Source of the DNA: a virus
Lineage: Duplodnaviria > Heunggongvirae > Uroviricota > Caudoviricetes
Reading direction: 5' to 3' (one strand)
DNA length: 18,763 nucleotides
Virus record (IMG/VR): IMGVR_UViG_2617270943_000005
Location: 1-18,763 of that record
The notes beneath the pieces are model-generated. The model had not been told where the DNA came from. It saw nothing but the letters and a program-made list of their open reading frames with translations, and did not search any database. Both the position numbers and the translations under genes were made by a program. Below, piece by piece: positions 1 to 18,763 of the stretch (positions are counted from its first letter, which is position 1; each line of letters opens with the position of its first letter).

Positions 1-483
1 ATGACGAAGAAAAAAGCACATAAACCTGGTTCAGCGACCATCGCGCTTAACAAGCGCGCCCGTCACGAATACTTTATCGAAGAAGAGTTCGAGGCGGGAC
101 TTGCCCTGCAAGGCTGGGAGGTTAAATCCCTGCGCGCAGGAAAAGCCAATATCAGCGACAGCTACGTCCTTCTGCGTGACGGAGAGGCATTTCTGTTTGG
201 CGCTAACATCACGCCAATGGCTGTGGCATCCACGCATGTGGTGTGCGATCCTACCCGTACCCGCAAGTTACTTCTCAACCAGCGCGAACTGGACTCATTG
301 TACGGTCGCGTCAATCGAGAAGGCTATACCGTAGTGGCGCTCTCCCTGTACTGGAAAAATGCCTGGTGCAAAGTGAAAATCGGCGTCGCTAAAGGTAAGA
401 AACAGCACGATAAACGTTCAGACATTAAAGAACGCGAATGGCAGGTGGATAAAGCGCGTATCATGAAAAACGCCCACCGTTAA
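1..483 (+). CDS. smpB: SsrA-binding protein SmpB, full length (160 aa)
   Basis: ORF 1..483 translates to [30 protein letters not shown]..., which I recognise as enterobacterial SmpB; it lies immediately upstream of the tmRNA gene, the conserved smpB-ssrA synteny. Confidence 0.96.
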
Positions 484-697
484 ATCTGCACTCCAATTAT
501 TGACCAGTTCCTCACCGCGCCACCCTCTCCGGCGGCGCGAATGAACATCTTATTGGCTATCACATCCGCCCCAAATGTTGCCATCCCATTGCTTAATCGA
601 ATAAAAATCAGGCTACACGGGTGCTAAATCTTTAACGATAACGCCATTGAGGCTGGTCATGGCACTCATGAATCTGGTATACTTACCGTTACACATT

Positions 698-1060
698 GGG
701 GCTGATTCTGGATTCGACGGGATTTGCGAAACCCAAGGTGCATGCCGAGGGGCGGTTGGCCTCGTAAAAAGCCGCAAAAAATAGTCGCAAACGACGAAAA
801 CTACGCTTTAGCAGCTTAATAACCTGCTTAGAGCCCTCTCTCCCTAGCCTCCGCTCTTAGGACGGGGATCAAGAGAGGTCAAACCCAAAAGAGATCGCGT
901 GGAAGCCCTGCCTGGGGTTGAAGCGTTAAAACTTAATCAGGCTAGTTTGTTAGTGGCGTGTCCGTCCGCAGCTGGCAAGCGAATGTAAAGACTGACTAAG
1001 CATGTAGTACCGAGGATGTAGGAATTTCGGACGCGGGTTCAACTCCCGCCAGCTCCACCA
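698..1060 (+). ncRNA. ssrA: tmRNA (SsrA), 363 nt
   Basis: 5' end GGGGCTGATTCTGGATTCGACGGG; tag-peptide reading frame GCA AAC GAC GAA AAC TAC GCT TTA GCA GCT TAA (ANDENYALAA) at 787..819; tRNA-like 3' end GGTTCAACTCCCGCCAGCTCCACCA ending at 1060. Confidence 0.96.
1016..1053 (+). repeat. Left copy of 38-bp direct repeat (att core inside ssrA 3' end)
   Basis: ATGTAGGAATTTCGGACGCGGGTTCAACTCCCGCCAGC at 1016..1053 is identical to 14884..14921; the flanks diverge on both sides (CTCCACCA here versus GATTGGACG at the right copy). Confidence 0.85.
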
Positions 1061-1070
1061 AATAAAACAA

Positions 1071-1103
1071 GGGGTTACGTGAAAGCGTAGCCCCTTTTTC
1101 TTT
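1071..1103 (+). terminator. Intrinsic terminator downstream of ssrA
   Basis: GGGGTTACG (1071..1079) pairs with CGTAGCCCC (1086..1094) with one G-U wobble, loop TGAAAG, followed by TTTTTCTTT. Confidence 0.7.
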
Positions 1104-1183
1104 GGTAGTGGCGGCAAAATGGCGACAGACTTTTGCGTCTATCTTGCCTGTCGCCCTCTTGAAATCATGCAAAGAGGTTTCAC

Positions 1184-1828
1184 ATGGAAGAACTTCACTT
1201 TGTTTACATCAATGCAAATGGTCGTACCTACTGGTTTGTGCAATACGGCATGACCACGCAGCCGTATCAGTTCACGAAAGGCAGCATCTTTCATCTGATG
1301 GAACCGGATATTAATCAGGAGATCTACGGGCTGCCCGGCTATCTTTCTGCCATCCCATCCGCTTTGCTCAACGAGTCCGCCACGCTGTTCCGCCGGAAGT
1401 ATTACATTAACGGTAGTCATGCAGGCTTCATCATGTACATGACCGATGCCGCGCAGAACCAGGAGGATGTGAACAACCTCCGCAATGCCATGAAAAGCGC
1501 CAAAGGACCAGGTAACTTCCGCAACCTGTTTATGTACTCGCCTAACGGTAAAAAGGACGGGCTTCAGATTATCCCGTTGTCAGAGGTGGCGGCGAAGGAT
1601 GAGTTTTTGAACATCAAAAACGTGAGCCGGGACGACATGATGGCGGCGCACCGCGTACCGCCGCAAATGATGGGGATTATGCCTAGCAATGTCGGGGGGT
1701 TTGGGGATGTGGAGAAGGCTAGTAAGGTATTCGTAAGAAACGAATTGATGCCCCTGCAGAAACGATTGCAGGAACTAAATAACTGGTTGGACGAAGAAGT
1801 GCTCAATTTTTCAACCTATGAGCTTTAG
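1184..1828 (+). pseudogene. 3' fragment of a phage portal gene (P2 Q-like), N-terminal part missing
   Basis: 214-aa translation (MEELHFVYINANGRTYWFVQYG...GIMPSNVGGFGDVEKASKVF...) resembles the C-terminal portion of PBSX/P2-family portal proteins. The frame opens only 7 codons upstream (in-frame TGA at 1160..1162), about 100 bp from the ssrA junction. It converges on gene A across the cos-like motif, as Q does in P2. Confidence 0.55.
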
Positions 1829-1836
1829 TTTTAAAA

Positions 1837-1856
1837 CGAAGACCATTAGGTCTTCG
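1837..1856. terminator. Bidirectional hairpin terminator between the convergent portal fragment and RT
   Basis: CGAAGACC (1837..1844), loop ATTA, GGTCTTCG (1849..1856): perfect 8-bp stem flanked by AAAA upstream and CTTTATTT downstream, so there is a U-run after the stem on both strands. The RT stop codon (1846..1848) lies in the loop. Confidence 0.6.
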
Positions 1857-2808
1857 CTTTATTTAAAGGGTTCTTTCCATATTTTTTTTCTAATTTGCTA
1901 ATATAAGTTATTAATCTTCTATGGCTTTTTGAATCCACACTTAAAATAAATGACAACCATCCCCTAACGTGTTCTATCTCAGAAGACTTACCGCAAAATA
2001 TATGATGTATCTTTGCTCTAATTTCTTTATATTTTTCTCTACCTATCCCAACTTTCTCTTGTGAAATAACTAAACCTGTAACTTTCCTCTGACTACGAGG
2101 CCCACTAATACAAGTTTTTTTTGAGTTAATAACCAATCCTTCACTTGGGATTATAGAAAATAAAAAATCACGTGCTTTAACAACCTTTTTCATAGACTGT
2201 GCAGATAAGGTGAGATCATCGGCATATCTCGTATATATCAAGCCCCGACTACCTGCATAGCCCTGAATACGATAATCAAGTTTAGAACATATTAGATTAG
2301 CTAATTTAGGTGATGATGGAGCACCTTGTGGTAGCAGATTTTTATAACAACATATTTTTGTCAAAACTGAAGATATTAGTCGATTATAACCAAGAGAATG
2401 GAACACTCCAAAAACTTTGTTAGCAGTTAAACTTGGGAAAAAATCCTCCAAATCAATATTCAGTATAAAGTTTGCCCCAATATGCGGGGTAGCATTATTC
2501 AAAATAGATTGGTGCTTTTCAAATCCAATAGAAAAAGGAGATGACGACAGTTTATCTAAAATGTTACGTAGAACCCATCCTTGTAAGGCTTTAAGTTCTC
2601 GAGAAGGTTGGTAAATGGTTCTCATTCTCTTCTCTGGGCCTTTCTTTTCTACAGTGTAGATCCTATAGCGAAAATCAGCTGTATAGATTAACAACCGAAG
2701 TGTTTCAACAGATATGCGAGTCGCCTTAGACATGTCATGCAAATTGTTCATGACAGGTAGGCCGAGATTTCTCAATCTAAAAGTGTTCAAATATTCAGCG
2801 GATTTCAT
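1846..2808 (-). CDS. ret: Retron reverse transcriptase (320 aa); recognised from memory as the retron Ec86 / Retron-Eco1 RT
   Basis: RT motifs in the translation: LPQGAPSSP, YADD (RYADDLTLS) and the retron-typical VTG (QRKVTGLVIS). ATG at 2808..2806 lies 7 nt downstream of the msr-msd 3' inverted repeat. Length and N-terminus MKSAEYLNTFRLRNLGLPVM match my recollection of the Ec86 RT. Confidence 0.93.
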   Translation of the reverse strand: MKSAEYLNTFRLRNLGLPVMNNLHDMSKATRISVETLRLLIYTADFRYRIYTVEKKGPEKRMRTIYQPSRELKALQGWVLRNILDKLSSSPFSIGFEKHQSILNNATPHIGANFILNIDLEDFFPSLTANKVFGVFHSLGYNRLISSVLTKICCYKNLLPQGAPSSPKLANLICSKLDYRIQGYAGSRGLIYTRYADDLTLSAQSMKKVVKARDFLFSIIPSEGLVINSKKTCISGPRSQRKVTGLVISQEKVGIGREKYKEIRAKIHHIFCGKSSEIEHVRGWLSFILSVDSKSHRRLITYISKLEKKYGKNPLNKAKT

Positions 2809-2814
2809 GAAAGT

Positions 2815-2984
2815 TGCGCACCCTTACGTCAGAAAAAACGGGTTTCCTGGTTGGCTCGGAGAGCATCAGGCGATGCTCTCCGTTCCAACAAGGAAAACAG
2901 ACAGTAACTCAGATTCAATGCAGGATGCCGAAACAACATCCAGAGGTTGACCTTAATGATAAACCTCTCGCTAAGGGTGCGCAT
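2815..2984 (-). ncRNA. msr-msd: Retron msr-msd non-coding RNA (template/primer for msDNA), Ec86-type
   Basis: Minus strand reads ATGCGCACCCTTAGCGAGAGGTTTATCATTAAGGTCAACCTCTGGATGTTGTTTCGGCATCCTGCATTGAATCTGAGTTACTGTCTGTTTTCCTTGTTGGAACGGAGAGCATCGCCTGATGCTCTCCGAGCCAACCAGGAAACCCGTTTTTTCTGACGTAAGGGTGCGCA. Perfect 12-bp a1/a2 inverted repeats at 2972..2983 and 2815..2826; long msd hairpin with an 11-bp tip stem at 2857..2882. Matches the Ec86 ncRNA as I recall it from retron-editing constructs. Confidence 0.9.
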
Positions 2985-3894
2985 ACGGAATCTTATCATA
3001 GTTAAATGTTGATTTTCTACGGTTTTCAAAATTCATAATCTCAAGCCGCAATCGGTCAAGTGTCTTTCTATCAAAGACGCTCCTAACATAGCTAGCCCCC
3101 AAAGCAGTGACCTGATAACCATCAGTCATTTGAAGTATTTTTCGTTCATTTATTAGACGAGAAACAACGGATCTAACAATAATTTTAGATAAAACATCAT
3201 CTTGCTTTATCGCTTTAAAAGCTAGTTCACACAGTGTGCGGTAGTTGACACTATCCAGTAAATAGATACAAGGCAATAGAAACCGCTCTGCGTATAATAT
3301 ATTTCCAATATCTTTTGATACTTTATTTTCTTTCCTAACCTGCTTAATAGATGCCATTAATTTTTTATATAATCGTAATTTTCTGGCAACATCAATAGAT
3401 GAATCACACATTTCTTTTAGTTCATTTGAACTACAACGCAAAACAGATTTTGAATTAAACTTACGCAACAAGCGAACAGGACCATAGTTAATAAAGCTAC
3501 GTTTTGATTTAAATTTTGCATCTTGAATGCAAATCAACTTTCTCCTTAAGTTTTCATTATTAGAGAACGCACCAAGCTCTGTGAAAGACCCCGGACTTTC
3601 AGGAAATAAAATTATTACATCGACAGCTTCAGCCAGAATATTTTCTAAACTTAAAAGGCTATGCTGCCCTTGACCAGCCAAAAGATCATCAAATAGATCT
3701 TCTGGATAAAATATATCAACATCACTGAACTTTGCTAAAAATTGTGATAATTGATGACGCCAAGATTGATGATTAGCAACGTCACCACCACATAGAAAAA
3801 TGGTTATTTTAATATTAGCTCCTCGATAGAAGCCTTTCTTTGTGAGATGTCCTATAAGCTGTTGTTGCTGCTCATCGGTAAATTTTTTATTCAT
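2971..3894 (-). CDS. Retron effector, nucleoside 2-deoxyribosyltransferase (NDT)-like protein with C-terminal extension (about 307 aa)
   Basis: Same strand as, and immediately upstream of, msr-msd and ret. NDT-like features: ANIKITIFLCGGD and VDVIILFPESPGSFTELGAF (candidate catalytic Glu in a DxGxxFExG-like context). Start chosen at ATG 3894..3892 because of the SD GGGGAGA 5 nt upstream; the six-frame ORF extends to 4026 but that N-terminal extension crosses a GC-rich non-coding-looking patch. Stop TAG at 2973..2971 lies inside the msr a1 repeat. Confidence 0.82.
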   Translation of the reverse strand: MNKKFTDEQQQQLIGHLTKKGFYRGANIKITIFLCGGDVANHQSWRHQLSQFLAKFSDVDIFYPEDLFDDLLAGQGQHSLLSLENILAEAVDVIILFPESPGSFTELGAFSNNENLRRKLICIQDAKFKSKRSFINYGPVRLLRKFNSKSVLRCSSNELKEMCDSSIDVARKLRLYKKLMASIKQVRKENKVSKDIGNILYAERFLLPCIYLLDSVNYRTLCELAFKAIKQDDVLSKIIVRSVVSRLINERKILQMTDGYQVTALGASYVRSVFDRKTLDRLRLEIMNFENRRKSTFNYDKIPYAHP

Positions 3895-3966
3895 AATCTC
3901 CCCGCTTTTTTCTACTTTATACATCAAGTTATGAATAGATCCAATCTCCATACCCCATGGCGCGCG

Positions 3967-3985
3967 CTCGTATCCCCGCCACGCC
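3967..3985 (-). other. cos-like motif (possible remnant of P2/186 cohesive-end site)
   Basis: Minus strand 3985..3973 reads GGCGTGGCGGGGA, matching the first 13 nt of the 19-nt P2/186 cohesive end as I recall it (P2 GGCGAGGCGGGGAAAGCAC); it then diverges. It sits in a short GC-rich patch between gene A and the portal fragment, where cos lies in P2. Confidence 0.35.
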
Positions 3986-4237
3986 TGCCCGCTTTGTATA
4001 GCGGTTTTCATGCACTCGCATGGCATAAGGGAAACCTTGCCAGAACTGGCGACCCTCAGCGAAAACGATCTTCAAACGATCATGCGGATTCATGCAGCAT
4101 AGACAGGCACTACTGAGCAATAGCGCTTGAGTTCAGTCAGATATGAGTCCTCAATGTAATACTAATACATCTTAACCGTTCATCATTATTCACATCGGGC
4201 TATGTAATTACAGAAAAACTTTTCACAATCAATTTTA

Positions 4238-4266
4238 TACTGGATTATTTCAGTTTATTGTATAAT
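4238..4266 (+). promoter_or_regulatory. Candidate sigma70 promoter for the 303-aa hotspot gene
   Basis: TATAAT at 4261..4266 immediately preceded by TG (4259..4260), in an AT-rich leader about 40 nt upstream of the start codon at 4306; the -35 region is weak. Confidence 0.4.
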
Positions 4267-4305
4267 TCATGACGCATGCAAATTGACATTAATTCAGGAG
4301 ACAAA

Positions 4306-5217
4306 ATGACATTAATTGTAGCTGGTTTCGAAAAAGATGGAACAATTGTTTTTTGCGGGGACTCACTAATAACAACAAAAGCAAATGGAAGCACTGTAAA
4401 ATTGACATCGTCCTTCAGAAAAATAATACCACTAGAAATTATTGTGCGAGTACCGGAAATCGATCCAAGTGGAAAAATCATAAATTACATTGAAAGCCTT
4501 TGCCAACATCGCTGCATGATTGCATTTGCAGGAAGCACGCTAGTTTCTCAACATATTATAAATTCTATACAAGGTCATCTGAAACAAATAAAATACACAT
4601 ATGATTCTGGCACATATGACTATTCAGAAGGATGCATAAAGGGTGCTGGCTATAAGTTAATAATGGGTTGTGAAGATAACAAAAGCGTTGAGGAAACCTA
4701 TTGGAACGAAGATATGTTTGTTGAGCCAGTAAAGAATGCGAACGAACTTATTAATAAAAATTTTCTACGCAACGTCTTTAGCCACTGCATACAGAAAACC
4801 ATGAATGAATTTTACATTAATATTAATGAGGAATTTAATCCAGAGTGGTTTGCAAGCGATTTCATTGTAGCTCTGTCTTGCTATGAGACTAAAAAAAACC
4901 ATCTTTTTACCTTTAAAATGGAATTTAATGAGTCAGGGGTCAATCTTATAGAAAAAGAAATTAATATCAATGAACTGGCAATAATTGGCATTTCAAGATA
5001 TAGCGAAGAAATAATTCAAGCATATCAAACTCAAAAAGCGACCCTCAGTACATCTGAAATTCTCAGCCAAGAGATTACTAAAGCAATCATAGACAATGAA
5101 AGCATTGATCTTAGAGAAATAGGAGATCCTGTCGTATTAAAAAAATTCAATCAACATCGTGAATTACGTGATGAGCAAAAACACTGGAGGTGCAATACTC
5201 CTCGAGAAAACCAATAA
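4306..5217 (+). CDS. Hypothetical protein (303 aa), AT-rich cargo gene in the old/tin-equivalent hotspot; possible Ntn-hydrolase (HslV/proteasome-like) N-terminal domain
   Basis: Long ORF with SD AGGAG (4296..4300) 5 nt before ATG 4306. N-terminus MTLIVAGFEKDGTIVFCGDSLITTKANGSTVKL... has Thr at position 2 and a pattern reminiscent of HslV ([23 protein letters not shown]...K). Codon usage is distinct from the neighbouring phage genes. Family assignment is tentative. Confidence 0.75.
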   Translation: MTLIVAGFEKDGTIVFCGDSLITTKANGSTVKLTSSFRKIIPLEIIVRVPEIDPSGKIINYIESLCQHRCMIAFAGSTLVSQHIINSIQGHLKQIKYTYDSGTYDYSEGCIKGAGYKLIMGCEDNKSVEETYWNEDMFVEPVKNANELINKNFLRNVFSHCIQKTMNEFYININEEFNPEWFASDFIVALSCYETKKNHLFTFKMEFNESGVNLIEKEININELAIIGISRYSEEIIQAYQTQKATLSTSEILSQEITKAIIDNESIDLREIGDPVVLKKFNQHRELRDEQKHWRCNTPRENQ

Positions 5218-5244
5218 ACGCCTCGCTATACTCGTTGTTCAACC

Positions 5245-5279
5245 TTGCTGACGCGAGAATAAAATTCTCACGTCAGCAA
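5245..5279. repeat. 35-bp inverted repeat (16-bp arms, 1 mismatch, 3-nt spacer) between convergent genes
   Basis: TTGCTGACGCGAGAAT aaa ATTCTCACGTCAGCAA at 5245..5279, between the stop of the 303-aa gene (5217) and the stop of the 62-aa ORF (5291). No clear U-tract follows on either strand. Confidence 0.5.
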
Positions 5280-5290
5280 CGTTCCTGCTG

Positions 5291-5479
5291 CTAACCGAGA
5301 AGATCCATTGAGCGGTTGTATTCGTGGCTTCTGATTTTTGCCATGAGTTCATCAGTCAATTCAGAAACCCACTGCAGAGCCAGCCCCTTCTCTTCATCAC
5401 TACACTCACTAGCCGCTACAAGCTTAAGAAAAAAATCAATGCGCTGGAGCTTCAAAGACTCCAAAAAATAGTCCTGCAT
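5291..5479 (-). CDS. Small protein (62 aa), putative SOS-inducible Tum-like antirepressor
   Basis: ATG 5479..5477 preceded by a strong SD AGGAGG; a LexA box lies 41 bp upstream; it sits downstream of gene A, as tum does in coliphage 186. The function is inferred from context; I do not recognise the protein sequence itself. Confidence 0.5.
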   Translation of the reverse strand: MQDYFLESLKLQRIDFFLKLVAASECSDEEKGLALQWVSELTDELMAKIRSHEYNRSMDLLG

Positions 5480-5519
5480 CTTTCCTCCTATGACACCAAA
5501 GCAATACTGTATATATAAC

Positions 5520-5539
5520 TACTGTTTATATTTACAGTA
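5520..5539. promoter_or_regulatory. LexA box (SOS operator)
   Basis: TACTGTTTATATTTACAGTA matches the consensus TACTGT(AT)4ACAGTA with perfect CTGT-N8-ACAG; an additional CTGT half-site lies at 5507..5510. Confidence 0.6.
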
Positions 5540-5631
5540 TATAATAATCTTACTGATGTAAAACGTTTTTTTACGTTCATCAGCCTGATATGCCTGGTAT
5601 TATTAAGAGCACGAATTGTTAACCCGCGTAA

Positions 5632-8073
5632 TTAATACAGGTTCCGCCACTTATCATCTTCCTGCAAACGCTGGTTCCGATAGAAGATTCGCAGGCCTGC
5701 TCCTGACGGAATGCTGCCGCCGCGAAGGAGTAAATCGACCTCTTTCTCGCTGCCATCAAATCCTCTGGACTTCAGTTCATACACGAGCTGCAGTCGCTGA
5801 TGGTCTGTAATTCGCTGTTTGTAGTCTTTACGACGTTTCGGTTTAACCAGGCGTAACCTTGCTACCAGTTCCCGGCGCTCTTTTTTGCTCAGACTGTGCA
5901 GGTATTCGTGCAACTCTTTGTCATCCATGCGGGTGATATCCGTTCTGGTATCCCCATCAGCTGATTTGTTTTTCTCCTGTTGGTTCAAATTTTCAGCAAG
6001 GGGACAGTTATTGCCACGAGTCCAAGGGGCGCAAGCGCCCTGGTCGGCTGCCGCCTCCTGAACGTCAACGGCCTTACGAACCATTTTCCACTTCACTGCA
6101 TGAGTGCAGATCTTGCCCTCTGCAATGGGTGACCAGATGCCATAAATACGAATACCGTGATCGCCATAGGCGGTTGGCTCTTCGTTGATTTCATAAGCGG
6201 TTCTGATGAGGTGATATTTGCGGGGAACCAGTACGCCGCCCTGCTTCATGATGTAGGTGGCAAAACAACCAGCATCAGCAGCAGCCAGGATGGCATCAAG
6301 GCGCGGGTTATCCAGTACCGGCGCACCTGCTTTTTTGTCACCCTGTTGCCTTGCCGCCTGACCAGCCAGCAATCGCAGTTCACGGTAAGCCTGACGCCCC
6401 GGAATGCCAAAGAAGCGGAATTGCTGAACACGATGCAGAGACGCCCAGGCATTAACGTATTCAGCGTTATCACACAGGGATTTCCCCGTTTCCTTACTGA
6501 TCTCGCCAGCCAGACCACGTCCGTCAATATTCTTACTGATATATTTCGCAATGTAGCTTGTCGGCGTTCCTTTGCGCGGGTTTATCAGCTCAGACTTAAA
6601 GCGTGGCCCCGTGTTATTGCCCAGCTCCTCGCGGTCTTCACGGATGGCAAACTTACGCAACAATGCAGTAATGGCGCGGCGGTCTTTTTTGCGCATGAAA
6701 CACAACAGGTGCCAGTGAACTGTGCCGTCATGATGCGGCTCAGCCACCCGCACGCCATACCAGCGCAACCCGGCTTTGTGCATAGCCTTACGAAATGCAG
6801 CAAACATGCCGACCAGATAATCACTGCTTTGTCTTACTGTCGCGTTGGTCCAGGTCGGGTTTGGCCTGCCGTTATTTAGCGTGGAATGGAAACGTGACGG
6901 ACAGGTGATGGTGTAGAAAACGGCGCAGTCACCGCGCATTTCCGCGATAAGCTCCAGACCTTTAACACAGGCCATCATCTCATTGCGGCGATGCGCAGGG
7001 TTGCTGCTGCTGGCGTTTACCACATCCTCCATGTCCAGCGTGTCGCCGTCTTCGTTCACCAGTTCATGAGAACGAAAAAACTCCAGCGACTTACGGCGCT
7101 GCTCACGTTTATGCATCACGGCTTCATAGCTGACATAGGGAGATGCTTTTTTGCTGACCAGGCAAACAGCACGCAACTGCTCTTCCCGCCATTCGCAACG
7201 CATCTTCCATAATTTCCGGTACCACCAGTCGGCGCACAACATACGCGCCAGCGAACCCGGAATGAGTTCATAGGGCACGGGTTTACGGCGGTTTCTTTTC
7301 CGGCGGAGTTGCTCAAACGCAGGCGGGATGACATCCAGACGCAGGGTTTCCGCTGCCATCTTTTCCCATGTCTTGCGGATTTCTTCTGGCTTAACGTCAT
7401 CGGTGACATACAAATCGCCACAAGCTGCATCAAGGCACATGCTCATATGCGCAGCGACAAGGGTAGACAAACGTTTCACCTGATCCTGACTCATTTCAGG
7501 CAGGATCAGCAGGCCGTCCAGCCCTTCATGGCTTGCCATAAAGCGAAAAGAAGTGGATAGCTGACTGTCGCGTACATGCTCCAGTCGTTCCAGACATGGC
7601 TTAATCGTCTCACGCAAATAGCGGGAATAAGCCTTTGGCCTGCCCAGGCTGCTGAAGTATTCAATACGTTGCATCAGCGGCTTGCTGATATGGGAAGGCT
7701 GGGCATTGACGTCCGCCAGAATGACCATATCTGGATTAAAACGCTGCTGCTCATGCGCCAGCTTTGCCCGGCTAATGAGCTTATCCTGCTCCATTTCGCG
7801 TTGGACAGGATCACGGGATTCATTAAAGAAATAACGCTCCCAGACCTGATCACTCAGTGCCTCGCGGCGCAGTTGTTCCTGCTCGTTATCGGCAGCGTAC
7901 AGAGTGATCAGGTTTGAAAGCGCAGAAATCGGCGCAACTTCCGCCGGGTCCAGATAAGGGTTAATGGCTTTCTTAGGTAAATTCCACGAATAACCCCCGG
8001 CAGAATTCTCAATGCTACCGGAAGTTACACTGACAAATGGATCGGCAAGACGGCCTGTGCTGATCTCTGTCAC
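5632..8073 (-). CDS. A: Phage replication initiation endonuclease (P2 gpA family), 813 aa
   Basis: Large ORF whose translation I recognise as the P2/186 replication protein A family. GTG start at 8073..8071 overlaps the TGA stop of the upstream gene (GTGA); SD AGGAG 7 nt upstream. Confidence 0.88.
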
Positions 8074-9080
8074 TCACAGACTCCTGCATATACACTGCTG
8101 CACACCGCTTTATCATTCATGCCTGCCAGCAGGTCAAACTGCATACCGCCCCGAGTCGTTAAGGCCCAGTCCCGATAAGTTTCAATGCCATAAGCATCAA
8201 CAGTTATGACTTCGATCCGTTTTTCAGCACGGCGCGGATCATGCGTGGATGGAAAGAACGTTGAATTGCCATGTCTTGAACATTCCGCAACCAGTCTTTC
8301 CCACTCAGCCACTCGGCGGATTTCTTCTGGCCAGCGTTGGAAAATCTCAGCAAGTTCTGACTTGCGAGCATGAATACATGGCATACAACCGACACGACTG
8401 CATCCCTGCATATAAAGGGGGTTAGGCTTAATGCCATGACGTTTGGCAATAGCAAACACATCCTCATGCAGCCAATTAAGGATCGGACGATAAACATGCA
8501 GGCCCAGAGTATTGTCTGCATCGTCCTCCCACTCAGGCAACAATGCACGTTCCGGTGATTCCTGCCCCCGGACTCCTTGCCAGCTGATTACCTCATCGTA
8601 TTTATCCAGAGCCGGATCGATTACCTGTGTACGTATTGGTTCATGTTTCAGTTCAAAAGTGCAGAAACGAGCTTTTGTTGAAGGGAAGCGACCTTTCCAC
8701 ATGCACAAATCAAGAAACGGAACGCCGGTTGGTTTAAGGATTTCCAGTGCCCGGTAAATACGTTCCTCAGCCTCATCTGTCGACATACCACATTCCTCAA
8801 CGAGAGAAATGGGCCACTTTTCCGCAATGAATTTACGTTTCCCTTCTATCTGGCGTGTGAAATCCGCTTTGACGCGAATAATCTTGCCCAGCTTTGATTC
8901 CAGATAATCCAGATATTCTATTGTCTGTGGATGTTCATGACCCGTATCGGCAAATACAGAAATATGCGGAACATCGTTTTCAATGGCTCTTAGCCATTGA
9001 GCGAGACTATCTTTGCCACCAGAAGTAGTGATGATGTTAATGGTGCTTGAGGCAAAGCAACGCGGATCGATAGCATTCAT
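8070..9080 (-). CDS. Phosphoadenosine-phosphosulfate (PAPS) reductase-like family protein, 336 aa
   Basis: N-terminal ITTSGGKDS is the PP-loop (SGGxDS) typical of PAPS reductase / ATP-pyrophosphatase-fold proteins; ATG 9080 overlaps the dam stop (ATGA); SD GAGG present. Confidence 0.8.
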
Positions 9081-9925
9081 GAGCGTACCTCAACGGTACG
9101 GTCAGAGCCGCTGGCAAAATCGACACCAAACCACCCAGCTGATTTGGTGGCAATGATTTCTGCTGCAGATTTACTCTCGCCAGCTGACACGCCGATGCTG
9201 CGTTTTGCCTTGATGTAGTAGTGAGTGAAATTGCGATACAGCGAACGAATCAGGGATGTGTCACTGTTAGAAACAATGACCGGATGACCTTCAGATGATC
9301 GATGTTCAAGAACGGATGCCAGGTGATACTGGTCATCTTCAGTGAAGCCATCAGTGTGATAGCCGGAAAACGTACCGTCATAAGGCGGATCGCAATACAC
9401 CACATCCCCCGCCTTCAACATCGCCAGCGTTTCATCAAAGCTGGCGCAGATAAACGTTGCCCGCTGGGCTTTCTCTGCAAATGCGCGAATTTCTTTTTCA
9501 GGGAAATACGGATTTTTATAATTACCGTAGGGAATGTTGAAATACCCGCTCTTGTTATAGCGACATAACCCACGATAACCATGACGATTGAGATACAGAA
9601 AATATACCGCTTTCATGAAATCAGTAATTTCAGTGGAGTAATTAAACTCCTGCCTTATGTTGTAATAAGCCACCTCCCTGTTTGCTTCCTCAAATAAAGC
9701 TCTGGCACGAGATATAAACGCCTCACAATCAGCAGCAACCTTTTTATAGAGGTTGATTAAATCAGGATTAATATCCGCAACAAGATAGCTGGGGTAATCC
9801 GTCTCCATCATCACTGCACAGGAACCCGCGAAAGGTTCAACCAGTCGCGGGCCAGCAGGAAGATGCTTTTTCAGTTCGGACATTATGGCGGTTTTATTTC
9901 CCGCCCATTTCAGGATGGTGCTCAT
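9077..9925 (-). CDS. dam: DNA N6-adenine methyltransferase (Dam family), 282 aa
   Basis: Motifs [16 protein letters not shown] and DPPY (VYCDPPYDG). Start chosen at ATG 9925 (SD GGAGG; overlaps the stop of the upstream gene, ATGA) rather than the longer six-frame ORF starting at 9985. Confidence 0.88.
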
Positions 9926-10149
9926 ACAGCACCTCCGTTGTAATGTTTGCCTTTCAGCTCTGCGATTTCCTGACAGGTAATGCAAAGCTGCACACCCGGA
10001 ATGGCACGACGGCGTGCTGGCGGAATTGGCGCTTCACACTCAACGCAAAGCACGCGGGACACGCCCGGCGTTTTGGCACGGGCAGCACGGATATGACGTT
10101 GGCGTTCTTCTTCAACTCGCTGCTGTACGAGATCCATTGCATCAGCCAT
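9922..10149 (-). CDS. TraR/DksA-family C4 zinc-finger protein, 75 aa
   Basis: CVEC-x17-CITC four-cysteine finger in a 75-aa protein, typical of small phage TraR/DksA-like proteins; start overlaps the upstream stop (TGATG). Confidence 0.82.
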   Translation of the reverse strand: MADAMDLVQQRVEEERQRHIRAARAKTPGVSRVLCVECEAPIPPARRRAIPGVQLCITCQEIAELKGKHYNGGAV

Positions 10150-10382
10150 CAGTGGATCTCCTGCGCTTCGTTCTGGATTGCTTCAGCAGTCACACGCAGC
10201 AGTTCTGCCGCTTCGACGTGGTTTAACTGGCGGGATGTGATATGACACGCCAGGCGATCAAGGCGAGCTGCCATTGCTTCAGCCCTTGCCCGGCGTTCTT
10301 CCAGACGAGCCTCTGTCAGTAAAATATTAAGCCCTGCGTCATCCGGTCCGGTTTTAGTCGTGAAGGTTTCAATATTACGCAT
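10149..10382 (-). CDS. Hypothetical phage early protein, 77 aa
   Basis: ORF in the translationally coupled early operon; start at ATG 10382 with SD AGGAG 8 nt upstream (the six-frame call begins at an upstream TTG). Confidence 0.55.
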   Translation of the reverse strand: MRNIETFTTKTGPDDAGLNILLTEARLEERRARAEAMAARLDRLACHITSRQLNHVEAAELLRVTAEAIQNEAQEIH

Positions 10383-10449
10383 AATCAATTCTCCTGTATT
10401 TAGATAAAGGGATGCCCGGCGGGTTTACGCCATTAATTTCATTAGTTGG

Positions 10450-10791
10450 TTAATTCGGCATGGTTAGCCGTCTGGGAAATAAGCTCACCACTGCACGAAA
10501 ATGATTCATTGCTTTAATCAGCTCCCGCTTTTCGTCAGTGGTCAGCTCATTAATGCTGATGCTATGACGTTCAGCTGGAATTTTTGCCATAAAGAATATG
10601 GCAGCCAGTGCTCGTTTATTTTGTTCGTTATTGATATCCCGTGGATCACGCATATCTTTAATAAACCGCTCAAGCTCTGACTCAATATTCAGGCCAAATA
10701 CTTTCGCCCTTAACTCCGCAATGTGATTAAGTCCATTCAGGCGTTCACCGGGGCTTAATGGAACAGTCGCCGCAGCGCCTTCAATAGCCAT
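10450..10791 (-). CDS. Hypothetical phage early protein, 113 aa
   Basis: ORF with ATG 10791 and upstream GGGGGAA; same orientation as the early operon; no family recognised. Confidence 0.5.
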   Translation of the reverse strand: MAIEGAAATVPLSPGERLNGLNHIAELRAKVFGLNIESELERFIKDMRDPRDINNEQNKRALAAIFFMAKIPAERHSISINELTTDEKRELIKAMNHFRAVVSLFPRRLTMPN

Positions 10792-10955
10792 TTGTTCCCC
10801 CGTTTTTTCGTAGATAGTTCTGCCAGCAATTCATCTTGTGAACGGCACGGATGCCAGCGTTTACCATCCTCACCCATGATCCAGCCGTGACCGTAGTGCA
10901 TTGCCGGACTTTGTTTTACCAGGAGCGATGCAAATGATGGTTCTTTCATCAGCAT
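10755..10955 (-). CDS. Hypothetical small protein, 66 aa, immediately after cII (position of 186 fil)
   Basis: ATG 10955 with SD GAGGTG 5 nt upstream; overlaps the next ORF by 37 nt; the assignment rests on position only. Confidence 0.4.
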   Translation of the reverse strand: MLMKEPSFASLLVKQSPAMHYGHGWIMGEDGKRWHPCRSQDELLAELSTKKRGNKWLLKALRRLFH

Positions 10956-10962
10956 AAGCACC

Positions 10963-11472
10963 TCACAGCAAACCGAATGAAGCACCGAGGCCAGTCACGG
11001 TATCAACCGCACTCGCCATCGCAGGATTAGCCTGTAAACGGGCCTGCAATGAAACAGCAGCCAGCGCCATCAGTCGTGTAACAGAGTTAATGCTGCTGAT
11101 AGCATCACGACGACCGGCACAGGTTTTTACCTCGCCAGATACCGCACCTGCAGCAACACGCCCGATCTCTGCGGTTGCACTCATGACGTAATGTGGCAGT
11201 TTCTCTTTTGCCACCTCATTAATCGGTACACATGGTAGGCAGTGAATCTGTGCCAGAAAACCATCTATCAGCGTTGAATCTTCAGTCAGATCGGTAAGCA
11301 GCCAGATTTCTGGCGCATTGAGCTGATGCGGTTGATCTGGGTTGAGTTTGTTTCGCAGTGTCTGGACATTCATTCCTGCACGTTCTGCCAGCTTCGCCAT
11401 ATTGTGACGAAGTGCAAAAGCTCTACAGGCTTCATCAAAATGCGGGTGTTTGGAAATCTTATAATCAAACAT
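10963..11472 (-). CDS. cII: Phage CII-like transcriptional activator (186 CII family), 169 aa
   Basis: 169-aa protein MFDYKISKHPHFDEACRAFALRHNMAKLAERAGMNVQTLRNKLNP... matches the length and N-terminal HTH region of coliphage 186 CII as I recall it; second gene of the rightward-type operon after the apl/cox-like gene. Confidence 0.8.
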   Translation of the reverse strand: MFDYKISKHPHFDEACRAFALRHNMAKLAERAGMNVQTLRNKLNPDQPHQLNAPEIWLLTDLTEDSTLIDGFLAQIHCLPCVPINEVAKEKLPHYVMSATAEIGRVAAGAVSGEVKTCAGRRDAISSINSVTRLMALAAVSLQARLQANPAMASAVDTVTGLGASFGLL

Positions 11473-11504
11473 GCTACCCCCTTAGAAAGTTCTCATAATT
11501 GAAC

Positions 11505-11747
11505 TTACTTACCAACAATGACGCGGAAGTTGGAATGACCGAGGGATTCACGGACCTGATCGGTTTTGTACATTAAATAACGCAGGCTTACGCGGCCTTT
11601 GTTTTTTTCCTTCTTGACCATGTATTTAGCAAGCTGACCATGGTGAATTTTTTGATACACAGAGCCGCGGGAGATACCTTCCCATTCAGCGAACTCAGCA
11701 GGCGTTGCCATCTCTTTTGGTACACGAATTGAAATATCAGTACTCAT
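11505..11747 (-). CDS. Cox/Apl-like small DNA-binding protein (excisionase/repressor), 80 aa
   Basis: First gene of the operon divergent from cI-int; small basic protein; position identical to apl in 186 and cox in P2. Confidence 0.6.
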   Translation of the reverse strand: MSTDISIRVPKEMATPAEFAEWEGISRGSVYQKIHHGQLAKYMVKKEKNKGRVSLRYLMYKTDQVRESLGHSNFRVIVGK

Positions 11748-11834
11748 AGTGCAGTATCTCTTACTTTGTGTGCGTGTTAGTTCGTTTTAGCCCGTCTCTT
11801 AAACTCTCACATCAAGAGACACGAAGACATTACG

Positions 11835-11849
11835 ATCTTGATTCAAGAT
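11835..11849. promoter_or_regulatory. Perfect 15-bp palindrome in the lysis-lysogeny switch region (candidate operator)
   Basis: ATCTTGATTCAAGAT at 11835..11849, 20 bp upstream of the cI start; a second inverted repeat GTCTCTT-N13-AAGAGAC lies at about 11794..11820. Confidence 0.4.
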
Positions 11850-11868
11850 TGTCAAATGGAGATTACCA

Positions 11869-12501
11869 ATGTTAAACATCAGAATGGGTTCCGATACGGG
11901 AGGTAAAGCAGCTATTGAGAGGCTGCTTGCGGCTTATGGATTTACAACTAAGCAGGCATTAAGCGAGCACCTGAATGTCTCAAAAAGCACTATGGCGAAC
12001 AGAGTGTTACGTGACAGTTTTCCTGCTGACTGGATAATTCAGTGCGCACTAGAAACCGGTGTTTCGTTGCTTTGGTTAGCTACAGGACAGGGAAGCATGA
12101 AAGGAGGAAGTGAGCCTGAAAAAAGATCTCACAATGAGAACAAACAAGCAATTAAACCGTTATCCAAACTCATAACTCCATCTATTCCTAAAGGAACCTT
12201 GGAGAATGGACAACTCAGTATTGATGAAGAGATTTTCTTAGACCACAGCATATTACCTGCAGATTATGAAGAATCGATGTTCTTAGAAACCCCTACTGAT
12301 TGTTATCTCATCGATAAATCAGTTAAACAAGTCAGCAATGGATTCTGGCTTATCAATATTGATGGAATGATTATTATTGCAAAAATCATGCGGATTCCCG
12401 GCAATAAGATTGTAGTAAATCAAGATGAAGCGTCTTTCGAGTGCTCTGCTGATGATGTGGAAGTTATTGGGCGTGCAGTCAAAGTAATAAAGAGTATCTA
12501 A
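11869..12501 (+). CDS. cI: Phage CI-like repressor (186 CI family), 210 aa
   Basis: N-terminal HTH region (TTKQALSEHLNVSKSTMANRVLRD) and two-domain architecture like 186 CI; directly upstream of, and coupled to, int; divergent from the apl/cII operon. Confidence 0.8.
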   Translation: MLNIRMGSDTGGKAAIERLLAAYGFTTKQALSEHLNVSKSTMANRVLRDSFPADWIIQCALETGVSLLWLATGQGSMKGGSEPEKRSHNENKQAIKPLSKLITPSIPKGTLENGQLSIDEEIFLDHSILPADYEESMFLETPTDCYLIDKSVKQVSNGFWLINIDGMIIIAKIMRIPGNKIVVNQDEASFECSADDVEVIGRAVKVIKSI

Positions 12502-12503
12502 AC

Positions 12504-13520
12504 ATGACTGTCAGAAAACAGCCAAACGGTAAATGGTTGTGCGAGTGCTATCCCAATGGACGCAATGGCAAGCGCGTGCGTAAGCAATTTGCTACGAAAG
12601 GCGAAGCCATTGCTTTTGAAAGCTTCACAATGGCAGAAGTGAACAAAAAACCATGGCTGGGGGAAAAGGAAGATCGGCGACACCTATCAGAATTAATTGA
12701 GCAGTGGTATTCCCTATATGGTCAAACACTCGCAGACCCCAAGCGCCTCATGGCGAAACTTAGAATTATCTGTAATGGTCTGGGCGATCCCATCGCCTCA
12801 GAACTGACAGCCGGTGACTTTACGAAATACCGCGAAGCACGGTTAAAAGGCGAAGTGCGAAATGAAGATGGCACGCTTATGTCGCCCGTTAAGCCCCGCA
12901 CGGTAAACCTTGAACAGCGCAATCTATCATCGGTGTTCGGTACATTAAAAAAACTAGGACACTGGTCAGCACCAAACCCGCTGGCAGGACTTCCAACCTT
13001 CAAAATTGCTGAAGGTGAGCTGGCTTTTCTTTCCGCGGACGAAATCAAACGCCTATTGGTTGCCTGCGCAGATTCCCAGAGCCCCAGCCTTCTTATGATT
13101 GCAAAAATATGCCTGGCCACCGGCGCACGCTGGAGTGAAGCCGAAAACCTGCAGGGCCATCAGTTATCCAAATACCGCATCACTTATACCAAGACGAAGG
13201 GCAAGAAAAACCGTACCGTGCCGATATCTCAGGATCTGTACAACGAACTTCCCAAAAACAGAGGGAAGTTATTCACGCCATGCAGAAAAGCCTTTGAGCG
13301 AGCAGTAAAGCGGGCCGGTATCGTTCTACCTGAGGGACAATGTACTCATGTGTTACGCCATACATTCGCCAGCCACTTCATGATGAATGGAGGAAATATA
13401 CTGGTTCTCAAAGAAATTCTGGGGCATGCCGATATAAAGATGACAATGGCTTACGCTCATTTTTCTCCTGACCATTTGGAAGATGCCGTCCTGAAAAATC
13501 CTTTAACTAATTTAAGGTAA
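12504..13520 (+). CDS. int: Tyrosine integrase (P2/186 Int family), 338 aa
   Basis: Catalytic signature ATGARWSE ... HVLRHTFAS ... LGHADIKMTMAYAH (R, H-x-x-R, Y); size typical of P2 Int. Confidence 0.92.
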   Translation: MTVRKQPNGKWLCECYPNGRNGKRVRKQFATKGEAIAFESFTMAEVNKKPWLGEKEDRRHLSELIEQWYSLYGQTLADPKRLMAKLRIICNGLGDPIASELTAGDFTKYREARLKGEVRNEDGTLMSPVKPRTVNLEQRNLSSVFGTLKKLGHWSAPNPLAGLPTFKIAEGELAFLSADEIKRLLVACADSQSPSLLMIAKICLATGARWSEAENLQGHQLSKYRITYTKTKGKKNRTVPISQDLYNELPKNRGKLFTPCRKAFERAVKRAGIVLPEGQCTHVLRHTFASHFMMNGGNILVLKEILGHADIKMTMAYAHFSPDHLEDAVLKNPLTNLR

Positions 13521-13527
13521 TAGTTCA

Positions 13528-14766
13528 ATGGTTATTGAAACTAAAAGCAAAAAAATATCAAAAGTTGCGTTAAAAAGGCTTTTTAACACTATTTTAAAAA
13601 AATCCTCAATTCGTCCTCCTATAGAAGTTGGCAAAAATAATGACCTAATTACTGATTTCTCTGCAAAATGTGAAAAATTTAAAGATTGCCTGAAAGAATA
13701 CATAGAAAACAATAATGATGATATCTTAGCAAGAAGAGTTAAGAGCAGATTAAAAGTTATTGAGTCCGTGCAAGAAGGCATAATAAATTGTTTGGAATGC
13801 TTTCTTTCCGGAGATATCAAGTCAGCGTATGATTCTTTTGAGGAAATGCTTGAGCCAGATTTTGTATCAAGGCATATTAAAAATATTTGCATACCTTTAT
13901 CTGAAAAGTGTGGTAATAACAAGCGTCTATTTAGAGTCAGGAAATCCGAACGCCCTTTATCAACAAGAAAAGATATCTTTCATATTCCTTTCAATCAGCG
14001 CCATCTGGTTAGTGCACAACGCTACTCAGTTGCAGGTCTTCCGTGCCTTTATTTAGGAACTTCATTGTATATCTGCTGGCGAGAAATGGACAAACCCGAT
14101 TTTGATAAGTTATATATATCATCATTTACCACTAGCTCAGAGAATAATGAATCGCTACTATTAGATTTTAGTGCTGATTTCCTTTATAAAACGAAGCTAT
14201 TCTTTACATCTAAAAAAGAACATTCTTCAGCAAAAGAGCTTTCTTCGGTCACAATGTTATCATACCTCGCATTATGGCCTTTAATAATCGCATGCAATTA
14301 TTTAAAAAAACATAGCAATGCATCTTTCATTCAGGAATATATAATACCAAACTTACTTATGCAGTGGATAAGCAGGGATATTAACGATTACAACATTGTT
14401 GGAATTGCTTATCGTTCAACAAAACTACCTGCAAATGCTGATAGTGAGAGAGGGGTCAATGTCGTTCTTCCTCCAAAAATTCGTTACGAAGACATGAAGG
14501 TTAACGAATTCTGCCCAGAACTCTCCGGCTTATTTCACTGTACCCCACCAGTATCATGGCAGGTTCTAAAAACTCTTGAATATGTACCATTGCGTCAATC
14601 CTTCTCAGATAGAGAGATATTGAGTGACGAGCTCAGGAACAAAAAGCTCTGGGATATAATGGGCAATCTTGATGATGAAATTTTGAGCATTTATAAATTA
14701 TCTGACTTTTACAAGCTTGAAGTTTGTATGGATGAAATCCAAGTCCATAACGACATAAACACATAA
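13528..14766 (+). CDS. RES-domain-like protein (412 aa), AT-rich cargo between int and the right att repeat
   Basis: Segment RLFRVRKSERP...QRYSVAGLPCLYLGTSLYICWRE fits the RES-domain pattern (Arg ... G-x-P-x-LY-x-x-S ... E). Strong compositional shift to AT-rich immediately after the int stop. Confidence 0.65.
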   Translation: MVIETKSKKISKVALKRLFNTILKKSSIRPPIEVGKNNDLITDFSAKCEKFKDCLKEYIENNNDDILARRVKSRLKVIESVQEGIINCLECFLSGDIKSAYDSFEEMLEPDFVSRHIKNICIPLSEKCGNNKRLFRVRKSERPLSTRKDIFHIPFNQRHLVSAQRYSVAGLPCLYLGTSLYICWREMDKPDFDKLYISSFTTSSENNESLLLDFSADFLYKTKLFFTSKKEHSSAKELSSVTMLSYLALWPLIIACNYLKKHSNASFIQEYIIPNLLMQWISRDINDYNIVGIAYRSTKLPANADSERGVNVVLPPKIRYEDMKVNEFCPELSGLFHCTPPVSWQVLKTLEYVPLRQSFSDREILSDELRNKKLWDIMGNLDDEILSIYKLSDFYKLEVCMDEIQVHNDINT

Positions 14767-14883
14767 AAATTGGCGACAATTTGGCGGCAAATCATTAAAA
14801 ATACTTAAAACAACTAAACACAGCAAAACACTAACATACTGTTTTTAATGATAAATGCATGATTTCATTATAATTAAAATGGT

Positions 14884-14921
14884 ATGTAGGAATTTCGGAC
14901 GCGGGTTCAACTCCCGCCAGC
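14884..14921 (+). repeat. Right copy of 38-bp direct repeat (att site; duplicated ssrA 3' segment without the CCA end)
   Basis: Identical to 1016..1053; followed by CGATTGGACG instead of the tmRNA 3' end. Confidence 0.85.
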
Positions 14922-15043
14922 GATTGGACGGTGTAAGGACAACACTAACAAAAACAGGAAGTTAGAAGTCTCAGCAAGACACCGACCAGACGGTGAGGAG
15001 ATATAAAAGGATACGCAAAGGAGCCGCGGCTCCTGGTGATATG

Positions 15044-15067
15044 AAAGCCCACAGATGTGGGCTTTTT
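15044..15067. terminator. Hairpin terminator between the island and the autotransporter gene
   Basis: AAAGCCCACA / TGTGGGCTTT inverted repeat followed by a T-run on the plus strand; 10 nt from the autotransporter stop codon (15077..15079). Confidence 0.5.
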
Positions 15068-15076
15068 CGTTGATGG

Positions 15077-18000
15077 TCAGAACGACCAGTTCACACCAGC
15101 CACCGCGTTCCACGGGGATTCCACACCGGCACCATGGCTATACCCCACCCCGAGATGCCCGCTTAACGAACTGCTGAATGAGGCTTTAATACCTGCCTGG
15201 TATATTCCACGTCTGCCCGACAAATCATTGACAAAATTACCGTCATTATTCACTTTCACCCGGTTATCATCGACAAATTCTTTGCGCACAGCCGCCTTCA
15301 GCCACGGCTCAACTTCCATGCCGTTCCCCAGACGCATGTTGTAACTCAGCGTTGCGCCCAGTTCACGATATATACTGCGAGTATCGACTGATTTCGATTC
15401 CATACCATTGGATAAATGATATTCGGGGTTATCAGCGGTGAACCCCGTTAAAGATGCATACGGCGTCAGGTTCCAGTTACCATCGGTAAATCGCATCCCG
15501 GTTTCAATGTGACCGCCCAGCCCGTTGCTGCGATAACTGCCGTTGGCGGCTCCACCGCTGCTCATTTTACCGGCTACGTTACTTTCAAAGCGGTTCAGCT
15601 TCACGATACCGTCCAGATAGAAACCACTTTCATGTTCCCAGCTGACATAGCCCCCCAGAGAATAACTGCCCACACTGCCATGTCCTCCACGATCAAAACC
15701 GATATGTGAATGGGAATAACCCATAAAAGCGCCCAGCGTCGCAATCCCCTCAGGAATACCATTACGGCTATCGATCCCCACCGTCATTCCGGTCAGCGTC
15801 TGCTCAAACCCGGCACCCGCATCGGTGGTGACATTATTACGGGTGTTATACGTCGTCCCCCAGACATTATTGTTGTGTGGACTCGCTTTCATTATGTTCA
15901 ACCGCTCGCGAATACTGTTTAGCTCAGCATCAAAGACCAACGGTAATGTTGCTGCCATATTGAGTACGGCTGCCGTAGAAGGCGTGATGCGTTTCTCCGG
16001 GACGGGTGTCGGCGTTGGATCGGGAGTCGGGTCTGGTTTCGGATCCGGTTTTGGGTCTGGTTTTGGATCCGGTTTCGGATTTGGGTTGGGGTCCGGGTTG
16101 GGTTTGACATCATTGGTCAGGTTCCAGTTGCTGTTGCCGTCGCTTTTCAGGACATACTCATAGGTCCCAAGATCAACGAAACCGCCGGTATTACCCAGCG
16201 TAAACGAAGCATCCCCTCCCCCTGTTTTCACCAGCGTCATCGCGTCGTCAGACTGAGGGCTGACGCCGGTATCCTGAACAAAGATTTTAAAATTGCCAGT
16301 GGCGTTGTTGTTGACGACCAGTTGATCGCCCCGGGAGCCTGCAACGTTGGTATGCAGGTAGAAATTACCGCTGCCGGAAAGTTCACTGGTGGTCAGCGTA
16401 TTGTAGATACCGTTAGTTGTGGCAGGCGCTGCTGTTTGTGCTGATAAATAAACATCACCGTCGTTGAGGAGCAAACTGTTTACTCTATATTCGCAGTTGC
16501 TGGTGCCTGCACAGGAATTATTGCTGTTAAGCCAGACACTGCCCCGGCTGGCAGCCGTCAGGTCGGCAAGCGTCGTATCGACGCCATTTCCGATAGTTAA
16601 TGTCGCGCTATCGGTAATCCGGACCACCCCTTCAAGTTTAACTGGCGTAACATTATCCCGTGGCGTCATTAACGACAGGCTTCCTGTCGCGCCACTGACC
16701 GATGCATCCGCCAGCGTACCTGCGTAGACGATTGCCGTCCCGCCAGCGACCTGTAGATCTTCTGCCCGGGCCAGAGCCTGAAACTCATCTTTTGACCGAC
16801 CAAGGGTATATTGCCCACCGGAATTAACCTTTGTGGCGAAGTCCTGACCCAGGTTTTGCATTGCCCCACCGTTGCCAACCGTGGAATCGCGAGCTTCGGT
16901 ACCTGCTAATACCAATAAATTACCGCCATTTTCCAGCAGCACATTGGTCGCTAAATTTCCGGCAATGGAAAAGGTGCCGTACTGGTGAGTACCGCTGATT
17001 TCAATACCGTTAGCCGTGCTCGTCTGGAGAGCGGCACCGCTGTTCTGGATGATATCTGTCGCTTTGCCATTATCGTTGACTGTCAGCGTACCGCCTTCAT
17101 TAATCGTTGTTTTTACTGCCTCACCGTTAGCCGAAACTGTTTGTATTCCGCCGTCGTTAATCGTTGTCTCATTCGCCACACCCTCGACGATTTGTTCACC
17201 GCCGGTAAGCATCGTGCCAGTCGCAGTGGCTTTTGTTTTGACGATCTCCCGTCCGCCCGCATTGACCTGTGTTTTGGCGGAAGTGGTGTCTGACTCCACG
17301 GTTAACACGCCGCCATTTGCCAGCAGGATATTGTTCGCCGCATCCTGCTCGATGCTGAACGCGACGCCATCAGCGCGTGTCCCTGTGACCCGCGTCGCCC
17401 TGGTGGTTGCCACCAACGCGCCCTGGCTACTCTGCTGTATCCCCGTAGCGCTGCCTTTCTCCCGCACATCGAGTGTGCCGCCGTCATTAAGTACCGAGTT
17501 TTCAGCCAGACCGCCCTCATTAACTACCTGTGAACCGCCATTAATAATGGAACCTTCCGCTGTCCCGTTTGCCATAATTTGTTGTAGGCCAGAGGCGATA
17601 TCGGTATTGATCGCCTTACCATAATTCTGAACGGTTTGCGTGCCGCCTTTGATGTGCGTTTTATCTGTTGACCCACCATCAACAATTTGTTCACCACTTT
17701 CGATATTTGCCTCAGTGGCTAAACCATATACCGTTTGCTTGCCACCTTTGATATTTGCTTTATCAGAAGTGGCACTGGCATATATTGTTTGGGTGCCCGC
17801 ACTATTGAGTACAGTGCCAACATCTTTTCCATAAACATCCATTTTGCCGTTGGCATTAATAATCGTATCAACTGCCCGGGAACCAGTAACGACTGTTAAT
17901 GAGCCAGCGTTTTCCAGCACTACATTTTTAGCTTCTGAATTCCTGATGTAGAAAGCATCACCATAACTGTTGGTTCCTTCGATAAGTGTTCCGGAAGTCG

Positions 18001-18763
18001 TGGAAGCAATTAATGCGCCGCCGGATTGTTGCTCAACATGCTTAGCCTCACCACCGTCCTGAACCTCCAGAACGCCACCATTATTAAGTCTGGTGGTATC
18101 TGTTTTAGCCTCCTTCTGGACAATCAGCTTACCGCCAGCATCAACGGTAGTATTTTTCGCCGTGGTTTTAGCCACTACCGTCAGTTCGCCGGTATTTTCC
18201 AGCACAACATAATTAGCCTCCCCTCCGGTAATAGTGAAGTGAGAGAGCTTGTTGTATCCTTCAATATCAGTCCCTGCGCCCGTGTTGGCAACTAAAGCAC
18301 TGCCCGTCTCCTGGTTAACCCCATGTGCGATACCACCGGTATAGACAATCAGCGAGCCTCCGGTGCTAATATTGCTGCCAGTTGCCGTACCATCTTTCTC
18401 AACAACCTGCCGGCTCCCGGAGGAGATATTTGTCGTGTCAGCTTTCCCGCCGCTCTTGATATTTTGTGTTCCGCTGTTGATATTGGTTCCCGTGGCAATA
18501 CCATGATTATTTATATTCTGTGTGCCACCATTAATGATGGTATTTGTCGCGTTTCCGGCAACATCCATAACGCCGCCATTATCTATTCGGGTCGCATCAG
18601 CTTTAGCATTCGTTAAAACTGACATTGTTCCGTTATCTTTAATAATCGTCTTATTTGCCGAACCATATACGTCTAAATGACCACCGTTTTCCAGCAACAC
18701 ATTGTCTGCCACGTTATTGTGAATAGAGAATGCCCCTTCACTATTCGTACCGCTCACCGTCGA
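15077..18763 (-). CDS. Autotransporter adhesin (AIDA-I/Ag43-type; YpjA-like by position), partial; N-terminus beyond window
   Basis: ORF open to the window end. Repetitive passenger with G/N/T-rich beta-helix-like repeats, a Pro-rich linker (PNPDPNPNPKPDPKPDP...) and a C-terminal beta-barrel ending ...GVNWSF (terminal aromatic). Confidence 0.85.
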   Translation of the reverse strand, partial: STVSGTNSEGAFSIHNNVADNVLLENGGHLDVYGSANKTIIKDNGTMSVLTNAKADATRIDNGGVMDVAGNATNTIINGGTQNINNHGIATGTNINSGTQNIKSGGKADTTNISSGSRQVVEKDGTATGSNISTGGSLIVYTGGIAHGVNQETGSALVANTGAGTDIEGYNKLSHFTITGGEANYVVLENTGELTVVAKTTAKNTTVDAGGKLIVQKEAKTDTTRLNNGGVLEVQDGGEAKHVEQQSGGALIASTTSGTLIEGTNSYGDAFYIRNSEAKNVVLENAGSLTVVTGSRAVDTIINANGKMDVYGKDVGTVLNSAGTQTIYASATSDKANIKGGKQTVYGLATEANIESGEQIVDGGSTDKTHIKGGTQTVQNYGKAINTDIASGLQQIMANGTAEGSIINGGSQVVNEGGLAENSVLNDGGTLDVREKGSATGIQQSSQGALVATTRATRVTGTRADGVAFSIEQDAANNILLANGGVLTVESDTTSAKTQVNAGGREIVKTKATATGTMLTGGEQIVEGVANETTINDGGIQTVSANGEAVKTTINEGGTLTVNDNGKATDIIQNSGAALQTSTANGIEISGTHQYGTFSIAGNLATNVLLENGGNLLVLAGTEARDSTVGNGGAMQNLGQDFATKVNSGGQYTLGRSKDEFQALARAEDLQVAGGTAIVYAGTLADASVSGATGSLSLMTPRDNVTPVKLEGVVRITDSATLTIGNGVDTTLADLTAASRGSVWLNSNNSCAGTSNCEYRVNSLLLNDGDVYLSAQTAAPATTNGIYNTLTTSELSGSGNFYLHTNVAGSRGDQLVVNNNATGNFKIFVQDTGVSPQSDDAMTLVKTGGGDASFTLGNTGGFVDLGTYEYVLKSDGNSNWNLTNDVKPNPDPNPNPKPDPKPDPKPDPKPDPTPDPTPTPVPEKRITPSTAAVLNMAATLPLVFDAELNSIRERLNIMKASPHNNNVWGTTYNTRNNVTTDAGAGFEQTLTGMTVGIDSRNGIPEGIATLGAFMGYSHSHIGFDRGGHGSVGSYSLGGYVSWEHESGFYLDGIVKLNRFESNVAGKMSSGGAANGSYRSNGLGGHIETGMRFTDGNWNLTPYASLTGFTADNPEYHLSNGMESKSVDTRSIYRELGATLSYNMRLGNGMEVEPWLKAAVRKEFVDDNRVKVNNDGNFVNDLSGRRGIYQAGIKASFSSSLSGHLGVGYSHGAGVESPWNAVAGVNWSF
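16000..16105. repeat. Tandem 12-nt repeats encoding the (K/T)PDP linker of the autotransporter
   Basis: GGATCCGGTTTT / GGGTCTGGTTTT / GGATCCGGTTTC-type units; the other frames give artefactual GSGFGSG and RIRNQT ORFs. Confidence 0.6.

Follow-up and report, generated by a model that had tools for sequence, protein, structure and literature searches.

A defective Fels-2/186-type prophage carrying retron-Eco1 in the tmRNA gene of Escherichia coli, with a deleted late region and a scarred attR

The ssrA (tmRNA) gene of the window, meaning the whole stretch of 18,763 nucleotides that was analysed, is followed by an island of 13,830 bp enclosed by two 38-nt repeats, which is very probably a decayed prophage of the Fels-2/186 type that lost its late genes in a single deletion, kept its cargo and bears a scarred attR. 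The insert is a defective member of the Peduoviridae whose regulatory region resembles that of 186. The locus is resolved in full, from its boundaries and ancestral flank to the phage family, the deletion junction and the cargo, and proves to be a cryptic prophage of an ordinary, already known kind, at a site familiar as a hotspot. The features at its two ends are the following.

698 to 1060, plus strand: ssrA (tmRNA) gene, on which ARAGORN and Rfam agree (295.8 bits), with the tag ANDENYALAA
1016 to 1053, plus strand: attL core, the left 38-nt copy, with stem 1033-1037, loop TTCAACT 1038-1044 and stem 1045-1049
1054 to 1183, plus strand: phage P′ arm, about 98% identical to the right arm of Cartapus attP
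12504 to 13520, plus strand: tyrosine integrase gene int, 338 aa, with Pfam matches to Int_N and Phage_integrase; attR is 1.36 kb away
14767 to 14883, plus strand: phage P arm, containing a pair of TGGCGRCA arm-type sites at 14771-14778 and 14782-14789
14884 to 14921, plus strand: attR core, the displaced ssrA fragment, with GATTGG directly after it
14922 to 15076, plus strand: ancestral spacer between ssrA and ypjA, joined directly to ssrA where the site is empty

A repeat search of the window recovered the 38-nt direct repeat without a mismatch, in copies at 1016-1053 and 14884-14921, whereas chance alone would yield about 2e-15 such pairs in a stretch of 18.8 kb. It corresponds to positions 319-356 of the 363 of the tmRNA and ends after CCAGC, covering the T arm (GCGGG-TTCAACT-CCCGC) and four of the seven nucleotides of the 3′ acceptor strand; the preliminary description was thus right about an exact repeat and wrong in calling it the last 38 nt of the tmRNA, because the terminal 7 nt, TCCACCA, lie beyond it. 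The ssrA of the window is identical over all 363 nt to that of K-12 and of one empty-site strain. The target gene is therefore regenerated at one end, with an intact 363-nt ssrA at attL and the 38-nt fragment at attR, a principle described previously (PMC4383910), and the locus has the attributes of an Islander-type island, namely an internal integrase by the boundary, direct repeats and unoccupied sites in relatives. The symmetric stem-loop-stem of the T arm in the attL core suggests that the crossover occurred there, in which case the 3′ part of ssrA from the crossover onward would now be phage-derived.

The ancestral flank, which had been left open, was identified from empty-site genomes. 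The ssrA site is empty in 1,385 of 5,426 complete E. coli genomes (about a quarter) and reads ...CCAGC-TCCACCA-ATCAT-GATTGG..., ssrA continuing straight into the sequence found at 14922 onward; one such strain, UID2309220033, was compared base by base with the window. The same sequence is the native ssrA-ypjA spacer in K-12 and WL297 too. Since the empty sites join ssrA to 14922 onward, the ancestral chromosome lies on the ypjA side and position 14921 is the last of the element; what follows the distal repeat copy, formerly termed unrelated sequence, is actually the native downstream flank of ssrA minus 12 nt. The view of ssrA as a recombination hotspot, occupied in K-12 by the unrelated CP4-57, agrees with the survey of the 5,426 genomes: besides the 1,385 empty sites, 617 have the K-12-type left junction of CP4-57, 170 have the P′ arm of the phage family found here, and the rest have other states. 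No genome of the complete-genome collection covers at least 80% of the window; the chimeric junction ORF described below and its sequence recur in GCA_036605005.1 (1 mismatch in 11,828 nt) and in SRR1186682 (0 mismatches in 10,760 nt), and since these assemblies are public and independent, the island cannot be put down to an assembly error.

The integrase gene lies at the end distal to ssrA, as had been reported. Its product is of the P2/186 type (PF24624), carries sequence motifs of the tyrosine-recombinase catalytic region, and is 94.7% identical to the integrase of Cartapus, 91.8% to that of Fels-2 and 54.7% to that of 186. The P′ arm contributes TCCACCA (1054-1060) and an intrinsic terminator (1069-1096) and holds two arm-type sites, at 1109-1116 and 1120-1127. 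All four TGGCGRCA sites of the window sit in the two arms, as 11-bp-phased pairs; their placement alone is informative, their number not being significant (4 observed against 1.35 expected, with at least 4 in 16 of 200 shuffles). The motif resembles the annotated arm-site consensus of 186, its core TGGCGR fitting YAYCGCCAYTY on the other strand. The Fels-2 P arm and core align with 14771-14907, and the attP of both Cartapus and Fels-2 carries the same core and arms as the island; in particular, Cartapus attP holds the core and both arm sequences (1054-1226 and 14767-14883), which confirms an insertion in ssrA bounded by the repeats. Fels-2 and SopE-phi are published as phages that integrate into ssrA (PMC3448106). 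Judged from sequence, with an orthologous integrase and an attP core corresponding to the ssrA 3′ region, a Fels-2-type ssrA-specific integration module appears to be present.

Between the arms, the retained phage backbone and the trace of the deletion consist of the following.

1184 to 1828, plus strand: chimeric ORF marking the deletion, 14 codons of the attP-adjacent gene (CARTA_32 in Cartapus) joined to portal codons ~141-344
3955 to 4110, minus strand: cos region, identical to Cartapus
5632 to 8073, minus strand: gpA replication initiator (rolling-circle nickase), intact, 813 aa, PF05840 at 2.4e-127
9922 to 11472, minus strand: early lytic operon of TraR/DksA zinc finger, DUF2732, DUF5347, Fil and cII, all intact
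11505 to 11747, minus strand: Apl/Cox-like excisionase and repressor, 80 aa
11869 to 12501, plus strand: 186-type cI immunity repressor, 210 aa

The earlier statement that the repeats delimit about 13.8 kb of P2/186-like DNA is borne out by the presence of gpA, a 186-type cI, cII, Fil, a Cox/Apl-like excisionase, a portal fragment and cos; the gpA initiator and a P2-type cos, both present, are features that mark a prophage of the Peduoviridae. The kept genes have full-length reading frames, 95-99% identical to those of intact prophages. Within cos, minus-strand positions 3967-3985 hold the putative cohesive end of 19 nt, GGCGTGGCGGGGATACGAG, which agrees with the annotated cos of 186 in 15 of its 19 nucleotides.

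Of the conserved set of late and structural genes (gpQ-P-O-N-M-L, tail, Ogr/B activator), portal codons ~141-344 are all that is left, and the island is therefore a remnant, only about 40% of a prophage, and no complete member of the Peduoviridae. Window positions 1016-1226 align with Cartapus 23463-23253 and positions 1225-1819 with Cartapus 1481-887, so that nothing in the island corresponds to Cartapus 1482-23252, a loss of late genes amounting to about 21.8 kb. The two gene fragments are fused in frame at 1226|1227, with a TA microhomology (2 nt), and the fusion protein reads MEELHFVYINANGR|TYWFVQYG. This junction occurs in none of the 5,426 complete genomes and is confined to four near-identical contigs, which indicates one lineage rather than a spreading element. 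A left breakpoint shared with the shortened prophage of WL297 was considered and rejected: base-level alignment places the WL297 breakpoint ~6 nt further, joined to a head-completion gene, and thus its deletion is independent.

The remaining genes are cargo.

1846 to 2808, minus strand: Retron-Eco1 (Ec86) reverse transcriptase, 320 aa, protein identical to that of E. coli B
2815 to 2984, minus strand: retron msr-msd non-coding RNA gene, inside a 201-nt stretch (2790-2990)
2971 to 3894, minus strand: retron type II-A NDT/N-glycosidase effector, 307 aa
4306 to 5217, plus strand: rare cargo gene at the P2 old/tin position, 303 aa, predicted fold like a proteasome subunit or HslV (Ntn hydrolase)
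8070 to 9080, minus strand: PAPS-reductase-like gene in the place of 186 orf84, immediately upstream of A
9077 to 9925, minus strand: Dam-type orphan N6-adenine methyltransferase
13528 to 14766, plus strand: AT-rich cargo gene in the int-att hotspot, 412 aa, weak fold similarity to RES/ADP-ribosyltransferase toxins

The retron has the composition of type II-A3, with a II-A reverse transcriptase, the cognate msr-msd and an NDT effector in one cassette. The RT_II-A and NDT_II-A profiles matched at 7e-128 and 3e-94, and the NCBIfam scores of the retron proteins were 287.6 (cut-off 235) and 176.2 (cut-off 100). Rfam at its gathering threshold detected the tmRNA alone and not the retron RNA, the identity of which was settled by comparison with BL21(DE3), where all 200 aligned positions of 2790-2990 are identical. 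For the effector gene, the 351-aa ORF at 2971-4026 was discarded as an over-extension through cos; homologues fit the 307-aa form. Retron-Eco1/Ec86, a workhorse of genome editing, thus rides on a Fels-2-type ssrA-integrating backbone besides the element of E. coli B.

The cargo forms three AT-rich loci, the retron and the Ntn-hydrolase-like gene around cos, the Dam and PAPS-reductase genes, and the RES-like gene between int and att, with a GC content of 31-41% against ~50% in the backbone; published work places defence hotspots of P2 phages in the gpA-gpQ, int-att and int-gpA intervals (PMC9122126, PMC13586616). The 303-aa and 412-aa proteins have no sequence match in Pfam, NCBIfam, PADLOC or PDB. 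Every member of the family of the former has Thr2, Asp19 and Lys39, and its gene makes a plausible candidate for a single-gene anti-phage system not yet described. The RES-like match of the latter is weak (Foldseek E = 0.04). Excision, immunity and defence are predicted functions of the island.

Fels-2 and SopE-phi of Salmonella enterica (Felsduovirus) and the Escherichia phage Cartapus (Elveevirus) share with the island the integrase lineage, the ssrA core, the arm-type sites, an int distal to ssrA, and the gene orders cI-int-(cargo)-attP and gpA-Dam-TraR-DUF2732-DUF5347-Fil-cII-apl. Unlike the island, which lacks ~21.8 kb of late genes, they are complete at ~33 kb; furthermore, the island has no DinI/Tum-like gene, carries a 186-type PAPS-reductase gene upstream of gpA, and differs in its cos-proximal cargo. 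Coliphage 186 (Eganvirus) has the same type of lysis-lysogeny switch (cI, apl, cII, fil) and a PAPS-reductase gene overlapping the start of A; however, its Int is just 54.7% identical, its DNA ~70%, and its target is the tRNA-Ile gene ileY, not ssrA. The defective P2-like prophage with Ec86 in E. coli B/BL21 is 97.7% identical to the island over the portal-retron-cos segment and has the retron at the same gpQ-cos hotspot, with identical RT protein and msr-msd, but it lies near rcdA/ybjJ (~0.88 Mb), has a different integrase, keeps portal, terminase and tail genes while its gpA and cII are broken, and is devoid of the 303-aa Ntn-like gene. An origin of the window from E. coli B, at first suggested by the Ec86 RT, was accordingly rejected. 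The K-12 cryptic prophage CP4-57 has the same target gene, the ssrA 3′ end being supplied by the element in both cases, and its attR is scarred (delta-T357), so that CP4-57 excision harms the tmRNA (PMC10107115). It is otherwise unrelated, having a P4-type integrase beside ssrA, a much shorter extreme-3′ repeat and no P2-like genes; neither an Arm-DNA-bind_3 integrase by ssrA nor a short 3′-terminal repeat was found in the island, which has only ssrA and the flank in common with the K-12 locus.

The repeat measures 38 nt, and not the 46 nt of the pristine state, because the chromosomal side of attR lost 12 nt, TCCACCAATCAT, that are found at the empty site. The scar predates the present arrangement: the junction CGCCAGC|GATTGG also stands in strain 2020CK-00188, there behind another island, and the flanks of that strain are identical to the window at 1060 of 1060 and 3845 of 3849 positions. 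The closest prophage relative (L010) has, in tandem behind it, a variant copy of the 2020CK-00188 island, 92.5% identical, of which the left half was not recovered, and the arrangement of prophage plus island is seen directly both there and in a second prophage locus (L025). The scar most likely goes back to such a neighbour, an island of 25 kb encoding a P4-type integrase, which once stood in tandem with the prophage and has since disappeared; a tandem array followed by loss of the second island would be one of two histories compatible with the data. With TCCACCAATCAT gone from attR, excision would truncate the tmRNA, the expected product lacking UCCACCA; the island itself may retain a residual ability to excise.

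The events very probably proceeded as follows. A Fels-2-type temperate phage entered the E. coli tmRNA gene in its 3′ part by means of its own tyrosine integrase, recombination of attP with ssrA leaving the P′ arm downstream of ssrA, where it now provides the last gene bases and the terminator, and the displaced ssrA fragment at the far end beside int. One illegitimate event at the 2-nt microhomology would then have deleted ~21.8 kb between codon 15 of the gene next to attP and codon ~141 of the portal gene, taking the ogr-like late activator and every tail, lysis, capsid and terminase gene. A cryptic prophage was left, incapable of virion production, with an intact immunity and replication module and the three AT-rich cargo loci. 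The tandem island with a P4-type integrase (25 kb), from whose time the 12-nt scar most likely dates, would once have adjoined this prophage and later have been lost.

Other explanations fare less well. Tandem island arrays at ssrA in other strains could suggest a larger composite element, or ancestral DNA lying between duplicated repeats, either of which the preliminary description regarded as fatal to its proposal; this has a negligible probability, since the sequence from 14922 onward is native spacer in the 1,385 empty-site genomes, K-12 and WL297, no part of 1054-14883 occurs at empty sites, and both arms match free phage attP. It is also very improbable that the island is a functional mini-phage or satellite, excised, replicated and packaged with the aid of a co-resident P2-like helper, even if it keeps a cos identical to that of Cartapus, both att arms and full-length gpA (with the origin), int, apl, cI and cII, and WL297 has a comparably shortened prophage at ssrA. 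The deletions of WL297 end at different points; the junction joins pieces of two unrelated genes in frame by accident and is restricted to one lineage (none of the 5,426 genomes, four near-identical contigs); at 13.8 kb the island is far below intact relatives of ~33 kb such as Cartapus; its excision would harm ssrA; and P4-like satellite genes (sid, psu, delta, alpha primase, alpA, a P4-type integrase) were found in none of the Pfam, PHROG or NCBIfam annotations of the ORFs.

Somewhat less remote, though still distinctly unlikely, is a history without a tandem stage, in which excision of an earlier island left a truncated tmRNA (...CCAGC|GATTGG) and the phage, on integrating, restored the 3′ end and was selected. 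The 38-nt core with its T arm is intact in the scarred site and could still act as attB, the sister strain 2020CK-00188 has the scar behind another island, and excision of CP4-57 is published to delete U357 of ssrA (PMC10107115); yet a bare ssrA fused to the 12-nt-deleted flank occurs in none of the 5,426 complete genomes, and the tandem state on which the preferred history of a decayed prophage with a lost neighbour depends is seen directly in L010 and L025.

A rather unlikely extension, somewhat less so than the history just described, is that the remnant is now a structural part of a housekeeping RNA gene of essential quality, so that selection for trans-translation, and not for phage genes, holds it and its defence cargo in place. 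If so, the scar would have destroyed the chromosomal tmRNA 3′ end, the sole UCCACCA end and terminator would be phage DNA, and either the phage would have repaired an island-truncated tmRNA gene or the loss of the tandem neighbour would have locked it in; the cargo so held would include the uncharacterised proteasome-like gene.

Next to prophages with identical Int, attR is found as pristine, delta-T357, CCTCAT, AATAAT and tandem. The allele series, comprising pristine, delta-T357, the two 6-nt variants and the 12-nt deletion, represents a record of successive island traffic at ssrA, the residents of which are often unable to leave without damage to the tmRNA, and this widens the published case of CP4-57, where excision deletes U357 (PMC10107115).

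The ssrA (tmRNA) gene lies downstream of smpB and carries the left copy of an exact 38-nt repeat, whose second copy bounds the other end of a phage-derived island.

Features of the window (coordinates, strand where assigned, description)
1-483: smpB, upstream of ssrA
698-1060, + strand: complete ssrA (ARAGORN and Rfam, 295.8 bits; tag ANDENYALAA)
1016-1053 and 14884-14921: exact 38-nt direct repeat, from a repeat search
1184-1828: in-frame chimeric ORF, MEELHFVYINANGR joined to TYWFVQYG...
1846-2808: retron reverse transcriptase, RT (PADLOC RT_II-A, 7e-128; NCBIfam, 287.6 bits against a cut-off of 235)
2971-3894: NDT effector (3e-94)
3967-3985, − strand: putative cos cohesive end, the 19-mer GGCGTGGCGGGGATACGAG, equal to that of phage Cartapus and 15/19 identical to the annotated 186 cohesive end
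4306-5217, + strand: rare cargo gene (303 aa), at the P2 old/tin position
8070-9080, − strand: PAPS-reductase-like gene, its 3′ end overlapping the gpA start
13528-14766, + strand: AT-rich cargo gene (412 aa), occupying the int-att hotspot between int and attR

The two repeat copies are separated by 13,830 bp, and about 2e-15 such pairs are expected by chance. The preliminary description took the repeat for the last 38 nt of the tmRNA; its exact recurrence stands, while its terminal position does not, since it ends in CCAGC, 7 nt short of TCCACCA, and covers the T arm (GCGGG / TTCAACT / CCCGC, 1033-1049) plus the initial 4 nt of the acceptor stem's 3′ strand. TCCACCA is contributed by the phage P′ arm, together with an intrinsic terminator (1069-1096), and the regenerated ssrA does not differ at any of its 363 nt from the genes of K-12 and an empty-site strain. 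The attP of Cartapus, a free Escherichia phage (Elveevirus), holds the 38-nt core, with the sequence of window 1054-1226 on one side and that of 14767-14883 on the other; TGGCGRCA occurs in the window at only four sites, two 11-bp-phased pairs, one per arm, whose core is matched by the annotated arm-type consensus of 186. An assembly artefact is ruled out, because the island and its diagnostic junction ORF are found in two independent public assemblies, GCA_036605005.1 (1 mismatch in 11,828 nt) and SRR1186682 (0 mismatches in 10,760 nt).

The proposed comparison with empty-site strains was run using the window up to 1053 joined to the sequence from 14922, and it defined the junctions: this query has a contiguous match in 1,385 of 5,426 complete E. 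coli genomes, as in strain UID2309220033, whose locus reads ...CCCGCCAGC-TCCACCA-ATCAT-GATTGGACGG... and continues into ypjA. Because the flanks are contiguous in these genomes, the ancestral flank, the identity of which had not been obvious, is the ypjA side, 1054-14883 is an insertion and the element ends at 14921; a larger composite element extending beyond this point is not borne out. K-12 carries, as had been noted, the unrelated CP4-57 between the same flanks. The K-12-type CP4-57 left junction was counted in 617 genomes, and in 170 ssrA is joined to the P′ arm of this phage family; about 60% of the genomes have neither these junctions nor an empty site, and therefore contain something else downstream of ssrA, which bears out the view of the tmRNA gene as a hotspot for varied cargo.

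Along the + strand of the window, the island comprises a portal fragment, the retron cassette, cos, the 303-aa cargo gene, gpA, the PAPS-reductase-like gene, Dam, a TraR/DksA zinc finger, DUF2732, DUF5347, Fil, cII, an Apl/Cox-like excisionase, cI, int, the 412-aa cargo gene and attR. This order is collinear with Peduoviridae prophages, which bears out its attribution to P2/186-like DNA; in Cartapus the order is int, a RES-like gene, attP, an “exonuclease” gene, ogr, D and further genes. Integrase identity is 94.7% with Cartapus, 91.8% with Fels-2 and 54.7% with 186, and integration into ssrA has been published for both Fels-2 and SopE-phi (PMC3448106). The int gene does lie at the end distal to ssrA, a position that is the norm for the Fels-2-type family, because int likewise adjoins the att-site fragment in the Fels-2 prophage record. 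The element is a tDNA-integrated prophage with a Fels-2-type integration module and Retron-Eco1, thus of a well-known ssrA-integrated kind; it lacks the structural module of a complete Peduoviridae phage and shows no P4-satellite or CP4-57 features. The preliminary interpretation is supported, with corrections on three points: where the repeat lies in the tmRNA, which flank is ancestral, and that the element is defective.

The defect is a single internal deletion. Window 1016-1226 aligns with Cartapus 23463-23253 (core, P′ arm and the first 43 nt of CARTA_32), and window 1225-1819 with Cartapus 1481-887 (portal codons ~141-344); the join reads GGTCGTA followed by CCTACTGG, with TA common to both sides. 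The missing interval corresponds to 21,771 bp in Cartapus and includes the rest of the portal, terminase, capsid, lysis and tail genes, D and ogr. This junction was absent from all 5,426 complete E. coli genomes; the ssrA prophage of E. coli WL297 is truncated to a comparable degree but with different breakpoints, and intermediate decay states are seen in other strains. That the island is a satellite is unlikely, as the junction is accidental and limited to one lineage, and the size of the element is ill-suited to P2 capsids. The retained genes are all full length and 95-99% identical to those of intact prophages (such as those of E. coli SCU-115 and the loci L010 and L012), which suggests either that the deletion is recent or that the retained half is under selection. 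Cartapus, Fels-2, WL297 and BL21 all have, between gpA and cos, a DinI/Tum-like gene that is absent from the window (5286-5303 compared with Cartapus 31990-32246), SCU-115 and L010; these three prophages would thus be devoid of the SOS antirepressor route, if regulation follows that of 186.

The cos region, window 3955-4110, matches both Cartapus genome ends, and between it and the portal lies a complete type II-A retron. Its RT protein is identical to the E. coli B counterpart and its msr-msd matches BL21(DE3) at 200/200 positions, so that it can be identified by sequence as Retron-Eco1/Ec86, whose RT-msDNA-effector filaments hydrolyze NAD(P)+ when triggered by phage (PMC12673091 and references therein). 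The retron of E. coli B resides in another P2-like remnant, near rcdA. The element is a mosaic, because it shares 97.7% identity with E. coli B over the portal-retron-cos segment and 99.1% with SCU-115 over the immunity and int half.

The sequence following the distal repeat copy, previously described as unrelated, is the native ssrA downstream flank minus 12 nt. A pristine lysogen repeat would span 46 nt, ATGTAGG...CCAGCTCCACCAA, and is seen in loci L027-L029, where Int is identical; the window attR lacks all 12 nt, TCCACCAATCAT. The junctions compared were L001, L003, L009, L023-L031 and window 14922. Among prophages with identical Int, WL297, L026 and L030 have a delta-T357 attR, a scar also found at the K-12 CP4-57 attR; CP4-57 excision deletes U357 and inactivates tmRNA (PMC10107115). 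CCTCAT is found in L023, AATAAT in SCU-115, L024 and L031, and a second island in tandem in L010 and L025. The displaced attR fragment of ssrA has at least five alleles (pristine, delta-T357, CCTCAT, AATAAT and delta-12) associated with an identical integrase. The sharing of delta-T357 by K-12 CP4-57 and Fels-2-like prophages elsewhere suggests that scars persist at the site as one occupant succeeds another.

Strain 2020CK-00188 has the same junction as the window (CGCCAGC joined to GATTGG) and shares its rare flank SNP. In that strain the junction closes the right end of another ssrA island, of 25 kb (23296-48000 of its locus). This island contains a P4-type integrase, a resolvase (large serine recombinase), two ParB-like genes, an hxsABCD His-Xaa-Ser radical-SAM cluster, a helicase/nuclease pair, a relaxase and two further tyrosine recombinases. 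The flanks of this strain are identical to the window at 1060/1060 and 3845/3849 positions, and identity is lower in WL297 (99.0%) and K-12 (95.7%). L010, the closest prophage relative (98.5-99.6% identity), has the same retron effector and 303-aa cargo gene, and a copy of the 25-kb island, 92.5% identical, stands in tandem after its prophage (L010 11400-17216). The most economical history would be that ssrA already held a scarred island when the phage inserted there, which created a tandem array; subsequent loss of the distal island would have brought the phage P arm and core up against the old scar. Alternatively, the island may have excised earlier, so that the phage entered a truncated ssrA and repaired it; however, a bare ssrA fused to the scarred flank is found in 0 of the 5,426 genomes. 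With either history, recombination between the present repeats would be expected to leave a tmRNA lacking UCCACCA.

The cargo loci have a GC content of 31-41%, compared with ~50% for the backbone, and fall in gpA-gpQ, int-att and int-gpA, intervals published as P2 defence hotspots (PMC9122126, PMC13586616). The 303-aa protein is rare, with 19 clusters among 5.8 billion proteins; its gene has no megablast match in the 5,426 E. coli genomes and the protein no tblastn match in 50,697 phage records, and it matches phrog_25719, a PHROG without assigned function. Its AlphaFold model (pLDDT 85) resembles 20S proteasome subunits and HslV (Foldseek E about 2e-5, probability 1.0), and in the family Met1-Thr2, Asp19 and Lys39 are invariant, Thr2, Asp19 and Lys39 resembling the Thr1/Asp17/Lys33 set of proteasome beta subunits. 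An Enterobacter homologue lies in an ICE-like element adjoining CTD10/MC6 conflict-system genes. The protein is a candidate for an undescribed single-gene defence protein.

The 412-aa protein has no Pfam or PADLOC match, and its family (351 clusters) is widespread in Enterobacteriaceae. The best fold match of its model (pLDDT 75) is the RES-type ADP-ribosylating toxin ParT (E = 0.04, probability 0.99), and Arg, Ser, Tyr and Glu are invariant in the family pattern FRVRKS...QRYS...LYLG...E; no antitoxin-like gene is evident adjoining 13528-14766. The PAPS-reductase-like gene gives weak PADLOC matches to SspD, BrxP and DndC. It is present in 186 as orf84, annotated as needed to translate A, whereas Cartapus, Fels-2, SCU-115 and L010 lack it and Dam directly abuts gpA.

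In the chromosomal flank, a four-copy family of 23-nt direct repeats (D1) lies within the ypjA autotransporter gene (16923-18703, − strand), nine stretches of which match Pfam AIDA. D1 was rejected as a mobile element, the repeats reflecting those of an AIDA-type passenger domain.

Follow-up and report, generated by a model that had tools for sequence, protein, structure and literature searches.

The results of our comparisons showed that the 13.9-kb element located between ssrA and ypjA is very probably what a recent one-step deletion has left of a temperate Fels-2/186-like phage (Peduoviridae) whose integration site is the 3' end of the E. coli ssrA gene. The element lies in a stretch of 18,763 nucleotides, referred to here as the window, and its features are listed in Table 1. 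Our analysis yielded no evidence contradicting an origin by a single deletion. The remnant is a defective derivative and not a phage, it cannot make particles, and the parts that remain are simply whatever lay outside the deletion.

Table 1. Positions of the features of the prophage remnant and of its chromosomal flanks in the window
Feature	Position	Strand	Basis
smpB, chromosomal left flank	1..483	+	PF01668 SmpB, E 1.5e-57
ssrA (tmRNA), tag peptide ANDENYALAA; 3' end is the prophage attachment site	698..1060	+	ARAGORN; Rfam RF00023, 295.8 bits
attL core, copy 1 of 38-nt perfect direct repeat	1016..1053	+	repeat search, 100% identical
ssrA terminator hairpin, phage-supplied	1069..1096	+	terminator scan: 12-bp stem, then T run
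two TGGCGRCA motifs 11 bp apart, putative Int arm-type sites of attL	1109..1127	+	pattern match
orf160 5' stub, codons 1-14 (MEELHFVYINANGR) of the 160-aa BRCT/ligase-like gene	1184..1225	+	100% nt identity
deletion junction, 2-nt TA microhomology common to both parental sequences	1225..1226		three-way comparison
portal gene 3' part (gpQ homologue), residues ~143-344	1227..1828	+	PF04860, TIGR01540 and phrog_68 matches
terminator hairpin after portal gene (P2 tQ counterpart); retron insertion boundary	1837..1856	+	terminator scan; P2 tQ annotation; Dodd and Egan 1996, cited in PMC6868368
retron Ec86/Eco1 reverse transcriptase, type II-A	1846..2808	-	PADLOC RT_II-A 7e-128; NF038233; 99.8% nt identity to BL21
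retron msr-msd non-coding region	2809..2970	-	100% identical over 162 nt to BL21(DE3) Ec86 locus
retron effector, NDT-like, STM3845 family, 307 aa	2971..3894	-	PADLOC NDT_II-A 4.7e-94; NF038232
P2/186-type cos core, GGCGTGGCGGGGATACGAG	3967..3985	-	pattern match
313-aa cargo gene, gpA side of cos	4276..5217	+	phrog_25719
conserved 62-aa gene	5291..5479	-	conserved in Fels-2, SopEPhi, RE2010, Cartapus
gpA replication endonuclease	5632..8073	-	PF05840, 2.4e-127; 97.5% aa identity to Cartapus gpA
PAPS-reductase-like cargo gene, between Dam and gpA	8070..9080	-	PF01507; phrog_424
early operon: Dam, TraR/DksA, DUF2732, DUF5347, fil, cII, apl	9077..11747	-	Pfam
cI repressor	11869..12501	+	PF07022/PF16452; 96.7% identical to Cartapus, full length
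tyrosine integrase	12504..13520	+	PF24624/PF00589; 94.7% identical to Cartapus, full length
412-aa cargo gene, int-att hotspot	13528..14766	+	phrog_7835
second TGGCGRCA pair, putative Int arm sites of attR	14771..14789	+	pattern match
attR core, copy 2 of 38-nt repeat	14884..14921	+	repeat search
ypjA/ehaD autotransporter, chromosomal right flank	15077..18763	-	AIDA, Pertactin and Autotransporter domains

The element is bounded by 38-nt perfect direct repeats whose copies are spaced 13,868 nt, the first in ssrA, a documented integration site of Fels-2 and SopEPhi (PMC3448106). A reading made earlier from the sequence alone had allowed that late genes might be found just outside the window; both flanks are chromosomal instead, with smpB on the left and ypjA on the right. 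A truncation of ypjA was considered and rejected, as the gene, which is 99.3% identical to that of strain WL297, merely continues past the end of the window. Positions 1061 to 1226 are normal attL-proximal phage sequence containing the terminator hairpin, which has the same sequence after ssrA in intact lysogens, the putative arm sites and the first 14 codons of a phage gene. The TGGCGRCA motif has only four matches in the window, and the layout of its two pairs, similar to that of the annotated paired Int arm sites in P2 attP, makes them candidate Int arm sites. The Rfam scan of the window returned tmRNA as the sole family and no match to a retron msr family.

The sequence-only reading had held that only a 3' fragment of the portal gene adjoins ssrA, in a frame that opens 7 codons before its first ATG, and had placed the truncation point at the start of the ORF. 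The frame does open at 1163, after the TGA at 1160-1162, with its first ATG at 1184 and its stop at 1826-1828, and of the portal only residues ~143-344 are present. However, the ORF is a fusion, the first 14 codons of which come from a 160-aa BRCT/ligase-like gene (orf160, matching phrog_2561) that is placed between attL and ogr in intact prophages, and the breakpoint lies 43 nt inside the ORF rather than at its start, with portal homology beginning at 1226/1227. Positions 1000 to 1226 were 100% identical to the sequence of strain 503440 that bears the 160-aa gene (annotated CDS, L007 1221-1703), and the portal segment, which is in frame with the orf160 codons and gives a product of 214 aa, was 100% identical at the nucleotide level to metagenome contig L013, which has the full-length gene. 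The profile search suggested by the earlier reading placed the 214-aa product in the PBSX/P2 gpQ portal family with scores above the curated cut-offs, for the C-terminal two thirds only. The matches were to TIGR01540 portal_PBSX (positions 106-319 of 320; 279 bits for a cut-off of 166), PF04860 (positions 99-276 of 321; 46.8 bits for a cut-off of 39.1) and phrog_68 (positions 138-338 of 344; 2.9e-111), and the N-terminal third of the profile was left uncovered. Residues 142-341 of the 344-aa Cartapus portal aligned to the product with 95% identity. Residues 1-142 of the 344 (41%) are missing, and 14 residues of another gene stand in their place. A PDB sequence search for a solved portal homologue, from which the lost domains could be named, found none.

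The three-way comparison that defined the junction took in the window, a left parent (L004) and a right parent (L013). Alignment by blastn with L007 matched window positions 1-1226 to 38-1263 and positions 1226-1801 to 23867-24442, so that in this one reference the matched portion of the portal gene lies 22.6 kb beyond the ssrA-attL-orf160 segment. Over positions 1-1226 the window is collinear with intact lysogens, from ssrA through attL into orf160. An undeleted parent exists, since two metagenome contigs (L013 and L014) that are 100% identical to positions 1225-5409 of the window run on into the N-terminus of an intact portal gene and the end of the terminase gene. Comparison with intact prophages, also suggested by the earlier reading, mapped the deletion endpoints to codon 14 of orf160 and residue 143 of the portal. 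A single illegitimate recombination at the TA microhomology would have led to the loss of ~22.6 kb comprising all of orf160 beyond its first codons, ogr (the late activator), portal codons 1-142 and every tail, baseplate, lysis, capsid and terminase gene. Because both breakpoints happened to be in frame, this event would have created the 214-aa hybrid ORF, made of 14 codons of the neighbouring gene and portal residues 143-344. A two-step history, such as a deletion across tandem prophages as in strain 503440, would result in the same junction and may have taken place.

A tblastx comparison of the window with the entire late region of each of two intact relatives recovered only the 14 N-terminal codons of orf160, and no terminase, capsid, tail, lysis or ogr (ogr/B) genes were found between ssrA and the att repeat. 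The earlier statements that the prophage has no late region, that none of the terminase, capsid, tail and lysis genes lies between the portal ORF and the repeat, and that the element, its structural genes being absent, forms no particles alone were supported. The description of the regulatory, replication and integration genes and the cargo as intact, from the same reading, was supported as well. The Int, CI, Apl, CII, Fil, DUF2732, TraR, Dam and gpA proteins were 91-100% identical to those of Cartapus over their full or nearly full length, the alignments being complete for Int, CI, Apl and CII, extending over residues 1-278 of 285 for Dam and starting at residue 15 for gpA; DUF5347, a pseudogene in Cartapus, was left out of this comparison. 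The lysogeny, early and replication functions (int, cI, apl, cII and gpA) all had Pfam matches and were 94-100% identical to those of Cartapus. In the P2-type cos region, 157 nt aligned at 85% identity with the cos junction of circularised Cartapus DNA, and mapping from the P2 annotation placed the counterpart of the P2 ori inside gpA, near 6024. A perfect LexA box (CTGT-N8-ACAG) is located at 5522-5537, upstream of the 62-aa gene, which is possibly an SOS-controlled antirepressor. Judged from its gene content, the remnant probably still gives immunity and retron-based defence, and it may still be capable of excision and replication.

The retron is a complete Ec86/Eco1 type II-A cassette, with a reverse transcriptase, an NDT-like effector (NF038233 and NF038232 both above cut-off) and an msr-msd region that includes the 25-nt inverted repeat I2. 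A 351-aa ORF at 2971-4026 was rejected as the effector: it overruns cos, and the gene really begins at 3894 and encodes 307 aa, like the same 924-nt gene of BL21. The 99.8-100% identity to the characterised BL21 cassette suggests that the retron produces msDNA and is active against phages. The 313-aa cargo gene had no Pfam, PADLOC or NCBIfam match; on metagenome contigs it accompanies Ec86, except for one contig that has an AAA_13 ATPase instead. The PAPS-reductase-like gene, absent from Cartapus, showed weak matches to SspD, BrxP and DndC. The 412-aa protein was 65% identical to the 'RES protein' of Cartapus, and the int-att hotspot of other strains holds dCTP deaminase, GapS1 or ThyX instead. 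All three cargo blocks lie at positions where intact relatives likewise carry variable genes. The retron and the 313-aa gene are within the gpA-cos-gpQ defence hotspot described for P2-like phages and P4 satellites (Rousset 2022, PMC9122126), which is a property of intact phages and in the remnant merely survived the deletion. No cargo was gained after the deletion; the undeleted parent, present in gut metagenomes, has 100% identical cargo.

The deletion junction was found in none of the 5,426 complete E. coli genomes searched, and the exact 32-nt junction had no match in metagenome contigs, GTDB species representatives or IMG/VR. The exact fused protein was found in about four assemblies or contigs, and its carriers were 99.99-100% identical to the window over 10.8-11.8 kb, with 0-1 nt differences. 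These results indicate that the deletion is recent and restricted to a few near-identical isolates. The retained genes are intact because the deletion is young, and in a deletion this young and rare intact genes are expected with or without selection.

The sequence-only reading had taken the remnant for a defence island that has been domesticated, and not for a relic in decay, in which case host selection would keep the retron, the other cargo and immunity free of the risk of lysis, and the loss of the late genes would be adaptive. We consider this improbable. A validated defence system, the retron, is kept together with three further genes at variable loci, the regulatory genes are all intact, removal of the lysis genes is plausibly beneficial, and loss of the late region recurs in other strains at the ssrA locus. 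However, the intact parent has the same cargo and intact phages use the same hotspots (PMC9122126), and the same remnant was not found across diverged lineages, so that there is no sign of retention over time; divergence since the deletion is essentially nil and leaves nothing on which selection could be measured. The independent deletions in the same prophage type at the ssrA locus of other strains have scattered endpoints and show no consistent pattern of retention; one of them takes out the cos-hotspot cargo and half of gpA, and some strains carry differently truncated portal genes. The term "domesticated defence island" is unsupported because the deletion is young, the cargo hotspots are used by intact phages and the deletions of other strains differ. 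This is ordinary prophage decay, in which domestication is not demonstrable.

Even less probable is that the element acts as a helper-dependent mini-phage, that is, an accidental satellite that would excise and replicate and whose DNA a co-resident or superinfecting P2/186-like phage would package in trans. Like a satellite, it has no structural genes but brings an integrase, replication functions and a packaging signal that matches a helper's: the cos core and its flanks are kept, the att cores are identical, the putative arm sites were spared by the deletion, int, apl, cI and gpA are intact, a LexA box precedes a conserved small gene, and P4 satellites share the cos of P2 and are packaged by it (PMC9122126). 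However, P4 satellites have genes for exploiting their helper and the remnant has none; Pfam, PHROG and PADLOC searches found no match to Sid, Psu, Delta, Epsilon or primase, and the core early genes stand in the order found in Cartapus. A satellite family would recur in many genomes, whereas this element was encountered only in ssrA and only among a few near-identical isolates, and its junction was not found in IMG/VR viral contigs. Its size is also far from a P2/186 headful unless it is multimerised; packaging might be as a dimer of ~28 kb.

The hybrid ORF is most likely a functionless by-product. There is only a slight chance that its truncated portal protein joins the portals of P2-like phages entering the cell and so poisons the assembly of their heads. 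The two parts are fused in frame, but so would be one deletion in three by chance. The ORF retains its native start codon, preceded at a distance of 8 nt by the ribosome-binding site AGAGG, and 200 residues of the portal with 95% identity to the protein of a viable phage. No promoter-like site was found upstream of it. Expression would rely on the promoter and ribosome-binding site that serve the attL-proximal gene. The protein is restricted to a few isolates with the same deletion, and its cluster contains many further portal fragments of varied lengths, some of which are probably contig-end partials; such fragments, like the differently truncated portals of other strains, are typical of decay. 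Finally, a chimeric assembly joining the ssrA flank to the portal gene could be imagined, since the 5' region of orf160 is repeated in strains with tandem or multiple prophages and breaks short-read assemblies, but the junction recurs unchanged in assemblies that are independent of each other and differ in source (NCBI GCA_036605005.1, Logan SRR1186682 and GenBank KDW30717.1), which leaves such an artefact with almost no credibility.

Comparison of the one-step deletion in the window with two other independent late-region deletions, in strains 300709 and WL297, showed that the three left endpoints are within 8 nt of each other, at codons 14-15 of the attL-proximal gene (GGTCGTA^TCGG^AGTTCACTCAATA), while the right endpoints differ and lie in the portal gene, the tape-measure gene and the head-completion gene L. 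The left break may therefore be non-random. The site is the best match in the 36-kb prophage to the nick region of the P2 origin (TCGGAGTCCTGTCAATA, 14 of 17 positions), and the annotated P2 nick position maps onto the shared breakpoints. It is conceivable, though unlikely, that a rolling-circle nickase of the gpA type, perhaps from a co-resident P2-type phage, cuts this pseudo-origin and that the end is rejoined illegitimately further along, which would create a deletion hotspot. When a longer origin sequence (a 23-mer) or the resident phage's own origin was used as the query, the left-endpoint site was not singled out. Most alleles of the site have TCGGTG or TCGCTG with CTATA, and because these match the P2 nick region more poorly the pseudo-origin idea stays weak. 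A secondary site of a tyrosine integrase is an alternative cause, as the endpoint site also resembles part of the att core. No motif common to all deletion endpoints was evident. A search with a 40-aa protein query, which cannot detect 14-residue matches, for other fusions to the N-terminus of the attL-proximal gene returned eight short proteins. Three of these were looked up; two were contig-end artefacts of short-read assemblies, and the third (L097) was a real deletion joining codon 28 of the attL-proximal gene to gpU.

In its integration site and in gene order and content from int to cos, the remnant resembles the Fels-2/SopEPhi/RE2010/Cartapus group (Peduoviridae with a CI-Apl-CII switch of the 186 type) and is 91% identical to RE2010 at the nucleotide level; unlike that group, it lacks the late region (~22.6 kb, ogr included) and 41% of the portal gene. 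The same ssrA-ypjA interval is occupied in E. coli K-12 by CP4-57, a cryptic prophage adjoining ypjA that is likewise a non-inducible remnant without particles. CP4-57 is an element of the P4-int type, widespread in a lineage; it is unrelated to the element of the window, which is a very recent 186-like derivative found in a handful of isolates. E. coli B (BL21/REL606) carries a defective 186-related prophage with Ec86 between cos and the portal terminator (Dodd and Egan 1996, Virology 219:115, cited in PMC6868368). Both prophages are defective and have the retron at an equivalent place, with the terminator of the portal gene on one side and cos on the other, and the retron cassettes (effector, msr-msd and reverse transcriptase) are 99.8-100% identical. 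However, the E. coli B prophage sits near rcdA/ybjJ, the flanks are only 86-95% identical to those of the window, and its deletions differ, since it keeps portal, terminase and most tail genes while gpA and cII are truncated.

The remnant provides a clean worked example of one-step prophage inactivation, in which both parents, the breakpoint, the microhomology and the hybrid ORF are defined. It is also of use for annotation, as NCBI now labels the 214-aa hybrid protein "phage portal protein", and it calls for caution: intact early genes and defence cargo left without late genes should not be taken for domestication if so few mutations have arisen since the deletion. Retron Ec86/Eco1 is now found in a second chromosomal context, where its sequence is 99.8-100% identical to the laboratory B-strain copy although the surrounding flanks diverge more, and this favours the view that 186-like phages exchange it as a cassette. 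Should the left endpoint common to the three deletions reflect a hotspot driven by a nickase or a recombinase, it would offer a mechanistic route for the repeated disarming of P2-family prophages, with a built-in site at which prophages in ssrA are stripped of their late genes.

The host of the element was E. coli, and the chromosomal flanks of the window were matched by all 5,426 complete E. coli genomes. The phage-derived block between them was bordered by a perfect 38-nt direct repeat of the 3' end of ssrA, its two copies 13,868 nt apart, and its gene order, read from right to left, was that of a Fels-2/186-like prophage of the P2 family. The ssrA gene is a documented integration site of Fels-2 and SopEPhi (PMC3448106). 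The attR junction (14921-14935) was without the 12 nt (TCCACCAATCAT) found after the core in L001 (at about 15912), L002, L011 and L012, four sequences from other strains, so that the att identity is 38 nt here versus about 45 nt or more elsewhere.

Features of the window, and deletions of the same prophage type in other strains (coordinates of L007, the prophage sequence of strain 503440)
Feature	Coordinates	Strand	Remark
smpB	1-483		left chromosomal flank
ssrA	698-1060		left flank, prophage inserted at 3' end
att cores	1016-1053; 14884-14921		
TGGCGRCA pairs	1109-1127; 14771-14789		
portal gene 3' end (hybrid ORF)	1184-1828		left part of block, after retron
retron reverse transcriptase (RT), type II-A	2808-1846		left part of block, after cos
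retron msr-msd	2970-2809		
retron NDT-like effector	3894-2971		
cos core GGCGTGGCGGGGATACGAG	3985-3967		left part of block
313-aa gene	4276-5217		left of gpA
62-aa gene	5291-5479		left of gpA, conserved
LexA box (CTGTTTATATTTACAG)	5522-5537		perfect, upstream of 62-aa gene
apl, cII, fil, DUF5347, DUF2732, TraR/DksA, Dam, PAPS-reductase-like gene, gpA		-	leftward of cI
PAPS-reductase-like gene	8070-9080	-	
412-aa cargo gene, then int, cI		+	right part of block
int-att variable slot	13528-14766		412-aa RES-like gene
ypjA/ehaD autotransporter gene	from 15077, past window end		right flank
Strain 300709 deletions	L007 1265 to 5359; 6965 to 20010		
WL297 deletions	L007 1267 to 17980; 18360 to 23941		
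L097 deletion	L007 1304 to 3068		
KL53 deletion	L007 2383 to 20647		
AZ147 deletion	L007 2995 to 30173		cos-hotspot cargo and half of gpA removed
F1005 deletion	L007 4520 to 22031		
Strain 1409 deletions	L007 1893 to 14458; 18378 to 21262		

The portal-like frame was open from 1163 with its first ATG at 1184, 7 codons on as in the sequence-only reading, and its 214-aa product covered only the C-terminal two thirds of the portal profiles (positions 99-276 of 321 in PF04860, 106-319 of 320 in TIGR01540 portal_PBSX and 138-338 of 344 in phrog_68). It aligned at 95% identity with residues 142-341 of the 344-aa portal protein of the related phage Cartapus. The observation of a lost late region, with a portal 3' fragment left beside ssrA, was confirmed. 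In intact lysogens, 124 nt of phage DNA separate ssrA from a 160-aa gene (its annotations are hypothetical, BRCT-domain or exonuclease; it matches phrog_2561), and ogr, D, U, T and the remaining late region come next. Positions 1000-1226 were 100% identical to this attL flank in several strains, and blastn against the strain 503440 prophage showed that positions 1-1226 and 1226-1801 corresponded to 38-1263 and 23867-24442 of the reference, respectively, the latter within the portal gene and the blocks being collinear. The ATG at 1184 thus starts the 160-aa gene, whose codons 1-14 (MEELHFVYINANGR) are joined in frame to the portal from residue 143 onward, with about 22.6 kb of DNA missing. The supposed portal ORF arose by an accidental fusion in frame, in a Fels-2-like prophage that recently lost its late region. 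In strain 5735 (L100, 1169-1942), a reverse-transcriptase-domain gene replaced the 160-aa gene in the attL-adjacent slot, and this position may also be a variable cargo site.

Two gut-metagenome contigs (L013 and L014), reached via the 313-aa cargo protein, were 100% identical to positions 1225-5409 over 4,185 and 4,133 nt, with 0 mismatches, and, farther left, carried the whole N-terminal part of the portal gene and the end of the terminase gene. This shows that a parent without the deletion exists and has the same cargo; the cargo was derived from this parent rather than acquired after the deletion. At the junction, the left parent reads AATGGTCGTA followed by TCGGAG and the right parent reads GACCTGGATA followed by CCTACTGG; comparison of the window with both located the exchange at 1225-1226, a TA microhomology of 2 nt, and the event is a classic illegitimate recombination. 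Strain 503440 (L007, 1-42301) carried two tandem Fels-2-like prophages at ssrA, with IS100 within gpA of the first, and such tandem arrays offer added substrates for large deletions. The junction was spanned by none of the 5,426 complete E. coli genomes, and its 32-nt sequence was not found in metagenome contigs, GTDB species representatives or IMG/VR. The exact 214-aa protein (WP_282916189.1, KDW30717.1, MEF4832682.1) was present on about four contigs, and the two carrier contigs retrieved matched the window at 99.99% and 100% identity across 11.8 and 10.8 kb, respectively. The deletion event is recent and clonal.

Among roughly a dozen left endpoints across 22.6 kb, those of three independent late-region deletions, in the window (1261-1263), strain 300709 (1263-1265) and WL297 (1267-1269, all in L007 coordinates), fell in a stretch of 8 nt at codons 14-15 of the 160-aa gene (window 1225-1230, about 3229 in L005 and about 1730 in L001), while their right endpoints differed; by a rough estimate, the chance of three left endpoints this close under uniformity is about 1e-5. 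No other site in the 36-kb prophage matched the nick region of the P2 ori (TCGGAGTCCTGTCAATA) as well as the endpoint site, GTA^TCGG^AGTTCACTCAATA, which agreed with it at 14 of 17 positions of a 17-mer picked after the match was known; the P2 nick, annotated at position 29892 of NC_001895, falls on this site when mapped. The origin of the resident phage itself (CCTTGGACTCGTGGCAATAAC) was a poor match, most alleles of the site carried variants less similar to the P2 nick region, and truncations of this type were found in only about two of about 176 records with the flank in RefSeq complete genomes. A deletion hotspot driven by a nickase or a recombinase, with a pseudo-ori for gpA or a secondary site for Int as candidate causes, is a lead of low probability.

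The retron was Ec86/Eco1. Comparison with the BL21(DE3) copy (window 1846-3894 versus 12622-14670 of L010) showed identities of 99.8%, 100% and 99.8% for the effector, msr-msd and RT, respectively, against 94.7% and 85.8% for the flanking portal and cos regions, and the BL21 prophage lies at another chromosomal site than the ssrA element. This near-identical cassette with divergent flanks and a differing site suggests that Ec86/Eco1 moves between 186-like phages. A mechanically listed 351-aa ORF (2971-4026; 346 aa in the contig gene calls) was rejected as the effector since it overruns cos, the true start at 3894 giving 307 aa as in BL21. The retron sits between cos and the portal-gene terminator (1837-1856), which is the slot of Dodd and Egan 1996 according to the passage citing them in PMC6868368 and lies in the gpA-cos-gpQ hotspot of Rousset et al. 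2022 (PMC9122126). The second variable slot, between int and att, elsewhere contains a RES-like gene, dCTP deaminase, GapS1 or dCTP-deaminase-plus-ThyX, depending on the strain. It held dCTP-deaminase-plus-ThyX, GapS1, an anti-phage dCTP deaminase or hypothetical genes in L001, L002, L003, L011 and L012. Every cargo position is a normal feature of intact phages. The 313-aa gene, on the gpA side of cos, matched phrog_25719 and had no Pfam, PADLOC or NCBIfam match; it was present beside Ec86 on many gut-metagenome contigs, one contig having an AAA_13 ATPase instead, and it looks like an independent cargo module. The PAPS-reductase-like gene, weakly similar to SspD, BrxP and DndC, is inserted between Dam and gpA, its stop and start codons overlapping with theirs. 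It was absent from Cartapus and several E. coli relatives, and might have a DNA-modification or anti-restriction function.

The int, cI, apl, cII, fil, DUF2732 and TraR products aligned over their full length with their Cartapus homologues, while the alignment covered residues 1-278 of the 285 in Dam and began at residue 15 in gpA, the set from int to gpA showing 91-100% identity. Both att cores were identical, and each was flanked by a pair of TGGCGRCA motifs spaced by 11 bp, the only four matches in the window. They look like the pairs of arm-type Int sites in the P2 attP annotation and probably serve the integrase as binding sites of this type. From the left pair to the start of the deletion there are 100 nt. 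The 62-aa gene downstream of the LexA box is common to Fels-2, SopEPhi, RE2010 and Cartapus, and by analogy with 186 Tum it may encode an SOS-controlled antirepressor; relatives have a DinI-like gene after it, which was absent from the window. Judging from these retained genes, cos, the att and arm motifs and the LexA box, immunity, SOS-triggered derepression, excision and replication may still be functional.

When the complete late regions of two intact relatives were compared with the window in translation, nothing matched apart from the hybrid ORF: terminase, capsid, tail and lysis genes and ogr were all missing, and late genes just outside the window were ruled out because both flanks are chromosomal. 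With the late genes absent, the element cannot form particles, as had been proposed. Since cos is retained, a related helper could conceivably package the element in trans, but Pfam, PHROG and PADLOC searches found no helper-exploitation genes and the element's junction was not found in IMG/VR viral contigs. The sequence-only reading was correct in describing the regulatory, replication and integration genes and the cargo as intact, but the domesticated defence island that it drew from them is an unlikely reading which nothing supports, since a deletion just 0-1 substitutions old makes gene intactness uninformative on selection, the cargo was inherited and the endpoints of independent deletions in the same prophage type were scattered in other strains. 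In 6 of the 60 best-matching complete-genome records, ssrA and the early region lay together within 14-27 kb, which means that these six have lost a large part of their late region; FLI21, one inspected record among the remaining best-matching ones, kept its terminase and portal genes. The loss of the late region is a real but ordinary finding, and the pattern across strains is one of ongoing decay.

What the first reader, a model, noticed from the sequence alone, without database searches (positions are those of the whole stretch)
1846..3894. Complete retron (effector, msr-msd, RT) of the Ec86 / Retron-Eco1 type inside the prophage
Three collinear minus-strand elements: an NDT-like effector gene, a 170-nt ncRNA with perfect 12-bp a1/a2 inverted repeats and a long msd hairpin, and a 320-aa RT with YADD and VTG motifs. 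I recognise the ncRNA and RT as retron Ec86, a described anti-phage system with an NDT-like effector, so it is not novel. It does identify this island as a defence locus and makes the neighbouring uncharacterised cargo genes more interesting.
Basis: partly seen in the sequence, partly recalled or inferred. Interest (0 to 1): 0.65.

Follow-up and report, generated by a model that had tools for sequence, protein, structure and literature searches.

The report
Known retron Ec86 in prophage remnant
This is a near-exact copy of retron Ec86 (Retron-Eco1), a well-studied E. coli anti-phage system, sitting in its usual slot of a P2/186-like prophage, so it is correctly identified and not new.

Summary
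The observation and the interpretation both hold. On the minus strand of 1846-3894 lie a 307-aa NDT-like effector, a ~169-nt msr-msd RNA gene and a 320-aa reverse transcriptase (RT). The RT is 100% identical to the solved Ec86 RT. The RNA gene is 100% identical to E. coli BL21(DE3). The effector is 306/307 identical to the solved Ec86 effector. The cassette fills the slot between the portal-gene terminator and the cos site of a 186/P2-like prophage, the position already published for Ec86 and Ec67. Here the prophage is a 13.9-kb remnant integrated in ssrA; its portal gene is truncated and all other morphogenesis genes are deleted. One detail is worth recording: the single effector change, K185Q, hits a lysine reported to contact the msDNA stem-loop, and K185A abolished defence in that study. 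Position 185 varies across the family, and this exact allele is on 113 public contigs, so it is probably tolerated, but this is untested. The neighbouring gene (4306-5217) is an unannotated protein with a proteasome-subunit-like predicted fold. It occupies a separate cargo slot and is not linked to the retron. Verdict: already known, low interest.

The parts
2971..3894 (-). Retron Ec86/Eco1 effector (NDT-like N-glycosidase plus DNA-binding lobe), 307 aa, allele K185Q
   Evidence: 306/307 identical to PDB 7v9x_C. PADLOC NDT_II-A 3e-94. NCBIfam NF038232, 176 bits against a cut-off of 100. D69 and E106 are present. Q replaces K at residue 185.
2815..2983 (-). msr-msd non-coding RNA gene, a1 to a2 inclusive
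   Evidence: 0 differences from BL21(DE3). Fold z = -9.2. Inverted repeats.
2972..2983 (-). a1 inverted repeat (TGCGCACCCTTA), inside the 3' end of the effector ORF. The G at 2971, immediately 3' of a1, is the expected priming (branch) guanosine and is also the last base of the effector stop codon.
   Evidence: The priming-G rule comes from PMC6868368; its exact position in Ec86 is from my own knowledge.
2815..2826 (-). a2 inverted repeat (TAAGGGTGCGCA), ending 6 nt before the RT start codon
   Evidence: 12 nt, 100% complementary to a1.
2828..2913 (-). msd template. Its reverse complement gives the 85/86-nt msDNA GTCAGAAAAAACGGG...AACTCAG(A).
   Evidence: Derived. The start and stop points are from my own knowledge of Ec86. 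The 85-nt length is from PMC12673091.
2843..2896 (-). msd stem-loop (the DNA stem-loop of the msDNA)
   Evidence: 25-nt arms, 88% complementary, 4-nt loop.
2846..2850 (-). CCAGG in the RNA, which is CCTGG in the msDNA stem: the Dcm site reported as the trigger-sensing site
   Evidence: Motif located. Its role is from 10.1101/2023.08.16.553469.
1846..2808 (-). Retron Ec86 reverse transcriptase, 320 aa
   Evidence: 320/320 identical to PDB 7v9u_A. Two synonymous nucleotide differences from BL21. Pfam RVT_1. NAxxH, YADD and VTG motifs.
1837..1856 (.). G+C-rich hairpin between the convergent portal fragment and RT genes, overlapping the RT stop codon. It corresponds to terminator tW of phage 186.
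   Evidence: Terminator-like site. Phage 186 annotates tW just after the portal gene.
3967..3985 (-). cos-like site GGCGTGGCGGGGATACGAG, 73 nt upstream of the effector start; right-hand boundary of the cassette slot
   Evidence: Aligns to the annotated 19-nt cos of phage 186 (15/19 identical). The surrounding ~150 bp is conserved in P2-like phages. Homology to prophages with other cargo resumes at 3956-3960.
1016..1053 (+). Left att repeat (3' end of ssrA) of the host prophage remnant
   Evidence: 38-bp exact direct repeat with 14884-14921. tmRNA at 698-1060.
14884..14921 (+). Right att repeat of the prophage remnant

Best explanation
This is a natural allele of Retron-Eco1 (Ec86), a type II-A3 retron.

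**Shown here by sequence.** All three parts are intact. The RT protein and the ncRNA sequence are identical to the reference, and the effector differs at one residue.

**Inferred from published work on the identical parts.**
- The operon (effector, then msr-msd, then RT) is transcribed from the minus strand.
- The RT binds the msr stem-loops. It primes from the 2'-OH of the guanosine next to a1 and copies the msd into an 85/86-nt msDNA that stays joined to the msr RNA.
- RT-msDNA binds the NDT-like effector and holds it inactive in a filament.
- An infecting phage's C5-cytosine methylase (Dcm) methylates the CCTGG site in the msDNA stem-loop.
- This releases effector activity: N-glycosidase attack on NAD(P)+ and/or adenine nucleosides. 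Phage replication stops by abortive infection.

**Setting.** The cassette is cargo in the portal-terminator-to-cos slot of a 186/P2-like prophage. Here that prophage is a defective remnant integrated at ssrA.
For: - **Identity:** RT 320/320 to PDB 7v9u_A. Effector 306/307 to 7v9x_C. The ncRNA has 0 differences, and the RT and effector genes 2 nucleotide differences each, against BL21(DE3). The RT sequence equals the entry named RT86_ECOLX.
- **Family models:** PADLOC RT_II-A and NDT_II-A; NCBIfam models pass their cut-offs.
- **RNA anatomy:**
- **Catalytic residues:** E106 is kept and is invariant in 125/125 relatives; D69 is also kept.
- **Trigger site:** the Dcm motif is present in the msd stem.
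- **Gene order:** the same as in BL21 and as cloned for functional work, 'effector-ncRNA-rrt'.
- **Slot:** phage 186 has cos at 1-19 and tW at 164-187, next to the portal gene. The window has the matching terminator at 1837-1856 and a cos-like site at 3967-3985. Related prophages carry other cargo between exactly these boundaries, including an Ec67-like 585-aa RT. Published descriptions are Dodd & Egan 1996 (cited in PMC6868368) and the gpA-gpQ hotspot (PMC9122126).
- **Mechanism:** 10.1101/2023.08.16.553469 and PMC12673091.
Against: - **K185Q:** the effector has Q where the reference has K185. That lysine is reported to contact the msDNA stem-loop backbone, and K185A abolished defence. Full activity of this allele is therefore not guaranteed.
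- **Upstream region:** beyond cos it is only about 76% identical to BL21 (28 differences in 3996-4111). A consensus promoter scan found nothing above chance (7 sites against 8.9 expected), so expression is assumed, not shown.
- **Effector chemistry:** the published accounts differ (adenine-nucleoside depletion against NAD(P)+ hydrolysis and ADP-ribosylation).
- **No functional data:** nothing about msDNA production or defence can be tested from sequence.
Confidence: 0.93

Rival explanations
1. The locus is a genuine Ec86 retron that still makes msDNA, but K185Q weakens the effector's grip on the msDNA stem-loop. Defence would then be lost, weakened, or set at a different trigger threshold compared with the BL21 allele.
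For: K185 lies in helix alpha9 and contacts the msDNA stem-loop backbone. K185A abrogated anti-phage activity, as did K29A, K149A and K177A. The window has Q185. Relatives at 70-84% identity keep K or R at this position.
Against: - Glutamine can still donate a hydrogen bond to a phosphate, unlike alanine.
- Position 185 varies across 125 family members (K 51, N 14, S 11, A 11, Q 8).
- The exact K185Q protein is on 113 public contigs, including Salmonella.
- The rest of the cassette shows only synonymous changes in the RT and none in the RNA. That is not the pattern of a decaying locus.
Confidence: 0.15
2. The retron is a silent relic. The host prophage is defective, and the cassette is no longer expressed or selected.
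For: The prophage has lost the 5' part of its portal gene and all other morphogenesis genes. No convincing sigma-70 promoter was found upstream.
Against: - All three parts are intact with no frameshift or stop.
- The 70 nt directly upstream of the effector differ from BL21 at only one substitution and one 2-nt indel. In BL21 the native upstream region drives function, although the extent of the cloned upstream fragment is not stated.
- BL21's own copy also sits in a degraded prophage (pseudogenes) and is active.
Confidence: 0.05
3. The retron and the adjacent gene at 4306-5217 form one composite defence system.
For: They are neighbours inside one hotspot, and both are A+T-rich (34-35% G+C against 46% for the window).
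Against: - The two lie on opposite sides of cos and are divergently transcribed.
- The same gene at 4306-5217 occurs with four different partners in the portal-cos slot: the Ec86 retron, an Ec67-like RT, Vpar_1526 plus an 81-aa gene, and a PDDEXK_GAPS4 set.
- BL21's functional Ec86 has a different, 111-aa hypothetical gene at that position instead.
Confidence: 0.02

Closest known systems
Retron-Eco1 (Ec86) of E. coli B / BL21(DE3), type II-A3
   Same: RT protein identical, ncRNA identical, effector 306/307 identical. Same gene order, and the same slot between the portal terminator and cos of a 186-like prophage.
   Different: - Effector carries K185Q.
- Two synonymous changes in the RT gene.
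- Flanks diverge: portal 94.7% identical, beyond cos about 76%.
- The host prophage is integrated at ssrA, not next to rcdA/ybjJ as in BL21.
- Different neighbouring cargo: a 303-aa protein in place of BL21's hypothetical and DinI-like genes.
Retron-Sen2 (St85) family, type II-A
   Same: NCBIfam assigns both proteins to the 'retron St85 family'. Both have an NDT-like effector held in check by RT-msDNA, and for both a phage DNA methylase is the reported trigger.
   Different: St85 is a different member whose reported trigger is Dam. The Ec86 ncRNA has no GATC and senses Dcm at CCTGG.
Retron-Eco2 (Ec67)
   Same: Occupies the same portal-cos slot in related prophages (PMC6868368). A 585-aa RT sits there in L016.
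   Different: Ec67 is an RT-Toprim fusion with no separate effector. It matches the window RT at only 4.5e-34.

Membership tests
Retron-Eco1 (Ec86), type II-A3 retron | Retron-type RT with the NAxxH, YADD and VTG motifs, and sequence identity to RT-Eco1 | tested here: met
   320/320 identical to PDB 7v9u_A. NATPH 105, YADD 195, VTG 243. PADLOC RT_II-A 7e-128.
Retron-Eco1 (Ec86), type II-A3 retron | msr-msd RNA with a1/a2 inverted repeats, a guanosine next to a1, and an msd hairpin; identical to the Ec86 sequence | tested here: met
   0 differences from BL21(DE3) over 2814-2984. 12-bp perfect a1/a2 and 25-nt hairpin arms. Fold z = -9.2. G at 2971 follows a1.
Retron-Eco1 (Ec86), type II-A3 retron | NDT-like (N-glycosidase) effector with catalytic E106 and with D69 | tested here: met
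   306/307 identical to PDB 7v9x_C. E106 and D69 present. E106 invariant in 125/125 relatives.
Retron-Eco1 (Ec86), type II-A3 retron | Effector lysines that contact the msDNA stem-loop (K29, K149, K177, K185), each reported as needed for defence | tested here: inconclusive
   K29, K149 and K177 are present; residue 185 is Q. K185A abolished defence, but K185Q has not been tested and the position varies in the family.
Retron-Eco1 (Ec86), type II-A3 retron | Gene order effector, then msr-msd, then RT, on one strand | tested here: met
   The same order is seen in BL21 and in the cloned functional unit.
Retron-Eco1 (Ec86), type II-A3 retron | Dcm target CCTGG in the msDNA stem-loop (trigger sensor) | tested here: met
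   CCAGG at 2850-2846 on the RNA-sense strand, inside the hairpin. Mutating this site abolished defence.
Retron-Eco1 (Ec86), type II-A3 retron | Production of a branched msDNA of 85/86 nt | not testable with these tools
   Needs a nucleic-acid preparation. Predicted from the identical RT and RNA.
Retron-Eco1 (Ec86), type II-A3 retron | Anti-phage activity, triggered by phage Dcm | not testable with these tools
   Needs plaque assays and dcm co-expression.
Cargo of the P2/186-like prophage hotspot between gpA and portal gpQ | Located between the portal gene and the replication gene A, next to cos, with alternative cargo in related prophages | tested here: met
   Portal fragment 1225-1828 and GPA 5632-8073. 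cos-like site at 3967-3985. Alternative cargo in L010, L011 and L016. Hotspot described in PMC9122126.

The most novel reading that the evidence does not exclude
The retron itself is known. The most novel reading still open has two parts. First, the K185Q allele, at an msDNA-contacting lysine, may change how easily the effector is released, giving a natural variant with a different trigger threshold or phage range. Second, the cos site may be flanked by two independently exchangeable cargo slots. The second slot here holds an unannotated proteasome-beta-like protein (4306-5217) that could be a new kind of anti-phage or phage-accessory enzyme.
Probability: 0.12. Interest if true: 0.45.

Novelty: already known. 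Interest (0 to 1): 0.12.

Why it matters
For the scan, this is a positive control: a textbook defence system, correctly recognised from raw sequence. It adds no new biology. It does mark the region as the cos-proximal cargo hotspot of a P2/186-like prophage. That gives some reason to look at the two unannotated cargo genes in the same remnant (4306-5217 and 13528-14766). The K185Q allele is a ready-made natural variant for testing how msDNA-effector contacts set the trigger of Ec86, which is widely used in retron genome editing.

Tried and rejected
- **Rfam:** no family matches the ncRNA at gathering thresholds. A permissive scan gave only weak microRNA-precursor hits on the msd hairpin (E 0.12-10). 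These are chance matches to a hairpin, not evidence against the retron.
- **Pfam:** the local Pfam scan found nothing for the effector. The precomputed tables list PF28093 (STM3845) for it and its relatives, so this is a library-version gap.
- **Promoter scan:** uninformative, 7 sites against 8.9 expected.
- **Resident Dam as a trigger:** I considered whether the prophage's own Dam-family methylase (9077-9985) could trigger the retron, as phage Dam is reported to trigger the related St85 retron. I rejected this for canonical sites because the ncRNA has no GATC and the Ec86 trigger is C5-cytosine methylation at CCTGG.
- **Retron plus neighbour as one system:** rejected.
- **351-aa reading of the effector ORF:** rejected. 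The extension runs across the cos-like site, and the solved protein starts at M45 of that ORF.
- **Literature on proteasome-like anti-phage genes:** the search found nothing.
- **** was a mistyped pattern and gave no data.

Full report
**1. What is in the sequence**

The ORF list and the minus-strand read show three collinear elements.
- An ORF ending at 2971 whose in-frame ATG at 3894 gives 307 aa.
- A non-coding stretch from about 2984 to 2814.
- A 320-aa ORF at 2808..1846.

The non-coding stretch has these features.
- A perfect 12-bp inverted repeat (2983-2972 and 2826-2815), 145 nt apart.
- An internal hairpin with 25-nt arms, 88% complementary, and a 4-nt loop (2843-2896).
- As RNA it folds at -81.1 kcal/mol, against -46.1 +/- 3.8 for dinucleotide shuffles (z = -9.2, none of 200 as stable).

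The RT has NATPH (105), YADD (195) and VTG (243). Three small corrections apply.
- The effector stop codon lies inside a1, so the effector gene and msr overlap.
- a1 to a2 spans 169 nt.
- The mechanical 351-aa ORF (4026..2971) is an over-extension.

**2. Identity**

- The RT is 320/320 identical to PDB 7v9u_A, 'RNA-directed DNA polymerase from retron EC86'.
- The effector is 306/307 identical to PDB 7v9x_C, 'Retron Ec86 putative ribosyltransferase/DNA-binding protein'. The solved protein starts at M45 of the 351-aa ORF, which is the ATG at 3894.
- Against BL21(DE3) (locus L001), the ncRNA has no differences. The RT gene has two synonymous changes. The effector gene has two changes, one of them K185Q.
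- PADLOC calls RT_II-A and NDT_II-A. The NCBIfam 'retron St85 family' RT and effector models both pass their curated cut-offs.
- The exact RT sequence carries the source name RT86_ECOLX. The exact K185Q effector is already on 113 public contigs.
- About 48 of 5,426 complete E. coli genomes carry at least 80% of the 2.5-kb query around the retron. Most of those listed are B-strain derivatives.

**3. Setting**

The window starts with smpB (1-483) and the tmRNA gene ssrA (698-1060, 296 bits). A 38-bp exact repeat of the ssrA 3' end recurs at 14884-14921. Together the two repeats delimit a 13.9-kb integrated element. Its gene content is that of a 186/P2-like phage.
- Portal fragment (1225-1828)
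- Replication protein A (5632-8073)
- PAPS-reductase-like gene (8070-9080)
- Dam-family methylase (9077-9985)
- TraR/DksA, DUF2732, DUF5347, Fil, CII
- CI repressor (11869-12501)
- Integrase (12504-13520)

Window 1225-11768 is collinear, at 98.3% identity, with an intact prophage (L014) that has the full portal, terminase and capsid genes. The window is therefore a deletion derivative: it has lost the 5' part of its portal gene and all other morphogenesis genes.

Phage 186 annotates cos at 1-19 and terminator tW at 164-187, next to its portal gene W. The window has the matching hairpin at 1837-1856. It also has a cos-like site, GGCGTGGCGGGGATACGAG, at 3985..3967 (15/19 identical to 186 cos). 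The retron fills the space between the two.

Prophages with other cargo lose homology to the window at about 1750-1800 and regain it at 3956-3960. [quoted passage not shown] It also matches the gpA-gpQ defence hotspot of P2-like phages (PMC9122126).

Identity to BL21 is mosaic.
- 94.7% in the portal fragment
- About 99.7% from 1829 to 3995
- About 76% beyond cos

That pattern is what cassette exchange by recombination at the slot borders would produce.

**4. How it most likely works**

- The RT makes an msDNA from the msd, primed at the guanosine next to a1 (PMC6868368).
- RT-msDNA binds the effector and assembles filaments in which the effector is inactive (10.1101/2023.08.16.553469).
- A phage-encoded Dcm methylates CCTGG in the msDNA stem-loop and activates the system. 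Mutating that site abolishes defence. The site is present here at 2850-2846.
- The activated effector has been described in two ways: as depleting adenine and its nucleosides, and as an N-glycosidase that hydrolyses NAD(P)+ (summary in PMC12673091). I leave that chemistry open.

**5. The one point of doubt**

The only amino-acid difference from the reference effector is K185Q. In the filament structure, K185 (helix alpha9) contacts the msDNA stem-loop backbone, and K185A abolished defence.

In an alignment of 125 family members, position 185 is variable (K 51, N 14, S 11, A 11, Q 8). E106 is invariant and D69 nearly so. The allele is widespread, and glutamine can still hydrogen-bond to a phosphate. 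I therefore rate a functional defect at about 15%. It is easy to test.

**6. Comparison and novelty**

The locus meets every sequence-testable defining feature of Retron-Eco1 (type II-A3); only the K185 contact is inconclusive. msDNA production and defence cannot be tested here. It is already known.

**7. Seen in passing**

*Gene at 4306-5217.* This gene sits on the far side of cos.
- It is a 303-aa protein with no Pfam, NCBIfam or PADLOC hit. It matches only phrog_25719, of unknown function.
- It has just 19 related clusters, all in Enterobacterales.
- An AlphaFold model (pLDDT 85, pTM 0.85) matches only proteasome subunits and HslV in the PDB (E about 4e-5, target TM 0.5-0.68).
- M1-T2, D19 and K39 are invariant. 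From my knowledge of proteasome beta subunits, this resembles the Thr1/Asp17/Lys33 pattern.
- It occurs with four different cargoes in the portal-cos slot, so it is independent of the retron.
- It is absent from all 5,426 complete E. coli genomes at megablast level, though it is present on 137 public contigs.

*ORF at 13528-14766.* This 412-aa ORF (phrog_7835, unknown function) lies between the integrase and the right att repeat. Another strain carries an 'anti-phage dCTP deaminase' at that position.

Noticed in passing
window 4306-5217 (+): Unannotated 303-aa protein in the cos-to-gpA cargo slot. It has no Pfam, NCBIfam or PADLOC hit and only 19 related clusters. The AlphaFold model (pLDDT 85) matches only 20S proteasome subunits and HslV. 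M1-T2, D19 and K39 are invariant, like a proteasome-beta active site. It is found with four different cargoes in the neighbouring slot, so it is independent of the retron.
   Followed up: partly
window 13528-14766 (+): 412-aa ORF of unknown function (phrog_7835, no Pfam family, 34.5% G+C) between the integrase and the right att repeat. E. coli strain 5735 has an 'anti-phage dCTP deaminase' in this position, which suggests a second cargo site at the integrase end of the prophage.
   Followed up: partly
window 1016-1053 and 14884-14921; junction 1131-1224: 38-bp exact direct repeats of the ssrA 3' end delimit a 13.9-kb prophage remnant. About 140 codons of the portal gene and all other morphogenesis genes are missing compared with an intact relative (L014). 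The 94 bp at 1131-1224 match neither ssrA flank nor portal in the loci compared.
   Followed up: partly
window 8070-9985 (-): The prophage carries a Dam-family adenine methylase (TIGR00571, 3e-96) and an adjacent PAPS-reductase-like gene. Phage Dam is the reported trigger of the related St85 retron, but the Ec86 ncRNA here has no GATC, so self-triggering at canonical sites is not expected.
   Followed up: partly
window 1829-3995 versus flanks: Sharp mosaic identity to BL21: about 99.7% across the retron and cos, 94.7% in the portal fragment, about 76% beyond cos. This is consistent with the cassette having been swapped between diverged P2/186-like phages at the slot borders.
   Followed up: yes
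L003 1669-2442 (E. coli strain 5735, next to ssrA): Another strain has a different 'reverse transcriptase domain-containing protein' directly after ssrA at the same chromosomal site, plus an IS421 and a more complete but also degraded P2-like prophage.
   Followed up: no
window 5291-5479 (-): 62-aa ORF (phrog_698, unknown function) conserved just upstream of gpA in more than 1,000 E. coli genomes. It marks the inner border of the cos-to-gpA cargo slot.
   Followed up: no
window 15077-18757 (-): Large AIDA/pertactin-type autotransporter, annotated ypjA/ehaD in related genomes. It flanks the prophage and forms the chromosomal side of the ssrA island.
   Followed up: no

Follow-up and report, generated by a model that had tools for sequence, protein, structure and literature searches.

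A proteasome/HslV-like N-terminal-threonine hydrolase gene in the gpA–portal hotspot of a P2-like prophage remnant, a candidate single-gene anti-phage protein

The window, meaning the whole 18,763-nucleotide stretch of viral DNA analysed here, carries a decayed P2/186-like prophage. The prophage is a 13.9-kb remnant that has lost all of its structural genes except a portal fragment, and therefore it can no longer form particles; BL21 carries the complete portal gene. The features of the region, with their coordinates in the window and strand, are as follows.

1184–1828, + strand: C-terminal fragment of the portal gene (gpQ), one hotspot boundary (Pfam Phage_portal 3e-12, profile positions 99–276 of 321)
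1846–4026, − strand: Ec86-type type II-A retron, adjoining and separable cargo
1846–2808, − strand: retron reverse transcriptase, RT (PADLOC RT_II-A 7e-128)
2809–2970, − strand: gap between RT and NDT, presumed msr/msd
2971–4026, − strand: NDT effector (PADLOC NDT_II-A 5e-94; true start probably Met45 at 3894)
4112–5302, no strand assigned: cassette, in whose place E. coli BL21(DE3) has a 111-aa hypothetical gene and a DinI-like gene
4259–4266, + strand: −10-like element TGTATAAT, with no convincing −35
4296–4300, + strand: Shine-Dalgarno AGGAG, read from the sequence
4306–5217, + strand: coding sequence of the 303-aa proteasome/HslV-like N-terminal-threonine hydrolase, stop codon included
5241–5283, no strand assigned: stem-loop with 20-nt arms (90% complementary) and a 3-nt loop, between the convergent 303-aa gene and 62-aa ORF
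5291–5479, − strand: 62-aa ORF, phrog_698
5632–8073, − strand: gpA replication endonuclease, the other hotspot boundary (Pfam Phage_GPA 2.4e-127)

The 303-aa gene sits between gpA and the portal fragment, in the hotspot that Rousset et al. described in 2022 (PMC9122126), and the first-pass annotation was right to place it in the equivalent of the old/tin slot. The content of this slot varies among related phages, and a blastn comparison of the window with the BL21 locus found shared segments at 1225–4111 and 5303–6753 only. GC content is ~0.32–0.36 in the block from ~1800 to 5300 as opposed to ~0.50–0.56 in the phage core genes, in agreement with the AT-rich location described earlier, but the gene is not the only one in that block, as had been claimed, since the retron is there too. 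The retron matches the NCBIfam St85 family and is 97.7% identical to BL21 at the nucleotide level; at 97–98% identity the same retron is found in BL21(DE3) and other E. coli, where another cassette takes the place of the 303-aa gene. The gene is transcribed opposite to the retron genes, the 62-aa ORF and gpA, as first described. The neighbouring 62-aa ORF had been called tum-like, a label we drop, as it gave no DinI or Tum match. In BL21, a separate DinI-like gene fills part of the slot. An Rfam scan of the window returned a tmRNA only.

The open reading frame ends at 5217 and its first ATG after a stop is at 4276, though we prefer the start at 4306 (MTLIVAG..., 303 aa) because of the spacing of the AGGAG, 5 nt before this ATG, and the starts of homologues, which in other genera open with exactly the same Met-Thr. 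The Shine-Dalgarno sequence reported earlier is real. The proposal that the gene has its own promoter fared less well: a TATAAT at 4261–4266 with a TG directly before it (4259–4260) is present, but a two-hexamer scan for sigma-70 sites came up empty upstream of the gene, and promoter-like matches in the region were not enriched (4 versus 6.5 ± 2.7 in shuffles). A P2-like phage from IMG/VR (L033) retains the TATAAT and has TA in place of the TG. Its upstream region is 98% identical to the window over 221 aligned bases (4100–4320), a similarity too high for selective conservation to be demonstrable. The stem-loop downstream has no T-run and was not called as an intrinsic terminator. The gene itself has a dN/dS of 0.16 and is under purifying selection.

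An AF2 model of the 303-aa protein (pLDDT 85.4, pTM 0.85) was compared with the PDB using Foldseek, the check proposed in the first-pass annotation, and the top 50 matches were all proteasome or HslV chains. The model has the four-layer alpha-beta-beta-alpha fold of proteasome-like Ntn hydrolases, and the entire chain is predicted to form one proteasome-type domain. Its insertions are specific to the family: a hairpin separates the Lys strand from the Gly strand, and a stretch of ~55 residues separates helix H1 from helix H2. The C-terminal 150 residues, earlier set apart as a region of no known family, are in this model the second half of the same fold. Sequence searches returned far less. 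The window protein had no match in the Pfam, NCBIfam or PADLOC libraries (0 families at E ≤ 0.1 in PADLOC-DB v2.0.0), Pfam PF00227 (Proteasome) matched only 2 of 87 family members at an E of about 0.08, PDB sequence-profile searches were empty with both 20- and 87-sequence alignments, and a PHROGs search gave only an unnamed family. Together with the lack of any conserved neighbouring gene, these results uphold the earlier statement that the protein belongs to no named defence system.

The residues predicted to form the active site, and one further conserved glycine, are encoded at the following positions.

4309–4311, + strand: Thr2, predicted N-terminal nucleophile (Thr1 once Met is removed)
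4360–4362, + strand: Asp19, putative equivalent of proteasome/HslV Asp17
4420–4422, + strand: Lys39, putative equivalent of Lys33
4522–4539, + strand: AFAGST motif, residues 73–78, with Gly76 the putative equivalent of oxyanion-hole Gly47
4987–4989, + strand: Gly228, in AIIGIS

Conservation was judged in an alignment of 87 family sequences reaching down to 17% identity, in which Lys39 and Gly228 are invariant and Thr2, Asp19, Ser20 and Gly76 are each at least 90% conserved. Full-length family members begin with MT in 97 of 102 cases and with MS in 3 of 102, and the mature E. coli HslV chain in PDB entries starts TTIVSV, after the same Met-Thr start. Alignment by hhalign to a single HslV sequence, verified against the PDB, has a probability of only 17%, and pairs Asp19 with HslV D17, FRKI with VKKV and AFAGST with GFAGGT, the last being a likeness that had been pointed out from the start. 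Taken together, the alignments indicate that the Thr1/Asp17/Lys33/Gly47 set is retained across the family as Thr2/Asp19/Lys39/Gly76. Of the Thr/Asp/Lys arrangement first suggested, Thr2 and Asp19 stand, but the lysine is not K32, about 30 residues later; we rejected K32 since K39 is invariant and aligned to HslV Lys33. By eye, AIIGIS resembles HslV AIGSGG and the proteasome G128-S129 turn.

The family comprises about 117 clusters across the Proteobacteria, mostly in the Gammaproteobacteria and with alpha- and betaproteobacterial members as well. Related loci were sought in genomes with a 32-sequence subset of the 87-sequence alignment, and the motif variants [AS]FAGSTL[VTS][AS]Q were specific enough to recover 15 loci from 100,044 genomes. 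The gene was found in 0 of 5,426 complete E. coli genomes by megablast and blastn, and INPHARED phages gave no tblastn match with either the window protein or a central family member. When 258 ORFs neighbouring the gene at 19 loci were compared all against all, no conserved partner gene emerged, and only the gene itself recurred across diverse loci. No AAA+ gene flanks it in the window, and there is no hslU-like AAA+ neighbour in the 19 loci. The genes upstream of it differ by locus and include Mrr_cat, a J-domain gene, DUF2513, a 154-aa ORF and a paralogue.

Homologues recur in the same kind of setting. The hotspot between gpA/rep and the portal gene also houses one in the P2-like phages L033, L035 and L038, and in the latter two it is the sole cargo. 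A Serratia homologue is in the variable site between gpS and gpV, a second variable site of P2, a Yersinia ICE carries one beside Hachiman, and at another locus (L010) it lies less than 3 kb from a NACHT protein. Other neighbours of homologues resemble PDC-S45, PDC-S02 and PDC-S50. A purely descriptive tally of 127 neighbours at 12 distant loci includes QatBCD, DarTG, type I RM, PD-T4-6 and four integrases. Not every setting is of this kind, as the Dickeya homologue has ordinary chromosomal surroundings and on IncHI2-size plasmids it is found beside a J-domain protein, a non-defence gene. Overall, the gene moves horizontally as a one-gene cassette and turns up in the variable cargo slots that P2-like phages, ICEs and plasmids have.

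The gpA–gpQ locus is an experimentally supported anti-phage hotspot (PMC9122126), and the context suggests the gene as a credible candidate for anti-phage protection of a new, single-gene kind. Residence in the hotspot is weak evidence by itself, because Rousset et al. saw activity in only 3 of 8 newly cloned hotspot systems (PMC9122126). The best explanation of the data as a whole, which we consider about evenly balanced between right and wrong, is that the protein is a stand-alone, propeptide-less Ntn hydrolase of the proteasome-beta/HslV branch and a candidate superinfection-exclusion or abortive-infection effector. In such a mechanism, methionine aminopeptidase would remove Met1, by analogy with E. 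coli HslV, and expose the Thr nucleophile of an enzyme that would cut peptide bonds without ATP. The protease would be expressed from the prophage and act in superinfection exclusion or abortive infection, its target being either a protein of the incoming phage or, after infection has been sensed, one of the host. In P2, old and tin fill such a role at the same locus. The first-pass annotation is partly confirmed; its central interpretation, an uncharacterised hotspot cargo with an HslV/proteasome-like Thr1/Asp/Lys arrangement and no named system, is supported, and the genomic context continues to suggest a single-gene defence or toxin protein. A broader claim, which we hold only tentatively and would sooner doubt than accept, is that the family represents a new class of immunity to phages conferred by one gene, with a stand-alone proteasome-like threonine protease that needs no ATPase as its effector and with P2-like phages, ICEs and plasmids as the vehicles of its spread. 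On that reading it would be the first member of the proteasome family with a part in bacterial immunity. We found no relevant paper tying a proteasome homologue to phage defence in the literature searched.

It is possible, though unlikely, that the protease serves the mobile element instead. As an anti-defence or takeover factor it would then act on entry or induction of the phage or plasmid, degrading defence proteins or regulators of the host, or the repressors of competitors. In favour of this, the family is found on phages, on ICEs and on large conjugative plasmids; the Yersinia copy lies among small unknown genes, in a block of the sort usual for the accessory regions of plasmids and ICEs; and orientation relative to the early operon of the phage varies (opposite in the window, co-directional in L035 and L038). 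However, the gene is intact and under purifying selection in a remnant that cannot make particles, therefore favouring a benefit to the host cell, and the gpA–gpQ slot is known for prophage-expressed exclusion genes (PMC9122126). Slightly less probable again is an Ntn enzyme that is not a protease, for instance a specific peptide ligase or transpeptidase of the connectase kind, or else an amidohydrolase whose substrate could be a modified macromolecule or a small molecule; what it does may have nothing to do with phages.

The two remaining explanations fare much worse. That the ORF is decaying or non-functional might be suspected from the reduced state of its prophage and from its rarity, as in the complete E. 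coli genomes, but this is very improbable and contradicted by the conservation data, given the full-length reading frame, the low dN/dS and catalytic residues conserved over an alpha-, beta- and gammaproteobacterial family. That the gene supplies an accessory subunit to the Ec86-type retron might be suspected because the two are immediate, divergently transcribed neighbours that share a 279-bp intergenic region, but this is the most improbable of all and in practice refuted: the two are separable because BL21 has the retron only and the IMG/VR phage L033 the gene only, other E. coli likewise have the retron without the gene, L035 and L038 also have a homologue and no RT nearby, and the gene is not co-inherited with the RT, ncRNA and NDT effector, neither RT nor NDT recurring among family neighbours at the 19 loci.

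If the preferred reading of an exclusion or abortive-infection protease is true, this would be the first function for an orphan branch of the proteasome family, and a Thr-nucleophile protease would be a mechanistically new effector in the anti-phage repertoire. The idea is directly testable in a small one-gene system of 303 aa with obvious catalytic-dead controls. Were there no phage phenotype, the result would still be a well-defined and possibly new proteasome-like family, with a mobility needing explanation.

Compared with HslV (ClpQ; the bacterial proteasome homologue, MEROPS T1B), the family protein is ~125 residues longer because of its insertions, has a family-specific AQHxxNxIxxHL motif and conserved Cys/His residues, and is not recognised by the Pfam Proteasome profile PF00227. 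In the 303-aa protein, H83, H91, C122, H160 and C192 are candidates for a possible metal site. HslV is a core gene for which an hslU-like AAA+ partner is expected, whereas the family gene is mobile and patchy and has none beside it at any of the 19 loci. The family protein differs from 20S proteasome beta subunits, Anbu and BPH in having neither a propeptide nor an alpha-type partner, and its sequence similarity to them is below profile-HMM detection.

Functionally, comparisons can be made with other prophage-encoded systems. The Lit protease of prophage e14, a zinc metalloprotease, brings about abortive infection via cleavage of EF-Tu; its fold is unrelated to that of the 303-aa protein, and we offer it as a hypothetical analogy in function only, a single prophage-encoded protease acting on infection. 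Old is an ATPase-TOPRIM nuclease and Tin targets the T-even ssDNA-binding protein, and the P2 proteins are unrelated to the 303-aa protein; a defence phenotype is demonstrated for old/tin. What the genes share is being AT-rich, self-contained cassettes of P2-like prophages, and the P2 genes and other gpA–gpQ cargo, including retron Ec86, follow the same logic in the same slot as the 303-aa gene (PMC9122126).

Similar in kind are the proteasome homologues, 22 in number and uncharacterised, of the catalogue that Fuchs, Alva and Lupas published in 2021 (PMC8665760), among them GPH (“gammaproteobacterial proteasome homolog”), DPH, RPC, PMI and, carried by phages, PPH and AAH. Like the family studied here, these groups are divergent, prokaryotic or phage-borne, keep their catalytic residues and have no AAA+ partner. 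GPH (159 nr90 sequences) resembles our family of ~117 clusters in taxonomic range and size (PMC8665760), a comparison made by description only, and an accession look-up of 10 central family members found no published Fuchs representative, such as WP_152342571.1 for GPH, among them. In the predicted monomer, the ~55-residue insertion between H1 and H2 coincides with the position for which Fuchs et al. predict ring-blocking insertions (PMC8665760). The catalogue listed its homologues without function, partners or informative genomic context, whereas the locus described here gives one such family a setting, tying it to the cargo slots in which exclusion genes are carried by temperate phages and ICEs.

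The gene at 4306-5217 (plus strand) encodes what is very probably a catalytically competent, proteasome-like Ntn hydrolase. Its protein matched no Pfam, NCBIfam or PADLOC model, in keeping with the first-pass annotation, which could name no defence system for it, and in PHROGs it falls into phrog_25719, a family without a name. A word-indexed search returned 19 clusters, all from Enterobacterales and all annotated as hypothetical, and when a profile was run against 1.84 billion representatives, 117 clusters came back, 98 under 1e-10. The fold comparison scored as follows:

Proteasome beta subunits, 17.0
Designed Anbu, 16.0
T. maritima HslV (21% identity over 162 residues), 15.3
BPH, 13.8
NAAA and acid ceramidase, 11.8 or less
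Connectase, 10.2
Penicillin acylases, below 10

These alignments cover the entire chain, so the Glu/Ile/Asn-rich C-terminal half, previously set apart as a region of no recognised family, is the second half of the same domain (helix H2, strands S6-S10 and helices H3/H4) and not a second module. The extra length relative to HslV is predicted to come from two insertions, a hairpin between the Lys and Gly strands (about residues 46-66) and a stretch of some 55 residues (94-150) separating H1 from H2. In many distant relatives the first hairpin carries an additional, variable insertion. HMM coordinates suggested an N-terminal extension in distant relatives, which we rejected as the proteins nonetheless start MTL.

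A Thr directly after Met had been likened to proteasome Thr1, and Met-Thr begins 97 of 102 full-length family members (Met-Ser in 3). In an alignment of 87 sequences with identity down to 17%, M1, K39 and G228 are invariant and T2, G7, D19, S20, I22, P50, G76 and P275 are at least 90% conserved. Using hhalign against E. coli HslV, whose sequence agreed with a PDB search bar one conservative difference, GDS falls on GDG (Asp17), FRKI on VKKV (Lys33) and AFAGST on GFAGGT (Gly45 region), at a pairwise E-value of 1.4e-3 and a probability of only 17%, since a lone sequence served as template. The expected proteasome-type Asp is D19 and the likeness of AFAGST to the HslV glycine region holds, but the lysine expected about 30 residues in (K32) was misplaced, the true one being K39. 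Q82, H83, N86, H91, C122, H160 and C192 are conserved in the family and absent from HslV. For H83, N86, H91, C122, H160 and C192 conservation reaches 90% or more in a family alignment (A3), and these residues might make up a specificity pocket or else a metal or redox site.

The ORF ending at 5217 mechanically opens at ATG 4276. Because AGGAG (4296-4300) lies 5 nt upstream of ATG 4306, with no comparable element before 4276, and homologues in other genera start precisely at Met-Thr, we assign a 303-aa product with the N-terminus MTLIVAGFEKDG; the Shine-Dalgarno sequence noted earlier is retained. The promoter-like sequence fared less well: TATAAT with a TG just before it is present at 4261-4266, but no acceptable -35 was found upstream of it, a two-hexamer scan came up empty in front of the gene, and the region's 4 promoter-like matches fall below shuffles (6.5 +/- 2.7). 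A promoter here is plausible, without statistical weight.

The gene sits in a 13.9-kb P2/186-like prophage remnant directly after smpB and ssrA. An exact 38-bp direct repeat borders the remnant at 1016-1053 (ssrA 3′ end) and 14884-14921 (beyond the integrase), and these repeats are its att sites; an AIDA-type autotransporter gene comes next, outside the repeat. All structural genes but a portal fragment are gone, and the prophage can no longer produce particles. In order, the features are:

1-483, smpB, 99.3% identical to E. coli
698-1060, ssrA, 99.3% identical to E. coli
1184-1828, C-terminal portal fragment, starting 124 bp after ssrA
About 1800-5300, AT-rich cargo block, GC 0.31-0.41
1846-2808, minus strand, type II-A retron RT, 320 aa (PADLOC RT_II-A, 7e-128)
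2971-4026, minus strand, retron NDT effector (PADLOC NDT_II-A, 5e-94)
5291-5479, 62-aa ORF
5632-8073, gpA
8070-9985, minus strand, PAPS-reductase-like gene and Dam methylase, after gpA
12504-13520, integrase, following CII and CI, all after the Dam methylase in gene order
13528-14766, plus strand, 412-aa orphan, GC about 0.33

A strong inverted repeat (5241-5283, 20-nt arms, no T-run) lies between the convergent target gene and 62-aa ORF, and in one E. coli genome a stretch annotated as a DinI-like gene matches 5217-5286 at 86% identity. The PAPS-reductase-like gene (PADLOC SspD, 1.5e-23; also BrxP and DndC-like) overlaps the Dam-type D12 methyltransferase gene; both belong to the early operon of the phage and lie downstream of gpA. 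The AT-rich orphan, with no Pfam or PADLOC match, occupies a second cargo slot between the integrase and right att repeat, where a P2-like IMG/VR contig (L033) has a 396-aa ORF.

The gpA-gpQ interval, home of old and tin in P2, was defined by Rousset et al. 2022 (PMC9122126) as a hotspot of anti-phage systems occurring in 1,650 arrangements, and activity was detected for 3 of 8 newly cloned systems. Residence there raises the prior for defence, though it is not proof. In two P2-like elements (L035 and L038) the homologue is the sole cargo between the replication and portal genes, and in a Serratia P2-like prophage it occupies the gpS-gpV variable site. Elsewhere it adjoins Hachiman (HamA plus helicase) and HigBA-like genes in a Yersinia ICE, directly follows a Mrr_cat protein resembling PDC-S02 in another (AbiEii nearby), adjoins a PDC-S45-like protein and CTD10/MC6/DUF2326 genes in an Enterobacter integrative element, lies within 3 kb of a NACHT protein in an Enterobacter element (L010), and in Pantoea is near a Schlafen/AlbA_2 protein resembling PDC-S50. 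An Acinetobacter plasmid copy is near a Phd/RelE pair and a helicase-DUF4391-methyltransferase set. Fifteen distant loci come from Pseudomonas, Aeromonas, Rheinheimera, Cognaticolwellia, Thalassospira, Janthinobacterium, Paracoccus and others; in twelve of these, with 127 neighbours in all, PADLOC found QatB/C/D, DarT and DarG, type I RM subunits, a methyl-directed REase, PD-T4-6 and mad6, and Pfam found four integrases, transposases and phage portals. Exceptions are a Dickeya copy amid ordinary chromosomal genes and IncHI2-size plasmid copies by a J-domain gene and IS elements. Neither megablast nor blastn found the target gene in any of 5,426 complete E. coli genomes, though the host flank is 99.3% E. 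coli, and it is absent from 50,697 phage records; its closest copies are on a single IMG/VR contig and on short contigs from metagenomes.

When 258 flanking ORFs from 19 loci were compared all against all, only the target gene recurred across diverse loci, and we do not regard it as part of a larger system. The immediate upstream gene differs by lineage (Mrr_cat protein, J-domain protein, DUF2513 protein, 154-aa ORF, or a Pantoea 260-aa paralogue). The last, on a Pantoea agglomerans contig (L034, 6095-6877), is a distant proteasome-like protein (MTLCIAW...ASDS...K...AFAGS; hhalign against the family profile, probability 83.5%, E 8e-6), giving a tandem pair of divergent homologues in this lineage only. 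On Citrobacter freundii plasmid p1_140542 (L040, 6003-7981) a 326-aa member follows a DnaJ-like J-domain gene by 84 bp, an arrangement shared by 15 similar IncHI2-size plasmids, which hints at substrate delivery via DnaK in that lineage.

Methionine aminopeptidase cuts off Met before Thr, and crystallised E. coli HslV starts TTIVSV (PDB), so that enzyme matures by this removal. In the target, Lys39 and Asp19 would act together with the free amine and hydroxyl of Thr1 to hydrolyse peptide bonds without a dedicated unfoldase. The lysogen would produce the enzyme, which would restrict further phages by cleaving one of their proteins or, in an abortive infection, a protein of the infected host. 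Anti-phage defence as the role has an even chance or slightly less, and we suggest more tentatively that a proteasome-like protease may act as a single-gene immune effector. Relatives occur on 18 plasmid records, 14 of them conjugative. A protease serving the mobile element itself, in anti-defence or takeover, seems unlikely; here the gene is maintained although the prophage makes no particles. Somewhat less likely still is an Ntn enzyme that does not cleave proteins, for example an amidase or a connectase-like ligase.

The target had been described as the sole gene of the AT-rich block, which is wrong, since the type II-A retron is also there. This retron is 97.7% identical in DNA to Ec86 of E. 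coli BL21(DE3). Its 162-bp gap (2809-2970), for which Rfam gave no matching family, presumably holds msr/msd, and its effector probably starts at Met45 (3894) rather than 4026, because the BL21 effector is annotated as 307 aa. BL21(DE3) shares only 1225-4111 and 5303-6753, with 4112-5302 swapped for a 111-aa hypothetical gene and a DinI-like gene, and in L033 a 96%-identical orthologue adjoins an unrelated 345-aa gene, with no RT. The retron is a cassette separate from the target gene, and a role as retron subunit is effectively excluded. So is a dead gene, at a dN/dS of 0.16 against the L033 orthologue (19 synonymous and 13 non-synonymous differences).

The fold, the conserved catalytic set, the mobility of the gene, its purifying selection and the lack of a partner are shown; the enzyme assignment is solid, and we infer the biology that would give it importance. 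The candidate is attractive and easily tested. It is like HslV and proteasome beta subunits in fold and catalytic residues, differs from HslVU in having no HslU, and falls outside Pfam Proteasome by sequence profile. It is comparable in kind to the 22 uncharacterised proteasome homologues for which neither an AAA+ partner nor an informative genomic context was found (Fuchs, Alva and Lupas 2021, PMC8665760), and the GPH group among them resembles the family in size and taxonomy. A literature search found no paper tying any proteasome homologue to phage defence. The protein class is already known; what is new is its association with the hotspot and with defence islands, and the candidate immune role this implies.

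Follow-up and report, generated by a model that had tools for sequence, protein, structure and literature searches.

A probable SOS induction module with a short TumA-type antirepressor gene in a retron-bearing, Felsduovirus-like prophage remnant

In the Tum family of phage antirepressors, LexA is reported to repress the promoter p95, the SOS response to relieve this repression, and pR then to fire (passages of PMC3121763 and PMC7708051, citing Shearwin 1998 and Lamont et al. 1989). Coliphage 186's Tum protein is described in the same passages as binding the CI repressor and preventing its binding to the operators (Shearwin et al. 1998, via PMC3121763 and PMC7708051). In Fels-2 and PSP3, a stop codon divides tum into two genes, one for the antirepressor and one homologous to dinI (PMC3121763), and the antirepressor activity of PSP3 is reported to reside in the upstream gene (PMC3121763, citing Bunny et al. 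2002 and a personal communication of G. E. Christie). The gene ECHS_RS04495 of Escherichia coli HS has been named tum of the P2-like prophage DuoHS; its in-frame deletion abolishes mitomycin-C-induced lysis and virion foci and leaves an SOS reporter unaffected, and a lexA(Ind-) allele also blocks the induction of DuoHS by mitomycin C (PMC12055606). This deletion establishes necessity, not sufficiency, and DuoHS also has a dinI-like tumB. In the Gifsy/Fels-1 prophages, the small LexA-controlled proteins GfoA, GftA and FsoA inactivate non-cleavable repressors by binding them, and these antirepressors can act in trans on other prophages (PMC3121763).

We analysed a stretch of 18,763 bp (18.8 kb), hereafter the window, in which a sequence-only reading had noticed a near-consensus LexA box in front of a 62-aa ORF and had proposed a Tum-like switch making an island, and perhaps its cargo genes, responsive to DNA damage. 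On our analysis, the probability is about 85% that this module belongs to a Fels-2/186-like (Peduoviridae) prophage and serves its induction by the SOS response.

The LexA box and the region upstream of tumA

Positions 5520-5539 of the window read TACTGTTTATATTTACAGTA on the plus strand, matching the LexA consensus at 18 of 20 positions. The perfect CTGT-N8-ACAG spacing noticed earlier was confirmed and occurs only here in the window. When the 20-nt consensus TACTGTATATATATACAGTA was searched with up to three mismatches, TACTGTTTATATTTACAGTA was again the sole match, with two mismatches that both lie in the A/T spacer. At this threshold, 200 dinucleotide-preserving shuffles gave no match at all. 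Six further CTG-N10-CAG matches were found in the window; since their spacers are GC-rich and all of them lie inside long ORFs, we read them as probable chance occurrences. A perfect LexA half-site, TACTGTATAT on the plus strand (5505..5514), lies 5 nt from the full box and has no matching second arm; its ACAGT arm is kept in Fels-2, Cartapus and DuoHS.

The box lies between two genes of the minus strand. Upstream, phage replication gene A (5632..8073, 813 aa; Pfam PF05840 Phage_GPA, E 2.4e-127) closes the early operon, directly ahead of the SOS module, and ends 92 nt before the box. Downstream, the ATG of the 62-aa ORF (5291..5479) follows the box by 40 nt, which agrees, within counting convention, with the 41 bp given by the sequence-only reading. 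The AGGAGG Shine-Dalgarno sequence that it reported was also found, at 5484..5489 on the minus strand; it stands 4 nt from the ATG and is identical in all close relatives. The 62-aa gene is thus placed as the first gene downstream of gene A in a P2/186-like genome, and the resemblance of this location to that of 186 tum was borne out by the 186 record, which gives the order A, LexA-controlled p95, tum. The same order of A and then tum is found in PSP3, Fels-2, DuoHS and distant homologues.

Within the 160 nt upstream of the ORF, a single pair of -35 and -10 hexamers scored at least 8/12: a putative -35 TTTACA (5557..5562, minus strand) separated by 17 nt from a putative -10 TACTGT (5534..5539, minus strand), the latter being the promoter-proximal arm of the LexA box. 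The annotated p95 of phage 186 reads TTCACA-18-TACTGT, and its LexA site begins at the -10 (186 record). TACTGT as both -10 and LexA-box arm recurs in Fels-2, Cartapus, DuoHS, ESSI-2 and ev015; the -35/-10 scan assigned no pair in PSP3 or in Yersinia YenM06.16-2, and both have a near-consensus box. A generic promoter and terminator scan of 5150-5700 reported nothing, as the -10 matches the consensus at only 3 of 6 positions and the hairpins have no T-runs; the promoter was therefore assigned by analogy with 186 p95. By this analogy the tumA promoter is putatively of p95 type, with the geometry of the annotated 186 promoter, and the LexA box would overlap it.

A LexA box with at most three mismatches precedes the homologous gene in every lineage compared, about ten in number: 186, PSP3, Fels-2, Cartapus, DuoHS, YenM06.16-2, ESSI-2, ev015 and three metagenomic or genomic lineages. 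In three distant lineages, whose TumA proteins are only 36-44% identical, the box has three mismatches and lies 15-22 nt before the start codon; box and tumA homologue again come directly after gene A. The flanking sequence has diverged among tumA lineages and the box has been kept, and this conservation is the strongest computational argument that the box may be functional. We infer that LexA binds at 5520-5539.

Immediately after gene A, the RNA fold of 5632..5540 contains an imperfect hairpin at 5552..5584 on the minus strand (-18.9 kcal/mol, z = -2.4). Its 3' arm contains the -35 hexamer and its sequence is conserved in Fels-2, Cartapus and DuoHS; it may possibly act as a weak terminator insulating tumA from the early transcript. 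A search of 5200-5650 against Rfam detected no RNA family. A role of the box for a gene of the plus strand was considered and rejected: the sole plus-strand ORF downstream (5616..5810, with a TTG start) lies antisense inside gene A.

Identity of the 62-aa protein

We call the 62-aa gene tumA on the basis of homology, of its match to phrog_698 and of an AF2 model. The protein matches phrog_698 at E 3e-37, and also phrog_8554 (9e-9) and phrog_1993 (2e-3). In the other direction, 186 Tum matches phrog_8554 at 1.4e-11 and phrog_1993 at 1e-22, and its residues 7-44 match phrog_698 at E 2.4e-5, so that the PHROG matches are reciprocal. A family profile (A2) was built from 28 diverse homologues retrieved by a HMMER scan of 1.84 billion representatives. 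Aligned by hhalign with 186 Tum, this 28-sequence profile gave a probability of 94.9% and an E value of 4.5e-8 over residues 3-44; against PSP3 TumA the result was weak (probability 8.7%). Pairwise BLASTP of the 62-aa protein with 186 Tum returned no alignment, and the homology is therefore visible only with profiles. The similarity to 186 Tum expected from the sequence-only reading thus stood at the profile level and failed in pairwise comparison. To judge from the profiles, the relation to the N-terminus of 186 Tum appears remote but consistent. The suggestion that so short an ORF represents the antirepressor module only also gained support: the aligned part is residues 3-44 of 186 Tum, and split tum genes are known in Fels-2 and PSP3.

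The AF2 model of TumA (pLDDT 89) has helices at residues 2-23 and 28-61, and the predicted fold is a two-helix hairpin. Could the protein be another small SOS protein, for instance a DinI-like modulator of RecA and the SOS response, or a toxin? It has no family in Pfam, NCBIfam or PADLOC, and a Foldseek search of the model against the PDB retrieved, with no match at E <= 0.001, only generic helical hairpins such as designed proteins and the small subunit of ExoVII, which would suit such a protein. However, the part of 186 Tum to which it aligns is not the DinI-like part, which comprises residues 72-142 and is unrepresented in the 62-aa protein, and neither the NCBIfam DinI profile PRK10597 nor Pfam gave a DinI match. 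Moreover, the nearly identical DuoHS gene is needed for prophage induction and not for activation of the SOS reporter (PMC12055606), and it is the upstream gene of PSP3 that reportedly carries antirepressor activity (PMC3121763). We consider another kind of SOS protein barely credible. By analogy with the described systems, the 62-aa gene is best taken as the short TumA form of a Tum-type antirepressor, with CI binding and induction by DNA damage putative here. The LexA-controlled, Tum-like switch of the sequence-only reading is accordingly upheld by the profile homology, by identity with DuoHS tum over residues 1-59 and by the presence of a 186-type CI.

About 1,100 of 5,426 complete E. coli genomes contain close homologues of the stretch. 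Many 'hypothetical proteins' of 60-62 aa encoded after gene A in Fels-2-like prophages can be read as Tum antirepressors, and the LexA box lets one read their SOS inducibility straight from the sequence.

The dinI slot and the cargo genes

Neither a C-terminal DinI-like domain nor a downstream dinI-like tumB was found at the tumA of the window, which is thus neither a full-length Tum nor a tumA-tumB pair. Where phage Cartapus has approximately 255 bp with dinI, the window has 16 bp (5287-5302). The tumA gene is identical in nucleotide sequence to the E. coli HS copy through codon 59, after which seven of the nine last coding bases differ; with dinI missing as well, the module boundary must lie inside the last tumA codons, and 5287-5302 appears from the sequence to be a recombination junction. 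TumA without DinI is also found in distant lineages, and a stand-alone TumA is therefore a normal configuration. In the protein collection, 122 index blocks contain exactly this 62-aa sequence. At all eight of the eight places among the matches listed, this exact variant (ending in DLLG) adjoins the same convergent 303-aa gene, with variable cargo and a portal gene beyond; among this cargo are an AAA_13 ATPase, a PDDEXK protein of GAPS4 type, a retron and an IS.

The 303-aa gene (4306-5217, plus strand) is convergent with tumA and occupies the tumB/dinI slot of Fels-2, DuoHS and RE-2010. Its product has no match in Pfam or PADLOC and falls in phrog_25719, a family of unknown function. Met1-Thr2 is invariant in 20 homologues, and the AF2 model (pLDDT 85, pTM 0.85) has Foldseek matches to 20S proteasome subunits and to HslV (E 4e-5 to 1e-3); the protein may accordingly be an N-terminal-Thr (Ntn) hydrolase. 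The gene is absent from the 5,426 complete E. coli genomes. Among GTDB species representatives, a search for the exact 40-nt junction gave no hits, and neither did a search for the locus of the 303-aa protein.

Between tumA and the 303-aa gene, the RNA fold shows a hairpin with a 16-bp stem at 5241..5283, whose energy is -31.6 kcal/mol (z = -5.0) for the tumA strand and -24.5 kcal/mol (z = -4.9) for the opposite one. It lacks a U-tract and stands in the position of 186 t95a; its homologue in phage Cartapus is the hairpin following dinI. It is a probable bidirectional terminator, and probably the one bounding retron insertions in 186-related prophages (Dodd & Egan 1996, as listed in PMC6868368).

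Beyond the 303-aa gene lies an Ec86/St85-type retron (1846-4026, minus strand), made up of a reverse transcriptase (RT_II-A, 1846-2808, E 7e-128) and an effector (NDT_II-A, 2971-4026, E 5e-94), the DNA of the region being 97.7% identical to the retron region of E. coli B/BL21. An inverted repeat is present in the gap of about 160 bp between the two genes (2809-2970), the expected place of msr-msd; a search of 2700-3100 against Rfam gave no retron msr match.

The sequence-only reading had raised the possibility that cargo genes are SOS-responsive. In its strong form, the LexA-controlled transcript would serve mainly to make the cargo (retron and 303-aa gene) responsive to DNA damage, by read-through or antisense interference. 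The tumA and retron genes do lie on the same strand, the 186 p95 transcript partly reads through t95a into orf97 (186 annotation), and the hairpin after tumA has no U-tract. Yet that hairpin, with its 16-bp stem and a z of -5, and a convergent gene of 0.9 kb stand between tumA and the retron effector; the window contains no second LexA box that could serve the cargo; and identical tumA loci have quite different cargo beyond the 303-aa gene, so that no cargo is specifically coupled to tumA. On these three grounds we find no support in the sequence for SOS control of the retron or of the neighbouring gene, and the suggestion was not sustained; a transcript serving mainly the cargo is quite improbable.

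Repressor, remnant and likeness to described Tum systems

The element encodes a 186-type CI immunity repressor of 210 aa (11869..12501, plus strand; Pfam PF07022 and PF16452). Pfam detected no peptidase S24 (self-cleavage) domain in it and, by analogy, CI would not be cleavable by RecA; we infer that it is the target of TumA. An Apl/Cox-like excisionase-repressor gene (11505..11747, minus strand; phrog_6912 and phrog_575, excisionase and Cox-like) stands first in the CI-repressed lytic operon. The immunity region is that of Salmonella phage RE-2010, whose CI is 96.7% identical and whose TumA is 93.5% identical to those of the window.

TumA is not always paired with the same repressor. Identical TumA proteins accompany a CI of 189 aa in three related loci (L011, L012 and L016) and one of 210 aa in two others (L013 and L015) and in the window; the two CI forms are about 44% identical, their N-terminal domains sharing 65% identity and their C-terminal domains 33%. 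The CI of DuoHS compares with that of the window in the same way (45% identical; N-terminal domain 65%, C-terminal domain 33%), and in phage records whose TumA is at least 95% identical, CI is about 40% to 59% identical to the window CI. In phages of Klebsiella, Salmonella and Escherichia, CI varies far more than TumA does. These pairings hint at a conserved target surface and at possible cross-induction. One may go further and picture TumA as a broad-range antirepressor of the conserved N-terminal DNA-binding domain of CI, through which the remnant would induce heteroimmune P2-like prophages in trans, or would itself excise or amplify together with its retron and proteasome-like cargo upon DNA damage; we regard this extension as unlikely and put it forward as speculation.

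The window begins with smpB (1-483) and the tmRNA gene ssrA (698-1060). A 38-bp copy of the 3' end of ssrA (1016-1053) is repeated at 14884-14921, and the two copies bound an element of about 13.9 kb. From left to right this element holds a portal-gene fragment (1184-1828), the retron, the 303-aa gene, tumA, gene A, the early and immunity genes, the integrase gene and a 412-aa ORF; the genes met beyond gene A are those for PAPS reductase, Dam, a DksA-like zinc finger, DUF2732, DUF5347, Fil, CII, Apl/Cox-like protein and CI. Its best phage relatives are Salmonella RE-2010 and Fels-2. It runs collinear (98.3%) with L017, a contig in which the portal gene is full length and the terminase gene present. 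Homology to intact relatives, L017 among them, begins at 1225, within the portal gene; everything from ogr to the 5' part of Q has therefore been deleted. A search with a P2-type cos sequence found no match. The 'island' is a cryptic Felsduovirus-like prophage remnant integrated at ssrA.

The PAPS-reductase-like gene and the Dam methylase gene precede gene A at 8070-9985 on the minus strand; the former may be likened to orf84, which precedes A in 186, and the latter to the Dam gene found in the Ec67 retron element. The PAPS-reductase gene is missing from some relatives whose tumA is identical. The 412-aa ORF (13528-14766, plus strand; phrog_7835) lies between the integrase gene and attR; a gene also stands at this place in RE-2010, with a DNA similarity of only about 72%. 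Just outside attR, a 1226-aa autotransporter adhesin of the AIDA/pertactin type is encoded at 15077-18757 on the minus strand.

The window thus combines the sequence features, homology, synteny and conservation described above with a repressor of the right type, and every sequence element of the Tum circuit is present at full length. In undamaged cells, LexA bound at 5520-5539, over the p95-type -10, would silence tumA. Upon DNA damage, active RecA would promote the self-cleavage of LexA and the promoter would fire. The TumA so made would bind the 186-type CI, which has no self-cleavage domain, and stop it from holding its operators. The early lytic operon (apl, cII, fil, dam, the PAPS-reductase gene and gene A) would then be derepressed. 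As all late genes are lost, derepression cannot give phage, that is, neither lysis nor particles. At most, the outcome would be excision mediated by Apl and Int, replication dependent on A, expression of Fil and Dam, or action in trans on related prophages. The proposal that derepression of the island responds to DNA damage is supported in that the parts of the switch are present, but what they would derepress is a remnant that cannot produce phage.

The loss of the late genes, with homology to L017 starting at 1225 in the portal gene, also raises the question of whether the module is an inert relic, left by a recent deletion, in which TumA would still respond to SOS and have no selectable function. 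At 99-100% identity, the tumA locus recurs in contigs with a full-length portal gene and the terminase gene (100% over 500 bp in three such contigs, as judged from stretches of 12 kb), which fits a recent deletion that has left no time for decay. Against this, the whole early region (int, CI, apl, cII, fil, dam, A and tumA) has kept its full length, so that the switch could drive excision, replication or induction in trans. We hold an inert relic to be rather unlikely, and the question bears on what the switch leads to, leaving untouched what the module is. If the module is the SOS induction module that we propose, a remnant with an Ec86-type retron keeps, by its sequence, a complete DNA-damage switch, and could excise, replicate or cross-induce prophages under genotoxic stress such as quinolone treatment.

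The closest described counterpart is DuoHS tum, also of 62 aa, whose residues 1-59 are identical to those of the window in protein and DNA, codon for codon; the last three residues differ, the ends reading DLLG in the window and DVIS in DuoHS. DuoHS shares the Shine-Dalgarno sequence, the TTTACA-17-TACTGT promoter and the position after gene A, and the primers used for the deletion in PMC12055606 match the Shine-Dalgarno and ATG context of the window. The core of the LexA box is the same, one base differing at the last position. However, DuoHS has its dinI-like gene 10 nt downstream of tum whereas the window has none, and DuoHS is a complete, inducible phage whereas the element of the window is a remnant. 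In Fels-2, the small gene after A (STM2728) has a LexA box in front and its product is 94% identical to the window protein in alignment. PSP3 TumA, annotated separately from tumB in the PSP3 record as 'similar to 5' end of 186 tum; UV induction of prophage', is highly divergent (16% identity to the window protein in alignment). Both phages have a DinI-like tumB directly downstream of tumA, unlike the window. Coliphage 186 Tum (146 aa) is expressed from the p95 SOS operon at the same genomic position, with the LexA box on the promoter -10; its N-terminal part of about 44 residues is homologous to the window TumA and a 186-type CI is the target, presumably in the window too, but 186 Tum carries a fused C-terminal DinI-like domain and has orf97 after it, and the window protein has neither. 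The Gifsy/Fels-1 antirepressors are further removed, belonging to lambdoid phages with another repressor family and with dinI before the antirepressor gene in the operon. An SOS switch with a short TumA, as already described for Fels-2/186-like phages, is known and ordinary; the locus leaves the current understanding of the Tum mechanism unchanged and takes its place beside DuoHS, Fels-2, PSP3 and 186.

What the first reader, a model, noticed from the sequence alone, without database searches (positions are those of the whole stretch)
8070..10152. Translationally coupled early operon carrying Dam methyltransferase and a PAPS-reductase-like gene directly upstream of replication gene A
Four consecutive genes (77-aa ORF, TraR/DksA-like, dam, PAPS-reductase-like, then A) are joined by overlapping stop/start codons (TGATG, ATGA, ATGA, GTGA). 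PAPS-reductase-fold proteins are used in DNA-modification pathways (DndC in phosphorothioation, BrxP-type proteins in BREX variants). A Dam plus PAPS-reductase-like pair expressed with the replication gene could be an anti-restriction or self-marking module.
Basis: partly seen in the sequence, partly recalled or inferred. Interest (0 to 1): 0.5.

Follow-up and report, generated by a model that had tools for sequence, protein, structure and literature searches.

The report
Ordinary phage-186-type early operon
This is the standard early replication operon of a phage-186-like prophage, in which a DNA methylase gene and a long-known but uncharacterised 'PAPS-reductase-like' gene (186 orf84) happen to lie side by side. 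The two genes occur independently of each other in related phages, so they are not a dedicated two-gene module.

Summary
On the minus strand, DUF2732 (77 aa), TraR/DksA (75 aa), Dam (282 aa), a PAPS_reduct-domain protein (336 aa) and replication gene A are joined by TGATG, ATGA, ATGA and GTGA overlaps.

It is not new. The 336-aa protein is the orthologue (82% aa identity) of phage 186 Orf84, in the same position with the same 4-nt overlap onto A. The 186 GenBank record says Orf84 is non-essential and that translation to its end appears necessary for A translation.

Dam and Orf84 assort independently:
- All 76 closest A-gene relatives carry Dam; only 5 carry Orf84.
- Orf84 homologues sit behind Dam, TraR, DUF5405, ParB-like or ASCH-like genes.
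- Phage 186 itself has Orf84 without Dam.

It has a canonical SGGKDS PP-loop and five near-invariant cysteines (C140, C232xxC235, C327, C335). This points to an ATP-using, probably Fe-S sulfur-transfer enzyme rather than a true PAPS reductase. It fails the DndC and CysH model cut-offs and lacks BrxP's length and coverage.

An anti-defence or DNA-modification role is plausible, given MTase neighbours in distant phages and a published Vibrio-phage PAPS-Dam fusion with anti-Dnd activity. It is untested here. Interest is low to moderate.

The parts
10149..10382 (-). DUF2732 ORF (homologue of phage 186 Orf79), 77 aa from ATG 10382. First gene of the coupled block; its stop overlaps the TraR start (TGATG).
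   Evidence: Pfam DUF2732 98 bits; phrog_128; junction read; PGAP annotates the same 77-aa protein in E. coli EC416.
9922..10149 (-). TraR/DksA-type C4 zinc-finger protein, 75 aa (homologue of 186 Orf80).
   Evidence: Pfam zf-dskA_traR 43 bits; TIGR02419 67.1 bits against cut-off 59.7; phrog_54.
9077..9925 (-). Dam-family N6-adenine DNA methyltransferase, 282 aa, with the DPPY motif present. It occupies the variable slot between TraR and the gene before A.
   Evidence: MethyltransfD12 258 bits over the full profile; TIGR00571 322.5 bits against cut-off 114.85; PADLOC orphan MTase 367 bits. Present in 76/76 closest A-allele relatives and in 1257/5426 E. coli genomes.
8070..9080 (-). Orthologue of phage 186 Orf84: a PAPS-reductase-fold PP-loop ATP pyrophosphatase-like protein, 336 aa. 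It carries SGGKDS (residues 20-25), conserved C140, C232xxC235, and a C-terminal C327...C335-E.
   Evidence: PF01507 117 bits; phrog_424 278 bits; 82% aa identity to 186 Orf84. Motif conservation. AF2 model pLDDT 76.8. Best folds are APS/PAPS reductases, CysD, the FAD-synthase PAPS domain and TtuA.
5632..8073 (-). Replication gene A (rolling-circle initiator endonuclease), 813 aa. Its GTG start overlaps the Orf84-like stop (GTGA).
   Evidence: Phage_GPA 425 bits; sole start codon in the first 50 codons, preceded by AGGAG.
7960..8075 (-). Strongly structured RNA at the 5' end of gene A: two hairpins beginning right after the GTG. It lies at roughly the position of the 186 tM1 terminator, and it may be why A translation depends on ribosomes arriving from the upstream ORF.
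   Evidence: MFE -37.6 kcal/mol against a shuffle mean of -26.9, z = -2.9, 2/200 shuffles as stable. The 186 annotation of tM1 and of orf84>A coupling is. The functional reading is inference.
9124..9150 (-). 10-bp hairpin in the 3' end of dam, at the point where homology to the dam of Klebsiella Kapieceevirus phages (dam directly before A) stops. This is a mosaic joint.
   Evidence: Homology starts at query position 1081 = window 9150. Hairpin; its fold is not significantly more stable than shuffles (z = -0.8).

Best explanation
The region is the distal half of the early lytic (pR) operon of a phage-186-type prophage remnant: DUF2732 - TraR/DksA - Dam - Orf84-like - A.

Genes are read by ribosomes that terminate and restart at overlapping stop/start codons. 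A in particular, with its weak GTG start followed by a strong RNA structure, is probably translated only by ribosomes arriving from the upstream ORF, as recorded for 186 orf84>A.

Dam is the default resident of this lineage. The Orf84-like gene is a separately exchanged cassette that always sits immediately before A. The two are neighbours through mosaic recombination at gene boundaries, not because they form an obligate pair.

The Orf84-like protein is an accessory, non-essential enzyme. It has a canonical ATP-binding PP-loop, an APS-reductase-like cysteine triad that probably holds a [4Fe-4S] cluster, and two conserved cysteines on a flexible C-terminal tail.

My committed mechanism is as follows. 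It uses ATP to adenylate a substrate and transfers sulfur, the same kind of chemistry as DndC, SspD and the TtuA class. It acts on newly replicated phage DNA, or on the host's sulfur-based DNA-marking machinery, to help the phage escape host defence.

Shown: gene identities, overlaps, orthology to 186 Orf84, independent assortment, and motif conservation. Inferred: the Fe-S cluster, the sulfur-transfer chemistry, the nucleic-acid target and the anti-defence role.
For: - Identities and overlaps.
- Orthology and synteny with 186 Orf84, plus the GenBank note 'not essential; translation to end of orf84 appears necessary for translation of A protein'.
- RNA structure at the A start, z = -2.9.
- Independent assortment: Dam 76/76 against PAPS 5/76 among the closest A alleles. 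The gene immediately upstream of PAPS in 78 viral loci is Dam 25, TraR 11, DUF5405 11 and others 31, including ParB-HTH and DUF3850/ASCH. E. coli genomes: 38 carry PAPS, of which 24 are behind Dam and 14 carry a 73%-nt allele; the two of those inspected have DUF5405 upstream.
- Recombination joints lie exactly at the ATGA boundary.
- Enzyme features across 150 cluster representatives at 38-80% identity: S20 132/134, G22 134/134, D24 132/134, C140 149/149, C232 143/146, C235 138/146, C327 129/136, C335 134/136.
- C232xxC235 aligns with the Fe-S CxxC of M. tuberculosis APS reductase, whereas that reductase has no SGGKDS at the PP-loop position.
- PADLOC: SspD 82 bits, BrxP 44, DndC 24.
- Link to DNA modification: DNA methyltransferases directly adjacent in phiE125, Rivra and SFCi1, and within 3 genes in Parlo, S1 and Alfacinha1. 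ParB is adjacent in phiE125 and about 2 kb upstream in Riah.
- Published anti-Dnd activity of a two-gene Vibrio-phage region that includes a PAPS-Dam fusion, and PAPS reductases found in Aca-regulated anti-defence operons.
Against: - No experiment exists on this family beyond 'non-essential' in 186.
- Known phosphorothioation needs a partner P-loop NTPase and a DNA-recognition subunit. None is encoded next to this gene.
- No DNA-binding domain is recognisable in the protein.
- The protein misses the curated DndC cut-off by a wide margin (17.5 against 290 bits).
- The Vibrio PAPS domain was not recovered by tblastn at E <= 1e-5, so its relationship to this subfamily is only at superfamily level.
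- Methyltransferases are common in temperate-phage early regions, so adjacency in 6 of 10 lineages is suggestive, not significant.
- Some E. coli copies are frameshifted, which shows the gene is dispensable in lysogens.
Confidence: 0.6

Rival explanations
1. One reading: Dam and the PAPS-reductase-like protein form a dedicated two-enzyme self-marking or anti-restriction module that works together on phage DNA.
For: The genes are adjacent and translationally coupled here and in 24 E. coli genomes. A PAPS-Dam fusion protein exists in Vibrio phages and is linked to anti-Dnd activity. In Rivra and phiE125 an MTase overlaps the PAPS gene.
Against: Dam is universal in this lineage (76/76) and the PAPS gene is rare (5/76). 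PAPS alleles 88-99% identical (aa) occur directly behind TraR with no Dam upstream. Phage 186, P37 and 14 E. coli prophages have PAPS without Dam. The neighbouring MTases in other phages belong to unrelated classes (N4C, C5, Dam), so no specific partner is conserved. Fusions are rare among close homologues: of 10 long representatives scanned, only one had a sub-threshold methyltransferase-domain hit.
Confidence: 0.1
2. The ORF matters mainly in cis: it delivers ribosomes to the poorly initiating A start and so sets the A dose. The protein's enzymatic activity is irrelevant to the phage.
For: The 186 annotation says translation to the end of orf84 is needed for A translation and that the gene is non-essential. 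A has a GTG start followed by strong RNA structure. The gene always lies immediately before A in P2/186-like phages.
Against: Any upstream ORF does this job: Dam is directly before A in 71/76 relatives. The catalytic motifs and five cysteines are almost invariant over 150 clusters down to 38% identity. Homologues persist in unrelated phages that have no gene A downstream. Both facts indicate selection on the protein itself.
Confidence: 0.12
3. It is a genuine sulfonucleotide (PAPS/APS) reductase, an auxiliary metabolic gene that boosts host sulfur assimilation.
For: Database names; the best NCBIfam and PDB sequence hits are CysH/APS reductases; the best folds are APS/PAPS reductases. Some authors read phage PAPS reductases this way.
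Against: All CysH/APS-reductase models score far below cut-off: 63.8 against 154, 48.8 against 235, 36.7 against 165, 34.5 against 254. The protein keeps the ATP-type SGGKDS loop, which the aligned M. tuberculosis APS reductase lacks. From my own knowledge, E. coli CysH has SSSFG there. There is a roughly 50-aa insertion and a 100-aa C-terminal extension. The gene lies in a replication operon expressed only in lytic growth.
Confidence: 0.04
4. It is an ATP-dependent modifier of something other than DNA, for example thiolation of tRNA or modification of a nucleotide or small-molecule immune signal.
For: Structural neighbours include the [4Fe-4S] tRNA thiolases TtuA/NcsA, TilS, ThiI, and the CBASS-associated Cap9. 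No DNA-binding domain is recognisable.
Against: The gene lies in replication or recombination modules and recurs next to DNA methyltransferases, ParB-like and ASCH/DUF3850 genes. The closest defence-library profiles are the DNA phosphorothioation enzymes.
Confidence: 0.14

Closest known systems
Phage 186 Orf84 (CP84) and the 186 early lytic operon Orf79-Orf80-Orf81-Orf83-Orf84-A
   Same: 82% aa identity over the full length. Same position immediately upstream of A with a 4-nt stop/start overlap. Same flanking DUF2732 and TraR/DksA genes, and the same CII, Fil and CI-type switch nearby.
   Different: 186 has Orf81 and Orf83 (DUF5405) where this window has Dam. The A alleles differ (813 aa here against 694 aa; the window's A N-terminal 28 aa also differ from the Klebsiella A allele, and the 186 A N-terminus shares no recognisable similarity).
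DndC / SspD / BrxP, the PAPS-reductase-domain enzymes of DNA phosphorothioation (Dnd, Ssp, BREX type 4)
   Same: PP-loop ATP pyrophosphatase core of the same Pfam family. Domain-level hits: SspD 82 bits, BrxP 44, DndC 24. Conserved cysteines are compatible with an Fe-S cluster; that DndC is an Fe-S protein is from my own knowledge.
   Different: Below the curated DndC cut-off (17.5 against 290 bits). It is stand-alone, with no DndA/D/E, SspB/C or BrxC/Z/L neighbours and no DUF4007 domain. It is phage-encoded and expressed with replication genes. It has its own C-terminal C-x7-C-E tail.
Vibrio crassostreae podophage p0018, a PAPS-domain + Dam-domain fusion (Piel et al. 2022; preprint 10.1101/2021.05.05.442762)
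   Same: A phage gene product that combines a PAPS-reductase domain with an adenine methyltransferase. Transfer of p0018 together with the adjacent p0019 gave escape from host Dnd.
   Different: There it is a single fused polypeptide with a short (about 175 aa) PAPS domain and a different Dam domain family. Here there are two separate genes that assort independently. No sequence match was found at E <= 1e-5 in the phage collection.
Assimilatory APS reductase (P. aeruginosa 2goy, M. tuberculosis 7lhr) and PAPS reductase CysH (1sur)
   Different: It retains the ATP-type SGGKDS loop. It has an extra helical insertion (about residues 75-130) and a 100-aa C-terminal region. Scores are far below the family cut-offs.
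Dam of 186-like retron prophages (retron-Ec67 element, Hsu et al. 1990 PNAS 87:9454; title seen, content from my own knowledge)
   Same: A Dam methylase encoded in a 186-like prophage that also carries a retron. This window likewise has a type II-A retron a few kb away.
   Different: The retron type differs (II-A, 320-aa RT). That paper could not be read here.
IbrA/IbrB-type pairs (PAPS-reductase-like protein + ParB-like protein; own knowledge)
   Same: Some P2/186-like relatives carry a ParB-HTH protein directly upstream of the Orf84 homologue (L054, L055). phiE125 has ParB directly downstream.
   Different: This window has no ParB-like gene. Homology to IbrA itself was not tested.

Membership tests
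Phage 186 Orf84 family (PHROG 424) | Full-length sequence similarity to 186 Orf84 | tested here: met
   82% aa identity over residues 4-336; phrog_424 278 bits.
Phage 186 Orf84 family (PHROG 424) | Position immediately upstream of replication gene A with overlapping stop/start | tested here: met
   GTGA overlap here; 4-nt overlap in 186, P37 and E. coli C11; A lies downstream in most of the 78 related loci where downstream sequence was available.
PAPS_reduct superfamily (PF01507), PP-loop ATPases | Domain score above the gathering threshold, and a PP-loop SGGxDS | tested here: met
   117.4 bits against 22.5; SGGKDS at residues 20-25, conserved in >93% of 134 homologues; fold confirmed.
CysH PAPS reductase / APS reductase | Score above the curated cut-off of the equivalog or subfamily models | tested here: not met
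   NF002537 63.8 against 154; TIGR02055 48.8 against 235.3; TIGR00434 36.7 against 165.1; TIGR02057 34.5 against 254.2.
CysH PAPS reductase / APS reductase | Reduction of PAPS/APS with thioredoxin | not testable with these tools
   Needs an enzyme assay or cysH complementation.
DndC (DNA phosphorothioation sulfurtransferase) | Score above the TIGR03183 cut-off | tested here: not met
   17.5 bits against 290.4; PADLOC DndC 24 bits over about 80 residues only.
DndC (DNA phosphorothioation sulfurtransferase) | Operon with dndB/D/E (and dndA) | tested here: not met
   The neighbours are TraR, Dam and A. No ABC ATPase or DndE-like gene was found among the window ORFs of 90 aa or more that were scanned.
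SspD (Ssp system) | Similarity to the SspD profile | tested here: inconclusive
   81.9 bits in two stretches, covering profile positions 71-203 of 277. The library gives no cut-off, and the score is well below the PHROG 424 match.
SspD (Ssp system) | Neighbouring sspB and sspC | tested here: not met
   Absent from the window.
BrxP (BREX type 4) | About 780-aa protein with PAPS domain plus DUF4007, next to brxC/Z/L | tested here: not met
   Only profile positions 212-334 of 779 match, at 43.7 bits. The protein is 336 aa and there are no brx neighbours.
Dam family (GATC-type N6-adenine MTase, D12 class) | Score above the TIGR00571 cut-off, full-length D12 domain, DPPY motif | tested here: met
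   322.5 bits against 114.85; PF02086 positions 1-253 of 253; 'CDPPYDG' read in the translation. GATC specificity itself is not testable here.
Anti-Dnd PAPS-Dam fusion of Vibrio phages | Single polypeptide with an N-terminal PAPS domain and a C-terminal Dam domain | tested here: not met
   There are two separate ORFs with their own stop and start codons.
Anti-Dnd PAPS-Dam fusion of Vibrio phages | Confers escape from Dnd | not testable with these tools
   Needs plating assays.

The most novel reading that the evidence does not exclude
Orf84-family proteins are stand-alone phage enzymes with a PP-loop, a [4Fe-4S] cluster and a C-terminal cysteine tail. Without DndD/E-type partners, they either put a sulfur-based mark on replicating phage DNA or sabotage the host's phosphorothioate-based immunity (Dnd, Ssp, BREX type 4). 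On this reading, the slot just upstream of them in P2/186-like phages is a swap-in toolkit of DNA-mark writers and readers (Dam, ParB-like, ASCH/DUF3850).
Probability: 0.25. Interest if true: 0.65.

Novelty: already known. Interest (0 to 1): 0.28.

Why it matters
For genome annotation the region is routine: it is the 186-type early operon, and sequences 98-99% identical are already annotated in RefSeq E. coli genomes.

The one open point is the biochemical role of Orf84. This gene has been known in a model phage since 1990, belongs to a large phage family (PHROG 424; 343 clusters at E <= 1e-30) and is still labelled only 'PAPS reductase family'.

If it proves to be a self-sufficient DNA sulfur-modifying or anti-phosphorothioation enzyme, it would add a counter-defence class. 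It would also correct the common reading of phage 'PAPS reductases' as sulfur-metabolism genes. Phage 186 offers a ready genetic system for the test.

Tried and rejected
- A second homologue search with a profile of divergent phage homologues returned almost the same close relatives, so it added little diversity for the structure alignment.
- Pfam scans of 10 unusually long family members looked for domain fusions. Only one weak, sub-threshold methyltransferase-like N-terminus was found (P0267), so there is no Rosetta-stone support within this subfamily.
- GATC count in the window is ordinary: 57 against 68.7 +/- 7.3 expected. There is no sign of Dam-site avoidance or enrichment.
- The terminator scan did not find an equivalent of 186 tR1 upstream of the DUF2732 gene, and the intergenic fold is unremarkable. 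The hairpin in the dam 3' end is not significantly more stable than shuffles.
- Literature searches for a function of 186 orf84, for IbrA/IbrB and for phage PAPS reductases as anti-defence genes found no direct experiment on this subfamily. Hsu et al. 1990 could not be opened.
- I considered and rejected the idea that the PAPS cassette carries a shared upstream leader. Homology between Dam-context and TraR-context loci stops exactly at the ATG.

Full report
**1. Observation**

The ORFs in the finding lie on the minus strand:
- DUF2732 protein, 10149-10382 (77 aa from ATG; the ORF extends to TTG 10388)
- TraR/DksA zinc-finger protein, 9922-10149 (75 aa)
- Dam, 9077-9925 (282 aa)
- PAPS_reduct-domain protein, 8070-9080 (336 aa)
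- gene A, 5632-8073 (813 aa)

Family assignments are unambiguous: MethyltransfD12 258 bits and TIGR00571 322.5 bits (cut-off 114.85); PF01507 117 bits (cut-off 22.5); TIGR02419 67.1 bits (cut-off 59.7); DUF2732 98 bits; Phage_GPA 425 bits. The GTG at 8073 is the only possible start in the first 50 codons of A and follows an AGGAG.

**2. What the region is**

The surrounding genes are CII (PF06892), a DUF5347 protein, a CI repressor, an integrase and gene A; the Fil gene is annotated at the matching position in the near-identical prophage of E. coli EC416. DNA matches point the same way, so this is a phage-186-type (P2-like, Peduoviridae) prophage.

The decisive result is that the 336-aa protein is the orthologue of phage 186 Orf84. 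It shares 82% aa identity over the full length. In 186 the gene also lies directly before A with a 4-nt overlap, downstream of the same DUF2732 (Orf79) and TraR/DksA (Orf80) genes. The 186 GenBank record annotates Orf79-Orf84 as 'unknown function; not essential'. For Orf84 it adds 'translation to end of orf84 appears necessary for translation of A protein', and it marks a terminator (tM1) just inside A that acts when A is not translated.

In the window, the first 115 nt of the A message fold into two strong hairpins (-37.6 kcal/mol, z = -2.9, 2 of 200 shuffles as stable). That fits the same design: a weak, structured start that is served by ribosomes terminating at the upstream stop codon. This functional reading is inferred here and documented only for 186.

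**3. Are Dam and the PAPS-like gene a pair?**

The comparative data say no.

- E. coli complete genomes. 1257 of 5426 match the TraR-Dam segment, but only 24 carry the full Dam + PAPS arrangement. 38 genomes carry the PAPS-like gene at all. Of these, 24 have the window's allele next to Dam and 14 have a 73%-nt allele; the two of those inspected have DUF5405 upstream, and one of them is frameshifted.
- Closest relatives of this A allele. Among the 76 IMG/VR contigs (>=96% aa) with enough upstream sequence, all 76 have Dam and only 5 have the PAPS-like gene. Dam is therefore the lineage's default gene before A, as in Klebsiella Kapieceevirus phages. The PAPS-like gene is an insertion between Dam and A.
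- Contigs carrying a PAPS homologue. Among 78 IMG/VR contigs with a homologue of >=70% identity, the gene immediately upstream is Dam in 25, TraR in 11, DUF5405 in 11 and something else in 31. The 'something else' includes a ParB-HTH protein (L054, L055) and DUF3850/ASCH proteins (L029, L088, L091).
- Same allele, different neighbours. PAPS alleles 88-99% identical (aa) occur directly behind Dam or directly behind TraR. Homology between the two contexts stops exactly at the ATG of the ATGA overlap, while it continues downstream into A.

So the cassette is linked to A, not to Dam. The overlapping stop/start codons are the operon's general grammar, preserved by recombination at gene boundaries. 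Phage 186 and Yersinia phage P37 carry the gene without any Dam in the early operon.

**4. What the 336-aa protein is likely to do**

- Motifs. The canonical PP-loop SGGKDS (residues 20-25) is present and almost invariant. So are C140 (149/149), C232 (143/146), C235 (138/146), C327 (129/136) and C335 (134/136), across 150 cluster representatives at 38-80% identity. C126 is kept in 82%.
- Comparison with true reductases. The VGC232-x-P-C235 motif aligns with the Fe-S-binding CxxC of M. tuberculosis APS reductase. At the PP-loop position that enzyme has no SGGKDS. From my own knowledge, E. coli CysH has SSSFG there and binds PAPS, not ATP.
- Structure. The AlphaFold model (pLDDT 76.8) has a confident core (residues 1-265). 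Confidence is low only around the cysteine loops and the C-terminal 270-336, as expected for a metal site and a mobile tail.
- Curated models. They exclude membership of CysH/APS reductase (63.8 against 154 bits and others) and of DndC (17.5 against 290 bits). In PADLOC the best profiles are SspD (82 bits), BrxP (44) and DndC (24), all at domain level.

My reading is an ATP-dependent adenylating enzyme with a probable [4Fe-4S] cluster and a cysteine-bearing tail. That is sulfur-transfer chemistry of the DndC, SspD and TtuA kind, not sulfonucleotide reduction. The Fe-S cluster, the sulfur chemistry and the substrate are inferences.

**5. Evidence on its biological role**

- Gene neighbours. In ten distantly related phages (25-46% aa identity), a DNA methyltransferase is directly adjacent in three: phiE125 (overlapping N4C-type MTase upstream, ParB downstream), Rivra (MTases overlapping on both sides) and SFCi1.
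- An MTase lies within three genes in three more: Parlo (dam), S1 and Alfacinha1 (C5 MTase).
- Riah has ParB about 2 kb upstream.
- The other three (Vibrio 1.047.O, BcepB1A, phi458) place the gene among primase, helicase or recombination genes.
- Published work. A Vibrio crassostreae podophage protein fusing a PAPS domain to a Dam domain, moved together with its neighbour gene into a sensitive phage, gave escape from the host Dnd system (preprint of Piel et al. 2022).
- A 2026 survey found PAPS reductases in Aca-regulated anti-defence operons.
- Against a self-sufficient phosphorothioation enzyme. Known systems require a PAPS-domain protein plus a P-loop NTPase and a DNA-recognition subunit. 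None accompanies this gene.

So an anti-defence or DNA-modification role is the best-supported hypothesis. It remains untested for this subfamily. The methyltransferase adjacency is suggestive rather than statistically established.

**6. Comparison with what is known, and novelty**

- The operon is the 186 early operon with a different occupant (Dam) in its variable slot.
- Sequences 98-99% identical are already annotated by PGAP in E. coli genomes as 'phosphoadenosine phosphosulfate reductase family protein | DNA adenine methylase | TraR/DksA | DUF2732'.
- A Dam in a 186-like retron prophage has been known since Hsu et al. 1990. I saw the title; the content is from my own knowledge, and the paper was not readable.
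- I found no paper assigning a function to Orf84.

I therefore rate the finding as already known in structure. One real open question remains, the biochemistry of Orf84, and this window does not particularly illuminate it.

**7. Context noticed**

- The window starts with smpB and ssrA (tmRNA 698-1060).
- Next come a truncated portal fragment, a type II-A retron (NDT effector 2971-4026 and RT 1846-2808) and an unknown ORF.
- The A-to-integrase early region follows.
- After it come an unknown 412-aa ORF and an AIDA/Ag43-type autotransporter.
- Within the window the prophage is a remnant without late genes, yet all early-operon ORFs are intact.

**8. Verdict**

- The gene identities and the operon architecture are close to certain.
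- Independent assortment of Dam and Orf84 is well supported.
- The enzymatic and anti-defence role of Orf84 is plausible, at about 0.4.
- The 'pair' model is unlikely, at about 0.1.

Interest is 0.28.

Noticed in passing
window 1846-4026 (minus strand): Type II-A retron. The NDT-like effector (2971-4026, 351 aa, PADLOC NDT_II-A 313 bits) lies upstream of a 320-aa reverse transcriptase (1846-2808, RT_II-A 424 bits; Pfam RVT_1). This resembles retron Ec86/Eco1 or Sen2. Rfam found no msr/msd at gathering threshold, so the ncRNA (expected upstream of 4026 or in the 2809-2970 gap) was not located.
   Followed up: partly
window 1-1828: smpB (1-483) and ssrA tmRNA (698-1060, 296 bits) are followed directly by a 214-aa fragment of a phage portal gene (1184-1828). 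Within the window the prophage is a remnant lacking capsid, tail and lysis genes, and it abuts ssrA.
   Followed up: partly
window 4276-5217 (+) and 13528-14766 (+): Two sizeable ORFs (313 aa and 412 aa) have no Pfam or PADLOC match. One lies between the retron and gene A, the other just outside the integrase. Both positions are typical for cargo or defence genes of P2-like prophages.
   Followed up: partly
window 15077-18757 (minus strand): 1226-aa AIDA/Ag43-type autotransporter adhesin (AIDA repeats, Pertactin, Autotransporter beta-domain), adjacent to the prophage remnant.
   Followed up: no
window 7960-8075 (minus strand): Unusually stable RNA structure at the very start of gene A (z = -2.9). 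It lies at roughly the position of the tM1 terminator annotated in phage 186, and it may enforce dependence of A translation on the upstream ORF.
   Followed up: partly
L054 2593-3498, L055 2605-3504; L029 2956-3504; L088 and L091 3199-3459: In other P2/186-like viral contigs, the slot immediately upstream of the Orf84 homologue holds a ParB-HTH protein (an IbrB/IbrA-like pairing) or a DUF3850/ASCH-fold protein. Both domain types are associated with DNA or modified nucleic acids. E. coli 2012C-4502 also has a DUF3850 gene inserted in this operon (H35).
   Followed up: partly
L010 2213-3592 (Acidovorax phage Alfacinha1 gp49): This Orf84 homologue is 459 aa. It has an extra N-terminal domain of about 95 aa and a large insertion in the helical region. 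By eye the N-terminal sequence looks ASCH/PUA-like, but this was not tested.
   Followed up: no
L007 3501-4509 (E. coli strain 4/0): The Orf84 homologue is annotated as frameshifted in this lysogen (8 other genomes share its 73.2% allele but were not inspected), yet the downstream A gene is intact. This copy could be used to see whether A expression survives loss of upstream translation.
   Followed up: no
L094 1-137 (Vibrio phage 1.047.O): A 'CP83' (186 Orf83, DUF5405) homologue lies about 2 kb from a short-form PAPS-reductase-like gene in an unrelated Vibrio phage. This hints that DUF5405 and PAPS-like genes travel together beyond P2-like phages.
   Followed up: no

Follow-up and report, generated by a model that had tools for sequence, protein, structure and literature searches.

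What does a 412-aa protein do when it is encoded alone between the integrase gene and the right attachment repeat of a prophage, and resembles a RES toxin with no antitoxin gene beside it? The RES domain is a member of the ADP-ribosyltransferase superfamily, and NAD+ depletion is an emerging central theme of bacterial immunity. Our analysis of the window (i.e., the whole stretch of 18,763 nt analysed here, from IMG/VR record IMGVR_UViG_2617270943_000005) leads us to favour, with some reserve, the reading that this cargo gene would be a single-polypeptide, prophage-borne anti-phage effector whose RES core drains NAD+ and aborts infection.

A cargo gene between int and attR

The window carries an exact 38-nt direct repeat, found by repeat search at positions 1016-1053 and 14884-14921, so that the att repeat proposed in the initial annotation proved real. 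The left copy (attL) lies at the 3′ end of the tmRNA gene (ssrA, 698-1060, + strand, identified with ARAGORN), and the right copy, which has no strand of its own, is the attR core, an exact copy of the same ssrA 3′ end. The ~13.8 kb between the two repeats is what remains of a P2/186/Fels-2-type (Peduoviridae) prophage after the loss of its morphogenesis genes and includes a C-terminal portal fragment (1184-1828), the replication gene A (5632-8073), a PAPS-reductase/SspD-like gene (8070-9080), a Dam methylase gene (9077-9985), cII (10963-11472) and apl/Rha (11505-11747), the last two being named via the PGAP annotation of the collinear region of E. coli SCU-115. These are followed on the + strand by the cI repressor gene (11869-12501; Pfam Phage_CI_repr/Phage_CI_C) and the integrase gene int (12504-13520; Pfam Int_N/Phage_integrase), while an AIDA/Ag43-type autotransporter gene (15077-18757) flanks attR on the other side. 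Note that SCU-115 matches the cargo gene region at 99.3% identity, and that the PGAP product given there is ‘hypothetical protein’.

The cargo gene itself (13528-14766, + strand, stop included, with an ATG start according to the ORF list and its translation) encodes a standalone, divergent RES-domain protein of 412 aa. It starts after a gap of 7 nt from the int stop, has an AAGG Shine-Dalgarno-like element upstream (13515-13518) and, as the initial annotation had stated, is the single long ORF of this segment and shares the orientation of cI and int. The AT-rich block that was said to begin 7 nt past the int stop and to continue up to the right repeat is equally borne out by base composition: the GC content is 0.32-0.39 at every step between 13400 and 14999, compared with 0.49-0.51 within int and 0.47-0.55 past 14800, and the low-GC block around the cargo ORF (33-39%) extends to the 38-nt att repeat. 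A simple consensus scan of the + strand between 12378 and 15100 returned no promoter-like or terminator-like site, and we therefore infer, as the simplest model, that the cargo ORF would be expressed by read-through from cI-int; cI and int probably form a lysogenic transcription unit, which the cargo gene would extend.

A diverged RES core and its flanking regions

Curated models do not recognise the cargo protein. Indeed, direct HMM searches returned nothing relevant in Pfam (E ≤ 10), NCBIfam or PADLOC, and the comparison with the RES-domain model PF08808, which had been proposed as a check of the RES assignment, gave no match even at E ≤ 10, let alone at the gathering score. On a literal reading, this outcome would have overturned the assignment. 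PHROGs yielded ‘unknown function’ families only, the cargo protein matching PHROG 7835 at an E-value of 9e-161. In addition, phmmer and hmmsearch runs with the cargo protein and two family profiles found no RES toxin among PDB sequences, and a Foldseek comparison of the predicted model with the PDB and the BFVD viral models gave no significant match. PDB matches of the N-terminal helices to designed helical proteins were set aside as compositional or coiled-helix noise.

The RES homology emerges at the level of the family. Among 61 diverse relatives that are 24-44% identical to the cargo protein, 43 match PF08808 (E ≤ 1), in every case within the same central region; P0260, with 24.5 bits where the gathering score is 23.2 bits, is the sole member of the set above the cutoff. 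When the RES domain of the family was aligned with hhalign to that of aRES, the recently described partner-less RES proteins discussed below, the probability reached 94.1% (E 1.3e-7); it was 89.9% when the profile of the family was set against that domain (3 sequences) and 88.2% for the full-length comparison (35 sequences). E-values across the family-aRES RES comparisons ranged from 1e-7 to 3e-6, and negative controls stayed at 0.1-3.4% probability, so the cargo family shows profile-level homology to bona fide RES domains. The AF2 model of the cargo protein is confident overall (pTM 0.81), with a weak stretch (pLDDT about 50) at residues 150-170 beside the active site, and it presents the three-dimensional RES/ART fold.

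The signature that had been read by eye around residues 130-190 is present as R136-V-R138, Q164-R165-Y-S167, G170-L-P172-C-L-Y175-L-G-T-S179 and E186. R138, R165, Y175 and E186 are conserved in all 61 relatives, and R136, S179, S297 and N311 each in 54 to 58 of them (S297 in 54, with Thr in 5 more; N311 in 58). According to hhalign, R136/R138 correspond to R182/R184 of aRES UC5, R165 to R215, G170 to G220, Y175 to Y225, S179 to S229, E186 to E236, S297 to S334 (the ‘S’ of R-E-S) and N311 to N349. The cargo protein thus holds both the R-E-S set (R165/E186/S297) and, with R138/Y175/N311, the R-Y-N triad that is typical of the RES clade (Iyer et al. 2022, PMC9503650). Such (near-)invariance of the motif residues at 24-44% identity is far beyond chance. 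As far as sequence comparison can tell, the cargo protein contains a strongly diverged RES domain that is putatively catalytically intact.

This domain spans residues ~126-325 and is interrupted by a poorly conserved insertion (~201-245). Its first half (aa 126-200; 13903-14127, + strand) bears R136/R138, R165, G170, P172, Y175, S179 and E186 and is the most conserved DNA stretch of the gene among E. coli genomes. The variable insertion (aa 201-245; 14128-14262, + strand) has a pLDDT below 50 at residues 225-235 and is gapped in the aRES alignment, and the second half of the core (aa 246-325; 14263-14502, + strand) contributes E270, S297-T298 and N311. The initial annotation covered only the first half of the domain; its N-terminal extension of 130 residues becomes ~125, and the C-terminal extension of 220 residues shrinks to ~90, since the RES domain, with S297 and N311, runs to ~325.

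Upstream of the core, residues 1-125 (13528-13902, + strand) are predicted by AF2 to form an all-helical domain (helices 3-23, 40-61, 65-93, 97-108 and 111-119; pLDDT 80-97), which is a candidate sensor or autoinhibitory module. It has an invariant G95 within a (Y/F)LxGxxxxAY motif, no Cys cluster and no Pfam match (E ≤ 10). Downstream, the C-terminal helical extension (aa 326-412; 14503-14763, + strand), with invariant Y389 and F394, is modelled at lower pLDDT as helices 344-349, 359-373, 381-391 and 393-404. In one relative (P0151), an LlaMI-type restriction endonuclease domain occurs in place of the C-terminal region, and by this fusion the RES-like part could sometimes not be the effector. 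Within Enterobacterales, the mean pairwise identity is 0.78 and 0.63 for the two RES halves, 0.42 for the N-terminal domain, 0.51 for the C-terminal region and only 0.31, the lowest value, for the insertion. Flanking domains that evolve faster than the core are the pattern expected of sensor, recognition or regulatory modules set on a conserved effector.

What reaction such a core would catalyse bears directly on its role. MbcT reportedly phosphorolyses NAD+ to nicotinamide and ADP-ribose-1″-phosphate, and the enzymatic and phenotypic parts of the effector mechanism that we propose are drawn, by analogy, from MbcT and aRES. Another chemistry would make the RES core a target-directed ADP-ribosyltransferase, like ParT modifying Prs, and not an NAD+ phosphorylase, so that its effect would pass through a modified host or phage macromolecule; we regard this alternative as unlikely.

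A standalone architecture apart from known RES systems

A partner gene was sought in Gammaproteobacteria, Bacteroidota, Bacillota and other phyla, with 80 loci compared. All-against-all BLAST of the ±3 neighbours revealed no conserved family, the largest cluster being integrases from 5 loci, and no neighbouring ORF at or above 45-60 aa was conserved across the 80 loci. Pfam assigned 103 families to the 108 immediate (±1) neighbours, among which integrases lead (6 proteins), followed by transposases, helicases, a type III restriction subunit, BrxA, GmrSD and an McrBC-associated domain (1-3 proteins each); housekeeping-type genes also occur there. Among small same-strand flanking ORFs, only 2 of 74 contained any HTH domain by Pfam, and no HTH/Xre gene was recurrent. 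In the window, the cargo gene is flanked only by an antisense ORF of 136 aa (13512-13922) and an internal ORF of 75 aa, and no Xre-HTH/COG5642 (DUF2384) antitoxin gene is adjacent. The absence of an Xre partner noted from the sequence alone is thus confirmed for this locus, and the suspicion that homologues might be consistently paired with an antitoxin is answered in the negative for the 80 loci.

These results bear on the reading that the cargo protein is an addiction or stabilisation toxin, maintaining the prophage or what is left of it in the chromosome and held in check by an unseen antitoxin, which might be a small RNA, a tiny ORF or a host factor. Short RES proteins that have been characterised are indeed type II toxin-antitoxin (TA) toxins, the gene has been kept in a remnant stripped of morphogenesis genes, and in SPbeta a 75-aa HTH gene (yopB) lies just upstream of the family member yopC, which resembles an HTH-RES pair. 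Some family members may therefore have a partner gene; YopB, however, has no relative among the small flanking ORFs. Against an addiction toxin stand the lack of a conserved neighbour or of any Xre/COG5642-type domain in the partner search, the recurrence of a comparable antisense ORF in no more than two of the related phages' RES-carrying loci (L101 and L125), and the conservation of the ~400-aa architecture across phyla, which points to intramolecular control. We consider this reading rather unlikely.

The size of the protein also sets it apart from the toxins of RES-Xre pairs. The RES toxins MbcT/Rv1989c (6FKG), NatT (8QNL), P. putida Res (9R35), VPA0770 (8GUG) and ParT (6D0H) are single-domain proteins of 144-250 aa whose adjacent Xre/COG5642 antitoxin plugs the active site, whereas the cargo protein, claimed from the start to be larger than typical RES toxins, has 412 aa in three regions and no antitoxin gene. 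It also lies outside the range of about 150-250 aa of short single-domain toxins, has conserved N- and C-terminal regions, and its similarity to the RES-Xre toxins is below HMMER detection. YopC of B. subtilis SPbeta belongs to the same family (29% identity over 68% of the query, E 1e-24, tblastn) and is likewise prophage-borne, but it is a 442-aa protein of a Firmicute siphovirus with the small HTH gene upstream, and RefSeq names it ‘RES domain-containing protein’, uncharacterised. Literature searches found no functional study on the cargo family or on SPbeta yopC.

The closest functional parallel is aRES, defined as partner-less RES proteins of 300-600 aa with PF08808 and HEPN_RES_NTD1 (PF18870), which confer protection on E. 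coli by turning NAD+ into nicotinamide and ADPR-1″-phosphate, with growth arrest, and which phages counter by a Macro-domain phosphatase or aRad1 inhibitors (Osterman et al., bioRxiv 2026, doi 10.64898/2026.01.28.702374). Both groups are encoded by a single gene of that size range (412 aa here) with no operonic partner, have a central homologous RES domain with matching catalytic residues, and occur in Enterobacterales beside mobile-element and defence genes; by analogy, the same chemistry, with the same products and growth arrest, would be expected of the cargo family. In contrast, aRES proteins and their homologues (about 459 aa, under the NCBI name ‘RES family NAD+ phosphorylase’) all match PF08808, strongly so in the aRES case (3.8e-14), and most match PF18870, with an N-terminal CxxC...CxxC motif, whereas the window protein matches neither model and its family has an insertion inside the RES domain. 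PF18870 gave no match to the window protein at E ≤ 10 and is absent from the 25 Pfam families most matched by the 61 relatives (E ≤ 1). The N-terminal domain was also considered as a diverged HEPN_RES_NTD1, into which the full-length hhalign alignment extended, and this was rejected since the domain-only score against the aRES N-terminal domain (0.4-1.3% probability) was equal to that of negative controls; in the domain-by-domain comparison the N-terminal pair scored 1.1% and the C-terminal pair 0.1%, no different from controls. Judged by these comparisons, the cargo family falls outside the published aRES definition and appears to share only the RES core with aRES. It is best described, at present by analogy, as a putative separate architecture of the standalone RES defence theme, belonging neither to aRES nor to the RES-Xre TA systems.

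The family is large and widely distributed. We found 351 homologues of ~400 aa, and an exhaustive profile search retrieved 2,674 related clusters at 50% identity, with lengths mostly of 350-420 aa; longer variants (600 and 641 aa) gave no Pfam matches. Its members are nearly always annotated as ‘hypothetical’. In complete E. coli genomes it is rare, being present in 39 of 5,426, always as one chromosomal copy annotated as hypothetical, while it is common in Salmonella prophages (one Salmonella cluster is found on at least 1,000 contigs). Phage-borne members occur in Peduoviridae and SPbeta, and the majority of the family resides in bacterial chromosomes, adjoining integrases, transposases and defence-type genes.

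The effector mechanism that we favour may then be outlined as follows. The lysogen would transcribe the cargo gene as the last gene of the cI-int unit and, with no antitoxin, the N-terminal helical domain and/or the C-terminal helices would hold the enzyme inactive. A component or a consequence of infection by another phage would lift this inhibition, and the RES core, judged by its homologues, would cleave NAD+, most likely by phosphorolysis to nicotinamide and ADP-ribose-1″-phosphate. NAD+ depletion would lead to growth arrest and abort the infection, which would protect the lysogen population and hence the prophage.

The int-attP slot as a cargo hotspot

The position of the gene was surveyed in 80 IMG/VR contigs whose integrases are 73-95% identical to the window int (91-95% in 74 of them). 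In 55 contigs it was possible to determine how far the att core lies from the int stop; the remaining 25 showed no att core downstream, in most cases because the contig stops short of it. Where the slot is empty (13 contigs), the attR core sequence is located 145 nt past the int stop, and the slot of Fels-2 is empty as well. The cargo RES family occupies it in 21 contigs (tblastn), with 18 full ORFs of 395-427 aa, two of which are accompanied by a second cargo gene. Next to integrases sharing 91-95% identity, these variants share only 37-78% with the window protein. Another unannotated family, its members measuring about 343-373 aa, fills the slot in 17 contigs, and its commonest form, a 348-aa protein, has ‘hypothetical’ homologues only, with no Pfam domains. 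A 207-222-aa family occurs in 4 contigs, and the remaining cargo comprises a gene of 578-584 aa encoded on the opposite strand, another of 503-513 aa, and several singletons; moreover, in a Klebsiella Peduovirus, the slot holds an unrelated 516-aa protein with no Pfam match. At least four other unannotated families thus share the slot with the RES family. Since the cargo between int and the att core is variable, absent or unrelated from one phage to another, the int-attP slot is a hotspot for cargo and is separate from the gpA-portal hotspot of P2-like phages.

This interchange also weighs on a further reading, in which the cargo protein would serve the phage's own cycle or counter-defence, e.g., by acting on host NAD+/ADP-ribose metabolism or signalling during induction or infection. 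The family is phage-borne in Peduoviridae and SPbeta, and genes processing NAD+ or ADPr are known in phages (PMC9503650). However, the gene lies at the lysogeny end by cI-int, away from the lytic operons, it is dispensable, as its slot is empty in Fels-2 and the 13 contigs, it interchanges with unrelated cargo, and most family members are chromosomal, in the neighbourhoods described above; we judge such a role improbable. That the ORF is a non-functional or non-enzymatic, AT-rich remnant with a degenerate RES-like fold, as the missing curated HMM match and the low reported expression of the LF82 homologue might suggest, is hardly credible given that hundreds of relatives retain an intact full-length ORF, that the catalytic positions are invariant among relatives as distant as 24-44% identity, and that the structural model is confident overall.

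Returning to the anti-phage effector, the idea of standalone RES proteins acting by abortive infection, which the initial annotation had raised and our analysis essentially supports, is already known, having recently been shown for the different RES architecture of aRES; what is new here is a large family missed by annotation, with distinct domains on either side of its core, and the cargo hotspot between int and attP. We put forward, tentatively, that the cargo gene may be the founding example of a cross-phylum family of single-protein RES enzymes (~2,700 clusters at 50% identity), with sensor domains unlike those of aRES and overlooked by Pfam, PADLOC and NCBIfam, and that the int-attP junction of ssrA-integrating Fels-2-like phages may be an undescribed defence hotspot with at least four further unannotated candidate families. 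Standalone RES proteins, in the form of aRES, joined the NAD+-depleting defences only in 2026. If the present family is active, the set of RES-based defences is substantially larger than Pfam-based surveys indicate, and the same catalytic core carries a second, unrelated set of regulatory domains, which would help to explain how partner-less toxic NADases are kept off and switched on. In addition, the int-attP slot is compact and easily mined, being bounded by conserved sequences (int and the ssrA att core) with 0-2.5 kb of cargo between them, and it could be used for discovering further prophage-encoded systems.

The gpA-portal hotspot of P2-like prophages, located between replication gene A and portal gene Q, likewise carries variable and horizontally exchanged anti-phage cargo, namely old, tin, retrons and PARIS-type systems (Rousset et al. 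2022, PMC9122126). The RES gene differs in sitting between int and attR, outside that hotspot, in a slot that is not described there for E. coli P2-like phages (PMC9122126). The gpA-portal slot of the window element is occupied in its own right by a type II-A retron, with its reverse transcriptase (1846-2808) and NDT effector (2971-4026) genes both on the − strand, and by a 313-aa ORF without assigned function (4276-5217).

Cargo between the integrase gene and the att core

Fels-2-like phages that integrate at ssrA have a cargo hotspot between their int gene and the att core (13521–14883 in the window), the slot in which the 412-aa RES-like gene resides. This was established from 80 IMG/VR contigs (L088–L167) carrying integrases 73–95% identical to that of the window (91–95% in 74 of them), among which the RES-like family occupies the slot in 21 contigs, the slot is reduced to 145 nt without cargo in 13, and the remaining slots hold at least four other, unrelated gene families. 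The commonest alternative cargo is a family of ~343–373-aa proteins, exemplified by L109:5031–6077 (+ strand) and found also at L093, L115, L122, L128, L130, L134, L143, L146, L152, L155, L160 and L164. Since its homologues, confined to Enterobacterales, are without exception annotated as ‘hypothetical’ and display no Pfam domain, this family may serve some further, as yet undescribed prophage function.

The 5′ portion of the RES gene is overlapped in antisense by an ORF of 136 aa with a TTG start (13512–13922, − strand). Comparable antisense ORFs recur in just two of the integrase-related loci with the RES-like family, L101 (162 aa) and L125 (85 aa), and the 136-aa ORF is therefore probably spurious.

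Distant members of the RES-like family

In the distant family member P0151 (611 aa), a restriction endonuclease domain of the LlaMI/MvaI type (PF09562, E = 2.8e-42) takes the place of the C-terminal helical region, a fusion that joins the RES-like module to a nuclease. The family also includes YopC of Bacillus phage SPbeta (442 aa, 29% identity), whose gene lies 108 nt downstream of yopB, encoding a 75-aa Cro/C1-type HTH protein (L087:3291–4954); this yopB–yopC arrangement is the sole Xre–RES-like pairing observed for the family.

A truncated prophage and its other cargo

The prophage of the window is truncated and its morphogenesis genes are all absent, since the C-terminal portal fragment lies only ~130 nt from attL (1016–1828); a search of 5,426 complete E. 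coli genomes gave no match across this attL–portal junction. The replication genes, the lysogeny genes and both cargo sites are kept. The classical hotspot between gene A and the portal gene holds a type II-A retron (1846–4026, − strand), with matches to PDLC02941 for the reverse transcriptase (E = 7e-128) and to PDLC02930 for the NDT-type effector (E = 5e-94), and a close homologue has been named ‘retron St85 family’ by PGAP. The adjoining 313-aa ORF in this hotspot (4276–5217, + strand) had no Pfam or PADLOC match.

Two overlapping genes lie downstream of gene A, at 8070–9985 on the − strand. One encodes a PAPS-reductase-domain protein with weak similarity to SspD/BrxP/DndC (E = 1.5e-23 to 3e-6); it extends over the beginning of the other, a Dam-type orphan methyltransferase gene, with which it is probably co-transcribed. 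Their predicted products may form a DNA-modification or anti-restriction pair.

Chromosomal flank

Beyond attR lies a gene for a 1,226-aa AIDA/Ag43-type autotransporter (15077–18757, − strand) with AIDA repeats, pertactin and beta-barrel domains, whereas in E. coli SCU-115, which has a collinear prophage region, the corresponding prophage end adjoins glaH–lhgO–gabDTP; the chromosomal context therefore varies between strains.
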